Below are positions 1-39,125 of a stretch of DNA of 39,125 nucleotides, piece after piece. This stretch comes from a virus. The notes under the pieces were generated by a model that was given only the letters and a program-made list of their open reading frames with translations, was not told the origin of the DNA and searched no databases. Every line of letters starts with the position of its first letter. Positions within the stretch are counted from its first letter, which is position 1. The translations under genes were made by a program, and so were the position numbers. Where the stretch lies: IMG/VR virus record IMGVR_UViG_3300031566_000156. One strand, written 5' to 3'.

Positions 1-127
1 TATTTTTATTGGTTATTTATTTCATCTATTAAGAGGGCTAATTGCTCTCTAATGTCTTGTAATTTTATTCCCGGTTCACCTGATAATTTAAATAATTCAG
101 CTAATAAGTCGGTAACTATATCAGCAT
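1..127. repeat. Terminal direct repeat, copy 1 (identical to 38999-39125)
   Basis: Compared base by base: 127/127 identical to the last 127 nt of the window. This is the signature of a circular contig written with a k-mer overlap. Confidence 0.95.
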
Positions 128-182
128 TACCGTTCAAACATATATATTTTATTTCAATTCTTAATTCTTCCAGTAACTTCAT
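6..182 (-). CDS. Hypothetical small protein (58 aa)
   Basis: Hand-translated: ATG at 182, TAA at 6-8, MKLLEELRIEIKYICLNGNADIV...IDEINNQ. Below the 60-aa track cut-off. Across the circular junction it ends 13 nt upstream of the start at 38993, and it lies downstream of a -7 box plus operator. Confidence 0.45.
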   Translation of the reverse strand: MKLLEELRIEIKYICLNGNADIVTDLLAELFKLSGEPGIKLQDIREQLALLIDEINNQ

Positions 183-200
183 AATATCGCTTTTGTCTTA

Positions 201-244
201 CAAATATAACTATTAATAAATTGAATAAACATGATAAAAGTCAT
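201..244 (-). promoter_or_regulatory. Early promoter (-7 box TATATTTG, 201-208) with operator-like palindrome ATGACTTTTATCAT (231-244)
   Basis: The minus strand reads CCATGACTTTTATCATGTTTATTCAATTTATTAATAGTTATATTTG. TAnnTTTG is the Bacteroidota -7 consensus, and the palindrome belongs to the ATGAY-N4-RTCAT family (5 copies). Confidence 0.55.
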
Positions 245-269
245 GGTTATAATAATATTTCTGCAAATG

Positions 270-521
270 TTATTTAGCTAATTCTTTTGCTTTATCGTAT
301 ACTAGCCATGTTCTTGTTCTTACTGTGTATATAAACTCTTCATGTTCATTTTCTGAATACATGTATGCTGCAGCATCGAATAATCCTTGTTCTACAACAC
401 ATACTAAGTTCTCTTTAAATCTTTCATCTGTAATTACTGCGCCATCATTAATTAATGCTTGTACTTTACCAAGGTTTGGCAAAATTTCACCTTTACTATT
501 TTTATTAATATAAAGTCCCAT
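270..521 (-). CDS. Hypothetical protein (83 aa)
   Basis: ORF track; co-oriented with neighbours; no motif recognised. Confidence 0.6.
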   Translation of the reverse strand: MGLYINKNSKGEILPNLGKVQALINDGAVITDERFKENLVCVVEQGLFDAAAYMYSENEHEEFIYTVRTRTWLVYDKAKELAK

Positions 522-565
522 AATTGTAATTTATTTAGTTAATTTTTAATTATATTGCATTATAC

Positions 566-648
566 AAAGCGGCTGCATGGCACAATTTCAAAGCCCGATT
601 GTTTTTTACTGGAAACGATATAAACCGTTTTGTTTCTTATGCCGCTTT
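566..648 (-). promoter_or_regulatory. GC-rich structured leader: 8-bp stem AAAGCGGC/GCCGCTTT enclosing about 67 nt, upstream of 270-521
   Basis: Perfect inverted repeat 566-573 / 641-648 forming a GC-rich island in AT-rich DNA. Confidence 0.35.
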
Positions 649-654
649 GGGTTT

Positions 655-813
655 TTAAATCTCAATCCTTTTGCCATTAACCATAAGCTTATTGTCAATT
701 ATGGTTAACTTAGCATTGAATTTTAATAATAGGTCTTTAAGTTCAATTTCAAAACTTAATAAATCCATCCTTTTTGCTATCATTCTGCTCTTTTGTACTT
801 GTTTTCTTGTCAT
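655..813 (-). CDS. Hypothetical small protein (52 aa)
   Basis: Hand-translated: ATG 813, TAA 655-657, MTRKQVQKSRMIAKRMDLLSFEIELKDLLLKF.... An alternative 52-aa ORF (746-904) overlaps it in another frame, so the call is uncertain. Confidence 0.3.
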   Translation of the reverse strand: MTRKQVQKSRMIAKRMDLLSFEIELKDLLLKFNAKLTIIDNKLMVNGKRIEI

Positions 814-1024
814 TGTGCTCCTCCCTTTGAATTTGTTTTTTTACTCTGCGTTTATTCCTTTTAGATAAATTAAAGGAACTTAAAATAATTTCAAATCTTG
901 ACATCCTATTTAATTTAAGTTAAAAAAATAGTAACTATTAAAAAAAATATACCTGATATAATGCTTAATAATAATAAAAATTCTAATATTGATTTTAGTG
1001 CTTTCATAATTATAATTTATTTAG

Positions 1025-1132
1025 TTATTTTTTATTTTGTTTCGAAACTTTTTTGTTTAGTGCTTTTGCCTGTTCATCAATTAGCTTAGTTTCTTTTGCT
1101 AATTGCTGTAAGTTTTTTAGTAGATTTTTCAT
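1025..1132 (-). CDS. Hypothetical small protein (35 aa), translationally coupled
   Basis: The ATG (1130-1132) overlaps the TGA stop (1129-1131) of the upstream gene as ATGA. MKNLLKNLQQLAKETKLIDEQAKALNKKVSKQNKK. Confidence 0.4.
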   Translation of the reverse strand: MKNLLKNLQQLAKETKLIDEQAKALNKKVSKQNKK

Positions 1133-1326
1133 AATTTTTTGTTTTTAGTTTCATAACTGAAGCCCATCGGCTGATAAACCTCGGCAAACTTTGTTACTGC
1201 AGTTGAAAAATTAGCCCAGGCACTTATCACTTTTGGGCTTAGTTCTTTAAGTTCTTTATTTGTGGTACTTACATTGGCTTTAATTGCTGCCATTTCTGAA
1301 TGATTCATTAATTTTGGTGTTTTCAT
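1129..1326 (-). CDS. Hypothetical protein (65 aa)
   Basis: ORF track; 8-nt gap to the upstream gene. Confidence 0.6.
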   Translation of the reverse strand: MKTPKLMNHSEMAAIKANVSTTNKELKELSPKVISAWANFSTAVTKFAEVYQPMGFSYETKNKKL

Positions 1327-1337
1327 AGTTGTAAATT

Positions 1338-1796
1338 TTAATGATTGATACTATTTTTTTCAATGAATGATTTTAAAATACTGATTCTTAATTTTAAACC
1401 ATTTAATTCTTCATTCATATCTTTAAATGATTTTACAGTTTCAGAATATGGAAACTGCCCTTTAAAGTCCCCGATCTCGTAATTACTTTTAACTACTCTA
1501 TATAGGTCGAAAGGTATCATTATGGACTTGCCATTTATGAAATTATAAAAGTCCACGGAAATTATAGTTATTCTCTTTTTATGAGAATTTGAAAATGTTA
1601 CATTTTTTATAAATCGGTATTTTATGTCAATCCCGAATAAATGCTCATATAATTTTGCATTTTTTATAACAAGCCGTTTTAACTTGGTTTTTGTGACAAT
1701 ATTAAAATTTTGGAAGGATTGGTTTATGCTACCTTTCAAACTAGCTTTTAAAAAATATTTGTCTATAAACTTATTTGTTAATTTTAAAGTATCCAT
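1338..1796 (-). CDS. Hypothetical protein (152 aa; track ORF runs to 1865)
   Basis: The track's first 23 codons run through the promoter/operator cassette (1820-1865). The in-frame ATG at 1796 (MDTLKLTNKF...) lies downstream of the -7 box. Confidence 0.65.
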   Translation of the reverse strand: MDTLKLTNKFIDKYFLKASLKGSINQSFQNFNIVTKTKLKRLVIKNAKLYEHLFGIDIKYRFIKNVTFSNSHKKRITIISVDFYNFINGKSIMIPFDLYRVVKSNYEIGDFKGQFPYSETVKSFKDMNEELNGLKLRISILKSFIEKNSINH

Positions 1797-1819
1797 AGCT
1801 TTTTTATTTATTAATGTAC

Positions 1820-1899
1820 TGTAAAGATACAGCCTTTCGGAACTGGAAACTATGACATATGTCATGTTTTTGAATTATTATTGTTAATAAGTGTTAAAA
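1820..1899 (-). promoter_or_regulatory. Early promoter-operator cassette, copy 1 (74/80 identical to 32000-32079)
   Basis: Contains a -7-like TATCTTTA (1822-1829), the perfect 14-bp palindrome ATGACATATGTCAT (1852-1865), and TGTTAATAAGTGTTAAAA (1882-1899). Confidence 0.65.
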
Positions 1900-1945
1900 G
1901 TTTTGCTTTTCAAATGGCCAATATTCTTACAATATCCATTGTGCT

Positions 1946-2143
1946 TCATTTGCCAGCACTATTTAGTGTTTCTTCAAGCAATTCGTTATATAGGATGTTG
2001 CATTTATTCCTCTGTTCTTGCCAATCATTAAATAAATTCATAAGGTCGTAATTTTCAGTTTGTAAAATCATACCCATCAACTTGACTTCTAATTCATTTA
2101 GTTTTGATACTTGTGATTTGTGTTGTTCTTCTAATTTTGTCAT
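1946..2143 (-). CDS. Hypothetical protein (65 aa)
   Basis: ORF track; its start lies 16 nt downstream of boundary motif A1. Confidence 0.6.
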   Translation of the reverse strand: MTKLEEQHKSQVSKLNELEVKLMGMILQTENYDLMNLFNDWQEQRNKCNILYNELLEETLNSAGK

Positions 2144-2158
2144 AATATTTAATTATTA

Positions 2159-2179
2159 GTTTGGTATATACAGATGTTA
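2159..2179 (-). repeat. Boundary motif A, copy 1 (minus strand TAACATCTGTATATACCAAAC)
   Basis: Member of a 21-nt family with consensus TAACATCTGTATATACCCAAC. Sits between the stop of 2189-2518 and the ATG at 2143. Confidence 0.7.
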
Positions 2180-2188
2180 GCGTTAATG

Positions 2189-2518
2189 CTAAGTACGCTC
2201 TATTGGTCGCCATTCTACAATATGCGAAATAATACTATCATCTTTTTCGGCAAAATCACAGAATTTACTTCCGTCAATTATACCTTCATAAGTTCTAGCT
2301 ATATAAATATTTCCAAATTTATTTTTTGCTAAAACAAAATCACTTCTTTTCCCATCCCATTCGCCAGTTTCATAAGCCAATGGGCTTTCATCTTCTGTTT
2401 TTATCCATTCATTTGCAAAATTGAATCCTTCCCTAAAATGTGATACATAATCCCCAGAGAAATAATAATCATCATCTCTTTGATATACTTCTTTTTCTGC
2501 TTCTTTTACTGTTTTCAT
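2189..2518 (-). CDS. Hypothetical protein, DUF551-like C-terminus (109 aa)
   Basis: ORF track. The C-terminal ...SHIVEWRPIE resembles the W-x-P ending of DUF551 phage proteins; the similarity is weak and judged from memory. Confidence 0.55.
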   Translation of the reverse strand: MKTVKEAEKEVYQRDDDYYFSGDYVSHFREGFNFANEWIKTEDESPLAYETGEWDGKRSDFVLAKNKFGNIYIARTYEGIIDGSKFCDFAEKDDSIISHIVEWRPIERT

Positions 2519-2530
2519 TTTTTTTAATTA

Positions 2531-2779
2531 TTAGTTGGGTCGTTCTTTACTATTTTCATCCGCAAAATCCTCCATCATTGCAAGTAGCGTATCAATTTTA
2601 TTTAAGTCTGGCTCTTCCTTTTCAATCTCTTCTTTTGCGTTTAAATACAACATGTGCATATAACTTTTATGTCCTTTGAAGCCAAATACAGTACTTATCG
2701 TATGTTGCATTTCAAAAGCTGCCACGCTAATAGTAAAAAACTTACGTAGTGCATCAATTTTATTAAGTATATTATTCAT
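2531..2779 (-). CDS. Hypothetical protein (82 aa)
   Basis: ORF track. Preceded by the 15-nt box ACGGATTTGAAACAC (2794-2808), which also occurs at 26173-26187. Confidence 0.6.
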   Translation of the reverse strand: MNNILNKIDALRKFFTISVAAFEMQHTISTVFGFKGHKSYMHMLYLNAKEEIEKEEPDLNKIDTLLAMMEDFADENSKERPN

Positions 2780-2838
2780 AGTATTTAAGTTTTGTGTTTC
2801 AAATCCGTAAAATTACATGCCATACCAAAACAGTTATA

Positions 2839-3048
2839 TTAAATTGTGAAATCCTTAATAATTATTTCAATATTTAATGCTTTTGCAACTTTTTCTACAC
2901 TCTCAATTGATGCAGTACCTTTAAACACATTGTTAATTGTGCTTAATGATAGGCCTGCAACTTCTGCAAGTTCATATTTCTTTATCCACATGTCAGATAT
3001 TTCTATTTGATGGTTAATTGCTTTTAATAAATGTTCTTTTGTTTTCAT
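2839..3048 (-). CDS. XRE/Cro-like helix-turn-helix DNA-binding protein (69 aa)
   Basis: KYELAEVAGLSLSTINNVFKGTASIESVEKVAKAL has the HTH_3 pattern (helix-turn-helix followed by a short helix). Confidence 0.7.
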   Translation of the reverse strand: MKTKEHLLKAINHQIEISDMWIKKYELAEVAGLSLSTINNVFKGTASIESVEKVAKALNIEIIIKDFTI

Positions 3049-3061
3049 TTTTTAATTGTTA

Positions 3062-3082
3062 GTTGTGTATATACAGATGTTA
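3062..3082 (-). repeat. Boundary motif A, copy 2 (TAACATCTGTATATACACAAC)
   Basis: 20/21 match to the family consensus. Overlaps the 3' bracket arm of the 3090-3416 cassette. Confidence 0.7.
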
Positions 3083-3442
3083 TGCGCAATTAGAGCCACT
3101 TACTAGCAACGCCAATTATTCGAAACGTAAATTTAAGTATTTGTATAAATTCATTAATGTTAGTTATTTCATTCATATTTTCATAAATAGCATTAGCCAT
3201 AATTACCTCTTTCTCCGTTTCAAAAGCTAGGTTACTAATCATTTCAATAGTTGAATGATAATATTTAATCTCTCCTTTATCCCATTTTATTGATATATGA
3301 GGGTAATCATTTTTAAACGTGTCTGCAAAATGGCTTCTTACCATCATTCTCTCATTAAGGTTAAGACCTTTTTCTTCTAATAAATTCCATGCTTTGTCGT
3401 GAGTTTCTTGGTTCATAATTTTAAGAATAAAAGCGCATAACA
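3078..3442 (-). repeat. Inverted-repeat-bracketed gene cassette (arms TGTTATGCGC 3078-3087 / GCGCATAACA 3433-3442)
   Basis: Perfect 10-bp inverted repeat: one arm 2 nt after the stop, the other 17 nt before the ATG at 3416. Confidence 0.75.
3090..3416 (-). CDS. Hypothetical protein (108 aa; track starts at a TTG at 3443)
   Basis: The track start is a TTG inside the bracket arm. The ATG at 3416 (MNQETHDKAWNLLEEKG...) is more plausible. Confidence 0.6.
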   Translation of the reverse strand: MNQETHDKAWNLLEEKGLNLNERMMVRSHFADTFKNDYPHISIKWDKGEIKYYHSTIEMISNLAFETEKEVIMANAIYENMNEITNINEFIQILKFTFRIIGVASKWL

Positions 3443-3445
3443 ACA

Positions 3446-3549
3446 GCTATAAATAATAGCGGTTTTAGTGCCATACGCAAGGTTTGTAATATTAATTTAA
3501 TTCATCTCGTTTTGATAATTTGTGCTATTTATCCGCTACTATTCATAGC
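3446..3549 (-). promoter_or_regulatory. Long-stem RNA hairpin element R1 (17-bp stem, about 70-nt loop), paralog of 28170-28277 and 37940-38044
   Basis: Minus-strand arms GCUAUGAAUAGUAGCGG / CCGCUAUUAUUUAUAGC pair over 17 bp with two G-U pairs. On the plus strand those positions would be A-C mismatches. Confidence 0.55.
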
Positions 3550-3591
3550 CAAACGTTATACATAATCGTAATTTTTTTTAGTTCTTTAATA

Positions 3592-3792
3592 TTATACTGA
3601 ATAATAATCATCTGATTTTAAAAATTGTTTCCAATCATTCTCAGTGTTCATTTCTTCGCTATCAAATTCCTCTTTGCTCATTTCGATAGTTCTATATTTT
3701 GCAAATACTTTACCATTAAAATATTTTCTGATAGTAAAAGTTCTCTTACTTTGATTAGCTGCTACTTTGATTATTTCATTTAAAGTTCTCAT
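3592..3792 (-). CDS. Hypothetical protein (66 aa)
   Basis: ORF track. Confidence 0.6.
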   Translation of the reverse strand: MRTLNEIIKVAANQSKRTFTIRKYFNGKVFAKYRTIEMSKEEFDSEEMNTENDWKQFLKSDDYYSV

Positions 3793-3811
3793 AATTTCTA
3801 AGTTTTAAATT

Positions 3812-3973
3812 TTAAATTAAATTACCGATACACCAAATAATAACTGCTAAACTAATTATTATTACATCAGTAGTTAGCATTACTCTTGTAACGTTCCGTT
3901 TAAAACACAATCTAATTAGGCTTATTATTCCTAAAATGTAAATTGTCCATATTATTAATTCAATTATTCCCAT
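3812..3973 (-). CDS. Hypothetical small membrane protein (53 aa, two hydrophobic helices)
   Basis: Hand-translated: MGIIELIIWTIYILGIISLIRLCFKRNVTRVMLTTDVIIISLAVIIWCIGNLI. The start overlaps the upstream small ORF by 14 nt. Confidence 0.4.
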   Translation of the reverse strand: MGIIELIIWTIYILGIISLIRLCFKRNVTRVMLTTDVIIISLAVIIWCIGNLI

Positions 3974-4094
3974 GGCTATATTTATCTCTATTTTTATTTA
4001 TATTTTTAATTTGAATATCAGCATCTTTTATTAATTCAGTAGTTTTTTCTTGAGCTAATTCAAGTTTTTTAATTATTATTTCTAAGTGTCTCAT
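3960..4094 (-). CDS. Hypothetical small protein (44 aa)
   Basis: Hand-translated: MRHLEIIIKKLELAQEKTTELIKDADIQIKNINKNRDKYSHGNN. Lies downstream of a TATATTTA -7-like box (4123-4130). Confidence 0.35.
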   Translation of the reverse strand: MRHLEIIIKKLELAQEKTTELIKDADIQIKNINKNRDKYSHGNN

Positions 4095-4200
4095 TCGTAT
4101 CTTTTGATTGTTAATTATAGTGTAAATATATACATTATTTCTAACGTTTAAGTCATTATGGCTAGTTGTATTGTGTTAATAAGTGTTAAAAGGTTAGGGG

Positions 4201-4221
4201 GTTGGGTATATACAGATGTTA
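4201..4221 (-). repeat. Boundary motif A, copy 3 (TAACATCTGTATATACCCAAC), followed by TGTTAATAAGTGTTAAAA box (4174-4191)
   Basis: Exact match to the consensus. The TAA inside it is the stop codon of 4219-4461. Confidence 0.7.
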
Positions 4222-4461
4222 CGCACAAGCTTTCTTGAAGCATTGTAGCCATAAATTACACCACATTATTTGTATGTCAATACTTATGTGGTAATCGCTA
4301 TGTCCAGTATTTTTAAATACTCTTAACATTATCCCAAAATCATCCCACTCCCAAATTATGCAAGGTTTACAAAGCCAGTGCATAACACGCAATATAAAAT
4401 ATTTTTGACGTGGTGGTTTTTTGAATAATCTACTATTTTTATACTTTTCTGCTAAATTCAT
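4219..4461 (-). CDS. Hypothetical protein (80 aa)
   Basis: ORF track. Confidence 0.5.
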   Translation of the reverse strand: MNLAEKYKNSRLFKKPPRQKYFILRVMHWLCKPCIIWEWDDFGIMLRVFKNTGHSDYHISIDIQIMWCNLWLQCFKKACA

Positions 4462-4503
4462 AAGTTATACATTTTAATTAAAAACATTTCATATTGCCAT
4501 TCG

Positions 4504-4719
4504 TTATGCCTTATTTGCCAATCCACGCCTATGAAAATCATCCTGTATCAAAAATTCAGTTGTCAATATATCTCCATTGCTTATTTGTATCTGAAATTTA
4601 TTACAGTATTTTAATCTAATTAACTGTATTATTTTACCGCCCTTTCTTCCAAATCTATCAGTCCATTGGGGTACTATTTCACCTAATCTAAATCCGTAAA
4701 GCTTCTTTGTCCGTGTCAT
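4504..4719 (-). CDS. Hypothetical protein (71 aa), first gene after the late terminators
   Basis: ORF track. Lies downstream of the -7-like box at 4749-4756. Confidence 0.55.
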   Translation of the reverse strand: MTRTKKLYGFRLGEIVPQWTDRFGRKGGKIIQLIRLKYCNKFQIQISNGDILTTEFLIQDDFHRRGLANKA

Positions 4720-4748
4720 TATTCAAGTTTTATACCATTATTGTACTG

Positions 4749-4888
4749 TAAAGATATACATTATTTATTAACTCTTTCGCATATAGAATGAATTATTTTA
4801 TATGATATTTATCATGTTTAGAATTAAATATAATGGGTAATTGTATTATTAATTTAATTGGTTGGATTGTAGACATGATGTTTGTCAT
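4749..4888 (-). promoter_or_regulatory. Early promoter region with two operator-like palindromes
   Basis: Contains -7-like TATCTTTA (4749-4756), ATGATATTTATCAT (4802-4815) and ATGATGTTTGTCAT (4875-4888); the two palindromes are 73 bp apart. Confidence 0.6.
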
Positions 4889-4904
4889 GTTTTTGATTAA
4901 TAAT

Positions 4905-4933
4905 ATAAAAAAAACCTGTACTATGAATACAGG
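4905..4933 (-). terminator. Rho-independent terminator at the end of the late region
   Basis: The minus strand reads CCUGUA-UUCAUAG-UACAGG followed by U8 (plus-strand A-run 4907-4914). Confidence 0.8.
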
Positions 4934-4940
4934 CTTGTTA

Positions 4941-4963
4941 TAAAGCGGGAAACCACCCCCGCC
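4941..4963 (-). terminator. Second (upstream) terminator-like hairpin
   Basis: GCGGG-GGUGGUUU-CCCGC followed by UUUAU, 34 nt after the stop at 4997. Confidence 0.55.
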
Positions 4964-4996
4964 AAAATCAACTATGAAAACTATGAAAAATTTAAT

Positions 4997-5488
4997 CTAA
5001 AATATCATTCTTATTATGCTTTTTATGTCTACGATGTTAGATAATGTTCCTAAACCTAACAATATTAAACCAACCATCCATTTATATTTTTTTACTACCC
5101 GGATAAAGTCGGTATCTTCCTCTAACTTAGTTACTCGCCCATTTGTTTTTGTTACCTGAATTAATACTGATTCAAGTTTAGCAACAATTACTTCAAAGCC
5201 GCTATTCATTTGCACAATTACGCTGTCTAATCGCTGGTTAAATGAGTCATGTTCTAGTTCATCTCGTGTCTTTTCTTCCATAATAATTAATTGACTTTTC
5301 AATGATAATAATTCATTTATCAAAGAATTTATTTTTTTTATAATTATTTCTCTTTTTCTTCGTAAAAATGCCCTGTAAAAATACTCAAAAAAACTTAATC
5401 CTAAAAATATTCCTGCTAATATTTCGATTTTGAAAATCCATAAATACTTCCCAATAAAACTGCTATAATAAAAGACATCTGGAACCAT
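4997..5488 (-). CDS. Membrane-anchored coiled-coil protein (163 aa), lysis-associated candidate
   Basis: Hydrophobic N-terminal (ILAGIFLGLSFF) and C-terminal (WMVGLILLGLGTL) segments flank a coiled coil. It is the last late gene and overlaps the upstream gene by 73 nt. Confidence 0.6.
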   Translation of the reverse strand: MVPDVFYYSSFIGKYLWIFKIEILAGIFLGLSFFEYFYRAFLRRKREIIIKKINSLINELLSLKSQLIIMEEKTRDELEHDSFNQRLDSVIVQMNSGFEVIVAKLESVLIQVTKTNGRVTKLEEDTDFIRVVKKYKWMVGLILLGLGTLSNIVDIKSIIRMIF

Positions 5489-5808
5489 GCGCTACCACTA
5501 ATAAATAAAACACTGTTATTAATTTTTGCCATGTAGCAGATATTCTCATAAACCTCAATTAAATTCCAAATAATCAAACCAAATAATATCAACCTCGATG
5601 CAATTTTTTCTTTTTTTGTTAAAATGAATATAAATAAAGATGTTATTAATGTTGATGCACCTATCGCATTTGTTAAATATCCAACAGGTGCATTAAAGTT
5701 GACAACCTCATTAAATGGAACCTCAGCAAATAACATTAAAAAATATTCGCAAAAAACTGTAGTCGAAAATAATGTTAAAGCTATCCAATTAATTCTTAGA
5801 TAATTCAT
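5416..5808 (-). CDS. Multi-pass membrane protein (130 aa), holin-like candidate
   Basis: About four hydrophobic helices, positioned at the end of the late operon. No sequence family recognised. Confidence 0.6.
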   Translation of the reverse strand: MNYLRINWIALTLFSTTVFCEYFLMLFAEVPFNEVVNFNAPVGYLTNAIGASTLITSLFIFILTKKEKIASRLILFGLIIWNLIEVYENICYMAKINNSVLFISGSAWFQMSFIIAVLLGSIYGFSKSKY

Positions 5809-5983
5809 TTTTTAATTCTTTTATCTCATTCTCAAGAATTGCAATTTGTTTAATTAAATAAGTTACTATCTTATTATCTCGAATTTCCTTGCTTTCATTA
5901 ATATCAAATGTTTCACTTAATTCTAATGTTAGCTCTGTTGTTATTTTGGCCACGTTTGGTGGCAATTGCTCTACTCTTGGCAT
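5789..5983 (-). CDS. Hypothetical protein (64 aa)
   Basis: ORF track. Confidence 0.5.
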   Translation of the reverse strand: MPRVEQLPPNVAKITTELTLELSETFDINESKEIRDNKIVTYLIKQIAILENEIKELKNELSKN

Positions 5984-6036
5984 AATTCTATTTATTAATG
6001 ATGTTAGTGTGTAATTTGTTACCTATTGTAATTTAA

Positions 6037-6411
6037 TTATTTTTTTACTATTAAAGGTAGTTCATCTATATTAATATACTTATTTTTTTTCTTTGGCTTC
6101 CAAATTGCACGAATAATAATATTAGTTGCTATTCCAGACAAAGCAGTAAAAGCAAAATCTGAATAAGAAAAGTATCCAGTATTAAAAGTATCATAAAACT
6201 CCTTGCTTGCAGCTCCTGTAATTGCTATTAGTGAGGGTGCAATTGGGTTCATCTCTTTGTATGAATATTGGCCAATCGTATACATCCCACTTGAAAGAAC
6301 TATACCAGCTCCAACATGATAGTATTTATCTTGCTTTATTTGAGCGTTTAAAGTAAAAGAAAATAGAAATAATATAGTTATTAGTTTTTTCATAATTATG
6401 TTATTGTCCAA
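6037..6411 (-). CDS. Secreted/membrane protein with N-terminal signal peptide (124 aa)
   Basis: MKKLITILFLFSFTLNAQ is a typical Bacteroidota-style signal sequence. Confidence 0.6.
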   Translation of the reverse strand: MDNNIIMKKLITILFLFSFTLNAQIKQDKYYHVGAGIVLSSGMYTIGQYSYKEMNPIAPSLIAITGAASKEFYDTFNTGYFSYSDFAFTALSGIATNIIIRAIWKPKKKNKYINIDELPLIVKK

Positions 6412-7640
6412 CCATTTGTAATTAGGTTATTATAAGCCGTGTCACTGGCACTTGTCCTTGCGGTGTTTCCTGTTATTATTTCTAAAGTTCCATTTATCCA
6501 ACCTGTCCCGTCTAAATTTATAAGTTGATTATCGTGTTCAGTTGCAGAAAGAGAATTGTTTTTAAAATCAATTTCAGCAGGTGTAGATGTTGCGTAAACT
6601 GATAAATCTATATTAGGTAAAGCGCATCCATCCATGTCAAAATTATTTAAACTTCCATTCCCCACAGATGCAAGTGTTATCCCTGTCATTAATGAATTAA
6701 ACCTCCAAATAACATTTGTGCCTGTAGGTACATTTGAAGCATTTACTGTGCCTGTGATATTACAGCTATATGCGTAAAATGTTGAAGTCAAGGTGTTACC
6801 TGAGCTTGCAAAGGTTATTCCTGTTAATAAAGAGTTAGAATGAGAATCGAATACTACACCAATAGGCACGTTAGATAAATTTAAAATTCCTGTTAAATTA
6901 CAGCTATAAACTTTAAAATCACTTACTAATGAGTTCCCTGAGCTTGCAAAGGTTATTCCTGTTAATAAAGTGTTAGAATACACTTGGAACAATCCTCCTA
7001 TCGGTACATTTGATAAATCTAAAACACCAGTTAAATTATTAGTATATAACCTAAATGCAGTAACTTTTACATTTCCTGAGCTTGCAAATGTAAGAGTTGT
7101 TAATGAAGAATTAGACCTAATTTCTACGCTTCCTCCTATTGGTACATTTGATAGATTTAATGATGTAATTGCCGTAAATCTTATAATTAAATTATTTACT
7201 ATACCATTACCAGAAGTTGCAAATATAATTTCTGTTAGCCCTGCGTTTGAATATGGTCTAAATATTCCACTAATAGGGGCTAATGACATATCTAAAACTC
7301 CTATATATAAATTGGTATTTATGTTAAATTCAGTTAATAATCCTGTTTTTAGTCCTGATATAAACGTAATCCTTGAATTATCAGCTACAAATTTAGTAAT
7401 ACCTAGTAAATCCCCTGTAATCTCAGCAATATAAGTTCCTGCTAAAGTGTAAGTATGCGTTAACTCAATACCACTTACAAAATTTTCTGTAGCACTTCCA
7501 TCCTTCCAATCAATTGTAAGTGTACCACTGGCAAAAGTTAAGTTAATGCCAGCAGTAAACCCAGCAGTTGGCGTCATTGTGATTTTAATAGCATCTGCTG
7601 ATACTTTTTGAGATAATAAACCAATAGGATAAGTAATCAT
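6396..7640 (-). CDS. Leucine-rich-repeat protein (414 aa), receptor-binding / tail-fibre candidate
   Basis: Five to six units of about 46 aa (LTGxLxLSNVPIGGxFxVYSNxLLTGITFASSGNxxxxxFxxYSCN), located directly after the large fibre-like gene. Confidence 0.75.
   Translation of the reverse strand: MITYPIGLLSQKVSADAIKITMTPTAGFTAGINLTFASGTLTIDWKDGSATENFVSGIELTHTYTLAGTYIAEITGDLLGITKFVADNSRITFISGLKTGLLTEFNINTNLYIGVLDMSLAPISGIFRPYSNAGLTEIIFATSGNGIVNNLIIRFTAITSLNLSNVPIGGSVEIRSNSSLTTLTFASSGNVKVTAFRLYTNNLTGVLDLSNVPIGGLFQVYSNTLLTGITFASSGNSLVSDFKVYSCNLTGILNLSNVPIGVVFDSHSNSLLTGITFASSGNTLTSTFYAYSCNITGTVNASNVPTGTNVIWRFNSLMTGITLASVGNGSLNNFDMDGCALPNIDLSVYATSTPAEIDFKNNSLSATEHDNQLINLDGTGWINGTLEIITGNTARTSASDTAYNNLITNGWTIT
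6799..6979. repeat. Near-identical DNA repeats inside the LRR gene (period 138 nt)
   Basis: CCTGAGCTTGCAAAGGTTATTCCTGTTAATAAAG occurs at 6799-6832 and 6937-6970 (34/34 identical, then 8/9). A third, diverged copy lies near 7075. Confidence 0.85.
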
Positions 7641-7643
7641 AAT

Positions 7644-8186
7644 TTAAAATATTACCTGTGTCCATCCACTTGATACTTCTGCCTGAAATTGCGCAATAGT
7701 ATCTATATCTACATTCCTATCTACAACAGTAGGTGTAGCCCCACCAAATGAAGAAAAAATGATTAGCATTTCAGAACCTTTTAAATATTTAGAAACTGAG
7801 TTGCCTATTGGATTTGATAAGAAATAAATTTCATCATTCGTATCTTTTTTCCATACTTCTGCTGAAACATCAAACCAGTTTTTGAAAGCTTTTACTTCCA
7901 CTGATGCAGTTTCATCTAAAGTAGTTCTATTTGGCAAACCATCAGGCAGCAAATCGCCTAATATAGCAACATCCGCTTTAATAGCTAACAAATATTCTTC
8001 CACTTCACCACCAGCAGTTAATATCTGGTTGATTTGTCCTAATGTCAACAATAAATCGCCTTCTACAATAGTATTGCCATTGCTTGCTGTTCTGGTTAAA
8101 TCCGAACGCCCGACTAATAAATCATAATAAAATGATTCTAATGTTCCGCCTGTTTGGATAGAAGTTGTTGGTACTGTAAATTTCAT
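7644..8186 (-). CDS. Virion-associated hypothetical protein (180 aa)
   Basis: ORF track. Lies between the two fibre-like genes. Confidence 0.65.
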   Translation of the reverse strand: MKFTVPTTSIQTGGTLESFYYDLLVGRSDLTRTASNGNTIVEGDLLLTLGQINQILTAGGEVEEYLLAIKADVAILGDLLPDGLPNRTTLDETASVEVKAFKNWFDVSAEVWKKDTNDEIYFLSNPIGNSVSKYLKGSEMLIIFSSFGGATPTVVDRNVDIDTIAQFQAEVSSGWTQVIF

Positions 8187-8197
8187 GTTTTTTATTT

Positions 8198-10387
8198 TTA
8201 AGGTGCTATTGTGTTAATTGTATAATGTACATCAGAGTTGGCATTTACAAATACTGTTATTGTGTTGTATGCTGTATTAGTATTATCTAGTGCAGGTGAA
8301 TTATCATAGGCATCGCCAAAAGTTGCACCTATTGTTATAGTCGGTGGAGTTGCAGTGTTAATGTATAAATCTATTACATAAGTTCCTGGCAATAAATTTG
8401 ATAATCCTATTGTAGTATCAGCAGTAACAGCCATGTACTGATTATTCCCGTTATTACCATCAAATGTAGTTGATGCTGCAAATGTTTGTATATGGTATCC
8501 ACCGTGAGCCTGCCCATTAACTACTAAGTTTCCCGTTAATGTTAATAAGGTTTTTGTTATTGTATTTGCTAAATCTAATTCTATTTGCTCATTACCGGCA
8601 GGCAGTAAAATAGCCTTTAGTAAATTTGATGTAACAGCTAACTTGTCAGTTAAATACGAATTGGTTGTATCGGTTGCTGATATTCTTACCTTATCATCTA
8701 ATCCACCGCCACCAGAAGCACCACCACCACCAGTTCCACCTATTAATCTTGTTCTATTATCAAGTGTGCTTATTTCTGTCCATGTAGCACCACCCCCACC
8801 AGTTCGAGCAACTACAATTGTATATAATTTAAATAATACACCTTCGGTAATTATGTCATTTGGTGCAACATCATAATTAGATGCATCTGTTAATGCTTCG
8901 GCTGCAGAAGAATAATAACCTAATGGTCTAGTAACTATAAGCTTATCACTTGAAGCTAAAGCCCCACCGGACCCGCTGTTTTGCATTCCATAAACAGGAA
9001 GCCTATAATAAGCACCATTAACCGCTAAAGAGACTCCTAAAGCGGTTTGTATAATACTAGCTAAATCTGTAACAGTTTCATAAGTTGCTGTGTTTGTTGT
9101 ATCGTTATAAATCGAATATTTAGTACCATCCTGTAAATCAAATGAACTCTTATGTGCTTGCATGGCAATACCCGCTGTTGTGGCTATTGTTATGCTTGGT
9201 GTTGAATTTACTACCACTGTGGCATCTATACCACTTGTATAAGTTGTGCCAAGCTTATCTCTTGAGATATCAGCCATCCAGCGATTAAACCCGTCATCCA
9301 CTCCATTATCAGGTGCATCATTGTATCTTCTCCATTTGTATACACCCTCTGTTAATGTTCTGGTTACATTAAATAAAGATGCTTTCCCTATTGGCGCTAA
9401 CTCATCAGAAGTAGCAAGGGTTGAAACCTTTAATTCTGGGGTTGTTCCGTTTAACCAAACATAAATATAATTCTCAAACAAAGTGGAAGCATCAACACCC
9501 GCAACTAAAGCAGCAAAAGCGCCATTATTTGGCCCTCCTCCGGATGTTGTGTTAAGTAAGTACCTTGTTCCATCTAAAATAAAAGCTAAATCCTTTAATG
9601 GGGCGTTTTGATTAGTGACTTCTATGTAAACAGTTCCACCTGATTCGTAAAATTCTACTGCTGGTGTCTCAACTACAACACCATTTAAAGTTCCTTCAAT
9701 GTTTACAGTTGTATCTGAGCCGCTAAATGCTAAAGTGTCAACACCTATTACTCCCAAAGTAGCATGTGAAATCAAACAAACCCCAATTCTAACCGGATAA
9801 TTTGGTGCTTTTGGTCTAACATTTGTCCACCCTCCTAAAACTAAAGGATTTCCATAAACGATATCGCCAGGTGTTAAGGCGATTGTGTTTAAATTTCGTA
9901 CAGCTCCATATCTTACAGCGTATCCAGGGTTTCCGTTTATAGTTTCGATGGTCATTAACCCAAAACCTCTAATAGAACTATCTATATTTGAGCTATCTAA
10001 TAATTCAACCTGAAGACTTGCACCAACAGCCCCAGTGACCGAAACAGCGACACCATCTAATAATGTTGCTCCTGTATCATTGACTAATCGTGCTCTTAGT
10101 TCTTCGCCTAATTGTAATGAAATACCTTCAATGTCATTATAAGCTGACCATGTATTTTCTGTTGAATCATAAAATAATCTAGCTATCTTATAACTTGGTG
10201 GTGTTGCTTGCGGTGTGAAATCAAGCCAGTCAAATACACTTGCAATTGCTTGTACTAATGTTTTGAAATATGACCATAACATATTTTTACCACCAGATAC
10301 TGAAGGTTGCCCAAATGCAATTCTATCATTATCATCCGGTAGGGTTGGTGTTGTTATTAGCGTCTGATTAAATAATTCTTTTGGCAT
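8198..10387 (-). CDS. Large tail fibre/spike-like structural protein (729 aa)
   Basis: Called on size, a Gly-rich hinge (GGTGGGGASGGGG), Thr/Asn/Gly-rich composition and position in the late operon. Confidence 0.6.
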   Translation of the reverse strand: MPKELFNQTLITTPTLPDDNDRIAFGQPSVSGGKNMLWSYFKTLVQAIASVFDWLDFTPQATPPSYKIARLFYDSTENTWSAYNDIEGISLQLGEELRARLVNDTGATLLDGVAVSVTGAVGASLQVELLDSSNIDSSIRGFGLMTIETINGNPGYAVRYGAVRNLNTIALTPGDIVYGNPLVLGGWTNVRPKAPNYPVRIGVCLISHATLGVIGVDTLAFSGSDTTVNIEGTLNGVVVETPAVEFYESGGTVYIEVTNQNAPLKDLAFILDGTRYLLNTTSGGGPNNGAFAALVAGVDASTLFENYIYVWLNGTTPELKVSTLATSDELAPIGKASLFNVTRTLTEGVYKWRRYNDAPDNGVDDGFNRWMADISRDKLGTTYTSGIDATVVVNSTPSITIATTAGIAMQAHKSSFDLQDGTKYSIYNDTTNTATYETVTDLASIIQTALGVSLAVNGAYYRLPVYGMQNSGSGGALASSDKLIVTRPLGYYSSAAEALTDASNYDVAPNDIITEGVLFKLYTIVVARTGGGGATWTEISTLDNRTRLIGGTGGGGASGGGGLDDKVRISATDTTNSYLTDKLAVTSNLLKAILLPAGNEQIELDLANTITKTLLTLTGNLVVNGQAHGGYHIQTFAASTTFDGNNGNNQYMAVTADTTIGLSNLLPGTYVIDLYINTATPPTITIGATFGDAYDNSPALDNTNTAYNTITVFVNANSDVHYTINTIAP

Positions 10388-10932
10388 TATAGGACTGTTT
10401 TACGTACGGTTATTAATCTTGGTGTGTAAGGTCGTTTAGTTCTTGAACATTCCCACAAAGGGTATAAAGTATCGTTTTCGTTCAAATATTCTTTCATTAT
10501 CTGGAAATCACTTAAGGCAATTTCTTGATACCTTTTTTTATAGTTGTTTAATTCTCCTTGTGATAGTTCTACACTTTCGGGTCTGGATTTTTTTACCATA
10601 CCCGTATAAGAATCTTGTATTTTTGATTCAAGCATATATTCAGCATAAACCATATTGGCTAATTGAAATCTAATACCTTGAAATTCTACTGTATCATTGT
10701 TACAGTTTTCAAAAATAGTCCCATCCAAAAGTAAAACATTTAATGCTGTCAATGGATTAGTTTGTAAATCATAAAGTAAAGCATTACCTAGTAATTTTCT
10801 AAGCTCTAAATTTTCAACTTCACTTTCTATTTGTGTAAAGTTAGTAGTTCCGCTAATCTCTTTAGTGGATAGCGCCCAATTTTGCGAAATCGGTTTAATT
10901 AAGTTCTGTTGTGCCAGTGTTAGTAATGCCAT
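10387..10932 (-). CDS. Virion morphogenesis hypothetical protein (181 aa)
   Basis: ORF track. Overlaps the upstream gene by 38 nt. Confidence 0.65.
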   Translation of the reverse strand: MALLTLAQQNLIKPISQNWALSTKEISGTTNFTQIESEVENLELRKLLGNALLYDLQTNPLTALNVLLLDGTIFENCNNDTVEFQGIRFQLANMVYAEYMLESKIQDSYTGMVKKSRPESVELSQGELNNYKKRYQEIALSDFQIMKEYLNENDTLYPLWECSRTKRPYTPRLITVRKTVL

Positions 10933-12331
10933 CGTCTTCTATTATTGGTACATTTATCATTGATTCTGCTTTTACTTTATCAATTCCGTATATTTCTGTA
11001 ATTATATTAATTGCATTTTCAGCTGGGATTATGCCTTTTGCAACTTTCTCCGCTGATTCAAACAATTTTGTAACACCACCAACCGAACCCTTAAGGGTTG
11101 CTTGCGATTCTAGTCGTTTTATTTCTGCTAAATCAATATTTTCATCATCTTGTTGTCCTAAACTTAATGGTTTAATATTCCAATTTTTATTGTTCTTAAG
11201 TATGTCATTATCAAAGTGTTGAAATACTTCTTTTATCCCTTCAGAAATTACCATTCTATCATCCTCTGTTATGACATTATAGAAGTTATTCGCTTCTCTT
11301 ACTGCTTCACCTGATGTATTCCCTAAACTTGATTGTTCGTAGTCTATTAAAATGGCTGGAAGTGCTTTTGCTGCCTTTCTAATGTTATTAGAAACTGACT
11401 TTTCAATATTTTCAAATAGTTTGTCTTCAATATCTGATTCTAATTGGTCAACTTTAAAGCCTGTACTTTCTGATAATTCGCCTTCTAAATTCAAATCATC
11501 TTCCATTATTAACATATTATCACCATCAGGCCCTAATGTGCTTTTTATTGTAGATACAAGTTCTTTCTTTTCGTCATCATTTCCCCCTGGTTGAATTCTT
11601 ATGATTGTCTTTTTAAAGAATCCATTCCTTAATTGTCTATTCTTATAAAGCGCAATTTCTCCTTCAGTATCACAATCAAGATAAACCTCATCATAATTTG
11701 ACAAAGGATAAAAAAATTCAGTATCTAAGAAATCAAAAAATATTTGCCCTTTATAATTGTCTATTCCATCAACTCTATTGATTTGCTCTATAAATGCATT
11801 TTCATCACGGTTAAACACATTGTAAGAAATAATTTTATTTTTATCATACTTTCCTGATTCTTTATCTTTTTCCCAATTTGTATAAAATAAAACTTTAGCA
11901 CTGTATCCTGTGTCATCTGGAATAGCAAAGCGCATATTCTTAAATGATTTAACATGCGTGCTTACTATATCCCTGTTCAAATTATAATTACAATGTATGT
12001 AGTAGCCTGAATTTCTTGAAACGCTCAAACAAACCTCTCTCAAAATTCGCTTCATTGTAATTTGTTTCCCACGGGAATCACGCCCTACAATAATATTATT
12101 TATTGCTTCATTTTCAAAACCTTGTCCAGATAAAAAACGAGCATAAATATTTGCAGTATTTTTGGCAGTGGAAGACTTGTTTATCAATCGCTCCATCACT
12201 TGAGGGTAATCGTTATTTTGGCCAAAAATCATCAACCCATTAACACCATCATTTATGCGTTTAATGGTTTTGTCTGGTCTAATAACTGCCCTCTTATCTA
12301 TCTCCTTGGAAACAAGTCTTTGCCCTGCCAT
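10895..12331 (-). CDS. Putative portal protein (478 aa)
   Basis: Called on size, an acidic central/C-terminal region, and a general resemblance to portal families recalled from memory. It is the only portal-sized candidate in the head block. Not verified. Confidence 0.5.
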   Translation of the reverse strand: MAGQRLVSKEIDKRAVIRPDKTIKRINDGVNGLMIFGQNNDYPQVMERLINKSSTAKNTANIYARFLSGQGFENEAINNIIVGRDSRGKQITMKRILREVCLSVSRNSGYYIHCNYNLNRDIVSTHVKSFKNMRFAIPDDTGYSAKVLFYTNWEKDKESGKYDKNKIISYNVFNRDENAFIEQINRVDGIDNYKGQIFFDFLDTEFFYPLSNYDEVYLDCDTEGEIALYKNRQLRNGFFKKTIIRIQPGGNDDEKKELVSTIKSTLGPDGDNMLIMEDDLNLEGELSESTGFKVDQLESDIEDKLFENIEKSVSNNIRKAAKALPAILIDYEQSSLGNTSGEAVREANNFYNVITEDDRMVISEGIKEVFQHFDNDILKNNKNWNIKPLSLGQQDDENIDLAEIKRLESQATLKGSVGGVTKLFESAEKVAKGIIPAENAINIITEIYGIDKVKAESMINVPIIEDDGITNTGTTELN

Positions 12332-12828
12332 TAGTTGTATTTTTTATTTTTGTTTTGTTTGTGCGTATTTCTTTGAACTTTCTTAACCTTATTTACTTCT
12401 TTTACTTCTTTTATTTCTTTTATTTCATCAACTTTTTTAACTTCTATTACTTTCGCGTTATATCCTTCCGGAAGTGTGATAAAATGCTTTTCATTTAAAG
12501 CTCCAATTTTTAATAACTGAATTGCCTTTTCGTCAGTTAAATACTCACTTGCAATGTGTTCGCACAATGGGATTAACTTCCCATCCTTCATGACAGTAGG
12601 TATATACATACGTCCTTTAAAACTTGGTACACAAGTTCTTGACTCTATTTTTTTTAATAAATCTGCTTTCATCTTAATTTTTTTATGGTAATCTCGCATA
12701 CACTTTGTACAAGTATTTGGTTGCCCACCGTTTAAAAAGTATTTTGAATAAGTTTTTAAAAGCGCTATGGTATATTCACCACTCTTTAAAATGGTGTCTA
12801 TATCCATAGCTGCTAATTTATCTATCAT
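12331..12828 (-). CDS. Hypothetical head-block protein (165 aa) with a K/E/V repeat tail
   Basis: ORF track. The C-terminal KEIKEVKEVNKVKKV is encoded by a 9-nt x4 tandem repeat (12393-12428). Confidence 0.65.
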   Translation of the reverse strand: MIDKLAAMDIDTILKSGEYTIALLKTYSKYFLNGGQPNTCTKCMRDYHKKIKMKADLLKKIESRTCVPSFKGRMYIPTVMKDGKLIPLCEHIASEYLTDEKAIQLLKIGALNEKHFITLPEGYNAKVIEVKKVDEIKEIKEVKEVNKVKKVQRNTHKQNKNKKYN

Positions 12829-13400
12829 TACGCTGGTGGCGTTTCTAATCCAACTAATAAAGCTAAAGTAGTCGCATAATCAGTGCTTAGTAATGTGTAA
12901 TTACTATACTGCTCCGCTTGTCCATCTAAAGAAGTTACTTCTACATTCCTAGCTCCATTAATGTCATTTGCTCGCATAGAATCCGATGTTGGATACATTC
13001 CATTTTTTACACCAAAAACTCTAAAAACACCATCACCATCAACTGTCTTATCTTTACTCTCAACAATTACAACAATATCCTCTAAACTATCTACATTCTC
13101 AACATTTTCAGCTTTAAATTCAAAGCCTTGAAAGTTAAAGTAATGTGTGAATTTATCAGGCCTATCGTCTGCAACTACTCTATCAAACCCAGAGTTAAGC
13201 AACTTTTTAACACCCGTTAAAGTGTATAATTGCTTGGTTGCCGTTACAGCTATATTTGTAATCTTTGAGAGATTAGTCACATCATAGGTAAATGTTAATT
13301 CAGTCCTGTTACCTATCCACGCTTTAATCTCATTACCTCCTATTCCTGAGGTGCTACAATCGGAGATAATGTCTCCCGCTATTCCTTTTACACAAGTCAT
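12828..13400 (-). CDS. Structural protein (190 aa), directly downstream of the capsid gene
   Basis: ORF track; its role (decoration, adaptor or tube) is undetermined. Confidence 0.65.
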   Translation of the reverse strand: MTCVKGIAGDIISDCSTSGIGGNEIKAWIGNRTELTFTYDVTNLSKITNIAVTATKQLYTLTGVKKLLNSGFDRVVADDRPDKFTHYFNFQGFEFKAENVENVDSLEDIVVIVESKDKTVDGDGVFRVFGVKNGMYPTSDSMRANDINGARNVEVTSLDGQAEQYSNYTLLSTDYATTLALLVGLETPPA

Positions 13401-13410
13401 ATCTATTATT

Positions 13411-14796
13411 TTAGTAAGCTACAACAATCATATATTCTTCTAATTCTTTAGAATCCAAAGTAAAACCGTATGCAGTTTTATTTTGTCGCTCATCCTGATT
13501 GTACCATTGCTCTAATTCGTTGAAATCATTTTCGTTCAATGTTCCTAAAGGTATATTCTCAGGCACAGTGAAAACAATTCTGTGAGGTAAATAATAAGAA
13601 ATACCTGCTGAGTTATTTTCAAAGTCTTCCCTTGAAGATAAATCCCAGATAGTCTCCATGTTTACAACATCGTAACCAGACCATTTAACTGACTGCAAGC
13701 CATCTTGAACAATATTAATATCGTATACAATGCCTTTGCTTTCTAAATATTCTACGTAATTATCGTACATCTCACGAGATACTAATAATTGAGCGTTTGG
13801 ATTAGAGCGCAATCTACTATCAGAAGCATTTTTAATACTTTTAAAATATGCTACTGCTGCACCGTCTGCTAATGCTAATTGAGCTGATTTACTAGTAAAT
13901 ACTGAGTTTTCAGTAATAGCAATACGCTCGATAGTTGTAGCTGTAACAGCGTCAAATATTTGCTCCCAAAGACCATCAAAATAATCATAAAACTTCACAT
14001 CTGCTGCACTTGCTAAACCTGGTACATCAACACCACCGATTGTTGTAACCGCTGGAGCTTCAACAATTAATGTAGTTGCGCCTGCACCTGCTACAGTTAT
14101 CAATGCTGCTGCTGCTGGAGTTGCTGCGATAAGTGCCGCTAAGTCAGTTATCGTTTTTGCACCTGCTGTCAATTCAACATCGATAGCCGTTCCTGTAACT
14201 GTTATAGCTGCTGCACCTGCTGCAACGTCTGAAATCTCAAAAGTAATACCATTACCTGCTGCACCTGTTGCAACTGCATTAACAATTAATAATGGGTTAT
14301 CAACACATGTTACAGATGCGTTTGTTTCGCTTGCAACTGCTACACTAGTGTTACCAAACCAAGCAGCCCTCCAGATAGTTTGTACCATTGTTTCTTCCAA
14401 AAGAATAGCATAAAATATTTCAAGGTCAGTTCCTGTAATATCATACAGGTCTCTATACTTTTGAATTTTGCCGAAATACGCTTTAAACAATCCGTCTAAT
14501 TCAGCAGCACAAACAATCAAAGTATCTTCGATACCTACTGGATTCCAATACTTCTCTGTTAATGTGCTCTCTGGGCTTGAAGTTTGTCGTGTACAAGCTG
14601 CTGCTTTTTTTAATCCTGTTTTACTAAACTGCGAAGCAAAAACAATCTGCGATTGCATCTTAATTCCCGTTTGAAAACTACCATGAATTTGCTTAAATTC
14701 TGGACGTTCAAAAACTCTTTCTATAATGAAGTCCTTAATTTCCTGAACTTCAATAGGCTCTAAAGTTAAGCCGCTTAAATCTACTCCTGTTGCCAT
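13411..14796 (-). CDS. Major capsid protein (461 aa) with an Ala/Thr/Gly-rich insertion
   Basis: Lies immediately downstream of the prohead protease-scaffold gene, with size and flanking sequence typical of HK97-fold capsid proteins. Residues about 151-267 form a compositionally distinct insert. Confidence 0.75.
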   Translation of the reverse strand: MATGVDLSGLTLEPIEVQEIKDFIIERVFERPEFKQIHGSFQTGIKMQSQIVFASQFSKTGLKKAAACTRQTSSPESTLTEKYWNPVGIEDTLIVCAAELDGLFKAYFGKIQKYRDLYDITGTDLEIFYAILLEETMVQTIWRAAWFGNTSVAVASETNASVTCVDNPLLIVNAVATGAAGNGITFEISDVAAGAAAITVTGTAIDVELTAGAKTITDLAALIAATPAAAALITVAGAGATTLIVEAPAVTTIGGVDVPGLASAADVKFYDYFDGLWEQIFDAVTATTIERIAITENSVFTSKSAQLALADGAAVAYFKSIKNASDSRLRSNPNAQLLVSREMYDNYVEYLESKGIVYDINIVQDGLQSVKWSGYDVVNMETIWDLSSREDFENNSAGISYYLPHRIVFTVPENIPLGTLNENDFNELEQWYNQDERQNKTAYGFTLDSKELEEYMIVVAY

Positions 14797-14802
14797 TTTA
14801 TA

Positions 14803-15999
14803 TTATTTTTTTTTATAAGTAAAACTCTTTTTGCCAGTATTTTTTTCTTCCGGCACTTTTATTTCTTCTTTCTCATTCGAGAATCTATTCTTAAATTCAT
14901 TGAACTTTGTTTCAATGTCCTTAATATTAGATTCAAGTGTATTGCTATTTGCTTTTAAATCATTGTACTCTTTTTCTTTAGTACTATATGAATTTTGCAA
15001 TTGCTCATTCTCTTGCTTTAACTGTTCTACTTCCTGCTTAAGGGCTTCTACTTCGTCATTCCCTTCTGCTTCGGCTTCTTTAATTTCCATCAAAGTACCT
15101 GCTTCAAAAACATAAATAACACCATCAGGCATTACATGCTCTTTATTTGCTGGTTCACCGTTTACAGTAGCTGTGTTACCTACGGCTATTTGCTCAACAG
15201 TTTCTATCTCATCTCCAAAATCTAATCCATCTCCATTAACATCTTGAACTACGAGGTTCTTAACGGACTTTATGAAAAGATTTTTTACAACGGCCAAAGT
15301 ATCATTTACTTTATCCCCGATTGTTTTTAATTCTTTTTCTTGTTCTGCATTCATTTCTTCATTTTTTATTTCTGTTTGATTAATAAAATTCATTGCTATA
15401 CATTCATCTACATACATAAAACGTTCTTCTTTCATTATTGCTAAAATATCATCAATTGATTTTCCAGATATTTCAGAATAAAAACTTGCAAGCCTATTCT
15501 TTTCAGTTCTTAATTCGTTTGCTGTTTTTTGAAATTGTTCATCATCGCCCATTTCTTCAGTCCAGGGATTATGAATCAAAAGCCTACTTTGGCCTGTCAT
15601 TTCCCTGTTTGGAGTTGATAATAAAATTTGAACACATGAACTAGCACACGTTCCAAGTACTGTGATTTTAGGCTGCTTACCAGAAAGTTTTATTGCATCG
15701 TGAATTTTCCAACCCTCGAATAAATCACCTCCAAAAGAATCAATGACAATCTCTTTACCCATGTCGACATAAGGCAATAAACTGTCCATTGTTATATCAA
15801 AACCAACCTCGCCTTTAAAGTGCATACCATTTTCACCAAATGGAGTAGGCTCTACCGGCTCAAAGAAAAATAAAAAGTTCTTAATGCCTTTTTTATTTAA
15901 AATTTCTTCGGCCTGTTCTTTGTTATATCGTGATTTATCGAATAATAAAGACCGTTGCAGTCCTTTATCATCTAAGTATCGTGCTATGAATTTATTCAT
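14803..15999 (-). CDS. ClpP/S14-like prohead protease fused to a coiled-coil scaffolding domain (398 aa)
   Basis: GTCASSCVQILL (Ser) and RLLIHNPW (His) match ClpP-type motifs. The C-terminal EVEALKQEVEQLKQENEQLQ region is coiled coil. Confidence 0.85.
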   Translation of the reverse strand: MNKFIARYLDDKGLQRSLLFDKSRYNKEQAEEILNKKGIKNFLFFFEPVEPTPFGENGMHFKGEVGFDITMDSLLPYVDMGKEIVIDSFGGDLFEGWKIHDAIKLSGKQPKITVLGTCASSCVQILLSTPNREMTGQSRLLIHNPWTEEMGDDEQFQKTANELRTEKNRLASFYSEISGKSIDDILAIMKEERFMYVDECIAMNFINQTEIKNEEMNAEQEKELKTIGDKVNDTLAVVKNLFIKSVKNLVVQDVNGDGLDFGDEIETVEQIAVGNTATVNGEPANKEHVMPDGVIYVFEAGTLMEIKEAEAEGNDEVEALKQEVEQLKQENEQLQNSYSTKEKEYNDLKANSNTLESNIKDIETKFNEFKNRFSNEKEEIKVPEEKNTGKKSFTYKKK

Positions 16000-16004
16000 A
16001 TTTA

Positions 16005-16059
16005 CAAAGTTATAATTAAAATCTATATATTCAAAATATCTTATAAATAAAATCTATAT
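16005..16059 (-). promoter_or_regulatory. Late promoter (head block)
   Basis: -7 TAACTTTG (16005-16012), 19-nt spacer, -33 TTTG (16032-16035). ATATAGAT boxes lie at 16021-16028 and 16052-16059. The ATG at 15999 is only 5 nt after the -7 box. Confidence 0.7.
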
Positions 16060-18294
16060 TACAGATGTAGTATTATTTGCTGACTCACTATTTTGCGCAT
16101 TTGTAACATCATCAATCACCAATGTTGGTTGAACTGTTATGTTATTATCGTTATTATTATTTATTGAATCCCTACTTATTATACCTTGGTTTACAGTTGG
16201 TGCAATTGCACCCGGTCGTTGAGGTGCAGCGGCTGTACTGCTTGAAATTGAACCTCCGCCACCAGAAGAATCACCAGGCAATCCACTATCAACCGATAAT
16301 ATATTCTTTACATTTGCTAAACCAGCAGCAACAGCAGCGCCAGCAGCGGCAATACCTAATGCGGGGCCAACTATTGGGATAGGAGCTAGTGAAGCATAAG
16401 CACCAGTAGCCGCCTGATATGTGCTAATTGTAGTCGAAGCAATAGCAGCGGCCTTACCTACTGCTGTTCCTTCACCTGCTATTTGTGCAAGGTTACTTGC
16501 GAAATCGGCACCCAATGAAAGCTTTGCGTCTACTTTTGCTTTCTCTAAAGCAAGATCGGCCTTATCGAACTTCTTTTTTATATTCGTTGTATCAGCTCCA
16601 ATGCTTTTAGCAAAAGCAATCTCTTGTGCTCTTTGAGCTTCTAACCGGATTCTTTCTTGTTCTAATAAATAAAAAGCATTATCTTGATTAGCTGCAAATT
16701 CTGCCTCTTTCTCTATCATTCGAGCTTGTCTGGATTGTTCCCTTAACTCAGCTAAACCTTCTTGATGTGACTTTTCAGCTGATAATTCAGCTTTTAATAA
16801 TCGTTCCGTAATGGCCAACTCTTCAAGTGCTTGCGCTTCAAGTTCTGCATTTTCGGCATCTGCTATTTTTTGTTCTTCAGCCCTAATAGTTTTTAATAAA
16901 GTAGCTCTTTCGGTCTCAAGTTTTCTTGTCTTTTCAAAGTTAGATTTACGCACATTGTATATATCTGCCAGTGCATTTGCTTCTTTATCAAGGTCTTCTT
17001 TTGTACTTCCAGCTAATGCATTTTGTGCTTTTTGAATTGAGTATTTTTGTTGAGCGATACTTAAGTTTCTTGCTAATACTTTTTCTTCAAGTATTAAAGC
17101 TTGATTTAATTTATCAAGTCGTTCCTGACTGGTGAAATTTTCTTTTTGCGCTACATCATTTCTAAGCTTTGCTATTTTTTCTAAGTCCCTAGCATTTGCA
17201 ACTATTGAGCTTCTTATTTGTCTATCTAAATTACCTTGTCTTTTTGCAAGTTGTTTACCTATTTCAATTTCTCTTTTTTGCTCTTCTATAAATTCACTTA
17301 CTGCTTCCTTAGCATCTCCATAAGCTTCACCTAAATTTTTAACACCCTCTGCTGTTCTTTTTGCAGCCTCCAACATCGCTTTTTCGTTTGCCTCAATATC
17401 TTTTTGAGCTTCATCTATTGCCGCCTGATTATCGGTAAATATATTTTTAAACTCCTGCCAGTTTTTATTCATTCCATTGAAAAACTTTTTTATATTTTCA
17501 GAAGCAAATTTGAACGTTCCTACTAAAATATTACCGAATGTATTTTCAAAGAAATCAGATATTTCTTGTAACGTTTCTTTTGGTTCTAATAATGCTTTGC
17601 CCAATGCAGCTAAAGCGGCAATTATATTATTAAATACAACCTCAACAACCGACCATAATTCGTTAAATGTGTCTTGTCCTTCCTCTGTACTATTGAAAAA
17701 TGCCTTTAAAGAGCCTACTACTAAAGCGATTGCCGCAACTATTAACCCAATCGGTCCGAGTGCGACACTAAAAGCCCTACCCATTGCAGTAGCACCAGCA
17801 CTTGCACGACCAACAGCGGGCACAAATTGGCCTAATACCCCAACTGATTGACCCATGCTTTGGTTATAATTACCTACATTTCGCCTAGTATCACCAGTTG
17901 CTTTTTCTTCCTTCTTTAAAGCTGCTGTTAATTGGGCTTTTTGTGCTGTTAATTTCTTGCCTTCTACTGTGTTTGTTCGTTCTTCTTTGCTTAATTTAGA
18001 CCATTGCACACTTACGACGGCTAATTGTTTACGCATTTGGTCTATGCTGCCAGTATTTGCATCATTTGCAGCTATTACATTTTGTGTTAGTTTTTGATTA
18101 GTACGTAATTCAGTAGCAACCACCTTCAAAGATGCCTGACTTTCAATATATTCATCGGATAATTCACCTTGTGTTTCCTTAAGTTTCTTTGATTCTTCCT
18201 TAAGTTGCTGCATAGTTATTTGAAGTGCCCGTGTATCACTTGTGGCTTTCTCAACATTAATCGTCAAATCTACTATTTCTACTTTTTCAGCCAT
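16054..18294 (-). CDS. Tape-measure-like / internal ejection-type protein (746 aa)
   Basis: Long coiled coils plus Gly/Ala hydrophobic segments (GPIGLIVAAIALVVGSL; IVGPALGIAAAGAAVAAGLA). Confidence 0.6.
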   Translation of the reverse strand: MAEKVEIVDLTINVEKATSDTRALQITMQQLKEESKKLKETQGELSDEYIESQASLKVVATELRTNQKLTQNVIAANDANTGSIDQMRKQLAVVSVQWSKLSKEERTNTVEGKKLTAQKAQLTAALKKEEKATGDTRRNVGNYNQSMGQSVGVLGQFVPAVGRASAGATAMGRAFSVALGPIGLIVAAIALVVGSLKAFFNSTEEGQDTFNELWSVVEVVFNNIIAALAALGKALLEPKETLQEISDFFENTFGNILVGTFKFASENIKKFFNGMNKNWQEFKNIFTDNQAAIDEAQKDIEANEKAMLEAAKRTAEGVKNLGEAYGDAKEAVSEFIEEQKREIEIGKQLAKRQGNLDRQIRSSIVANARDLEKIAKLRNDVAQKENFTSQERLDKLNQALILEEKVLARNLSIAQQKYSIQKAQNALAGSTKEDLDKEANALADIYNVRKSNFEKTRKLETERATLLKTIRAEEQKIADAENAELEAQALEELAITERLLKAELSAEKSHQEGLAELREQSRQARMIEKEAEFAANQDNAFYLLEQERIRLEAQRAQEIAFAKSIGADTTNIKKKFDKADLALEKAKVDAKLSLGADFASNLAQIAGEGTAVGKAAAIASTTISTYQAATGAYASLAPIPIVGPALGIAAAGAAVAAGLANVKNILSVDSGLPGDSSGGGGSISSSTAAAPQRPGAIAPTVNQGIISRDSINNNNDNNITVQPTLVIDDVTNAQNSESANNTTSVI

Positions 18295-18296
18295 AA

Positions 18297-20312
18297 CTAA
18301 TAATAATAATCAAATTCACCATCGACAAAAGCATCTTCTACACCATCAGCCCAATAATTTAAATCGGGTGGAGTTACAGGTGTTCTATTTCCAATTTTTA
18401 ATAATTCTACCTTTGTAGGGTTCTTACTTTTTTCAGGATTAAACCCACTAATCTTGTTTATAAAAAAAGCACCGTTTAATTCTTTAATCCAATATTGTTT
18501 AAAAAATTCAAAGTTTCGAATGTCTTCCATTGTTAACCACATCTCAACATCATACATTTTTGGATAATCAATTATTTCATCAAGAAAATTATACTCATCA
18601 GCGAGATTATAAATTTCAGCAATTTGCATTACTCTTTGTTCTACGAAAAAATATAAAGTATCTGAATATTCATAATACCAAGTAACTATCTCCCTACTTG
18701 TATATGTATCGCTAATGTAAAATGTGAATGTATTAAATGATTCCTTATCTCCTAAGTATGAATAGGATTCGCTATTTGAATTAATAATAGAAGGTACATA
18801 AGCGTCTATCTCTATTAAATCAGCATTTATATCTAAGTTTACATTTAAACATGTTAGCAGTTTGCTATTTGCTAAATCACTTCCTTCCGGATAAACTTCT
18901 TTAAACTTAATATAATTATTTTGTGCGTATCCATCTATTCGAGGTTTAAAATTTGGAGTCCCAGTTATCTTGCCGCTAAAATCAACAACCTCCGCAATGT
19001 CTTCTATGTCATCAAATCTTGCAAATCTTATTATATTATCAGAACCAACTTTAAATTCATCTTTAATAATATTTAGATGATTCATAAATGAAACGACAAA
19101 GTCATATACTAATTTATCAGCCTTATCTTTTTGCTCAGTTAGTGGTAAAAAAGAATCCGTTCTATTAATTCTAAAAAATGAATTGCCATCTCTCATATAC
19201 ACGTCTAGTTCTCTAATAGGTATGTATAATTTTTGCGCAATAACATCATCCCAGATATTAGCTGGAAGAACTCCTCCCGATGTAAGTAAGTTTACATTAT
19301 ACTTGTATTCAATAAATTCAAATAATGTTCTAACATAGACACAAAAATGCCCACCTATCCCTGATTCATCATTTGTCTCTCTTCTTAAATAAATCGCCCC
19401 TCCGATATTACCATAATCATAGGTAGTTTCTAAAAATTCAGTCCCTGTAGGAATGCCAGGATAAAGTATTGTGCTTGTTGGATTACTATTTACAAACGAG
19501 GAAAAGGAAACTATTGCCATATTAGTTGAACTATCTAATGCAGTTGCAACATTCCTAGTTAGTATTATTGAATCACCATCAGATGAAGCAATAAAGTATT
19601 GAGAAACAACTGTATTTGAATTTAAAAGAATTGCCGCTGCCGCTGCTAATGTTGCTAATGTTGTAAATCCTGATATAGCAACATATATTGTTTCACTCCC
19701 TAATAAAGGATGAGATACAACAACATTCATGCTAGGATTAAATGGCGTTCCGGTTCCGGTTAATTTTGTTTGAATTGCCTGTCTCTGCCCTACTGAAACA
19801 TAATCGCCAAAGTTCCCAATAAAGTAAGGAAGAAACACCCCACTTGTGGAACTGTAATATGAATCTAAAAATGCAGAACCTAAACCAGTAAAAGGATCGG
19901 ATTGAATTGGTAATCCCTTTTCAGAATTTAACCACACTAATAATTCATCTACAAAATCAGGCCATAAGTCCCGCTTAATATCTTCCCAGAAATCTTGCTT
20001 TTCAAATATAAATAAATTGATTCTATCGTTTATATTTTCAACCCTTATCTTTGCGTTGTTAATTATCTTGTCATTATTTAGCCAATAATTACAAATTGCA
20101 GTTTCATAAACTTTAGTTGATTTGCTTTGAGGGTCGTTCGCTAATCCAAAGATTGAAAGGTTGTTTGAAGTAAGCGGGACATTAAAAGTATTACTGACAG
20201 TTACAAAAGCCTTCCCTACATCTTTGACATCATAACTTTGCAAGTCTAACCCAATCGATGTCTTTTCGTCAATATTTACTTCTATATCATTTATCCTTAA
20301 TAACCTGCTCAT
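18297..20312 (-). CDS. Large tail/baseplate-type structural protein (671 aa)
   Basis: Called on size and its position directly upstream of the tape-measure-like gene, with 4-nt overlaps on both sides. Confidence 0.55.
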   Translation of the reverse strand: MSRLLRINDIEVNIDEKTSIGLDLQSYDVKDVGKAFVTVSNTFNVPLTSNNLSIFGLANDPQSKSTKVYETAICNYWLNNDKIINNAKIRVENINDRINLFIFEKQDFWEDIKRDLWPDFVDELLVWLNSEKGLPIQSDPFTGLGSAFLDSYYSSTSGVFLPYFIGNFGDYVSVGQRQAIQTKLTGTGTPFNPSMNVVVSHPLLGSETIYVAISGFTTLATLAAAAAILLNSNTVVSQYFIASSDGDSIILTRNVATALDSSTNMAIVSFSSFVNSNPTSTILYPGIPTGTEFLETTYDYGNIGGAIYLRRETNDESGIGGHFCVYVRTLFEFIEYKYNVNLLTSGGVLPANIWDDVIAQKLYIPIRELDVYMRDGNSFFRINRTDSFLPLTEQKDKADKLVYDFVVSFMNHLNIIKDEFKVGSDNIIRFARFDDIEDIAEVVDFSGKITGTPNFKPRIDGYAQNNYIKFKEVYPEGSDLANSKLLTCLNVNLDINADLIEIDAYVPSIINSNSESYSYLGDKESFNTFTFYISDTYTSREIVTWYYEYSDTLYFFVEQRVMQIAEIYNLADEYNFLDEIIDYPKMYDVEMWLTMEDIRNFEFFKQYWIKELNGAFFINKISGFNPEKSKNPTKVELLKIGNRTPVTPPDLNYWADGVEDAFVDGEFDYYY

Positions 20313-20836
20313 ATCATCGTTATACTGTAATGCGTTGGAAGTGTGATGGTTATATCAATCCTTCCTGTATTCCCTCTTGACCTTTTCACTATTGAGTTTT
20401 GTACTTGAATTTCAACTGCCAACCAGTCACTTACTATGTCTGTTGTGCCATCCCCGATATATAAATAAACTCTAGGGCTTGTATAAATATCGGTGAGCTT
20501 TTCTAGTTCTTCATTTGTTACATCTGCATTAGCAAATATTTGTCTCTCATTATTGTAACCAATTGAGTTTTCACCTGACTGGTCAGTTTTTATATTGGTG
20601 ATAAATTTATTAACCTTACCAATCAATTTAGGATTGTCTCTTTTTTCGTAATAACTATTAAAAGGATAAAACCTATATTGGCCATTCCTATCAAGATACT
20701 TTAATATCAACCCACCATCGCAATAATCAATAGGCTTAACGGTTTTGCTTGCTACATTAATGTAGTTCACCGTCCAGTTAATTACCTTCTCGGTGTCTGC
20801 TATTGTTTTGTATCTGTAATATCCTATTGAACTCAT
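20309..20836 (-). CDS. Tail structural protein (175 aa)
   Basis: ORF track; ATGA-type overlaps with both neighbours. Confidence 0.6.
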   Translation of the reverse strand: MSSIGYYRYKTIADTEKVINWTVNYINVASKTVKPIDYCDGGLILKYLDRNGQYRFYPFNSYYEKRDNPKLIGKVNKFITNIKTDQSGENSIGYNNERQIFANADVTNEELEKLTDIYTSPRVYLYIGDGTTDIVSDWLAVEIQVQNSIVKRSRGNTGRIDITITLPTHYSITMI

Positions 20837-21282
20837 ACGTGCTGTATAACAATATAACCTCTATTAAACGATGGATTATTAAATAATGAACTATCAAACC
20901 ATGCAAGGCCAACCCTTGATAATGATACACTAGTAATATTTATTTGGTTAATAGAACCTACTACAACTCCATTTCTTGAAACTAAATCGTAAAATGCGTT
21001 TGTACCATCTTCTATAATTACTACATTGATACTTCTTATATCTGCCAATATTAATCCATGTGCGATACTTACACTTGCAGTTGTATCCATATCCCAATTA
21101 CCAATGTTTACTACTGTGGTATTTAGTGTTGGAGTTGTGAAAGTTAGATTCGCTTGCATATAAGCAACTAACTCCGCTATTGTCATGTTCTCAGTAATAA
21201 CACCAGCCCCACCAAATGCAATATTTTTAGTATTCGTAGGTGTCGGGTTATTAGGTTGTTCAAATATTCTTTCTAATGCCAT
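20833..21282 (-). CDS. Structural hypothetical protein (149 aa)
   Basis: ORF track. Confidence 0.6.
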   Translation of the reverse strand: MALERIFEQPNNPTPTNTKNIAFGGAGVITENMTIAELVAYMQANLTFTTPTLNTTVVNIGNWDMDTTASVSIAHGLILADIRSINVVIIEDGTNAFYDLVSRNGVVVGSINQINITSVSLSRVGLAWFDSSLFNNPSFNRGYIVIQHV

Positions 21283-21902
21283 TATACTGCTGTTAAGATT
21301 GTAAAAATATCATCGTTGTAATCTGTAAATTCATCATCGTTATAATCTGCTGCTGTTGCTTCTGTTAATACGGGGCCATCTATTGCAACCAGATTGCTTT
21401 CATCATCATTGTAAAAGTAAACATAAACGAAGCTATCTTGTGGAGCAAAAAATGTATCACTATCATTATTAAATTGGTCTTCCAAATTAGGATATTCACC
21501 AAATTGTCTAAATGCCTGCGCTGCATCAATCAACACCTCATCATTGGTAGTTGATAAATCAGGGTCGATAAACTTAATTTTGAATTGAGTAGTAATATTA
21601 TCTACAAATTCTAACGTATCATTTAATTGAGCGAAGTCTTCAAAGTCATCAATCAATGCTTTTAATGCACCTTCGGCTTTAAATACAAATTGTCTGGATG
21701 TAGTTGATAAATCTTTATAAGGAATCGCTGCGTATGTTTCTAAAACTACATCGCTTGTATCTAATATTTCCACATCAACAGCATCAGGAGTTAAGCCAGT
21801 ATAAACCACATCCGCAATAAAAGTTAAAGGGCTTTGTATCGGCATAAGATTAGAACCGTTTACAATGTTGTCTTGAGATATAGTTATACTAGTTATTGCC
21901 AT
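21282..21902 (-). CDS. Highly acidic structural-block protein (206 aa)
   Basis: D/E-rich, with the C-terminal duplication DYNDDEFT / DYNDDIFT. Confidence 0.6.
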   Translation of the reverse strand: MAITSITISQDNIVNGSNLMPIQSPLTFIADVVYTGLTPDAVDVEILDTSDVVLETYAAIPYKDLSTTSRQFVFKAEGALKALIDDFEDFAQLNDTLEFVDNITTQFKIKFIDPDLSTTNDEVLIDAAQAFRQFGEYPNLEDQFNNDSDTFFAPQDSFVYVYFYNDDESNLVAIDGPVLTEATAADYNDDEFTDYNDDIFTILTAV

Positions 21903-22162
21903 TATAAGTTACAATTACAGTTATCAATTGGTCTTAAGTAATAAGCAAAGTTGTGTTTCTCATACTTCACATAATTTCCTTTATTGTCCATGGTCAAAAT
22001 AAAATCAGCTTCAATTTTCATTATTACCACCGTATCAATAATATCATAATCGAATGATTCAGGTGGTGAAAAAATATAACATTCACCTTCAATCATTTCT
22101 GGTTGATAATAGATAGGTTCACATGAAAAAAAGAATAATACTAAAATAATTAAATATCTCAT
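21902..22162 (-). CDS. Putative lipoprotein (86 aa)
   Basis: MRYLIILVLFFFSC: a signal peptide ending in Cys (lipobox-like). Confidence 0.55.
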   Translation of the reverse strand: MRYLIILVLFFFSCEPIYYQPEMIEGECYIFSPPESFDYDIIDTVVIMKIEADFILTMDNKGNYVKYEKHNFAYYLRPIDNCNCNL

Positions 22163-22632
22163 CTTACTATTTTTATAACATCACTTTTAATTTGGTCAAC
22201 CTTAAACAATAATAATTGACTGGTCAACTCTTTTATCTTATCATTGGTAATTACATCAGAGACTAAACCTCCTTTATTATATCTGTTTGGAACTTTCCAT
22301 CCTTCCCTTGCAATCTTCCAGGCGACAGCATAAGGATTAACATTTATTCCTTTATCCTTTACCCACTTATCTAAGAATGTAGAACCTGCCCAGCCTACCC
22401 ACGCTTTTAATGCTTCAGGTGATTGATTTTTATTTGGCTGCCTTCCATTCTCTAATTGCTCGGTATAATCGTTTGCTAATATCTTTGCATTAATAGTAGT
22501 GCTTGTTACTTCACTTTTACTTTCCAGCGAGTTACCCCAATCACCTGAAGCTTTCAACCCTAATTTAATGTAATTATTAAACAGGTCTTTCTTTGTATCT
22601 ATTAACCACTTATTTACAATGTCTTCTATCAT
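22159..22632 (-). CDS. Hypothetical virion-block protein (157 aa)
   Basis: ORF track. Confidence 0.6.
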   Translation of the reverse strand: MIEDIVNKWLIDTKKDLFNNYIKLGLKASGDWGNSLESKSEVTSTTINAKILANDYTEQLENGRQPNKNQSPEALKAWVGWAGSTFLDKWVKDKGINVNPYAVAWKIAREGWKVPNRYNKGGLVSDVITNDKIKELTSQLLLFKVDQIKSDVIKIVR

Positions 22633-23069
22633 TGTACAAATATTGCATTAACTGAACTGGCAAAATCTAAATTGGTATCGTAAACATTCCACTCAACAAT
22701 CATTGGAAAACTTGTAATTTCCAATTCATTATTACAAGCGAACTCATTCATCCCATTGGCTAATAATTGAGCTAAAGCTTTTAACCTTCTATCATACTTT
22801 TGCTTTGGTGTCTCATCCATGCTGGAAACAGTGCCAGCTAATTCAAACTTTCTACCTAACATTAATAAACAATTGTATGTTATTGCAGGTATTGAACCAT
22901 TTTGTAAAGTTGGTTCTGCTTGAAAGTCAGCAATCAATATTAAATCATCAGCTTCAAATTCTTGATTAACTCCTATGTTTGTATAGAATTGGTCAAACGT
23001 ATAATAGAACTTCCAGCCCTTGCCAGTTGCATAAGTTTCTAAAGCTCCAATAATGTCAAATTGTTCCAT
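22629..23069 (-). CDS. Hypothetical protein (146 aa), first gene of the tail/ejection block
   Basis: ORF track. The ATG lies 5 nt after a canonical -7 box. Confidence 0.65.
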   Translation of the reverse strand: MEQFDIIGALETYATGKGWKFYYTFDQFYTNIGVNQEFEADDLILIADFQAEPTLQNGSIPAITYNCLLMLGRKFELAGTVSSMDETPKQKYDRRLKALAQLLANGMNEFACNNELEITSFPMIVEWNVYDTNLDFASSVNAIFVQ

Positions 23070-23074
23070 GTTTA

Positions 23075-23129
23075 CAAAGTTATAACTTTAATCTATATAT
23101 TTCAAACATTATATAGATTTTATCTATAT
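23075..23129 (-). promoter_or_regulatory. Late promoter (tail block)
   Basis: -7 TAACTTTG (23075-23082), 20-nt spacer, -33 TTTG (23103-23106). ATATAGAT-type boxes lie at 23091-23098, 23111-23118 (inverted) and 23122-23129. The first about 40 nt nearly match 15997-16036. Confidence 0.7.
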
Positions 23130-23145
23130 TAGTAGATAAATTTTT

Positions 23146-23430
23146 TTAGTTTAGTTCTGTTTTATTAATATGCTTTTCAAGGTATCTCTTTGCGCTTCTG
23201 CCAAACCAACACTCTTGATGCCACCAATCGTAAATAATCCAATCGGTATAGAGTCGTGTCTTTTCATCATGGCTTAATCTCTTAATCCTTCTTAGATGAA
23301 TACGATACATTACTGATTCAATTACCCACTTGTAAGGCAACCAGTTCTTCAATAGCCTATGAAAAACTAAAAGGTACACGGCTGCATAAATTGAACCGAG
23401 TACCCAGAGTGTTATTTTAAATAGTTCCAT
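23146..23430 (-). CDS. Hypothetical membrane protein (94 aa)
   Basis: N-terminal hydrophobic helix LWVLGSIYAAVYLLVF. Confidence 0.55.
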   Translation of the reverse strand: MELFKITLWVLGSIYAAVYLLVFHRLLKNWLPYKWVIESVMYRIHLRRIKRLSHDEKTRLYTDWIIYDWWHQECWFGRSAKRYLEKHINKTELN

Positions 23431-23639
23431 TATTCTATTATATTACTATTCATATCCCAATCACCAAATACTACTTCACCTTTCTTTAAATCCTTATCGT
23501 AATAATTAATAATCCTTCTATAAACATCTTTATTAAAAAGATTATCATCTCCGCCAAAAATCTCAGTACATGGCAATTTTACTACACCTTTTTTTAAATC
23601 AGTTGCATTAGGCTCTAAATACTTTCTCTTGTCTTCCAT
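23430..23639 (-). CDS. Hypothetical protein (69 aa)
   Basis: ORF track. Confidence 0.55.
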   Translation of the reverse strand: MEDKRKYLEPNATDLKKGVVKLPCTEIFGGDDNLFNKDVYRRIINYYDKDLKKGEVVFGDWDMNSNIIE

Positions 23640-23641
23640 AG

Positions 23642-24193
23642 TTATTTTTTTCTAATGTTAATTAATCTCTTTTCAAATTCAGTTCTTTCTGCTTCCAGTA
23701 ATAACTTAGTGAAGCAAATCGAATAAGGTAGTTTTCTTACTTCATCAATCTTTAAGATGTCACCGCCGGCCAATTTATCAAACTGTAAGAATGCTTTATA
23801 CTTTCCAAATTCGTCAAGCCCTGCAATTGTTTCTTCTGCACTTGCTTTGTGTGATAGGTTTGCCGATTCTCTCTTATTGACCTCTTCTATTTCTTCGTAA
23901 AGATACAATCTAAAAGCGTGTAAATCAAATAATGGTAGTTGTGACAACTTGTCTTTATTCTTCCCAGTAAGCTTTTCAATCTCATTAAACAAATCATTCC
24001 ACATAATAAAACCGCTGGAGTTATAAAGCTCTTGTAAGTCCTTTACAAATCCAAATGACAATTCAATAAACTTACCCAGGTTAAAGATGTCTTTTGGTTT
24101 AATATCTGCATACTTAAGATAGTAGTTATAATTATCTCTATCAGTTAGATTGTAGTATTGCAGAAATGATATGTTAGGGACTTTAATTATCAT
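23642..24193 (-). CDS. Hypothetical protein (183 aa)
   Basis: ORF track. Confidence 0.6.
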   Translation of the reverse strand: MIIKVPNISFLQYYNLTDRDNYNYYLKYADIKPKDIFNLGKFIELSFGFVKDLQELYNSSGFIMWNDLFNEIEKLTGKNKDKLSQLPLFDLHAFRLYLYEEIEEVNKRESANLSHKASAEETIAGLDEFGKYKAFLQFDKLAGGDILKIDEVRKLPYSICFTKLLLEAERTEFEKRLINIRKK

Positions 24194-24401
24194 TCTCTAG
24201 TTTTAAAAACTCCTTTAAAGTTTCATCGTAATTGGTTTCAAAAATATAATCACCAATATGATATTTTGCTGTATCAATATCGCTAACAGCACAACCAAGT
24301 TGAATGCAAATAACCTTCTTTGCAAACTTCCTTTGTATCCTTTTCTTTTTGCTTTTTGGCTTTCTTATTATGCCTTTAGTTGAATAGTATATTCTTTTCA
24401 T
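24183..24401 (-). CDS. Hypothetical protein (72 aa)
   Basis: ORF track. A TATATTTG box (24416-24423) lies 15 nt upstream. Confidence 0.55.
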   Translation of the reverse strand: MKRIYYSTKGIIRKPKSKKKRIQRKFAKKVICIQLGCAVSDIDTAKYHIGDYIFETNYDETLKEFLKLENDN

Positions 24402-24430
24402 AGTTAAAGTTTTTACAAATATACAAAAAA

Positions 24431-25651
24431 TTATAATGCTTTTTGGCCTTTTCTTTCATTTGATTTAATTACCATTTGAATGTAATACCTTGCTGCATCT
24501 ATCCTGTGATTATAAGCATCTACTGGAATGCTTTTCTTTTTATCAGACCAAACATAATTATTTAGCTCCGTGCCTATCTTTGTGCTTTCAGTACTTACTA
24601 TTATCTCATAATCTTGCATTATCTTAATCCCTCTTAAAACTGAACCGGCACCCTTTTTAACCGGATGAATAGTATTAACACCTCTCTTTTTTACATCTGC
24701 TATTAATCGAGGTTCTGCGCTATCGGCAAATATTGTTTTGTTTTTTGCTTCAGTTGCTTTAATCTCATTTGCCAATAAATCAACACCTGCATTATTAAGT
24801 TCAAATTCTTCTTTTAAATATATCTTTTTTCTTCTATTGTCTATTGCAACTCTAATTAAAACGTCAGGGTCTGGAAAGAAACCAAAGTCTAAACCATAAC
24901 CGAAAGGTAAACTATTATCGAACTCTCCATACTTCCAGTTATCAAATACAACACCCTCAGCTGCATCTAACCAACCACCTAACATTCTATGATTGTATTT
25001 TTCTGGATTAGTAAGTCTTAACTTCTCAGCTTTATCTAAAAACTTTTTCGATAAATTCTCTTTGTTATCTAAATAAGTAGCATGAATATATGATACATTA
25101 CCTTTTGTTAAATTACTACCAGGTTCAACCCCCTCGTCTTCAAAGAATCTTTTATAAATGAAATGCTCTTTAGTACATGGGTTTAATAATATTATTACTC
25201 GGTTTTGTATTCCTTTTTTTCTTACTGATTCATCTATCTTGTCAAATGTTTCTTCATCTGTTAGCTCTTCTGCTTCGTCTAGCACCCATGTTGTTAAATC
25301 CTGTATTGATTTTAAGTTTGCTGTCTGGTTTCCTGAGCTTGTTTTAATCCCTCTAAACAAAATAGATGAACCGGATTGAGTATTTAGTATATCGGTCTTG
25401 TTTATTTTAAATGCGCTTTGGTGATTTTCTAATTCTATCTTTTGTTCTATCTCTGGTATAATGGATATACCTGCTGATGTTAAAGTGTATCTTGAATAAA
25501 GTATATTGTGCCCTGATTCAAAAGATAAGTTTTCAATAAAATCTGATACTGTGAATGACTTTGCAGAGCCCCTACCACCTGTAATAATAAAGTAGTTCGA
25601 TTTGCTTTGCCATAATGGTTTGAATATTTTTTTAATCTTTAATCTATCCAT
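24431..25651 (-). CDS. terL: Terminase large subunit (406 aa)
   Basis: Walker A YFIITGGRGSAKSF, Walker B WVLDEAEE, and a C-terminal nuclease-type region (ADSAEPRLI ... NHRIDAARY). Resembles the PBSX/Terminase_3-type family. Confidence 0.9.
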   Translation of the reverse strand: MDRLKIKKIFKPLWQSKSNYFIITGGRGSAKSFTVSDFIENLSFESGHNILYSRYTLTSAGISIIPEIEQKIELENHQSAFKINKTDILNTQSGSSILFRGIKTSSGNQTANLKSIQDLTTWVLDEAEELTDEETFDKIDESVRKKGIQNRVIILLNPCTKEHFIYKRFFEDEGVEPGSNLTKGNVSYIHATYLDNKENLSKKFLDKAEKLRLTNPEKYNHRMLGGWLDAAEGVVFDNWKYGEFDNSLPFGYGLDFGFFPDPDVLIRVAIDNRRKKIYLKEEFELNNAGVDLLANEIKATEAKNKTIFADSAEPRLIADVKKRGVNTIHPVKKGAGSVLRGIKIMQDYEIIVSTESTKIGTELNNYVWSDKKKSIPVDAYNHRIDAARYYIQMVIKSNERKGQKAL

Positions 25652-25992
25652 TCTTTTGGATTAATACTCACAGTTCCTTTATGATTGTTTTCATTCCAGT
25701 TTGTAGATAATGATTTTCTTTCATCGTCGTTTCCAATTAACTTATACAAGGCTATTAATTCAGAACCACTTCCCTTGCTTAAACGCTTTCTAAGCAATAT
25801 TTTTTCTTTTATTCTATTCTGGTATAGATTCGCTTTTATAGTATCCGATTCATTCGATTTGTCAGGGAAGAATAAATAATAAGTAGAAGGTGCTATACAC
25901 AAAGAATCAATTATATCTTGAGCAAAAAAGTAGCCATCTGTTTTAGATAACTCTATTGCTTGTTTATATATTTCTTCCTTATCGTATGCCAT
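25639..25992 (-). CDS. Putative terminase small subunit / DNA-recognition protein (117 aa)
   Basis: Overlaps the terL start by 13 nt. Called on small size and position only. Confidence 0.5.
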   Translation of the reverse strand: MAYDKEEIYKQAIELSKTDGYFFAQDIIDSLCIAPSTYYLFFPDKSNESDTIKANLYQNRIKEKILLRKRLSKGSGSELIALYKLIGNDDERKSLSTNWNENNHKGTVSINPKEWID

Positions 25993-25993
25993 T

Positions 25994-26158
25994 CTATTTA
26001 CTTTTAATTAAATCATTTTCTTTTAAAGAAAAGAAGTTCTGCAAGTCTGCATTAGTTGGTTTATAATAAGCTTCCAGTTCTTCGAATAAAGCTTTGTAAT
26101 CATCTTTCATATACAAGCATCCGTGCTTTGCTAATATTTTTTCTGCTTCTTTGTCCAT
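25994..26158 (-). CDS. Hypothetical small protein (54 aa), first gene of the packaging unit
   Basis: Hand-translated: MDKEAEKILAKHGCLYMKDDYKALFEELEAYYKPTNADLQNFFSLKENDLIKSK. The TAG stop lies 1 nt before the next ATG. Confidence 0.55.
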   Translation of the reverse strand: MDKEAEKILAKHGCLYMKDDYKALFEELEAYYKPTNADLQNFFSLKENDLIKSK

Positions 26159-26211
26159 TGTGTTTTATTTTAGTGTTTCAAATCCGTTAAAAATAAGTTA
26201 AATTATTTATA

Positions 26212-26242
26212 CAAAGATACTAAATTTAATTGTTATAATCAA
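26212..26242 (-). promoter_or_regulatory. Late promoter (packaging unit)
   Basis: -7 TATCTTTG (26212-26219), 20-nt spacer, -33 TTG (26240-26242), matching the Bacteroidota sigma-A-type consensus. Confidence 0.65.
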
Positions 26243-26257
26243 TTGTATGTAATTATT

Positions 26258-26482
26258 CTATCGTTCATAATCAATGATAATTACACTTGCAGGTAAATGA
26301 TACCATAATATAGCATCTACTAATTTAAATTGTAAATTAAACTCTTTGGCGTTCCTTTTGGCTATTTTTTTTCGCGTCTTTAAGGTTGGCTTACCTACTT
26401 TTATTTTTTCCCACTCTAATGCAATTTGATAAATGCAGTTAGATACATTCTGAGTGTGTTGTTCAAGATTTATAATACTCAT
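26258..26482 (-). CDS. Hypothetical protein (74 aa)
   Basis: ORF track. First ORF downstream of the repeat array. Confidence 0.55.
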   Translation of the reverse strand: MSIINLEQHTQNVSNCIYQIALEWEKIKVGKPTLKTRKKIAKRNAKEFNLQFKLVDAILWYHLPASVIIIDYER

Positions 26483-26692
26483 TATTTTTTTTAATTATTT
26501 AATATAGTTGTGGATATTTGGCATTTATGTTAATATTCCTAAAAATTCATTTAATAAATCTATCCGCAAATTTTACCATAAATATATTTTTCCCCCCCTC
26601 TTTACTTTTTTAAAAAGCATTTAAAAAGTTTCGTGCGTTTTTTATCATTTTTCGCTGTCATTTTATTTTTTTTGAAAACTAGAAAATGAACA

Positions 26693-27224
26693 CCCTATAA
26701 ATAGGGGCTTACAGAGGGGGCTAAATCAAAAATGTTCAGACTTTTTTGTCAAAGTTTAGGTTTTCAGAAATCGAAAATTTTTAAAAACTTTTTTTTCGTT
26801 TTCAAGGTTTCTAACTTTTCGAAAAAAGGTTTATACTTTTTCCTCGGTAAAAAGGTTTTGCGTTTTTGAAAATTTGCTTTATACTTTTTTGTCAAGAAAA
26901 AACTTTCCAACTTTTGAAAAAATACTTTTAACCTTGCGAGCAAAAATTTACTTTCTAAATTTTAAAAATTAGGTTTCAACTTTTTGGTTAAAATCTCAAA
27001 ACCTTTTTCTTAAAAAAATACTTTAAACTTTTTAGGCTAAAACTCAAAACCTAAATTTCGAAAAAAAGGTTTGTAATTTTTGTTCAACTTTCAGAAACCT
27101 AACTTTCGAAAAAAAACTTTCACACTTTTTACTTCCAGATAAAAACCTTTTTGAAAGAAAAAAAGTTTTGCATTTTTTGAAAAGTTAAAATCTCAAACCC
27201 TTATTTATAGGGGCTTACAGAGGG
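26693..27224. repeat. Iteron-like A/T-tract repeat array bracketed by direct repeats
   Basis: The flanks CCCTATAAATAGGGGCTTACAGAGGG (26693-26718) and CCCTTATTTATAGGGGCTTACAGAGGG (27198-27224) share 18 identical nt. Between them lie at least 12 degenerate GAAAAAA-NNTTT-NNN-ACTTTTT units plus two sharper sub-families. Confidence 0.85.
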
Positions 27225-27433
27225 TCACTTTTTAACTTTTTGCAAGTTTGTGCGATTTTTGCCGAAAAATCCTGAAACTTTTTATTTTTTTGAAAAAACT
27301 CAAAGAACGTTTTAATAATATATTTTTCGCTTAAAAAAGCTCAACCAATTCTTTCTTTCATCACAAATATACGAAATAAAATCTAACGCTTTCTTATTGT
27401 GTGATGCTAATAGTGGTTTAATGTATACCATAA

Positions 27434-27856
27434 TTATTTATTTGAATCAATTTCATTTAAAAAAGTTTGCCAATTAGGAAAATCAACATACATGCCACGC
27501 TTCCCAAAATTCATTGAAAATACATCTATCATTTCATTTATCATTTTAGTTGTTAATTGCTTGGTTGATTTAATATTAAACAATTCTTTTTGTGTTGGTT
27601 TCCAAATTGATTCTTTTATTAGTTCCATTGTAAATGGAATTTCAAAGCCTAATGAATTTGTAAATGTATATCCTGCATTGTTTAGGGAGTTTGCCCATTT
27701 TGTCATATATAAATGCAATGCTCTATTTTGTGAAGATGTTCTGGTTGTTGGTGTTAGTTTTTCTTTAAACCAATTAAATACTAGCACCTTATCAATTAAT
27801 CCAGTATTACAATTGAAATATTCAAAAAATTCTCTTCTTATTTTATCCCAATTCAT
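27434..27856 (-). CDS. ninB: NinB/Orf-family recombination mediator (140 aa)
   Basis: SSQNRALHLYMTKWA and STKQLTTKMINEMIDVF..FGKRG align by eye with lambda NinB (RSLDQNRKLWACL; STSRMRVGEFAELLELIQAFGTERG). Confidence 0.7.
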   Translation of the reverse strand: MNWDKIRREFFEYFNCNTGLIDKVLVFNWFKEKLTPTTRTSSQNRALHLYMTKWANSLNNAGYTFTNSLGFEIPFTMELIKESIWKPTQKELFNIKSTKQLTTKMINEMIDVFSMNFGKRGMYVDFPNWQTFLNEIDSNK

Positions 27857-27943
27857 TATTTTTAAGTTAATTTTAAATCTTTAAATAATTTGATGATTAC
27901 TTACTTATATATAGTATTTTATATATGTTTATTTATATATAAA

Positions 27944-28167
27944 TGTTATAGGGCATTTAAAGCCATTCTAACATCTTCCCAATATTTATGAGTTGATTTA
28001 TTTTGGTCAATAAACCAAGTTGGGTTTGAGTTCAATATTTCTTCTACTGCTATCAATGCGCACGTTTTTGCTGTTTTGCTATCAACATTACCATGTGTGT
28101 AGTACATTTTATTTGCTAATTCTACTGCTTTATCCTGTGGTGTCATAATTTAAAACGCCCTATAACA
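27944..28167 (-). repeat. Inverted-repeat-bracketed gene cassette (TGTTATAGGGC 27944-27954 / GCCCTATAACA 28157-28167)
   Basis: Perfect 11-bp inverted repeat. The 3' arm contains the stop codon, and the 5' arm lies 11 nt before the ATG at 28146. Confidence 0.75.
27946..28146 (-). CDS. Hypothetical protein (66 aa)
   Basis: ORF track. Confidence 0.6.
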   Translation of the reverse strand: MTPQDKAVELANKMYYTHGNVDSKTAKTCALIAVEEILNSNPTWFIDQNKSTHKYWEDVRMALNAL

Positions 28168-28169
28168 AT

Positions 28170-28277
28170 GTATATTATTCAGTGGCGTTATAGTGCTTAG
28201 TTTTAACCACTGTGCAGTCTTGCTAGTTTGTCGGTATGCGAAAAGTCCTGCAATCAATCGCCACCGAAATCATATAC
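28170..28277 (-). promoter_or_regulatory. Long-stem RNA hairpin element R2 (paralog of R1/R5)
   Basis: Arms GUAUAUGAUUUCGGUGGCG / CGCCACUGAAUAAUAUAC (about 17 pairs, one bulge, one mismatch). Followed by the 24-nt block 28280-28303, which is identical to 38047-38070. Confidence 0.5.
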
Positions 28278-28299
28278 TAAACGGTAGGCACAATAAAAA

Positions 28300-28485
28300 T
28301 TACTGCTTTCGTGCCATCATTCGGACGCATTCTTCTTTCATCATTTTTAGCCCACTTGCTTTCGTAACATCAGCAGAATAATCTTCACCAGACTTGTATT
28401 TTCGGATTATCTCTTTTTCAAGTTCTTTCAGTTCTTTATCGTACTCTAAAAACTGTTCGTGTATCATTTTAATTAATTCGCTCAT
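28300..28485 (-). CDS. Hypothetical protein (61 aa)
   Basis: ORF track. Confidence 0.55.
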   Translation of the reverse strand: MSELIKMIHEQFLEYDKELKELEKEIIRKYKSGEDYSADVTKASGLKMMKEECVRMMARKQ

Positions 28486-28517
28486 TTTATACCGTAATTT
28501 TAAAAGTGCCTAAATTA

Positions 28518-28733
28518 TTATGTCAATGATTTCCAATGGGTTGGCAATCTAAAATCTACCGTTCCACTAGCATTTTGTTTAATGCTAAAACTTCCATTTT
28601 CTCGCATTCTTCCAATACTTACCCATCCTTCACGTTCTGGAGCACCAACACCAGTTATTAAGTGCTGTAATTCTACCAACTCGTTTATAGGTGGTTTACT
28701 TTTTTCTAAACTTCTAAATCCGTTATATGCCAT
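28518..28733 (-). CDS. Hypothetical protein (71 aa), DUF551-like ending
   Basis: ORF track. The ...LPTHWKSL ending gives only a weak resemblance. Confidence 0.55.
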   Translation of the reverse strand: MAYNGFRSLEKSKPPINELVELQHLITGVGAPEREGWVSIGRMRENGSFSIKQNASGTVDFRLPTHWKSLT

Positions 28734-28753
28734 AATTTTTACTAATCATATAT

Positions 28754-29134
28754 TTATAGGGAATTTAAAAAACGCTGCGGAATAATCCAGTATCCATTTA
28801 ATGAAGTGCCATATAATTTTCTGCAATCATTAATCAACGTTCTATCAAATTTACCTTTAACAACCCTGCCATTTGGTAGTTTATATTTCTTTTTCGTCTG
28901 TACGATAATTGATAAATCATTTCCTAATGCATCAACTATAAATGGAGTTCCATAATCAATTAACGTATCTAAAGTTATTTTTGATTTATCCATTTTAAAA
29001 AACTCAATATCATCAATAGAATGCCCTTCTTTCATTGGCGCATTTGGGTTTTTATTCCAGTTCCTTTGAAAATCTTCATCTTTTAAAGTTTTCAAAAAAT
29101 CTATTAATTCTTTGTATTTTATTTCGTATTTCAT
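28754..29134 (-). CDS. Hypothetical protein (126 aa)
   Basis: ORF track. Confidence 0.6.
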   Translation of the reverse strand: MKYEIKYKELIDFLKTLKDEDFQRNWNKNPNAPMKEGHSIDDIEFFKMDKSKITLDTLIDYGTPFIVDALGNDLSIIVQTKKKYKLPNGRVVKGKFDRTLINDCRKLYGTSLNGYWIIPQRFLNSL

Positions 29135-29139
29135 AATTA

Positions 29140-29604
29140 TTATTTTACTTCAAACATTTTTCCTTTTGCCAATTCTTTTACTTTTCCCTTGTAAATTTCT
29201 ATTATTTCAATCATTAAAAATCTATCCTCTGGGAATTTTTCACGTTTTGAAATTAAGGCCAATTGATTTAATTTATCAAATCGCTCATCTCCTATTTTAT
29301 TTCTTAAATTAATAGCATAAGATGCAAAATCGTGTCCATAACAATTATCTTGCAATGATTGCAAATGAACATTATCTTCGTTAAATTCTAATGCTTTATA
29401 CTTACCAGCTGCAAAAAAATGACCTGCCTGAGCTTCTTTAGTTCCATATCTCAAAGGTTTCCCAGTCGCAATGCAATTCCCATGACCGTTATCATCTGTA
29501 TCTCTTAATCGGATAAACTTATGAAACCATTTTTTTGCTGTTCGATGCAAAGATGAATAACTTTTATTTTTATATTTATTTATTTGGTTTGTATTTAAAT
29601 TCAT
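29140..29604 (-). CDS. ninG: NinG/Rap-family recombination endonuclease (154 aa)
   Basis: CIATGKPL...AGHFFAAGKYKALEFNEDNVHLQSLQDNCYGH...NLRNKIGDERFDKL fits the lambda NinG family pattern. Confidence 0.7.
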   Translation of the reverse strand: MNLNTNQINKYKNKSYSSLHRTAKKWFHKFIRLRDTDDNGHGNCIATGKPLRYGTKEAQAGHFFAAGKYKALEFNEDNVHLQSLQDNCYGHDFASYAINLRNKIGDERFDKLNQLALISKREKFPEDRFLMIEIIEIYKGKVKELAKGKMFEVK

Positions 29605-29610
29605 AATTTT

Positions 29611-29820
29611 TTATTTAAACATTTCTAATATGTCATTATAACTCTGTTCAGATAGGGTATAATCAGTTCCATTTAACTTGTCTTCCAACCATTTAATATT
29701 AGGATGGTCTTTATTTTTACGAAAAATAACCCTAGCATTAACCCATCTTTCCCAGCATGCTAATTGTCTTATTGATACAGGGTCTTTGTAAATGTCAATT
29801 ACTATTTGCCGTTTTGCCAT
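29611..29820 (-). CDS. Hypothetical protein (69 aa)
   Basis: ORF track. Confidence 0.55.
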   Translation of the reverse strand: MAKRQIVIDIYKDPVSIRQLACWERWVNARVIFRKNKDHPNIKWLEDKLNGTDYTLSEQSYNDILEMFK

Positions 29821-30106
29821 TAATAATATGATTTATTTTATCAAGTTCTTTTTTTATAATATTGGCATATCCTTCCATCTGCCACGGTTCAATTAAACTT
29901 ATATCTAATTGCCTAATTGATTTGCAAATGTAAATTAATCTATCTGATTGATTCATTTGTTCATCTGCCATGATTAACAGTTCTATAAATGTCTTACCGT
30001 CTATTTCTGATTTTAGCGAATGCCTTGTCATCAATTTAAATAACAAAAATAAACATAAAGTAAGTAAACAAACAATAGTAATTAATAATAGTTGTTGTAG
30101 TTCCAT
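29795..30106 (-). CDS. Hypothetical membrane protein (103 aa)
   Basis: N-terminal helix LLLITIVCLLTLCLFLLF. The start lies downstream of motif A4. Confidence 0.55.
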   Translation of the reverse strand: MELQQLLLITIVCLLTLCLFLLFKLMTRHSLKSEIDGKTFIELLIMADEQMNQSDRLIYICKSIRQLDISLIEPWQMEGYANIIKKELDKINHIINGKTANSN

Positions 30107-30123
30107 TTTTTAATATTTAATGA

Positions 30124-30144
30124 GTTGGGTATATACATGTGTTA
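30124..30144 (-). repeat. Boundary motif A, copy 4 (TAACACATGTATATACCCAAC)
   Basis: 19/21 match to the consensus. The TAA inside it is the stop of 30142-30399. Confidence 0.65.
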
Positions 30145-30420
30145 TAAAGAATTGATGTTATCAATATATTCGTCAATTACCTTTATAACGTTTCCAAGTG
30201 CTTGAAATTTGCCAAATTCAAACATCTGCATAACTCTAATTTTAGGGTTGTCTTTTTCTTTTTCATACTTTTTATATTTTTCAGAATGTTCTTTCTTTTT
30301 TTGACATACATCATTTCTTAATCTCAATAGATATATTACACTATCTGGCGGCTCATGGTTTAATTCTAAAACTTCTGCCATTGCTAAATTACCATCCATA
30401 ATATAAACTCTTTATAACAC
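30139..30420 (-). repeat. Inverted-repeat-bracketed gene cassette (GTGTTATAAAGA 30139-30150 / TCTTTATAACAC 30409-30420)
   Basis: Perfect 12-bp inverted repeat. The 5' arm lies 9 nt before the ATG at 30399, and the 3' arm includes the last codons and the stop. Confidence 0.75.
30142..30399 (-). CDS. Hypothetical protein (85 aa)
   Basis: ORF track. Confidence 0.6.
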   Translation of the reverse strand: MDGNLAMAEVLELNHEPPDSVIYLLRLRNDVCQKKKEHSEKYKKYEKEKDNPKIRVMQMFEFGKFQALGNVIKVIDEYIDNINSL

Positions 30421-30494
30421 GGTGTAAAATGACCATGCTGTTAACAGCCGTTTTAATTTGAATCATTTTCGCTTGCACGGCATTTACACAAGCG

Positions 30495-30773
30495 TTAAAT
30501 AATCTTACTCATCTGGCCATCATCTACAAATATTCTGATAGGTGAAACATAAACATTTAATCCAATAATTGCATCATCATTATTAAATGCTATATTAGTT
30601 GTAACTTGTTCAGGATTTTTGTTTTCTTGAACTATTCCTATCCATTTATGATTTCCAGAATCAAAGCTACCATTATCCATTACAAAACCTGCTTTCCTAA
30701 ATGCTTTATCCATTAAATCATATAGAGTTGTTTCCTGTAACTTCCCATCTATATCTTTTATATATATTTCCAT
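30495..30773 (-). CDS. Hypothetical protein (92 aa)
   Basis: ORF track. Followed by a 95-nt GC-richer multi-stem spacer (30400-30494) that includes the palindrome GCTGTTAACAGC. Confidence 0.6.
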   Translation of the reverse strand: MEIYIKDIDGKLQETTLYDLMDKAFRKAGFVMDNGSFDSGNHKWIGIVQENKNPEQVTTNIAFNNDDAIIGLNVYVSPIRIFVDDGQMSKII

Positions 30774-30782
30774 AATATAAAT

Positions 30783-30998
30783 TTAATCATTTAAATTTAA
30801 GGAACCAATAAAATTATTATCTCTATCAGATTCATCTTTTATTTTACAGATTTCGGCAAGTTCCTTTTCGCCTTCATCTACTAAATTCTTTAATAACTTT
30901 ATTTTAGCTACTCTTCCATCATTTATTACCTGGAACTTGTATTGATGCCTTAATTCAGATAATGCTTTTAATTTTTGAATTATTATGTTATTTTCCAT
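30783..30998 (-). CDS. Hypothetical protein (71 aa)
   Basis: ORF track. Confidence 0.55.
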   Translation of the reverse strand: MENNIIIQKLKALSELRHQYKFQVINDGRVAKIKLLKNLVDEGEKELAEICKIKDESDRDNNFIGSLNLND

Positions 30999-31020
30999 TT
31001 TTTAATATTTTAATGTTAGG

Positions 31021-31041
31021 GTTGTGGACATATAGATGTTA
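31021..31041 (-). repeat. Boundary motif A, copy 5 (TAACATCTATATGTCCACAAC)
   Basis: 17/21 match to the consensus, in the same position relative to the stop and the next ATG. Confidence 0.6.
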
Positions 31042-31202
31042 ACGGTTATTTAAGATAGGTATTGCGCCAAATATAGCAGAAGCAGTTCCAATCAACATTA
31101 CCCACCAACATTTCATAAATACTTGCATTTGTGTTAATTCTGGATTCATTGTCCAATATACAAACGGTGTTAATATACATACTACAAAAACAACCGTTAA
31201 CA
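31037..31202 (-). repeat. Inverted repeat TGTTAACGGTT (31037-31047) / AACCGTTAACA (31192-31202)
   Basis: Perfect 11-bp inverted repeat. It is homologous to the 32105/32388 pair with one compensated A-T to G-C change. Here the 5' arm lies inside the predicted ORF (codons 15-18). Confidence 0.6.
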
Positions 31203-31245
31203 AAATGTATAGCGCATTGCGCAAGCCTTTTAATAATTTTTTCAT
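31039..31245 (-). CDS. Small membrane protein (68 aa, two hydrophobic helices)
   Basis: ALYILLTVVFVVCILTPFVYW and WWVMLIGTASAIFGAIPIL. Preferred over the overlapping 31046-31312 ORF. Confidence 0.5.
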   Translation of the reverse strand: MKKLLKGLRNALYILLTVVFVVCILTPFVYWTMNPELTQMQVFMKCWWVMLIGTASAIFGAIPILNNR

Positions 31246-31289
31246 AATATTTAAAGTTTTTAATTATTAATAAAATTTCTACGTATTCG

Positions 31290-31308
31290 ATGGCGCAACG
31301 AACGCCAT
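31290..31308 (-). other. Perfect hairpin AUGGCG-N7-CGCCAU after the stop of 31319-31579
   Basis: 6-bp GC-rich stem with a 7-nt loop and no adjacent U-run. It could be a terminator or stability element; function unknown. Confidence 0.4.
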
Positions 31309-31318
31309 ACATAAATCG

Positions 31319-31579
31319 TTAATCATTTATATATAAATTAATAATATCATTTTCATTAAAAAATATAGACCATATCATTAATGCCATGCTTAATTTAACC
31401 AATAAACTAAATGCATAACTAAATGACAAGTCAGAACAATTACCAATTACTTTAATTATTGATTGTTCTGGTTGCTCAGTTTTTAAGGATAAAAATTTTA
31501 CATTTATTTTATTTTCATTCATGGCAATTTTAACCTTCAATGCAAGGTATTTAATTATTGTTATTTGTTTTCCTGTCAT
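31319..31579 (-). CDS. Hypothetical protein (86 aa)
   Basis: ORF track. Its start overlaps the stop of the upstream 59-aa ORF (ATGA). Confidence 0.55.
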   Translation of the reverse strand: MTGKQITIIKYLALKVKIAMNENKINVKFLSLKTEQPEQSIIKVIGNCSDLSFSYAFSLLVKLSMALMIWSIFFNENDIINLYIND

Positions 31580-31755
31580 ATCCCTATGTTTTTAACATTT
31601 ATTATTTCATAATTTATCATCTTTGGGTGTTTGACTCTTAGATGAGTTGTAAGAACTTTTTTCGCATGCGTTAAGTCTATCACTTTATCAATGTTAATTG
31701 ATTTGTCTATGCGCTTGTTTTTGTACTTTAAACGGTAATTAATTGATAGTTTCAT
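31576..31755 (-). CDS. Hypothetical small basic protein (59 aa)
   Basis: Hand-translated: MKLSINYRLKYKNKRIDKSINIDKVIDLTHAKKVLTTHLRVKHPKMINYEIINVKNIGI. ATGA overlap with the next gene; one residue below the track cut-off. Confidence 0.6.
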   Translation of the reverse strand: MKLSINYRLKYKNKRIDKSINIDKVIDLTHAKKVLTTHLRVKHPKMINYEIINVKNIGI

Positions 31756-31767
31756 ATCTATAATTTA

Positions 31768-31962
31768 TTAATCAATAAATTTTGTACTCTTTACCTGAAT
31801 TACTATTTCATCCCTTACATTGTCTATTACATCTAACTGTATAGACTCTTGCTCTTCTATTGGAAGTTCTTTAAACTCTTTATATGTCATTCCAAAACAG
31901 TCTTCAATGTCAATTACATCTACCGTTAATTGTTCCCAGCTTATTATAAATTTTGTCTTCAT
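31768..31962 (-). CDS. Hypothetical protein (64 aa; track extends to 31986)
   Basis: The start at 31962 (MKTKFIISWEQ...) is chosen because the 34-nt leader upstream matches the leader of 32495-32731. Confidence 0.6.
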   Translation of the reverse strand: MKTKFIISWEQLTVDVIDIEDCFGMTYKEFKELPIEEQESIQLDVIDNVRDEIVIQVKSTKFID

Positions 31963-31999
31963 TTCATTTCCTTTTAAATTAAACATTAATTGTTTGTGA

Positions 32000-32079
32000 T
32001 GTAAAGATACAGCCTTTCGGAACTGGAAACTATGATATTTATCATGTTTTTGAATTGTTTGTGTTAATAAGTGTTAAAA
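32000..32079 (-). promoter_or_regulatory. Early promoter-operator cassette, copy 2 (74/80 identical to 1820-1899)
   Basis: Contains -7-like TATCTTTA (32002-32009), ATGATATTTATCAT (32032-32045) and TGTTAATAAGTGTTAAAA (32062-32079). Confidence 0.65.
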
Positions 32080-32088
32080 TTATTTTAA

Positions 32089-32109
32089 GTTGGGGATATA
32101 CAGATGTTA
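32089..32109 (-). repeat. Boundary motif A, copy 6 (TAACATCTGTATATCCCCAAC)
   Basis: 20/21 match to the consensus, immediately 3' of the bracket arm. Confidence 0.7.
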
Positions 32110-32398
32110 GCGGTTATTGGTGAGATATTAAACCACCTGCGTTATTTGGGTCTAAATACAAGCGTTCACCTTTTTTAAAATCTGAGGTGTTAACATCCGT
32201 AATAACATGCTCAATTTGTGGTTTCATTCTTAATAACCTCCTAATCCATCCACATTTTAATTTGCATCTACCTACCTGTAGTACGAAGTCATTTTCATCT
32301 TTTATATAGCAAAGTTCGCCCTCTTTAAATGCTATTCCTGTATTGTTTTTAACCTTAATTAACTTTTCCATATCTATAAGTAATAACAACCGCTAACA
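32105..32398 (-). repeat. Inverted-repeat-bracketed gene cassette (TGTTAGCGGTT 32105-32115 / AACCGCTAACA 32388-32398)
   Basis: Perfect 11-bp inverted repeat. A third copy, GTTAGCGGT (32482-32490), can pair with the 5' arm instead. Confidence 0.75.
32114..32371 (-). CDS. Hypothetical protein (85 aa; track starts at a TTG at 32389)
   Basis: The track start is a TTG inside the bracket arm. The ATG at 32371 (MEKLIKVKNN...) is preferred. Confidence 0.6.
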   Translation of the reverse strand: MEKLIKVKNNTGIAFKEGELCYIKDENDFVLQVGRCKLKCGWIRRLLRMKPQIEHVITDVNTSDFKKGERLYLDPNNAGGLISHQ

Positions 32399-32494
32399 AG
32401 CGGTCATAGTTAATAAAGCCAATTAAGTTTTGTTCGTTGTAGGTTGCAGTGTGGGTGGCTTTACTAACCATACCGCCAGCCGTTAGCGGTAATG

Positions 32495-32731
32495 CTAATC
32501 AGCCTTAAATGAGTTTAATATTTCAATTATCTGTAATCGCTTCTTAAACATCTCACCACTATTAATATTTGGTGTTACTGGGCAAAAATAGCTAATCAAT
32601 AGCGGTATAAATTCATTTAGCAAAGCACTATCGTTCAAATTAAATAAACCCAATAACTCACCTGCTACGGCTTCATTATTGTATCCATATTTTTTACCGT
32701 CTTTTAGTATTTTAATGATTTGTTCTTTCAT
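32495..32731 (-). CDS. Hypothetical protein (78 aa)
   Basis: ORF track. Confidence 0.6.
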   Translation of the reverse strand: MKEQIIKILKDGKKYGYNNEAVAGELLGLFNLNDSALLNEFIPLLISYFCPVTPNINSGEMFKKRLQIIEILNSFKAD

Positions 32732-32777
32732 TTCCTTTTAATTTAAACATTAATTGTTTGTGTTGTTTTATTACTTG

Positions 32778-34142
32778 CTAAAAATTCGGCTCAATACCTT
32801 CTGTATAATCAAAGGGCATGGAACTACTTAAACTATTTAATTCTTCAAATGGAAGCTCTCCTATATATGACCATTCAGTATTTTTGTAAAAAGATGTTGA
32901 ACCCAAAGCACCATTCCTATTTTTTGCTATTATCACATCAATTAAATTAATAACGCTTTGACCTTCATAATCTTCGTGTATCCCATAATACTCAGGCCTA
33001 TGAAGAAACATAACTACGTCCGCATCTTGTTCGATATTCCCAGAATCCCTTAAATCTGACAGTATTGGTCTTTTGTCTCCACTTCTTTGCTCAACAGCTC
33101 TACTCAATTGCGCCAACGCTATAACTGGACAATCACATTTTTTTGCCAATCCTTTTAAGTTTTTAGAAATATGACCTACTTTGTCATTCGTTGAATTGCC
33201 ACCACCTGAGTGATTAATCAATTGTAAATAATCAACAATAATTAAACCGATTTTACCTTTCGACAATTCTTTTAAACTTGATGCTCTAATTTGCTCAACC
33301 GTTAAACCTGAATCATCATTAATAATAATTGGTATTTTTGCAAAGTTACCAGATTTATTTAACAATGAATCCCATTGATACGATTCTAAATTACCAGCCT
33401 GTAAATTATTACTATTAATATTCGTTTCTAAAGATATAGCTCTATCGACTAACCTTTCTTTTTGCATTTCAAGACTAAAATACAACACTTTCTCACCTTC
33501 TAAAGCGGCATTTTTCGCAAACAATAAACTTATAGCAGTCTTACCCATTGACGGCCTAGCAGCTAATATAATCAAGTCCCCAGATTGCCAGCCATTAGTA
33601 ATTTTATTTAGTTTTGAATGGCCTGTGTTCTTCCCTAATAATTTGCCTGGTTCAACAGACTCATAAGTTTCTAGTCGTTTTTTTACTACTTCATAAATGT
33701 GTGTAGTATCACCACTTGCAATATTAAATAAATCTTCAAGTGTGGTTGTAACTTTAATGTTTGTTTCTTGAATGTCGTTTGACCGGTCAGATAGTTTTAC
33801 AATCTCTTCATTAAATAAAGTGATTAAATGTGTCCGGATGTAATTCTCTTTTAAAATTCTGATATGCTCATCATAATTATAACCGCTTGCAACTTCACTT
33901 GTTAAGCTTGCGATATAATAAGCTCCGCCAATTTCTTCTAATTCTGTTTTACTAAAAGCGTTTACAACAGTTAATAAATCTATCTTGTGCCCTTTGGTGT
34001 ATAAGTTTTTAATACAATTGTAAACTAGCTTGTTAACATGTGTAGTAAACAAATTACTATCCATTTCAGATATAACTTGTTCCTGATATTCTGGAATAGC
34101 TAAAATAGTTCCTAGTAATATTTTTTCGGTTTTATCTATCAT
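32778..34142 (-). CDS. dnaB: Replicative DNA helicase, DnaB family (454 aa)
   Basis: Walker A ARPSMGKTA, Walker B LIIVDYLQLI, ALAQLSRAVEQR and SDLRDSGNIEQDADVV, plus an N-terminal DnaB-type domain. Confidence 0.95.
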   Translation of the reverse strand: MIDKTEKILLGTILAIPEYQEQVISEMDSNLFTTHVNKLVYNCIKNLYTKGHKIDLLTVVNAFSKTELEEIGGAYYIASLTSEVASGYNYDEHIRILKENYIRTHLITLFNEEIVKLSDRSNDIQETNIKVTTTLEDLFNIASGDTTHIYEVVKKRLETYESVEPGKLLGKNTGHSKLNKITNGWQSGDLIILAARPSMGKTAISLLFAKNAALEGEKVLYFSLEMQKERLVDRAISLETNINSNNLQAGNLESYQWDSLLNKSGNFAKIPIIINDDSGLTVEQIRASSLKELSKGKIGLIIVDYLQLINHSGGGNSTNDKVGHISKNLKGLAKKCDCPVIALAQLSRAVEQRSGDKRPILSDLRDSGNIEQDADVVMFLHRPEYYGIHEDYEGQSVINLIDVIIAKNRNGALGSTSFYKNTEWSYIGELPFEELNSLSSSMPFDYTEGIEPNF

Positions 34143-34801
34143 AATATTTGTCCAGGTGGCGGTGTATAAACTAACTTTTCTTCATGATTGCCATTTGTTT
34201 TTGCAATCCAATCATTTTTAAATCCACTCCAGTTATTCTCAGTGGCTTTTTTTATACATTCATTGGCCGTTAATTTTGAAAGTTCTATTTGTTTTTTTAT
34301 TTGATTGTATGCTGTTTCTGTATTAGTTGCTTTTTTTGTTTTTCTGACTTTTAACCAATCTTCAATAATTTGTTTTTCTACTCCTAGATTTAAAAATTCT
34401 TTCCTGAAATTAAAAACAATATTTTTATTATCTTCTTTTTCTTTTTCATTATCCTTTACATTATCATTATCATTATCATTATCGGCTTTTTTGGGTTTGC
34501 TTGGGTTTTTTGGGTTACCAGATAACCCAGTGGGTTTTTTTGTTTCATCTGGGTTTTTAGGTCTACCACCCTTAGCTCCATTGAGTTTATTACGTTCGAC
34601 TATCTTTTCGTATTTTACATTATCAAGTCTAAATTGGTTCTTGAAAAACATAAAAGGCATGTAAATACGGCTTGTATTTGTTGGTTCAATACCTTCTATT
34701 TGGTACATGAAAATAGCATCAAATAATAATCCTTTATCTTCAACAGACAATTCCTTAATAGGATCATAAAATGACTTGTAAAGTAAAAATGATTCTTTCA
34801 T
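34139..34801 (-). CDS. Replisome organizer / replication initiation protein, DnaD-like C-terminus (220 aa)
   Basis: Overlaps the dnaB start by 4 nt. The N-terminal FLLYKSFYDPIKELSVEDKGLLFDAIFMY and C-terminal ECIKKATENNWSGFKNDWI resemble phage DnaD-like organizers, with a low-complexity D/N/K/P linker between them. Confidence 0.55.
   Translation of the reverse strand: MKESFLLYKSFYDPIKELSVEDKGLLFDAIFMYQIEGIEPTNTSRIYMPFMFFKNQFRLDNVKYEKIVERNKLNGAKGGRPKNPDETKKPTGLSGNPKNPSKPKKADNDNDNDNVKDNEKEKEDNKNIVFNFRKEFLNLGVEKQIIEDWLKVRKTKKATNTETAYNQIKKQIELSKLTANECIKKATENNWSGFKNDWIAKTNGNHEEKLVYTPPPGQIL
34460..34483. repeat. (ATTATC)x4 microsatellite inside the organizer gene, followed by five GGGTTTTT-type repeats (34490-34556)
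   Basis: Read directly from the sequence. It encodes the (DN)4 and KNP/KPK linker. The palindrome GGGTTA-N5-TAACCC lies at 34512-34528. Confidence 0.85.
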
Positions 34802-34895
34802 ATGACTATTTTTGTTTAATGACTATTTTAATAGAAGTAGTGGTGCAGGATAGTCTAACCTTTTGCATCGACACCGCTAAGTGTGAACACCACAA

Positions 34896-34903
34896 CAAAG
34901 ATA
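34896..34903 (-). promoter_or_regulatory. -7 box TATCTTTG upstream of the replication genes, followed by a structured ~95-nt leader
   Basis: Exact TAnnTTTG match. The leader contains a GTGGTG/CACCAC stem (34840-34845 / 34888-34893) and the direct repeat AATAGTCAT x2. Confidence 0.5.
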
Positions 34904-34909
34904 GTGAAT

Positions 34910-35464
34910 TTATATCAATTCAATGAATTTATTTTTAGAAATAATATAAAAAAGTTTACTATTATGTGGTAGGTACTCATCTATTGAATGATCTAAAGCT
35001 TCGTTAATTTTTCTTAAAAACACTTTATCCCTGCCATTTAGTTGGTTCTCGATTAAATTGTAATTTATTCTTAATACTTGAAATTTATCATTATTGTATG
35101 AGCTAACTATTTCAGCATCTATTTTAATAAATTCAGTATATCTTGTATTAACATGTGTTACCTCCCCGTCATTGCATTTATTTCTAAATTTACATGAATC
35201 ACAAGGGGCTTCCTCGTGGTATTCGTTCATTAAACATTCATGTTTATATTCTTGAGAATATCTACCAACACCAATAGTAACTTTAACATTATCAAACTCC
35301 TTAAACTTAGACGTTTTAAAAGGGCATTTTAAGGAAAATTGCTTCAAGTCATCAGTATAACTAATGCCTTTGTGATTTTCCTTAACAAAATTTATAAAAG
35401 TTTTTCTGATTTGACAACCTTTCCTGTTGCCGCAATTACCGCAATTTATTGAAATCTTTGCCAT
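34910..35464 (-). CDS. Cys-rich (zinc-binding-like) hypothetical protein (184 aa)
   Basis: CGNCGN..C, C..C and CDSCKFRNKC clusters. Confidence 0.6.
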   Translation of the reverse strand: MAKISINCGNCGNRKGCQIRKTFINFVKENHKGISYTDDLKQFSLKCPFKTSKFKEFDNVKVTIGVGRYSQEYKHECLMNEYHEEAPCDSCKFRNKCNDGEVTHVNTRYTEFIKIDAEIVSSYNNDKFQVLRINYNLIENQLNGRDKVFLRKINEALDHSIDEYLPHNSKLFYIISKNKFIELI

Positions 35465-35491
35465 AGTTTTATTTATTAATGTTTTTCATTT

Positions 35492-35680
35492 TCAATTAAG
35501 CTCATCAACCTCAAAGCAATAACAGAATAAATCTTCCAATGCTTCTTTTATTTTGGCTAACTCTTCATCTGTAAAACATGGTTTAACATGATTTCGTAAT
35601 CTGTTGTTAAACATATCTGTAGACATTCCGATTGACCTAGCTAATTCACTTTTATTTATTAATTTGTGATTAAATTTCAT
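35492..35680 (-). CDS. Small HTH-like DNA-binding protein (62 aa)
   Basis: KSELARSIGMSTDMFNNRLRN resembles a helix-turn-helix motif. Confidence 0.5.
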   Translation of the reverse strand: MKFNHKLINKSELARSIGMSTDMFNNRLRNHVKPCFTDEELAKIKEALEDLFCYCFEVDELN

Positions 35681-35709
35681 ACTTTTTCAAATTTACAATG
35701 TTATTTAAT

Positions 35710-36360
35710 TTAAAATAATCTTAATTGTCTTTTATGTAAATCAAAGGCGTTTAATCCATTATTAAAGTATTCCGTGTCGATTTCTATTATATCAAGTTCA
35801 AAGTCTTCTAAATCGGCTGCAATAGCGTGTGTATGGCTTCCTCCGTGGGTGTCTAATATCTTAAATCCTTCCTTTGCAAACTCTTTTAATATCCATCGAT
35901 AAAGTATTATTGGTTTTTCTGTCGGGTGTGTTCTTTTCTTCCCTTTAAGTCCAATAAATCCGCAATATGGTATTTTAACCTTTTTAGCGGCAATATTAAA
36001 AGAAGTCCAAGCAAGCTCAAAATCGCTAAATGATACACCTTCAGGCACGTCTTTATCCCAACATATCCAGCACATGCTTGGAGGCAAATGCTCTGTCATG
36101 TAATTACCACCAAAAACTATCTGGTTTTTAGAAACCCTAAACAATTCTGCATAATATTCTGGAGGCGGTATCTTTTTATCCCAATCTTTCTTCTCATACC
36201 TTGCTTTTTCTCCTTTCTTTTTGCCCATGTTCATATTTACGCTTATCCCATAAGGTGGATCAACTATTGACAAATCGTAGTAATTATCAGGCTTAGTTTT
36301 CATAAACTTATTACAATCTCCATGCACGAAATTTATTTTGTCTCTATTTATTATTTCCAT
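35710..36360 (-). CDS. DNA methyltransferase, N6-adenine/N4-cytosine (beta-class) (216 aa)
   Basis: Motif IV IVDPPYGI precedes THPTEKP and the AdoMet motif ILDTHGGSHT. No partner endonuclease is present (orphan). Confidence 0.85.
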   Translation of the reverse strand: MEIINRDKINFVHGDCNKFMKTKPDNYYDLSIVDPPYGISVNMNMGKKKGEKARYEKKDWDKKIPPPEYYAELFRVSKNQIVFGGNYMTEHLPPSMCWICWDKDVPEGVSFSDFELAWTSFNIAAKKVKIPYCGFIGLKGKKRTHPTEKPIILYRWILKEFAKEGFKILDTHGGSHTHAIAADLEDFELDIIEIDTEYFNNGLNAFDLHKRQLRLF

Positions 36361-36393
36361 TGTATTTCTAAATTAAATTCATATCCTTAGTTA

Positions 36394-36669
36394 TCACTTG
36401 CATCTTTCTTCTTGAATTTTAATATTTTTAATTAACTCTTTTTCAATATCTACATTATTATGAATCAATAAATTCATAGTTACGCATATCAGATCAATTG
36501 CCTCTTGTTTATAATTATTCTGTTTACCTTTAATTAATTTAAGTAGCTCAGTCGAAAGTTCCCCTTTTTCTTCATTAATCTTATTTGAGAACTCATAAAG
36601 TTCTGTGTTAGGTGTTATCAAGCCACGTTTAACTATGGCCTGATAATGTTGTTTGAATAGTTTTTTCAT
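36394..36669 (-). CDS. MazG-like nucleotide pyrophosphohydrolase (91 aa)
   Basis: The spacing of EEKGELSTELLK ... EAIDLICVTMNLL resembles the EExxE ... ExxD pattern of small phage MazG proteins. Confidence 0.55.
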   Translation of the reverse strand: MKKLFKQHYQAIVKRGLITPNTELYEFSNKINEEKGELSTELLKLIKGKQNNYKQEAIDLICVTMNLLIHNNVDIEKELIKNIKIQEERCK

Positions 36670-37193
36670 ATAGGATAATGTATTTGTTCGTAATTGTAAA
36701 CTTTGTCAGATAAGGCCTTTATTTCATCTCCATAATCATTCCCATAATTTATCTCCATATCACAGAGATAGGCTAATCTTTTTAAGGACTTTTTGTACTC
36801 AACAAATTTTAAAATATTTATAAAAATTGATTCTACCTGAAATCTTGTTTGTTTGTCATTATCAATTAATTCTTTTATTCGTCTCCATCCGTAATAAACT
36901 GTTGAACGGTCATACTTTCTATCTCCTTTGCTAATAAATTCACCGATTTTTTTCTGGCTTAATTTGGTTAATTCGAGACAAAAATAAGATATGTACTTTC
37001 GAGCTAAAACAATTTCTTTCCTTCTTGACATTGATTTTAGCAAATCGATATGTATGTTTAATGCTGCCAGGACAAAATTTTCAATTTCATCATATTTTAA
37101 AATTGGGATATATCTATCTAAATTCATAGTTTTTTTTATTTTAAAAAATATACGTTGATATGGTGTTGTGTGTATATAAGTGTTGTAGTGCAT
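36666..37193 (-). CDS. DnaA-domain-IV-like (Bac_DnaA_C-type HTH) DNA-binding protein (175 aa)
   Basis: RRKEIVLARKYISYFCLELTKLSQKKIGEFI...DRSTVYYGWRRIKELIDND parallels the DnaA C-terminal pattern R..I..ARQIAMYL...T..S...IG..FG.RDHSTV.HA..KI. An alternative start is the ATG at 37127. Confidence 0.6.
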   Translation of the reverse strand: MHYNTYIHTTPYQRIFFKIKKTMNLDRYIPILKYDEIENFVLAALNIHIDLLKSMSRRKEIVLARKYISYFCLELTKLSQKKIGEFISKGDRKYDRSTVYYGWRRIKELIDNDKQTRFQVESIFINILKFVEYKKSLKRLAYLCDMEINYGNDYGDEIKALSDKVYNYEQIHYPI

Positions 37194-37493
37194 TTAGAAT
37201 CCAATCATCGTTGAATCTACTGGTGGGTAGTACCACATCCATTTAGTTTCGTTCTCTGGCTCGTCATAGTCAACTAAGGTGTCAGTGTGGAAACGCCACT
37301 GCATACTTTCAAAGCAAAAATAAGCCACCCCTTGCACGTTATTTTCGTCAATTATGCAAACATCTTCACTAAATGTAATATCGTCTTTACTTTGTTTAGG
37401 CTTATTTTTTTCGGGGTCAAATAAACGCACTACAACATTATGTAAAGTGCATGGCTGTTCGGTTTTTGAATTTTTTGTACTCATATCAATCAT
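37194..37493 (-). CDS. Hypothetical protein (99 aa)
   Basis: ORF track. Confidence 0.6.
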   Translation of the reverse strand: MIDMSTKNSKTEQPCTLHNVVVRLFDPEKNKPKQSKDDITFSEDVCIIDENNVQGVAYFCFESMQWRFHTDTLVDYDEPENETKWMWYYPPVDSTMIGF

Positions 37494-37552
37494 TATTTAA
37501 GTTTTAAAACTATGTAGCTTTTATTAGGCAGCCACGACACCATACATTTAAC

Positions 37553-37935
37553 GTTAGCCGTAATTAAAAGAAACATTCCACCAATGAATCAACGGCAGGT
37601 TTTAATACTTTAAAATATTCAGCTTTTTCGGGTCTTATATCGCCTTCTTCAATTCCATACCAAAACAATATTGGCAAAGGTATTTCTAAGTAATTTGCAA
37701 TTTTTTGTAATACTTCGGTGCTTGGTTGTTTTTGGTCATTCTCAATTTGGCTCAAATAGGTTTGAGTAATGCCAATATTTTGAGCAAATAATTCTTGAAT
37801 TTGTCGAGCTTTATTTACTCTAAGTCTTTTAATTGATTGTCCTAATTTCATATAATTATCGTTTTAAATTTAACCAAAGGTAATATATATTTCTAATAAT
37901 ACAAATTTAATTGATAGATATTAACTACGGCTAAC
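37553..37935 (-). repeat. Inverted-repeat-bracketed gene cassette (GTTAGCCGTA 37553-37562 / TACGGCTAAC 37926-37935)
   Basis: Perfect 10-bp inverted repeat. The 3' arm lies 1 nt after the stop, and the 5' arm lies 75 nt before the ATG at 37851. Confidence 0.7.
37564..37851 (-). CDS. XRE/Cro-CI-type HTH transcriptional regulator (95 aa)
   Basis: QELFAQNIGITQTYLSQIENDQKQPSTEVLQKIANYL is a canonical HTH_3 pattern. Confidence 0.85.
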   Translation of the reverse strand: MKLGQSIKRLRVNKARQIQELFAQNIGITQTYLSQIENDQKQPSTEVLQKIANYLEIPLPILFWYGIEEGDIRPEKAEYFKVLKPAVDSLVECFF

Positions 37936-37939
37936 AATG

Positions 37940-38044
37940 TATAAAAATAATAGCCGTTTCGGTGGTAATTTTAAAGTATCGTGCAACGTTGTAAAGTCCA
38001 GTAGGTTGATAGTTTTTCGCTCGCAATCGGCTACTATTCTTATA
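37940..38044 (-). promoter_or_regulatory. Long-stem RNA hairpin element R5 (paralog of R1/R2)
   Basis: Arms UAUAAGAAUAGUAGCCG / CGGCUAUUAUUUUUAUA form 17 bp, with G-U pairs at the same two positions as in R1. Confidence 0.55.
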
Positions 38045-38085
38045 CCAACGGTAGGCACAATAAAAATTACTTGCCTTTCAGTATC

Positions 38086-38493
38086 TCATTTTGCTCTACC
38101 ACATTCCAAAATAGAAGTCATCAAATCAAACTTCCATGTACTTTTCATGAAATGATTAATATTATCATACTTTTTATGAACTCTTTTCATATTATCAACA
38201 CCTGTCCGTTTTACCATATAATAATATTCTGCACTTTTTAAATAAACAGGTTCTAATTTATCTAAAATTTTAAAAAGTATTTCCTTGTACTCATTGTCGA
38301 TAATATACCCATTTTCATTGCATCTAATGAATATTTTTGTTATCTCGTATAAATTGCCTTGCTGCACGTCTCTAAATTCGTCAGTGGTCATGTAATTGCG
38401 CTTTATCTTATCACAAAAATTTGCTTTATGGTCAAATTGTTCATGTTGCTCTGTTTCTCTTTTATCGAGAAAAAATTTATTTGATGCTCCCAT
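38086..38493 (-). CDS. Hypothetical protein (135 aa)
   Basis: ORF track; 2-nt gap to the upstream gene. Confidence 0.65.
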   Translation of the reverse strand: MGASNKFFLDKRETEQHEQFDHKANFCDKIKRNYMTTDEFRDVQQGNLYEITKIFIRCNENGYIIDNEYKEILFKILDKLEPVYLKSAEYYYMVKRTGVDNMKRVHKKYDNINHFMKSTWKFDLMTSILECGRAK

Positions 38494-38495
38494 AG

Positions 38496-38993
38496 TTATT
38501 TTTTTGCGTATGTGAATACTCTATCTCTCGTTTTTAAATTTATAATAGCTAATCCAGTTATTATTCCTTTTTCAACCTTTATTGCTTCTACTTCAAATTT
38601 GTCAAAAGTCGAATATTTATCACCTCGTTTTTCAATCTTCATCTTATCTTTATTGATGTAGATAAATGGAGCTGTATAAAGTTCCCGACCTATCCCCCAA
38701 TTAAAACAAGCACGTTTAAACGAATCGCTTGCGAGTCCTTTTGCCTTTTCTGTGAAGCTTTCAGCTCCAGTATCTTCTTTTTGTACCCATTCCTTTTTTT
38801 CAGTACAGTAAATCGAAACTATACAATTTGCATTGTCTTTTAAATGATGTCTTTGCCAGTGCATATTGCCTACTGTTTCATCAAGTATGTTCATATCACA
38901 TCTTGCATTCTTATAAAGCAAAAATGATGCACCTTTTTCGGTTATAGATGCAACTCTTATTTCAATTTCATCTGGTTTTAAATCTCTAAACAT
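38496..38993 (-). CDS. Rad52/Sak-like single-strand annealing protein (165 aa)
   Basis: ARCDMNILDETVGNMHWQ and KGLASDSFKRACFNWGIGRELY match the conserved Rad52-family pattern (..drLd..fG...Wq ; ..sDAlKRA...fGiGr.LY). Confidence 0.7.
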   Translation of the reverse strand: MFRDLKPDEIEIRVASITEKGASFLLYKNARCDMNILDETVGNMHWQRHHLKDNANCIVSIYCTEKKEWVQKEDTGAESFTEKAKGLASDSFKRACFNWGIGRELYTAPFIYINKDKMKIEKRGDKYSTFDKFEVEAIKVEKGIITGLAIINLKTRDRVFTYAKK

Positions 38994-38998
38994 AGTTG

Positions 38999-39125
38999 TA
39001 TTTTTATTGGTTATTTATTTCATCTATTAAGAGGGCTAATTGCTCTCTAATGTCTTGTAATTTTATTCCCGGTTCACCTGATAATTTAAATAATTCAGCT
39101 AATAAGTCGGTAACTATATCAGCAT
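38999..39125. repeat. Terminal direct repeat, copy 2 (identical to 1-127); carries a truncated second copy of the 6-182 ORF
   Basis: Exact match to 1-127; the window ends inside the repeat. Confidence 0.95.

Follow-up and report, generated by a model that had tools for sequence, protein, structure and literature searches.

Why should single small genes in the early/accessory region of a Bacteroidota phage be bracketed by inverted repeats that differ from one gene to the next while remaining complementary within each? In the window (the whole 39,125-nt stretch of phage DNA that was analysed), the first-pass annotation had quoted six pairs of arms, all of which lie where it placed them and are perfect complements: four between 27 and 32 kb (27944-54/28157-67, 30139-50/30409-20, 31037-47/31192-202 and 32105-15/32388-98) and two elsewhere (3078-87/3433-42 and 37553-62/37926-35). 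Beyond these six we found TGTTGTAGTGC at 37181-91/37426-36, and TGTTATGCAC/GTGCGTAACA at 4376-87/4217-28 with one U:G pair inside. A shuffled control, which that annotation had proposed and which was run for the GTTA+N6 form of the repeat, gave 0.60 on average and never more than 3 over 300 dinucleotide shuffles, against seven perfect inverted repeats no more than 900 nt apart in the real sequence. Circular ascertainment was avoided by picking downstream arms solely by the conserved box on their right (TAACA-TCTGTATAT...). In real relatives, a perfect GTTA+N6 partner lies no more than 1.5 kb upstream of 10 of 20 sites picked in this way, and a further six have a partner with a single mismatch at the innermost N6 base, so that 16 of 20 are partnered overall; the chance expectation is about 0.1-0.5% per site. 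The earlier observation is real, and stronger than first claimed.

On the sense (minus) strand a cassette reads leader hairpin, TGTTA-N6-G-TTT and ATG, followed by the gene, its stop codon and AAA-T-N6'-TAAC(A/G). Together the arms make up a potential 15-bp helix with a conserved G:U and a 6-nt gene-specific core; the complementarity first described as 10-12 bp is genuine, though longer by the G:U and three Watson-Crick pairs further in. The arms and boxes concerned are as follows.

28157..28167, minus strand: 5' arm of the 28-kb cassette, TGTTA-TAGGGC, the helix running on as G-TTT to ~28153
27944..27954, minus strand: its 3' arm, GCCCTA-TAACA, over the last two codons and stop of gene 27946-28146
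30409..30420, minus strand: 5' arm of the 30-kb cassette, GTGTTA-TAAAGA
30139..30150, minus strand: its 3' arm, TCTTTA-TAACAC, over the stop of gene 30142-30399
31192..31202, minus strand: 5' arm of the 31-kb cassette, TGTTA-ACGGTT, within the 88-aa ORF 31046-31312 and 11 nt upstream of an in-frame ATG at 31180
31037..31047, minus strand: its 3' arm, AACCGT-TAACA; similarity to the relative L065 restarts exactly at TAACA
32388..32398, minus strand: 5' arm of the 32-kb cassette, TGTTA-GCGGTT
32105..32115, minus strand: its 3' arm, AACCGC-TAACA, at the stop of gene 32114-32371; 100% identity to L065 begins exactly at TAACA, the preceding cassette being different
3433..3442, minus strand: 5' arm of the 3-kb cassette, TGTTA-TGCGC
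3078..3087, minus strand: its 3' arm, GCGCA-TAACA, 2 nt past the stop of gene 3090-3416
37926..37936, minus strand: 5' arm of the 37.9-kb cassette, TGTTA-GCCGTA; the HTH_3 gene 37564-37851 has its ATG 74 nt downstream
37552..37562, minus strand: its 3' arm, TACGGC-TAACG
37426..37436, minus strand: 5' arm of a variant cassette, TGTTG-TAGTGC, within ORF 37194-37493
37181..37191, minus strand: its 3' arm, GCACTA-CAACA, followed by box-A-like sequence
4376..4387, minus strand: 5' arm of the 4.2-kb cassette, TGTTA-TGCAC, within ORF 4219-4461
4217..4228, minus strand: its 3' arm, GTGCG-TAACA, in which TAA is the stop codon
32089..32109, minus strand: box A, TAACATCTGTATATCCCCAAC
31021-41, 30124-44, 4201-21, 3062-82 and 2159-79: other copies of box A

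The placement described earlier, at the stop codon and shortly before the start, holds: 3' arms overlap the stop codon or lie within 2 nt of it, and 5' arms end 9-16 nt before the ATG in the window cassettes, apart from the 74 nt at the HTH gene (37851) and three arms (31202, 4387 and 37436) that lie inside the longest ORF instead. Some 5' arms elsewhere also fall within real-looking ORFs, for example in the lipoprotein signal peptide in L002. In the general layout 5-25 nt separate TGTTA-N6-G-TTT from the ATG; the closing helix was scored as ending 0-15 nt from the ATG, and its 3' strand covers the stop codon.

Covariation of the cores, claimed from the window, extends well beyond it. Across 42 cassettes from 17 loci in related phages and Bacteroidota genomes the N6 core takes 35 different forms and is always complementary within the cassette. 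The inward positions, which played no role in pair detection, are a G:U in 32 of the 42 and then Watson-Crick pairs in 39, 41 and 36 of the 42 respectively; in three cassettes of L070 they show a double-sided change, GTT/AAT to GTA/TAT. Sense-strand wobble variants occur at 4387/4217 (TGCAC/GTGCG) and in the L092 orthologue of the 28-kb cassette (TAGGGC/GCTCTA, again a G:U pair), the N6' of this cassette being conserved in orthologues, while TAACG variants give a U:G at the foot. Arms are perfect or G:U-only, which holds also for distant phages and for orthologues that share 77% amino-acid identity. The cassettes of phages all share one orientation, and six in a row is the longest array (L001 and L091 carry arrays of five and six). 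Many small accessory genes of this phage and its relatives are portable cassettes with pairable ends.

This covariation bears directly on whether the elements are only regulatory linkers of the PeSL type, with genes shuffled by ordinary homologous recombination and the bracketing repeats a historical by-product. Under this explanation the complementarity would be left from neighbouring hairpins that once shared a lineage-specific basal stem, and the closing helix would be functionless. Mosaic exchange bounded by conserved intergenic elements, the annealing protein of the phage and published precedent (PMC2839356, PMC4122927) all speak for it, as does the hairpin at 32394-32485, whose N6 has a partner both across the hairpin and across the gene. 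However, that hairpin is the only such case seen: elsewhere the N6 cores flanking a hairpin are not mutually complementary, matches being centred on 1-2 of 6, as if random. Dozens of donor lineages would be needed, each with its own genome-wide N6, and separated arms should have decayed rather than remaining perfect or G:U-only. The 31-kb and 32-kb cassettes are also informative: their pairs had been called homologous, which is true of the arm sequences, whereas BLASTP detected no similarity between the enclosed genes, and the change by which the two cassettes differ is compensated across the gene, not across the linker. The likeness to PeSL elements drawn earlier also does not extend to membership, given their definition as promoter plus terminator. 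We regard this explanation as unlikely.

Simple compensatory drift does not easily fit the pattern of exchange. N6 is much more variable than the sequence flanking it on both sides; between L065 and L072, and between L001 and L076, inner flanks and box are alike while N6 and ORF differ, and the window phage and L066 have hairpin, both arms and inner flanks in common around unrelated ORFs.

The constant (T)GTTA/TAAC(A) is, as proposed, the outer end of the repeat, but it is at the same time the foot of an intergenic hairpin. These hairpins, 60-190 nt long with feet TAAC(G) and (T)GTTA, covary: an alignment of 27 sequences has 84% of its cells paired (62% in shuffles) and scores 0.55 for covariation (0.18 in shuffles, 0/500 of which reach 0.55; 0.12-0.19 in slid registers), 14 of 15 predicted pairs show double-sided changes, and two G:U pairs at fixed positions are conserved in 16 and 20 of the 27. 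In the window the leaders are as follows.

28163..28286, minus strand: 28-kb leader hairpin, -31.9 kcal/mol, z -2.1; left foot degenerate, TACCG (TAACG in the 94% identical L091 copy)
30415..30497, minus strand: 30-kb leader hairpin, TAACG...TGTTA; sense -21.0 versus antisense -15.6 kcal/mol
31198..31321, minus strand: 31-kb leader hairpin, sense -30.0 versus antisense -18.7 kcal/mol; the left foot GATTAACG holds the upstream gene's stop codon, and L065 similarity stops at ...GATTAACG
32394..32485, minus strand: 32-kb leader hairpin, -31.8 kcal/mol, z -4.9, 0/200 shuffles as stable; left foot and flank (32482-32490) read ACCGCTAAC on the sense strand
3438..3558, minus strand: 3-kb leader hairpin, TAACG-TTT-GGCTATGAATAGTAGCGG...CCGCTATTATTTATAGC-TGT-TGTTA; -30.9 kcal/mol, z -4.1, 0/200; its left foot is the exact end of L072 similarity
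37932..38053, minus strand: 37.9-kb leader hairpin, -26.2 kcal/mol, z -2.1; left foot degenerate, TACCG

The strongest single leaders thus reach z -4.1 and -4.9. All 17 of 17 hairpins fold better on the sense strand, by 6.5 kcal/mol on average, an advantage that is partly compositional, as the sense strand is richer in G than in C, and random 120-nt windows favour it likewise (105/150, mean 2.8 kcal/mol). The hairpins are not terminators, because they have no U-tract; a canonical terminator lies elsewhere in the phage, at 4912-4936.

The RNA stem that the first-pass annotation predicted to close each gene is part of the MFE and of the centroid structure alike in two of three whole-cassette folds, namely the 28-kb cassette (28157-67/27944-54) and the 30-kb cassette, in which a 23-nt inverted repeat, 87% complementary, gives a long closing helix. 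In the 32-kb cassette the fold prefers the leader hairpin. Here a third copy of the arm had been taken for an alternative partner and hence a switch. The sequence is present at 32482-90, not as a free arm but as left foot of ACCGC-TAACG...TGTTA-GCGGT, the leader hairpin. With its N6 included, this hairpin competes with the closing helix and outcompetes it in the predicted fold, so that a toggle is plausible; it would then be a general property of TAAC/GTTA feet rather than special to this cassette.

On these grounds we favour, at a probability of roughly 45%, a reading in which leader hairpin and gene-closing helix both operate as RNA in a polycistronic early transcript, with hairpins and boxes serving as linkers for recombination by the phage annealing protein. 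The region would then be an assembly of portable single-gene modules, each with a structured 5' leader and a 15-bp long-range helix formed by 5' UGUUA-N6-G-UUU right after the hairpin and 3' AAA-U-N6'-UAAC(A/G) at the stop codon. The invariant UGUUA could pair with UAAC across the leader to make the hairpin foot or, after transcription of the gene, with UAAC behind the stop codon, where the gene-specific N6 and G:U would contribute ten extra pairs and the gene would become a closed loop. We infer that this helix forms in vivo, where the closed form would mask the stretch just upstream of the start codon as well as the stop codon, and may gate translation, yield a processed, end-protected monocistronic mRNA, or both. 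Gene-specific cores would let each cassette pair with itself within a multi-cassette transcript.

Exchange among relatives is directly visible. Close relatives with 92-100% identical flanks differ by whole cassettes, present, absent or replaced, and in such alignments, which the first-pass annotation had proposed as a check, similarity stops at the TAAC/GTTA feet. At one locus the window phage has one cassette between the same flanks that hold four in L072, and the window phage and L091 carry the module [TAACG-hairpin-TGTTA-N6-gene-N6'] in differing contexts, with similarity ending just outside both TAAC. Hairpins, cassettes and ORFs each behave as a separate unit of exchange. The cargo includes DNA methyltransferases, and a Chitinophagales contig has an isolated copy among housekeeping genes with its gene in the opposite orientation. 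Under the favoured reading, the conserved feet, hairpin stems and box A would double as short homologies by which the Erf/Rad52-like annealing protein (38496-38993) and the NinG nuclease (29140-29604) encoded by the phage could swap these units between related genomes. Box A is a 21-mer identical to a hairpin right arm in reverse reading, and in other genomes is the left arm of a short hairpin.

Could the repeats instead be the inverted ends of a transposon or MITE-like element, or the sites at which an invertible DNA segment flips? Box+TGTTA+N6 and N6'+TAACA+box do resemble repeats of ~26-30 bp, and the isolated, oppositely oriented Chitinophagales copy would fit. The outermost bases of transposon ends are usually the best conserved, and here, within a cassette, the inner N6 agrees better than the outer parts do. 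In addition, outer flanks are not direct repeats and no target-site duplication is visible, the phage cassettes all share an orientation, and no transposase or invertase was detected among the window ORFs scanned; we consider this origin very improbable.

A more substantial alternative, which we hold to be possible if somewhat doubtful, is that the TAAC...GTTA hairpins are attC-like recombination sites, folded as single-stranded DNA, of a mirror-image integron whose recombinase is supplied in trans by the host or another element. A free circular cassette would carry one whole site with the basal helix AAA-T-N6'-TAAC...GTTA-N6-G-TTT, and strand exchange at a TAAC foot would insert [hairpin-N6-gene-N6'] beside another TAAC. 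Such an insertion splits the basal helix, and therefore its halves bracket the gene; complementarity would be a footprint of mobility and a requirement for it, not for expression. Integron logic is matched point by point: AAC/GTT feet are conserved, structure is kept while sequence is not, the first cassette bases are complementary to the inverse core at the other cassette end, and N6 cores on either side of one hairpin are unpaired. The arrays, the one-to-four difference at a single locus, the module shared with L091 and the methyltransferase cargo, as in published phage CALINs (PMC9892861), are likewise consistent with it. The TAAC/GTTA feet, hairpin and cassette-specific complementary ends are the expected residue of folded-site recombination and were counted against an RNA role, as were N6 variability, the reversed polarity of L081 (a chromosomal copy whose enclosed gene lies on the strand opposite to the G:U polarity, tolerable for a DNA-level mechanism) and the 5' arms inside ORFs.

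Further points in its favour are qualified. P12002L_attC1 of Polaribacter phage P12002L (Qi et al. 2023, Table S3) belongs to the hairpin family, and canonical attC there also has TAAC...GTTA feet; but only HattCI predicted this site, the Infernal attC model did not, and it was the single one of six without verified recombination with IntI1 (PMC9892861). In a Runella MAG one cassette abuts an IntI/Xer-like tyrosine recombinase (226 bits on TIGR02249; 221.9 on NF040815, cutoff 220), which is below the integron-integrase cutoff of 265 and without relatives in viral contigs. Integrons are very rare in Bacteroidetes (PMC9024848), and, as noted earlier for integrases, no site-specific recombinase was detected among the window ORFs scanned. 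The complementarity spans 15 bp against ~7 bp for the R box, a single crossover point does not predict separate exchange of hairpins, cassettes and ORFs, and box A copies and hairpin halves are often several genes apart in the window. Moreover, a gene is inherited together with the hairpin upstream of it (window phage versus L091, L099 versus L100, window phage versus L066), opposite to an integron cassette and as expected of a 5' leader.

Rfam holds no match to this architecture, and our literature searches found no description of it as such; the earlier interpretation is partly supported. Its comparison with integrons is apt in logic, the phage cassettes mirroring the layout of integron cassettes, but the image is reversed, the scanned window ORFs include no integrase, and membership is not established; one family member called attC, by HattCI alone, failed the IntI1 assay (PMC9892861). 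For the closed gene loop, the nearest parallels are found in rRNA processing stalks and in the icaR mRNA, where pairing of the 5' and 3' UTRs spans the gene and is known to govern both translation and cleavage by RNase III (PMC3868564).

Every arm sequence quoted in the first-pass annotation, which described small early genes bracketed by covarying GTTA/TAAC inverted repeats, is present in the window where it was placed, and two further pairs were found. The pairs are as follows:

27944/28157, sense strand minus: arms of the 28-kb cassette
30139/30409, sense strand minus: arms of the 30-kb cassette
31037/31192, sense strand minus: arms of the 31-kb cassette
32105/32388, sense strand minus: arms of the 32-kb cassette
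3078/3433, sense strand minus: arms of the 3-kb cassette
37553/37926, sense strand minus: arms of the 37.9-kb cassette
37181/37426, sense strand minus: additional arm pair
4217/4376, sense strand minus: additional arm pair, with one U:G

The proposed enrichment of such repeats also holds against shuffled controls: there are seven perfect GTTA+N6 inverted repeats (at most 900 nt apart) compared with a mean of 0.6 and a maximum of three in 300 dinucleotide shuffles. On the sense strand, the 5' side of each cassette gene reads ...TATAC-NNN-TGTTA-N6-G-TTT(T), with the ATG following after 5-25 nt, and the 3' side reads (T)AAAT-N6'-TAAC(A/G), where N6 is a gene-specific core of six nucleotides. Complementarity between the arms spans 15 bp, comprising five constant pairs, six variable pairs, a conserved G:U and three A-U pairs; the 5' strand borders on the start region, and the 3' one overlaps the stop codon. 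A conserved box of 16 nt, TCTGTATATAC.CAAC (box A; six copies), is usually what comes next after the 3' arm in the window.

Relatives were found by scanning public collections for box A and by following orthologues of one cassette protein, giving 17 informative loci (L numbers below) from IMG/VR, JGI, ENA and Logan metagenomes and from Bacteroidota MAGs (Runella, Cytophagales, Chitinophagales). Loci L063/71/73, L064/69, L078, L080, L083, L084 and L087-89 were set aside as chance motif matches in GC-richer coding DNA, and a helicase-anchored search of viral contigs returned one close fragment (L003) along with 58 distant loci that did not help with the cassette question. The 17 loci hold 42 cassettes with 35 different N6 cores, and N6 and N6' are complementary across the gene in all 42. 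Immediately inward of N6 there is a G:U pair in 32 of the 42, followed by three positions with Watson-Crick pairs in 39, 41 and 36 cassettes, respectively. Pairing is kept by compensatory change, as is evident from the diversity of cores, from G:U variants on the sense strand (in the L092 orthologue and at 4387/4217) and from L070, where the inner GTT/AAT has become GTA/TAT, a double-sided change, in all three cassettes; the notion that closing-helix complementarity is purely a 'historical by-product' fits poorly. When sites were ascertained by box A alone, the predicted upstream partner was found at 16 of 20 (ten perfect, six with one mismatch in the innermost N6 position), and N6 complementarity across a hairpin is at an apparently random level (mode 1-2 of 6). 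Five (L001) and six (L091) cassettes follow one another, separated by hairpins of roughly 75-125 nt. Their cargo includes DNA methyltransferases, an HTH regulator, a lipoprotein, small membrane peptides, a SEC-C-motif protein and many ORFans; no convincing empty cassettes, with arms but without a gene, were seen.

The 100-150 nt ahead of each 5' arm are predicted to fold into a long hairpin with TAAC(G)/(T)GTTA feet (z-scores down to -4.9), and are not spacer. Members of this family measure 63-191 nt and are often split, with solo halves (box A) several genes apart. An alignment of the lower 32 nt per arm of 27 hairpins yields 15 consensus pairs; double-sided changes are seen in 14, and two G:U pairs are kept at fixed positions. 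The paired fraction (84% of cells, 62% in shuffles) is inflated because the sequences were chosen as hairpin-forming; this does not apply to the fixed wobble positions or to the register-specific covariation, which scores 0.55 against 0.18 in shuffles (none of 500 reaches 0.55) and 0.12-0.19 in slid registers. In all 17 hairpins compared, the sense strand folds better than the antisense. Random windows favour sense too, albeit more weakly, because the sense strand has more G than C, and this control weakens folding energy as proof of RNA; the strand bias backs a sense-strand fold only modestly.

The genome that carries these elements has all of its long ORFs on the minus strand. They encode terminase, portal, protease/capsid and tape-measure proteins, a DnaB helicase, a replication initiator, an Erf/Rad52-like annealing protein, NinG, a DnaA-C HTH protein, a DNA methylase and an HTH_3 regulator. 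Relatives of the portal protein, in phages of Bacteroides, Parabacteroides, Cellulophaga, Flavobacterium and Elizabethkingia, are all at most 28% identical, the closest portal and helicase relatives reach only 28-38% identity, and a megablast search with 12 kb of the window found no match among 50,697 phage records, GenBank having no near-identical phage. For the host, the motif matches point towards Cytophagales, Chitinophagales or Flavobacteriia. Bases 1-127 exactly repeat 38999-39125, and these identical ends point to circular assembly of a siphovirus genome 38,998 bp long; the overlap is probably a k-mer artefact, not a biological terminal repeat. Searches of the whole window on both strands against Rfam 15 gave no match at E<=1, and a scan for tRNA and tmRNA found none.

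Might the hairpins or box A be conventional transcription signals? Lacking a U-tract, the hairpins are unlikely to be terminators. Box A was rejected as a promoter for a phage RNA polymerase or for the host: no RNA polymerase or sigma factor was found among the window ORFs scanned, the box has no sigma70 or TAnnTTTG match, and it is a hairpin arm. More generally, neither hairpins nor box A contain a sigma70-type promoter above chance, and TAnnTTTG is likewise absent from both, though it occurs elsewhere in the window. The signals that do have a conventional appearance are these:

23070-23090 and 16000-16020, minus strand: late-operon upstream element TTATAACTTTGTAAA(C/T)ATG, containing the Bacteroidota -7 consensus TAnnTTTG directly before the start codon
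1851-1899, 4174-4191, 4801-4816, 4874-4889, 32031-32079 and 230-245, minus strand: early control block of about 90 nt, made up of TTTTAACACTTATTAACA, about 15 nt, the palindrome CATGAYAWWYRTCATR and then TATCTTTACA
4912-4936, minus strand: canonical intrinsic terminator, an 11-bp stem followed by T8, with a GC-rich hairpin before it, in the 277-nt gap ahead of the gene at 4504-4719

The late genes have TAACTTTG upstream, which we take to be the Bacteroidota -7 promoter motif, and the abutment of TAnnTTTG on late start codons implies leaderless or near-leaderless late mRNAs. The early control block (its 18-mer occurs three times and its palindrome at five sites, against about zero expected by chance) looks from its sequence like an operator plus a Bacteroidota-type -7 element, and the HTH_3 protein (37564-37851) is possibly its binder; at 1851-1899, 4174-4191 and 32031-32079 it is separate from the hairpins and box A. 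The terminator, which contrasts with the hairpins, marks a transcription-unit boundary within the accessory region.

Two observations on control regions stand apart from the cassettes. The related phage with the five-cassette array, L001 (IMGVR_UViG_3300027985_001168), encodes its own sigma-70-family factor, with regions 1.2, 2 and 4, at 1243-2055 as oriented; none was found in the window. Between the early and late genes of the window, 951 nt without ORFs (26483-27433) are crowded with repeats of AAAACCTTTTT / AAAAAGGTTT(T) and similar 10-12-mers, both direct and inverted, and could be an origin, an iteron region or a regulatory region.

By standard inference, covariation of the arms means that they pair, and on this basis our main reading is that the covarying bracket is an RNA helix, to which we assign a probability of roughly 45%. 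All genes lie on one strand, the complementary segments flank each cassette gene on that strand, and their pairing is predicted. The wobble variants fall on the sense strand, the upstream hairpin behaves like a leader belonging to the gene, and the placement of the two arms at the start region and the stop codon fits as well. The constant UGUUA would then have to pair in two settings, at the hairpin foot and in the closing helix, and this double requirement would explain why UGUUA is invariant while N6 varies freely. Such helices would operate in a phylum, the Bacteroidota, that generally makes little use of Shine-Dalgarno-led translation initiation.

Folding of whole cassettes bears out part of what was first predicted, namely a stem closing each gene into a loop. 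It appears in both the MFE and the centroid structure in two of three folds; in the third, that of the 32-kb cassette, the leader hairpin competes and wins. The 'third copy' of the arm at 32482-90, which had suggested a switch, does exist, but is the left foot of that same leader hairpin. Only in the 32-kb cassette does the left-foot flank also match N6, with ACCGCTAAC as a direct repeat on either side of the unit of hairpin plus gene. A simple terminator scan found no terminator-like site within the 28-, 30- and 31-kb cassettes, and flagged a local ACCGCT/AGCGGT hairpin at 32386-32407. Within the 30-kb cassette gene a second GTTATAAAG (30180-30189, minus strand) lies 45 nt 5' of the 3' arm; the two could form a local 9-bp hairpin, giving the 3' arm an alternative partner. 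Separately, a conserved 30-33-mer, GAAAG(G)CA(A)GTAATTTTTATTGTGCC-TACCGTT, lies ahead of two leader hairpins that differ from each other (~28282-28311 and 38049-38078, minus strand), and the same ATTGTGCC-TAACG flank is found in L092; it may be the leftover 3' arm of a lost cassette, or some other signal.

The distribution of similarity between genomes bears on how these units move. L065, L066 and L072, three loci from relatives, are 92-100% identical to the window in patches, and, as had been anticipated, the differences break at the arms, with similarity repeatedly starting or stopping at the hairpin feet. It begins at TAACATCTG behind different cassettes in five comparisons and stops after TAAC(G) ahead of different hairpins in four; one hairpin is an isolated block of similarity limited by TAAC and GTTA. 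At one locus, four cassettes in L072 stand against a single one in the window, the flanks being the same. The stretch TAACG-hairpin-TGTTA-TAGGGC-gene-GCCCTA is common to the window and the six-cassette locus L091, yet both outer flanks differ, and the same cassette stands behind four different hairpins in five genomes, the junction falling exactly between GTTA and N6. On comparison of the sequences, exchange units also appear finer than whole cassettes: the window and L066 share the hairpin, both arms and inner flanks around unrelated ORFs, and in L065 versus L072 and L001 versus L076 the inner flanks and box are common while N6 and ORF differ. Cargo also occurs outside cassettes. Other phages have the 28-kb cassette gene free of arms, in one instance placed between terminase and portal genes: in four JGI loci (L094-L097; 33000775xx/772xx/773xx, gene at ~1814-2014 or 2437-2637) an orthologue 71% identical in protein, with neither arms nor hairpin, lies between the large terminase and portal of an unrelated phage, so the gene moves between modules and phage types. 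Sharp block edges alone are no proof of site-specific cutting, because any border between a conserved element and gene-specific sequence should give rise to them, and under the RNA-helix reading the Erf-like protein and NinG would suffice for linker-mediated shuffling.

The main alternative, which we consider possible though somewhat less probable, is that the elements are folded DNA recombination sites in an integron-cassette layout; the two readings are not mutually exclusive. The layout is indeed that of integron cassettes, in which the first bases of a cassette are likewise complementary to the inverse core at its far end, the two flanks of one hairpin are unmatched, the number and identity of cassettes vary between close relatives and methyltransferases are among the cargo. 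Like attC sites and CALINs, the hairpins are imperfect palindromes between co-oriented small genes, their ...TAAC/GTTA... feet resembling R''/R' AAC/GTT, and structure is conserved rather than sequence. CALINs, which are attC clusters without an integrase, have been reported in virulent phages (PMC9892861), and one site described there belongs to the present hairpin family. Intergenic inspection of Polaribacter phage P12002L (L075, NC_028924; 29990-30070, 38030-38100, 38860-39140, minus strand) reveals TAACG...TGTTA hairpins between methyltransferase genes, one of which is the published P12002L_attC1 (Qi et al. 2023, PMC9892861). A strict filter found no exact GTTA-N6 pairs in this phage; its N6 arms are near-perfect, with one mismatch between GTTAGTTGC and GCTACTAAC at gp55. 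However, P12002L_attC1 was predicted by HattCI only and not by Infernal, and was the sole site of six without verified IntI1 recombination (PMC9892861).

In the form of the site the comparison is mixed: by definition attC sites are imperfect palindromes of roughly 57-141 bp with RYYYAAC/GTTRRRY ends, and the hairpins have the AAC/GTT but often not the RYYY/RRRY (CTATAAC, GTTATAG). Other features set the elements apart from integrons. An integron attC lies 3' of its ORF and is inherited with it, whereas here the linkage polarity is reversed and the co-inherited hairpin is 5' (the window versus L091, L099 versus L100, and the window versus L066 share the upstream hairpin but differ downstream). 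Complementary ends extend over 15 bp with a conserved G:T(U), compared with ~7 bp in integrons; hairpins split into solo halves several genes apart are also unlike integrons, and there is no attI or Pc platform here, nor an IntI among the window ORFs scanned. Integrons are, moreover, nearly absent from Bacteroidetes (PMC9024848). The absence of an encoded integrase, already remarked upon, was upheld: a search of 33 of the window's ORFs with Pfam and/or PHROGs gave no Phage_integrase match, nor any other site-specific recombinase. The integron likeness originally drawn thus survives for topology and complementary ends, and fails for attC position and IntI.

One cassette does lie beside an integrase-like gene. 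In a Runella MAG (L076, JAIXPV010000258.1, ~3400-5620), a complete cassette, TAACG-hairpin-TGTTA-GCAGTT...GACTGC-TAACA-box A, adjoins the 3' end of a convergent 538-aa tyrosine recombinase (IntI/Xer-like, with two N-terminal repeats) that scores 226 bits on TIGR02249 (integron integrase), below the cutoff of 265, and 221.9 on NF040815 (cutoff 220). No relatives of this recombinase were found in viral contigs. Another MAG example is a single cassette in a Chitinophagales genome (L081, JBBSPP010000142.1, oriented 5795-6410), on a bacterial chromosomal contig with purL-like and atpD-like genes; its arms, TGTTA-GCTCTC / GAGAGC-TAACA, are accompanied by box A, and the enclosed gene, for a 187-aa membrane protein, is opposite to the usual G:U polarity. 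An unlikely but more specific proposal is that in Bacteroidota and their lytic phages the TAAC/GTTA hairpins serve as recombination sites for a cassette system not described before, integron-like yet mirror-imaged, in which the site would lie 5' of the gene, the sense strand would fold, a 6-nt cassette-specific 'address' would pair with the far end to set the cassette limit, and the enzyme would be other than canonical IntI. For such a guide-like, nucleic-acid-programmed boundary, the pairing of guide and cleavage site in IS200/IS605 elements offers a loose parallel.

Transposition in the usual sense fits poorly. A TIR transposon, MITE or inverton would also have inverted repeats at its ends, but no transposase or invertase was found among the window ORFs scanned, no target-site duplications or direct-repeat flanks are visible around hairpins or cassettes, and all phage cassettes are co-oriented with their genes, the single reversed copy being that in the Chitinophagales chromosome. 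REP/BIME and the Correia elements of Neisseria are likewise intergenic hairpin families with conserved feet that are present in mRNA and may act as RNase III or stability elements and recombination hotspots. Unlike the phage hairpins, they are not known to have a gene-specific complement beyond the neighbouring gene, and the phage hairpins have no associated RAYT or transposase.

If the RNA-helix reading is true, the element is a modular, context-independent device for expression and insulation, whose leader hairpin and self-addressed closing helix allow any small gene to be fitted into a long early transcript of the phage; it would also be a new structured RNA family beyond Rfam, and a rare case of bacterial mRNAs in which helices systematically span genes. 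Should the DNA reading hold, integron-type cassette capture extends to the lytic phages of a phylum with almost no known integrons; site polarity would differ and the recombinase would be one not yet known, which bears on the unsolved origin of gene cassettes and their sites. Under either, TAAC and GTTA are precise joints for the shuffling of accessory genes (methyltransferases, regulators, membrane peptides), and the element is a sequence signature by which such cassettes can easily be sought in metagenomes. Modular shuffling of phage genes has been inferred since the modular-evolution hypothesis; we found no description in the literature of gene-by-gene covarying closing helices in phage cassettes.

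Among known systems, the PeSL of T4-type phages (PMC2839356, PMC4122927) are alike in that conserved intergenic stem-loop elements flank small ORFans in plastic early regions, that these elements delimit the insertions, deletions and replacements by which close relatives differ (here the window versus L065, L066 and L072, with shared blocks 92-100% identical), and that phage recombination machinery is invoked in place of a dedicated recombinase. By definition, though, PeSL comprise a sigma70-type early promoter and a short G/C stem-loop terminator, in direct repeats (PMC2839356, PMC4122927), whereas the phage cassettes have long hairpins, no recognisable promoter and no U-tract, and each gene is bracketed by a gene-specific covarying inverted repeat, a feature not described for PeSL in those two accounts. 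A further trait of PeSL is the formation of mini-circles through recombination of the elements on either side. Of the PeSL likeness first suggested, the linker-bounded indels and replacements remain. The predicted fold recalls the RNase III processing stalks of rRNA operons and the 5'-UTR/3'-UTR pairing of icaR in S. aureus (PMC3868564): arms on each side of one gene form a helix that loops the gene out (here by prediction), the 5' strand lies at the translation initiation region and covariation maintains the pairing. Those are single loci, whereas in the phage cassettes one design, its outer 5 bp constant and its 6-bp core variable, recurs across dozens of unrelated genes, and the predicted helix is coupled to a leader hairpin with the same foot. 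Each comparison lacks a defining feature, be it the promoter and apparently the terminator of PeSL or the attC position and integrase of integrons, and that with RNA concerns the predicted fold; taken together, they suggest an element that is PeSL-like in its shuffling, integron-like in its topology and rRNA-stalk/icaR-like in its modelled fold.

Follow-up and report, generated by a model that had tools for sequence, protein, structure and literature searches.

Intergenic hairpins of a phage and of Bacteroidota and allied bacteria as probable attC-like recombination sites

The phage genome and its hairpin copies

The window analyzed here is the whole stretch of 39,125 nt under the record IMGVR_UViG_3300031566_000156, and it contains one complete phage genome, 38,998 bp long, together with a terminal repeat of 127 bp. 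The genome has a GC content of 31%, and its minus strand carries all the genes. These include a large terminase, NinG and a Rad52/Erf-like annealase, and the translations, when read by eye, suggest a DnaB-type helicase and a tape-measure protein as well. No tyrosine recombinase is encoded in the window. The INPHARED phages gave no match to the window, and we found no close relative among the deposited phages; near-identical contigs come from soil and sediment metagenomes. The phage is most likely a Bacteroidota phage.

Three paralogous hairpins of ~105 nt, i.e. R1, R2 and R5, had been reported by the initial annotation of this genome, and all three are real and lie where it placed them. The set is larger, though. 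A covariance model built from a 29-copy alignment, seeded from one arm type and scanned over the window, detects at least seven copies, all on the minus strand. Each element is ~25 nt longer than had been reported since the outer helix TAACG/TGTTA had been missed.

The two strongest copies, both candidate attC-like sites of the AATAGTAG type, are R1 at 3434..3560 (106.5 bits) and R5 at 37928..38056 (97.5 bits). Each has an 18-19-bp stem closing an interior of 70-71 nt. In R1 the stem pairs 3444-3462 with 3533-3551, and the outer helix is TATAACG/TGTTATG. A scan of the minus strand of the window for long-range stems ranks R1 and R5 among the top three, the third being at 4389-4497. R6, the fourth copy, occupies 4379..4508 (45.3 bits, E 2.6e-7) with an 18-bp stem and a 73-nt loop, and the called start of orf 4219-4461 falls inside its interior. 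The further copies are one at 31194..31323 with different arms, TGTATGGCG..GTTGCGC and GCGCAATGCGCTATACA (37.3 bits, E 1.4e-5), a short form of 98 nt at 32390..32487 (31.4 bits) and one at 37429..37558 (31.8 bits, E 2.2e-4). The last of these begins 5 nt past the stop codon of an HTH gene and matches, at 76%, an element in a phage locus that bears a recombinase (L351).

R2 occupies 28159..28288 as a complete candidate attC-like site of 130 nt (38.3 bits, E 8.5e-6) and is 100% identical in three related contigs. Its 5' box CCTACCG (28282..28288) is a variant of the family consensus nnYTAACG; we propose it as the R box holding the crossover point, as junctions fall at the same box in other copies. 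The 5' arm GTATATGATTTCGGTGGCG (28259..28277) pairs with the 3' arm CGCCACTGAATAATATAC (28170..28187) in two segments, 10 bp and 6 bp, with an internal loop between them. The 71-nt interior (28188..28258) would be the counterpart of an attC site's variable terminal structure, as interiors range from 0 to ~70 nt across the family. The 3' box TGTTATAGG (28159..28167), partner of the 5' box, follows the family consensus TGTTAKR; the ATG of orf 27946-28146 comes 12 nt further downstream.

When folded as RNA, the minus strands of R1, R2 and R5 are more stable than their shuffles (z = -3.7, -4.2 and -3.6, respectively), and the plus strands fold poorly, no better than shuffles. Folding with DNA parameters gave z = -2.9 for R2, -0.66 for R1 and +0.17 for R5, so that R1 and R5 are no better than shuffles under these parameters.

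R2 and R5 share an exact 24-nt repeat (28280-28303 = 38047-38070) of a kind of which none is expected by chance, and the similarity reaches ~35 nt at 91%. The block had been described as starting at or overlapping the upstream stop codon. The block is exact, but the overlap occurs at R2 only, where it covers the upstream end with the stop TAA (28300-28302), the 5' box and two spacer bases (28280..28303); at R5 a TGA, 16 nt ahead of the block, closes the upstream ORF. A further segment, TATACATTGTTA, is common to R2 and R5 as had been noted, and a GTAATTTTTATTGT stretch is also found ahead of the 5' box in another contig, L094. When part of the block was searched for exactly in IMG/VR, just two chance matches appeared, both in coding sequence. 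The identity of the block in R2 and R5 includes the unusual TACCG variant, which points to a common descent of both junctions. Under an attC-like reading the block is most likely an upstream cassette end plus the 5' box.

The window also carries a shorter motif, D4 (TAACATCTGTATATAC, 3067..3082, minus strand; repeat families D4 and D6), that is like the 5' half of an element, i.e. a box, a 4-nt spacer and GTATA. Its other copies are at 2164-2179, 4206-4221, 30129-30144 and 32094-32109, giving 5 matches against 0.32 expected. We infer that D4 may be a junction-related motif resembling the 5' half of the element.

A conserved two-box architecture

We searched IMG/VR using the arm core of R1 and R5 with a gap (AATAGTAGSSS N55-85 SSSCTATTATT) and obtained 34 loci, with spans of 92-96 nt nearly throughout. 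Relatives of the phage collected through the flanking proteins (80 loci by the Rad52-like protein and one by NinG) contained no sequence match to the hairpin elements.

The family has a common layout. The outer helix joins a 5' box, nnYTAACG, to a 3' box, TGTTAKR; an asymmetric unpaired spacer separates it from an 18-19-bp stem, which is followed by the interior. In the 29-copy alignment 92.6% of the cells are paired, 97.9% in the stem; six stem pairs covary, and none of 500 shuffles reaches the score. The most conserved columns are those of the boxes, T-A-A-C-G and T-G-T-T-A. Across 85 phage-type copies the 5' box reads three variable positions, then T (72) or C (10), A (85), A (79) and C (85), followed by G (79), and the 3' box reads T (80), G (77), T (82), T (83) and A (65). 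The spacer forms an asymmetric internal loop in all folds and in the alignment, with ~4-5 nt on the 5' side (G/T-T-n-n) and 2-3 nt on the 3' side. Total lengths range from 55 to ~135 nt, and the interiors belong to several unrelated subfamilies. In diverged copies all that is conserved is the pair of boxes, the stem base (GTATAWG / WTTATAC) and the positions of the wobbles.

One strand of the element is clearly favored. Covariance-model scores are 106 bits for the sense and 40 bits for the antisense strand, and the bacterial copies contain 2,884 Watson-Crick pairs and 503 G.T pairs versus 55 A.C pairs, with three G.T positions near-invariant. These observations, together with the covariation among homologs, bear out the earlier claim that the hairpin is under strand-specific selection. 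The four double changes listed between R1 and R5 (G-C to U-A, C-G to A-U, U-A to A-U and G-C to C-G) are all seen in the arms, and both elements retain two wobbles, G.U (or G.T), which on the opposite strand would become A.C. A decaying transposon end can be ruled out for the hairpins, as the initial annotation held. That annotation weighed an RNA structure against a double-stranded DNA-binding site, and a recombination site of folded single-stranded DNA was left unconsidered.

The inside of the element is far less regular. A bulged base between two wobble positions occurs in a subset only, and its identity and position are inconsistent in what is a noisy analysis. Long interiors are mostly unpaired, and RNAalifold across the subfamilies found no consensus interior structure; in one subfamily the interior may pair with the downstream flank, mostly through wobble pairs. 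The loops had been called GC-richer than the genome (0.31), which is right for R2 (0.40) and R5 (0.39) but not for R1, whose value of 0.27 is lower.

No known RNA family was recognized earlier, and our results agree: Rfam searches of the elements gave no match, whether at the gathering score or at E<=10, and ARAGORN finds no tRNA at them. The sole exception to the Rfam result is a copy in contig L103: its interior scores 27.6 bits as tRNA (cut-off 29) and has tRNA-like T arms. A Y RNA or tRNA mimic was rejected, as only this copy is tRNA-like and tRNA genes are absent near the other copies.

Two other candidates were also rejected. The first is a protein-coding function: R1 and R2 are interrupted by many stop codons, and across the family the spacer varies in length by 1-3 nt. 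In R5 two frames are open throughout, and an ORF in contig L088 reads through this element. The second is an attenuator-type alternative hairpin, in which the 3' arm pairs with a downstream TTAGSSS; it fits R5, R2 and the element in contig L093 and not most members. The apparent pairing arises because the 3' box must pair with the 5' box.

Arrays, gene context and strand

Other phage contigs carry the elements in same-strand arrays of up to ~10 copies, 270-1,200 nt apart, with one copy per small gene; L104, for example, has 10 copies and L099 ~10. The elements take up the space between genes. In about one fifth of the copies the TAA of TAACG itself serves as the upstream stop codon, and otherwise this codon lies 5-7 nt ahead of it; the downstream start codon is 9-21 nt past the 3' box.

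The arm-core pattern is found in at least 120 bacterial genomes among the matches listed. Nearly all the matches listed are from Flavobacteriaceae, Bacteroidales, Prolixibacteraceae and Marinilabiliales, and Chlorobiota, Melioribacteraceae, Marinimicrobia and Cloacimonadota also appear among them. Most of the bacterial loci examined have one or two copies only. A locus in a Lacinutrix chromosome (L207) has at least 9-11 copies in 8 kb, where the real genes are on the opposite strand. Judged by eye, several of the genes flanking arrays of this type look like those for acetyltransferases, glyoxalases, SRPBCC proteins and toxin-antitoxin pairs.

The orientation of the adjacent genes differs sharply between the two groups. 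The foldable strand is the same as that of the adjacent genes in 102 of 115 cases at viral loci (opposite in 13), and opposite to it in 202 of 216 cases at bacterial loci (same in 14). The foldable strand is thus coding in phages and non-coding in bacteria, and the asymmetry is therefore a feature of the DNA and not of the mRNA. As the bacterial flanking genes are on the opposite strand, the bacterial mRNA would bear the A.C version of each wobble. Selection at the level of mRNA cannot account for the strand asymmetry in bacteria, and selection on one DNA strand can.

This result bears directly on the possibility that the elements are structured RNAs in the polycistronic phage mRNA, such as an RNase III-type processing site, an mRNA stabilizer or a device for stop-start coupling. 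Several observations in phages would suit such a role: the sense strand folds well as RNA (z = -3.6 to -4.5) and the antisense strand poorly, the foldable strand is usually the mRNA strand, the elements sit tightly between cistrons at the distances given above, and one subfamily may pair with its downstream flank. Nevertheless the bacterial copies keep the same arms and wobble positions while being antisense to the flanking genes, so the step from G-U wobbles to a selected RNA, which the initial annotation took, does not hold. The strongest conservation lies in the primary sequence of two short boxes, the interior can be missing entirely, Rfam has no match, and a tyrosine recombinase and junctions at the box are associated with the family (see below). 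We consider this explanation rather unlikely. In phages the hairpins are transcribed as parts of mRNAs, and a role at the RNA level is plausible there as a secondary effect; it fails as an explanation for the whole family.

Junctions of mosaicism and duplication

Copies ~90% identical occur between unrelated genes in different phages, where the conserved unit is the whole intergenic spacer. Between otherwise unrelated contigs the homology starts from -1 to 0 of AAC, and junctions in the phage contigs as a whole map from -1 to +3. In two contigs (L127 and L119) an element has been duplicated with its downstream gene, and the left edge of the duplication is at AAC. Junctions of the same kind involve the copies in our window when it is compared with two of its near-identical relatives. 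Contig L088 carries R5 with an unrelated upstream flank, and the homology begins at the 5' box. Contig L093 lacks R1 at its position, and the homology stops right after AACG; this contig has another copy of the element elsewhere, and the copy at 32390-32487 is 88% identical to the L093 element with both flanks unrelated and with boundaries at TAACG and GTTAGC. D4 is a junction too, as homology with L093 begins exactly at its TAAC.

The bacterial loci behave similarly. Left junctions cluster at 0 of AAC, and the homology ends 7-15 nt into the next element. The internal duplicate units of the Lacinutrix locus begin at the 5' box. So does a cassette-sized unit of 982 nt that a Flavobacterium bin and a Melioribacteraceae bin, named as different phyla, have in common at 99.8% identity. 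From this evidence, all of it comparative, the cassettes appear to be bounded at the TAAC box, which matches the attC crossover RYYYAA/C.

Two explanations that invoke other kinds of mobility need to be weighed against these junctions. In the first, the elements are PeSL-like linkers, i.e. promoter/terminator cassettes, and genes are shuffled by the homologous recombination of the phage through its Rad52/Erf-like annealase and NinG. PeSLs of T4-type phages are known to behave as shuffling linkers (PMC2839356, PMC4122927). The phage does encode both proteins, a whole spacer is conserved here between unrelated ORFs, and a second, start-associated motif, D4, also marks a junction. Other results stand against it. 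We found no terminator-like sites, and the promoter-like matches are within the shuffle expectation around the four elements analyzed, using the sigma-70 consensus, which is not that of Bacteroidota. The junctions concentrate in a 5-nt box and not in the far longer arms that are identical. In bacterial chromosomes the same elements run antisense to the genes, and the family is linked to a site-specific recombinase. Recombining linkers of this type are a decidedly unlikely explanation.

In the second, the elements are selfish REP/REPIN- or MITE-like hairpins that are spread on single-stranded DNA by an HUH/Y1 transposase (RAYT, IS200/IS605 type). Intergenic hairpins of ~100-130 nt with GTAG in the arm would be in line with this, as would the low copy number at most bacterial loci examined, the ~90% identical copies between unrelated genes of different phages and the nearly identical 982-nt unit in bins named as different phyla. 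But the copies within the window are strongly diverged and have only the boxes and parts of the arms in common, the arrays obey a rule of one element per gene, and the sole linked enzyme found is a tyrosine recombinase. Single copies are equally expected of integron cassettes inserted outside integrons (10.1101/2022.09.11.507474). Selfish repeats of this kind are in our view very unlikely to explain the family.

Linkage to a tyrosine recombinase

A tyrosine recombinase adjoins the array in a Winogradskyella locus (L201) and in L132. Its best NCBIfam family is 'site-specific tyrosine recombinase/integron integrase' with 229.7 bits (cut-off 220), and the closest solved structures in the PDB are XerA and IntI4. 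The integron-integrase model TIGR02249 gave 194.6 and 151 bits versus its cut-off of 265. The alignment of the recombinase to IntI4 (2a3v) is split in two stretches, suggesting that the IntI-specific insertion is missing. This suggests that the linked recombinases are Xer-like rather than canonical IntI.

We then collected the relatives of this recombinase. Among 80 metagenomic relatives all 18 element matches lie on the strand opposite to the gene and downstream of it. Among 80 viral relatives (37-48% identity) 123 of the 124 element matches are on the recombinase strand; ~120 of them are upstream of the gene as read by eye from the hit table, and the arrays end 230-430 nt before its start. 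A control set of 800 kb of phage early regions (80 loci picked through the Rad52-like protein) contained no covariance-model match. In one phage locus (L370), where all ORFs run in the same direction, the recombinase precedes a DnaB-like helicase. Phage genes share one strand, and part of the polarity between recombinase and array could reflect the layout of the genomes.

An array upstream of the recombinase with its bottom strand on the recombinase strand, as in the phages, is what we take to be the canonical integron geometry. The bacterial arrangement, with the array downstream and in reverse orientation, presumably corresponds to the 'inverted integrase' arrangement of integrons.

A proposed mechanism and its implications

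We regard it as reasonably probable that these hairpins serve as attC-like sites for recombination in an integron-like cassette system shared by Bacteroidota, allied phyla and their phages. Six lines of evidence reported here form the basis of this reading, namely the structure, the covariation, a strand asymmetry independent of transcription, the arrays, the positions of the junctions and the linkage to a recombinase. The phage studied here most likely carries an integrase-less cluster of these sites, seven or more, within its accessory and early regions.

A mechanism can be proposed from these data. When the coding strand of the phage becomes single-stranded, each site would fold in the cell, with nnYTAACG pairing to TGTTAKR, followed by the spacer, the long stem with its G.T wobbles and the variable tip. 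A tyrosine recombinase of the Xer/IntI type would bind the hairpin and might catalyze strand exchange at the bond between A and C of TAAC. The unit made of a hairpin and its downstream ORF, up to the next TAA, could then be excised, inserted or swapped as a cassette, possibly by way of circular intermediates. The ORFs may be on the folding strand because the coding strand is exposed during phage replication, or because a hairpin in the RNA brings an added benefit.

We also speculate, giving it somewhat less than an even chance, that phages of Bacteroidota and allied phyla arrange early and accessory genes in mobile cassettes of an integron-like kind. Many of them would encode a Xer/IntI-like recombinase of their own where the array ends; others, including the phage studied here, would be served in trans. 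Site-specific recombination through folded single-stranded hairpins would be a main engine of mosaicism at gene boundaries and a direct route of exchange with host arrays, and the hairpins may double as RNA elements.

How phages swap genes at gene boundaries is an old open question, with illegitimate recombination followed by selection and conserved linkers as the competing answers. A hairpin site with a defined crossover and a candidate recombinase, if true, makes this question directly testable in these phages. The sites are present in many phage contigs and, with a single narrow pattern and among the matches listed, in the bacterial genomes counted above, and the recombinase seemingly lacks the IntI domain; integron-like systems may hence be much broader, may exceed what current detection tools show and may reach into viruses. 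The family also illustrates that strand-specific covariation compatible with G.U pairs is by itself no proof of RNA.

Comparison with known systems

Several known systems resemble the family in part. RNase III sites of T7-type phages are also paralogous intercistronic hairpins with an internal loop, located on the sense strand in a phage whose transcription uses a single strand. They are shorter (~50-60 nt), are defined at the RNA level and have neither a host-antisense counterpart nor a recombinase linkage, while for the present family what is shown is a potential to fold as RNA. PeSLs share with it the nature of small conserved intergenic cassettes in plastic phage regions that mark the boundaries of gene insertion, deletion or replacement; they differ in consisting of a sigma-70 promoter and a terminator hairpin and in recombining by homology. 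REPs and REPINs are likewise extragenic hairpin repeats that act as single-stranded DNA, and a GTAG motif occurs in both. However, REPINs are near-identical, multi-copy and linked to an HUH transposase, whereas the members of our family are diverged and come one per gene.

The closest likeness is to attC sites and integrons. The bottom strand of an attC site folds such that the R boxes RYYYAAC/GTTRRRY pair, leaving an unpaired central spacer, extrahelical bases and a variable terminal structure (PMC7439510). On this strand the crossover separates A from C in RYYYAAC, and what lies 5' of it is exchanged (PMC7439510). Attention must be paid to the differences. The last four positions of the R boxes fit the boxes of the family, and the first three do so weakly (51%, 61% and 44%). 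The asymmetry of the family comes from three fixed G.T wobbles and not from consistent extrahelical bases, typically G and T on the bottom strand, by which canonical attC sites are defined. A long interior is mostly unpaired in the family, unlike in large canonical attC sites. The recombinases score under the curated integron-integrase cut-off, the family occurs in virulent-looking phage genomes, and in phages it is the folding (bottom) strand that carries the ORFs, contrary to normal cassettes. Published surveys report integrons to be almost absent from Bacteroidetes (PMC9024848), and attC sites without an integrase, single or clustered, have been described only in bacteria (10.1101/2022.09.11.507474). 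Our literature search found no account of attC-like arrays in phages, nor of this hairpin family in Bacteroidota.

The features in common concern both the site and its surroundings. The family has pairing terminal boxes of the form ...YAAC / GTTR..., imperfect inverted repeats, an unpaired spacer, a second paired box and a variable tip, all as in attC. One strand folds better than the other, there is one site per gene, and the arrays keep a single orientation. A tyrosine recombinase of the Xer/IntI clade lies nearby, and both clusters and single sites occur without an integrase, as for integrons. Finally, the foldable strand stays constant while the gene strand flips between phages and bacteria, a strand feature that the family shares with attC.

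Genome ends and other repeats of the phage

The phage genome in the window is complete at 38,998 bp, since an exact direct repeat of 127 bp is found at the two termini of the window (1-127 and 38999-39125). A second repeat, 90 nt long and intergenic, occurs at 1815-1904 and 31995-32084 with 89% identity between both sites, and it is also conserved in L090 and L092, two contigs compared with the window, and in L093, a contig of a near-identical relative. This repeat contains the palindrome ATGACATATGTCAT, and its copy at 1815-1904 overlaps a weak match (26 bits, 1808-1943) to the covariance model built from the aligned attC-like hairpin elements.

Two other regions of the window are rich in repeats. 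The ~0.9 kb at 26483-27433 have almost no coding potential and hold several direct and inverted repeats, including TTTCGAAAAAAAGGTTT and AAACCTAA..., and may serve as an origin or have a regulatory role. Inside orf 6396-7640, a 138-nt unit is repeated five times in tandem (6658-7338), which gives 46-residue repeats in a putative tail or receptor-binding protein of 414 aa.

Coding calls and unusual members of the hairpin family

Some ORFs, at 4219-4461 and 37194-37493 of the window and at 110-328 of L088, a contig of another near-identical relative, are made by gene callers to start within a hairpin element or to extend into one. The 3' box (GTTATGC) at orf 4219-4461 contains an in-frame ATG, which may be the true start of this ORF. 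The L088 copy of R5, the hairpin element at 37928-38056 of the window, is read straight through by a 72-aa ORF.

One family member has a tRNA-like interior (3911-4038 of L103, a 312-kb IMG/VR contig), in which the inner arm forms a 7-bp acceptor-like stem and both GGTTCGATTCC and GGTTCGACTCC form a T-arm hairpin. It scores 27.6 bits against the Rfam tRNA model, below the cut-off of 29, and no tRNA was called there by ARAGORN. In one subfamily of the elements (phage contigs L099, L100, L106, L109, L114, L120 and L125) the conservation continues for 32-48 nt beyond the 3' box (GGCTTTCGTTTTGTGCGGTGGGATAAAA) and reaches the next start codon. Pairing of this stretch with the interior motif CCTACACGCA is conceivable, but the support for it comes mostly from wobble pairs.

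Bacterial and metagenomic copies

A Flavobacterium bin and a bin of Melioribacteraceae (L164 vs L193) share, at 99.8% identity, a unit of 982 nt made of a hairpin element and a gene, and the common segment begins exactly at the box AAC. This identity reflects either a recent transfer between phyla or else a binning error. Many of the metagenome contigs L248-L272 that carry the Xer/IntI-like recombinase of the type adjoining the Winogradskyella array L201 stop ~50-300 nt past the recombinase stop codon, as expected if repeated downstream sites break assemblies.

A motif preceding start codons

Several start codons of the phage are directly preceded by the motif TAACATCTGTATATAC(A/C)CAAC...AAAAAATG, located on the minus strand at 2164-2179, 3067-3082, 4206-4221, 30129-30144 and 32094-32109 and restricted to the lineage of this phage. 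The motif is similar to the hairpin element in its 5' half, and a mosaic junction in L093 falls at this motif. It may be a half-site, a promoter/leader or a site resembling attI.

Follow-up and report, generated by a model that had tools for sequence, protein, structure and literature searches.

The processing stems of 16S and 23S rRNA, the RNase III sites between the early cistrons of T7 and the tRNA punctuation of mitochondrial transcripts mark the places where polycistronic RNAs are cut. In the pdif (XerC/D) modules of Acinetobacter plasmids and the invertons of Bacteroides, a fixed protein-binding site is served by a known recombinase. The attC sites of integron cassettes (R′′-RYYYAAC ... 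GTTRRRY-R′) have conserved AAC/GTT ends and variable inner bases, and each cassette begins with bases that can pair with the inverse core at its 3′ end. What is conserved in these sites is structure, not sequence, and they form imperfect hairpins with bulged bases. The cassettes stand in arrays of one orientation with one small accessory gene per unit, and the stop codon often lies within ...TAAC. Trp-type 1-2-3-4 attenuators consist of four alternating complementary segments. In T4-type phages, stem-loop intergenic motifs (PeSL, promoter-early stem-loop) border small accessory ORFs (PMC2839356, PMC4122927).

The locus described here lies on the minus strand of a virus sequence of 39,125 nt (IMG/VR record IMGVR_UViG_3300031566_000156), the whole of which is called the window below. 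All of the integron features listed above are also found here. However, no integrase or attI was found, and the arms measure 12-16 bp as compared with 7 bp in integrons. Integrons recombine at G|TT of R′, and the hairpin downstream of a gene belongs to that cassette, whereas here the boundary is YAAC|G and it is the upstream hairpin that travels. Unlike in integrons, the hairpin and the bracket also assort separately, the hosts of the array are virulent-type Bacteroidota phage genomes, and strong selection maintains pairing inside the arrays. As with PeSL, a repeated intergenic motif delimits the indels and replacements that distinguish close relatives. PeSL, however, are direct repeats with a promoter and a terminator hairpin and lack cassette-specific, gene-spanning complementary arms, whereas the junction hairpins here hold no promoter consensus and have no U-tracts. 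The window has only four full-consensus promoter sites, that of the XRE gene among them, and all four are on the minus strand. The predicted helices recall the rRNA, T7 and tRNA systems, in which a gene-flanking helix or inter-cistron structure marks the cut and protects the new ends, but they close protein-coding cistrons singly and have GUUR/YAAC ends and a fixed G.U pair. Gene modules between short inverted sites are also the rule in pdif modules and invertons; here, in contrast, only complementarity and the 4-nt ends are conserved, and no inversion was seen. The likeness to trp-type attenuators is confined to this one sequence; pairing 2:3 is not conserved, and pairing 3:4 encloses a promoter and a gene over 353 nt. 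A literature search that covered repeats and cassettes of Flavobacterium phages, phage arrays resembling integrons, and hairpins between genes brought up no description, and the Lillamyvirus paper makes no mention of repeats, hairpins or cassettes. Cassettes of this kind have apparently not been described before.

Pairing of the four segments around the XRE gene

The hexamer TAGCCG/CGGCTA occurs eight times in the window, both strands counted (expected 5.15 ± 2.0), and four of the eight copies lie inside 480 nt with alternating orientations. The clustering is non-random; the overall count is not. An earlier note on this DNA had read these four copies as segments of an attenuator, in which pairing 2:3 excludes pairings 1:2 and 3:4, and had placed them correctly on the minus strand: segment 1, TAGCCG, at 38033-38028; segment 2, CGGCTA, at 37956-37951; segment 3, TAGCCG, at 37933-37928; and segment 4, CGGCTA, at 37560-37555. 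Pairing 1:2, which the note had placed at the base of the 17-bp R5 hairpin (hairpin H below), was recovered as a stem 17-18 bp in length and including two G.U pairs. The 5′ arm (38045-38028) holds segment 1 and the 3′ arm (37956-37939) holds segment 2; the two arms form an 18-bp stem in the minimum free energy (MFE) structure and show covariation. Pairing 3:4, given as a 10-bp bracket around the HTH gene, is real but longer, with 16 bp (37936-37921 with 37567-37552) and two wobble pairs; a repeat search returned it as 15 nt, 93% complementary, with arms 353 nt apart. Its 5′ arm, T|GTTAGCCGTAGTTAA (37921..37936, minus strand), holds segment 3, and its 3′ arm, TTAATTACGGCTAAC|G (37552..37567, minus strand), which holds segment 4, overlaps the stop codon and ends at a YAAC|G boundary. 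This helix is called B.

The 7-bp local stem 2:3 (ACGGCTA/TAGCCGT) is present in the letters but is not conserved. When the minus-strand RNA of 38060-37540 was folded, as the earlier note had proposed, the MFE structure held both 1:2 and 3:4 (z = -1.8). The partition function gave P(1:2) = 0.98, P(3:4) = 1.0 and P(2:3) = 0.0, and forcing 2:3 into the fold carried a penalty of 11 kcal/mol. Helices 1:2 and 3:4 are real and independent.

Pairing 2:3 was also compared across junctions. The best 2:3 helix over 56 junctions had a mean of 5.93 bp versus 5.84 ± 0.17 bp for swapped partners (p about 0.35), and it reached at least 7 bp at 10 of the 56. Homologs did not keep the four segments mutually complementary. 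In the closest ones, L026, L036 and L041, segment 2 reads CCCTTA in place of CGGCTA, and segments 3 (TAGCCG or TAGCCA) and 4 are the same as in the window or nearly so. The other equivalents of segment 2 are CCGCTA, in the hairpin at 3558-3438, and CGCCAC, in the paralogous unit R2, and each equivalent is complementary to its own 5′ arm. Judged by this comparison of sequences, the attenuator reading is already contradicted. Because 2:3 is not conserved and the attenuator logic fails, the hexamer common to both helices is a coincidence of this one phage.

The XRE gene has its own consensus promoter downstream of segments 1-3, so that the four segments are not all in its leader. An intrinsic terminator formed by 3:4 was likewise rejected, as the arms enclose the promoter and the whole gene and are followed by no U-tract (the letters after segment 4 are GUUAAAUGUAUGG). 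A 45-codon GTG ORF overlaps hairpin H, the sequence of which is not conserved at the codon level, and neither a conserved leader peptide nor an element for sensing a ligand was detected. There was no Rfam match in the whole window at the gathering threshold or in 37100-38300 at E ≤ 1, and a tRNA/tmRNA scan of the whole window found nothing.

The XRE cassette and other units of the window

The minus-strand stretch 38049-37553 is one unit of a repeated modular architecture. At its left junction stands a box, TTTTTATTGTGCCTACCGTT (38047..38066, minus strand), which ends in YACC|G, a variant of the YAAC|G boundary, at 38050|38049. The box occurs at just two places in the window, 38047-38066 and 28280-28299, and in both an H hairpin follows. 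No sequence complementary to the box ATTGTGCCTACC was found upstream of R5 and R2; only the two boxes themselves matched. The cargo is a 95-aa XRE-family HTH regulator gene (37564..37851, minus strand; Pfam HTH_3, E = 5e-13; 54 homologs) with the stop codon TAA at 37566-37564. Inside the bracket also lies a Bacteroidetes-type promoter, TTTG-N19-TACCTTTG, with a near-palindromic spacer AGAAATAtaTATTAC (37875..37905, minus strand), which was assigned from sequence only and is kept at nearly all XRE homolog loci. Scanning viral contigs with a single protein brought up just one close relative, and alignment-based scans were needed. BLAST homology with other phages begins at 37936-37946, and homology to every other XRE cassette stops at 37550-37553; in every context, the homology of the XRE cassette ends exactly at the arms.

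Further minus-strand units were located in the window. The next unit (37182..37551) has a junction hairpin at 37551-37437, with an ATG at 37493 in its loop, a 5′ arm GTTGTAGTGCGTTT at 37436-37423 and a 3′ arm AAATGCACTACAAC at 37195-37182. R2 (27945..28286), which the earlier note had thought to follow the same logic as the XRE cassette, contains the same two helices and is a second copy of the design; it has hairpin H at 28277-28170, a 5′ arm GTTATAGGGCGTTT at 28166-28153, a 3′ arm AAATGCCCTATAAC at 27958-27945 and a 66-aa ORF as cargo. The unit at 30141..30497 has a hairpin at 30497-30419 and a bracket GTTATAAAGAGT.../...TCTTTATAAC around an ORF at 30142..30399, and that at 32106..32485 has a hairpin at 32485-32398 and a bracket GTTAGCGGTTGT.../...AACCGCTAAC. 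In the unit at 3079..3558, an R5-like hairpin at 3558-3442 (stem TAGCGG/CCGCTA) precedes a bracket GTTATGCGCT.../...TGCGCATAAC around an ORF at 3090..3443.

A common signature in Flavobacterium-type phages

The order within a unit is YAAC|, a linker of 4-9 nt, hairpin H, a linker of 1-3 nt, the 5′ arm, the cargo gene and the 3′ arm, which adjoins or overlaps the stop codon. Hairpin H has a stem of 16-22 bp and an A-rich loop of 20-110 nt. The 5′ arm has the form T|GTTR-N6-GT and the 3′ arm AT-N6′-YAAC|G, with N6 specific to the cassette. At least 54 unrelated small genes are bracketed in this way in related and unrelated Flavobacterium-type phages. The signature belongs strictly to the sense strand. 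Unique brackets numbered 47 in the sense orientation versus 3 in antisense, the latter all AT-rich, and 54 once further genomes were added; no antisense bracket occurred in L210-L212, and neighbouring brackets were always co-oriented with the XRE cassette. A T precedes the 5′ arm in 48 of the 54 brackets, and a G follows YAAC in 37. The distance from the end of the stop codon to the end of YAAC is 11-13 nt in 32 of 47 brackets and 1 nt in 9. The ORF of 17 of the 47 units starts in the loop of the hairpin and includes the 5′ arm. Identical arms can surround unrelated genes.

The succession YAAC, hairpin, GTTR was present at every junction examined. Junctions measure 48-130 nt (57-141 bp in the attC model) and contain a conserved C.A mismatch and a 1-nt bulge, and the hairpin consensus is lineage-specific. 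All seven junction hairpins of the window gain 3-8 kcal/mol in stability when folded as the sense strand. Hemulen-type junction hairpins do not, and their conserved C.A mismatch would be a wobble pair in antisense. The overall difference between sense and antisense (mean -1.9 kcal/mol, p = 0.009) is significant but depends on lineage, and so is not decisive for RNA. In phage hemulen6-1, which has only the XRE gene, a methyltransferase, NinG and TerL in common with the window, 14 consecutive brackets span the whole leftward accessory arm, and none is found elsewhere in the genome.

The 3′ arm of H and the 5′ arm of B are contiguous, and this middle segment pairs with both ends of the unit; the two YAAC| boundaries would thereby come to lie next to each other within a single stacked helix. 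No "empty" bracket, in which 11-80 nt would separate the arms, was found on either strand, the shortest spacing being 95 nt, and hence no ancestral local hairpin was found. A scan of IMG/VR with the 14-mer TTATTGTGCCTACC gave at least 119 matches, all due to chance, many of which encode the helicase-like peptide LIVPT.

Compensatory change in both helices

In the 19 homologous XRE cassettes, 96.7% of the cells of helix B were paired versus 85.5 ± 1.1% after shuffling, a value that none of 500 shuffles reached, and slid controls gave 26-48%. Double compensatory changes were present at 9 of the 16 pairs, and the core varied between cassettes (AGCCG/CGGCT, ATGCG/CGCAT, AGGTTT/AAACCT, ATGCGA/TCGCAT and GTATATGTTT/AAATATATAC). 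One G.U pair, at position 11 with G opposite T, was invariant in 19 of 19 cassettes; since G opposite T at this position was a requirement of the bracket scan, it counts as observed only in these 19 cassettes and in a symmetric scan. At single non-Watson-Crick positions, G.U was found 9 times versus A.C 2 times. For hairpin H, 8 of 10 stem pairs were compensatory among 7 homologous or paralogous hairpins. The alignments thus show both H and B kept by compensatory evolution, and the pairing of the bracket 3:4 across the gene is strongly selected.

Gain, loss and exchange of units

Whole H+B units were gained, lost and swapped between close phage relatives. Compared with hemulen6-1, phage sniff9-1 contains one extra H+B unit of 439 bp, which includes the upstream hairpin and has the direct repeat ATAACG on its flanks. 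In L036, the flanks are 96-98% identical to window positions 30962-30485 and 30146-29890, and three other cassettes, one of them XRE, stand between TAAC|G and YAAC| in place of the unit 30141..30497. In the left arms of six Lillamyvirus genomes, 18 of 33 homology breakpoints fell within 8 nt of a YAAC end (about 3% expected) and none at GTTR. On longer time scales, the H modules have assorted independently of the B modules.

The window ORFs scanned with Pfam or PHROGs, which took in part of the small ORFs, yielded no recombinase of the tyrosine, serine or HUH type, and there was no recombinase or integron integrase among the 70 annotated genes of hemulen6-1. The search recognised only DnaB, a replication initiator, an Erf/Rad52-like protein, NinG, methyltransferases and an HNH endonuclease. 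The NinG/Rap junction endonuclease is encoded by both phage lineages, and the Erf/Rad52-like annealing protein by the window.

Discussion

The computed evidence is compatible with action as RNA or as single-stranded DNA. The explanation that we put forward, and on which our own judgement is evenly balanced, is that sense-strand RNA helices close each accessory cistron and thereby define the module of exchange. The site of action would be the sense-strand polycistronic early mRNA, in which each accessory cistron would be a closed, self-contained folded domain, opening at its 5′ end with hairpin H and locked at its 3′ end by helix B. Helix B could be unzipped by the terminating ribosome, whose footprint extends about 11-13 nt beyond the stop codon. 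Genes that keep moving from one genome to another would in this way be provided with processing, stability and expression independent of context. Exchange points would then lie in the conserved YAAC|G linker because only recombinants that keep both arms together would be viable. The XRE cassette, having its own promoter inside the bracket, would be a special case in which helix B can form only in read-through transcripts.

Several properties of the units sit uneasily with action as RNA. Where the 5′ arm lies inside the ORF, as in the 17 units noted above, every ribosome would melt the helices and a cut at the 5′ arm would leave no intact message, and in the XRE cassette the promoter is enclosed by its bracket. 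Brackets are confined to accessory mobile arrays rather than spread over all early genes, which a mobility device fits equally well. The unrelated genes with identical arms differ from what pure cis co-evolution of arm and gene predicts, and the hemulen-type hairpins lack a stability advantage on the sense strand.

The main rival, a single-stranded DNA recombination device similar to integron attC or IS200-605, is possible, though we consider it on balance unlikely. Each junction would be a recombination site recognised by structure, a host enzyme or an unrecognised phage enzyme would cut and join at YAAC|G, and cross-gene complementarity would exist because the cassette circularises. The helices would join the unit ends, H and B bringing both cut sites together, and the unit would be excised and rejoined as a single-stranded intermediate by a new or borrowed enzyme. 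The topology is that of an integron array, with AAC/GTT triplets, cassette-specific complementarity across the gene, one orientation, and imperfect hairpins with conserved bulges and mismatches. Their lineage-specific consensus is comparable to the attC families of chromosomal integrons. A precise unit indel between ATAACG repeats, the concentration of breakpoints at YAAC, the enclosure of whole expression units (the XRE promoter included), unrelated genes inside identical arms and the restriction to the accessory arm would also be accounted for. However, neither the window ORFs scanned nor the annotation of hemulen6-1 yielded a tyrosine, serine or HUH recombinase. The crossover at YAAC|G with a travelling upstream hairpin is the opposite of integrons, and the independent assortment of H and B and the tight spacing of the stop codon against the 3′ arm are further difficulties. 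Moreover, near-perfect pairing persists around XRE proteins that share only 50% identity, and all members of the arrays are intact, which implies that selection acts in each generation rather than just during rare mobilisations. That the units form an undescribed, integrase-less gene-cassette system of Bacteroidota phages, a "phage integron" in which every accessory gene, whether for a methyltransferase, a regulator or a small unknown protein, would stand in a unit defined by structure alone (junction hairpin and gene-spanning helix with GTTR/YAAC ends), is offered as a tentative and rather doubtful proposal.

It is improbable that the arms are without present function and are footprints of cassette formation or exchange, produced for instance by template switching at hairpins or by SSAP/NinG joining, with the conserved junction motifs serving merely as microhomology. 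The NinG/Rap and Erf/Rad52-like proteins and breakpoints in the most conserved junction motif would suit such an origin, for which T4-type PeSLs give a precedent (PMC2839356, PMC4122927), but a footprint would decay, whereas the double compensatory changes, the G.U intermediates and the 96.7% pairing in diverged orthologous cassettes show continuing selection. The position of segment 3, a short way before the XRE promoter, and the placing of the repeats on either side of promoter and gene are what would be expected if segments 3/4 or 2/3 were DNA operators through which the XRE protein regulates its own gene or forms a loop, or if they were the inverted repeats at the ends of an invertible segment. 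We hold this to be very unlikely. The bracket type is common to about 50 unrelated genes, and its core differs between cassettes although the recognition helix ITQTYLSQIE is almost constant; the conserved palindromic spacer of the promoter is a better operator candidate. No inverted orientation was seen in about 30 contexts, no invertase was found, and the G/T asymmetry is strand-specific. Scarcely credible, finally, is the model of the earlier note, an attenuator that would control the XRE gene through competition of 2:3 with 1:2 and 3:4 together. All three pairings can form in the window, and R2 and the unit at 32397 likewise permit a 2:3 stem of 6-9 bp. Against this stand the parity of 2:3 with swapped controls, its absence from L026, L036 and L041, its zero probability and energy penalty in the fold, a 3:4 helix that is not a terminator, a segment 3 upstream of the promoter, the lack of an Rfam match, and the same bracket type around dozens of unrelated genes.

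A bacterial-virus mRNA in which each cistron is closed by its own long-range helix and opened by the ribosome would, we infer, be as novel as a phage integron. The genes in which otherwise near-identical phages differ are carried in these cassettes; they include DNA methyltransferases, which the study that isolated the phages linked to plating efficiency on different hosts (PMC7077304). The coding-strand signature T|GTTR-N6-GT ... AT-N6′-YAAC|G delimits the exchangeable unit to the nucleotide, and it does so in phage lineages with almost no genes in common. If the helices act as RNA, they would represent a new organisation of the polycistronic message in bacteria whose initiation is not driven by Shine-Dalgarno sequences. 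If they act as DNA, they would represent a new structure-guided gene exchange among viruses and give a fresh angle on the origin of integron-like cassettes. Both readings are directly testable, as the phage isolates and their hosts already exist.

Four alternating segments and the helices they form

Four alternating complementary segments had been described around the XRE regulator gene, and direct reading of the minus strand confirmed them exactly: TAGCCG (segment 1, 38033-38028), CGGCTA (segment 2, 37956-37951), TAGCCG (segment 3, 37933-37928) and CGGCTA (segment 4, 37560-37555), with the stop codon at 37566-37564. Across the window as a whole the hexamer is not enriched (8 copies versus 5.15 expected), yet four of the eight copies cluster in 480 nt with alternating orientation. 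Pairing 1:2 gives a stem of 17-18 bp, including two G.U pairs, pairing 3:4 a 16-bp helix bracketing the gene (37936-37921 with 37567-37552, two wobbles), and pairing 2:3 a stem of 7 bp. When 38060-37540 was folded as RNA, the minimum free energy structure contained 1:2 and 3:4. The predicted pair probabilities were 0.98, 1.0 and 0.0 for 1:2, 3:4 and 2:3, respectively, and forcing 2:3 was predicted to cost 11.3 kcal/mol.

The conservation of these helices was assessed in 89 loci encoding XRE relatives, collected from viral, metagenome and genome collections; three were added later. A helix at both 3:4 positions was found in about 19 distinct loci, with scores well apart from background. In the aligned XRE cassettes, the bracket helix was 96.7% paired, versus 85.5 ± 1.1 in shuffles (0 of 500 reached the observed value) and 26-48% with slid partners. 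Changes on both sides occurred at 9 of its 16 pairs, one G.U pair was invariant (19 of 19 cassettes), and the core variants changed pairwise (AGCCG/CGGCT, ATGCG/CGCAT, AGGTTT/AAACCT, ATGCGA/TCGCAT and GTATATGTTT/AAATATATAC). Homologs of the 1:2 hairpin were found 5′ of the XRE cassettes in four loci (L026, L036, L041 and L035) and paralogs within the window (R2 and 3558-3438), showing compensatory changes at 8 of 10 inner stem pairs (TAGCCG/CGGCTA versus TAAGGG/CCCTTA, TAGCGG/CCGCTA and GGTGGCG/CGCCAC). On the other hand, the best 2:3 helix over 56 junctions measured 5.93 bp, compared with 5.84 ± 0.17 bp for swapped partners, and in L026 and L041 segment 3 is still TAGCCG while segment 2 reads CCCTTA. 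The hexamer common to both helices is thus a coincidence of the window phage. The 1-2-3-4 attenuator switch proposed in the earlier note was rejected, since the region does not pass the tests that define an attenuator; the interpretation therefore holds in part, the helices being real and the switch not. R2, with its paralogous hairpin and bracket (28166/27945), repeats this design.

Some relatives lack the elements. XRE genes 91% identical to that of the window lie in a tightly packed operon in L003, L004, L027 and L028, with both arms, own promoter and hairpin all absent. L017 has kept the 5′ arm and lost the 3′ arm, and in L025 the promoter region is replaced and the 3′ arm carries an inserted base.

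The XRE gene and its promoter

The minus strand encodes every gene of the window, and the bracketed one specifies a 95-aa HTH_3/XRE regulator. Directly 5′ of it lies a predicted Bacteroidetes-type promoter, TTTG-N19-TACCTTTG (37905-37875, minus strand), which is conserved in aligned homolog loci; the window contains no more than four full-consensus sites, this one included. Because segment 3 is upstream of this promoter, the gene's own transcript would carry segment 4 alone. The near-palindromic spacer, AGAAATAtaTATTAC (37883-37901, minus strand), is kept across most XRE homolog loci and makes a better candidate for the XRE operator than do the TAGCCG segments. In the XRE protein the recognition helix is nearly invariant while the bracket core varies, which speaks against the core being an operator for it; an operator pair was rejected on this ground and because the region fails its defining tests. 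An inverton also failed its defining tests and was rejected. Two near-identical full-consensus promoters, TTTGAA(A)TATATAGATT..TTATAACTTTG (16005-16035 and 23075-23106, minus strand), sit in gaps among structural genes and, judged from sequence, may be late promoters.

A family of brackets around unrelated genes

Scanning first for symmetric inverted repeats and then for the signature, across the window minus strand and all loci, revealed the same bracket design around many unrelated small genes. The 5′ arm reads T|GTTR-N6-GT and the 3′ arm AT-N6′-YAAC|G, where the bar marks the arm boundary and N6 varies freely between brackets and is complementary inside each. Every bracket has G opposite T at position 11; the signature scan imposes this, and the 19 XRE cassettes show it too. 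Unique brackets numbered 47 on the sense versus 3 on the antisense strand, and 54 after genomes were added; the base ahead of the 5′ arm is T in 48 of the 54, and the base after YAAC is G in 37. The contiguous helix has a median of 14 bp. The stop codon ends 11-13 nt ahead of the YAAC end in 32 of 47 brackets and is the TAA of TAAC itself in nine. The first in-frame ATG lies 6-43 nt past the 5′ arm in about 20 brackets, and in 17 it lies 51-147 nt ahead of the arm, in the preceding hairpin loop. No short-loop brackets exist in a scan for closely spaced arms. In a sub-family observed at many loci (e.g., L014:1543, L032:191, L047:1627 and window 4385-4203), CTGG of the 5′ arm faces CTTG of the 3′ arm, giving a conserved T.T beside G.T at positions 10-11.

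The window holds minus-strand brackets at 37935/37553 (XRE), 37436/37182, 32397/32106, 31201/31038, 30418/30141, 28166/27945 (R2) and 3441/3079. In phage hemulen6-1, 14 consecutive brackets span the leftward arm (gp005-gp022), with five methyltransferases, an XRE gene and small unknowns as cargo, and the signature scan found none elsewhere in that genome. Since this phage and the window share only XRE, a methyltransferase, NinG and TerL, the architecture crosses unrelated phage lineages.

Between brackets, hairpins share one layout: YAAC is followed by 4-9 unpaired nt, then by a stem of 16-22 bp with an A-rich loop of 20-110 nt, then by 1-3 nt and GTTR. The 1:2 hairpin is one such junction hairpin; hemulen-type stems carry a conserved C.A mismatch and a 1-nt bulge. 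A second junction type has no obvious hairpin, YAAC being followed by A(T/C)CTGTATATAC.CAAC and the next ATG 10-30 nt on (just past YAAC at window 32105, 31037, 30140, 3078 and 37181, minus strand). A box of about 24 nt, GTAATTTTTATTGTGCCTACCGTT, occurs in identical form just twice in the window (38047-38071 and 28280-28304, minus strand), 3′ of two unrelated core genes and ahead of the R5 (1:2) and R2 hairpins. No complementary partner of the box was found, and it might serve cassettes as a fixed point of entry. Separately, about 1 kb at ~26600-27300 has no ORFs ≥ 70 aa and clusters long imperfect inverted repeats (e.g., 26729-26767 with 27043-27081, and 26693-26710 with 27195-27212); this stretch may be an origin or control region.

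Exchange of units between phages

Phage sniff9-1 carries one 439-bp unit more than hemulen6-1, consisting of hairpin, 5′ arm, 95-aa ORF and 3′ arm, flanked by the direct repeat ATAACG. Comparison of the left arms of six Lillamyvirus genomes gave 33 homology breakpoints, of which 18 fall no more than 8 nt from a YAAC end (~3% expected) and none at GTTR; several more are at TAACG motifs uncalled by the scan. In locus L036 the flanking sequences match window 30962-30485 and 30146-29890 at 96-98% identity, and the interval from TAAC|G to YAAC| is filled by three different cassettes, one of them an XRE cassette, in place of the window's 30418/30141 cassette. At least six distinct neighbourhoods contain the XRE cassette, and in every case the homology breaks off at the arms (37936-37946 and 37550-37553). 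Identical arms of 14-17 nt enclose unrelated ORFs in two phages (L210:13307-13529 versus window R2, 28166-27945), and identical arms do so within sniff9-1 (1798-2117 versus 3289-3529). At greater distances, hairpins and brackets also assort separately from each other. As many as five cassettes for DNA methyltransferases are carried by the bracketed array of hemulen6-1 (2037-9809) and the same arm of five other Lillamyvirus genomes (L213-L217). Their presence differs between isolates; the study isolating the phages connected a methyltransferase difference with plating efficiency (PMC7077304).

RNA or DNA as the folding strand

Both helices are under selection for pairing, with a signature polar relative to the coding strand. 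In the middle of each unit, the 3′ arm of the hairpin, 1-3 nt and the 5′ arm of the bracket form one contiguous stretch complementary to both unit ends, so the helices can stack with the YAAC| boundaries side by side. We favour RNA as the folding strand, with about even confidence, because of the near-perfect pairing, G.U bias, sense stability and stop codon spacing. Pairing is near-perfect in all array members and across XRE proteins only 50% identical, which suggests that it is used each time the phage infects; on the sense strand the exceptions tolerated are G.U rather than A.C (9 versus 2), and the window hairpins are 3-8 kcal/mol more stable in the sense strand. Each cassette mRNA would then be a closed domain with a hairpin at the 5′ end and the 3′ end locked by the bracket helix; given the stop codon spacing, a terminating ribosome would cover the 3′ arm, and only recombinants keeping both arms together would survive. 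However, the hemulen-type hairpins show no sense-strand stability bias, 5′ arms are sometimes inside ORFs, and the XRE promoter is inside its own bracket, all of which count against RNA.

The main rival, a single-stranded-DNA recombination site with integron-like logic, is possible and rather less probable. In its favour are the GTT/AAC ends, the complementarity spanning the gene and the confinement of brackets to accessory arrays, as well as unit indels that are precise, hairpins that are specific to a lineage and unrelated cargo in shared arms. However, the scanned window ORFs and the annotated genes of hemulen6-1 yielded no recombinase, crossover occurs on the wrong side relative to integrons, and hairpins and brackets can assort separately. 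The units resemble integron cassettes in structure but differ in enzyme and crossover. The T4-type PeSLs share motif-bounded shuffling with bracket cassettes, but are promoter-terminator direct repeats, which the latter are not (PMC2839356, PMC4122927).

Rfam gave no match at this region, the Lillamyvirus isolate paper mentions no repeats, hairpins or cassettes, and a targeted literature search returned no published description of bracket cassettes. We see a real, though smaller, chance that they are a new kind of system rather than a variant of known cassette types. The architecture is widespread, sharply defined and apparently undescribed, and the four segments matter as a way into it.
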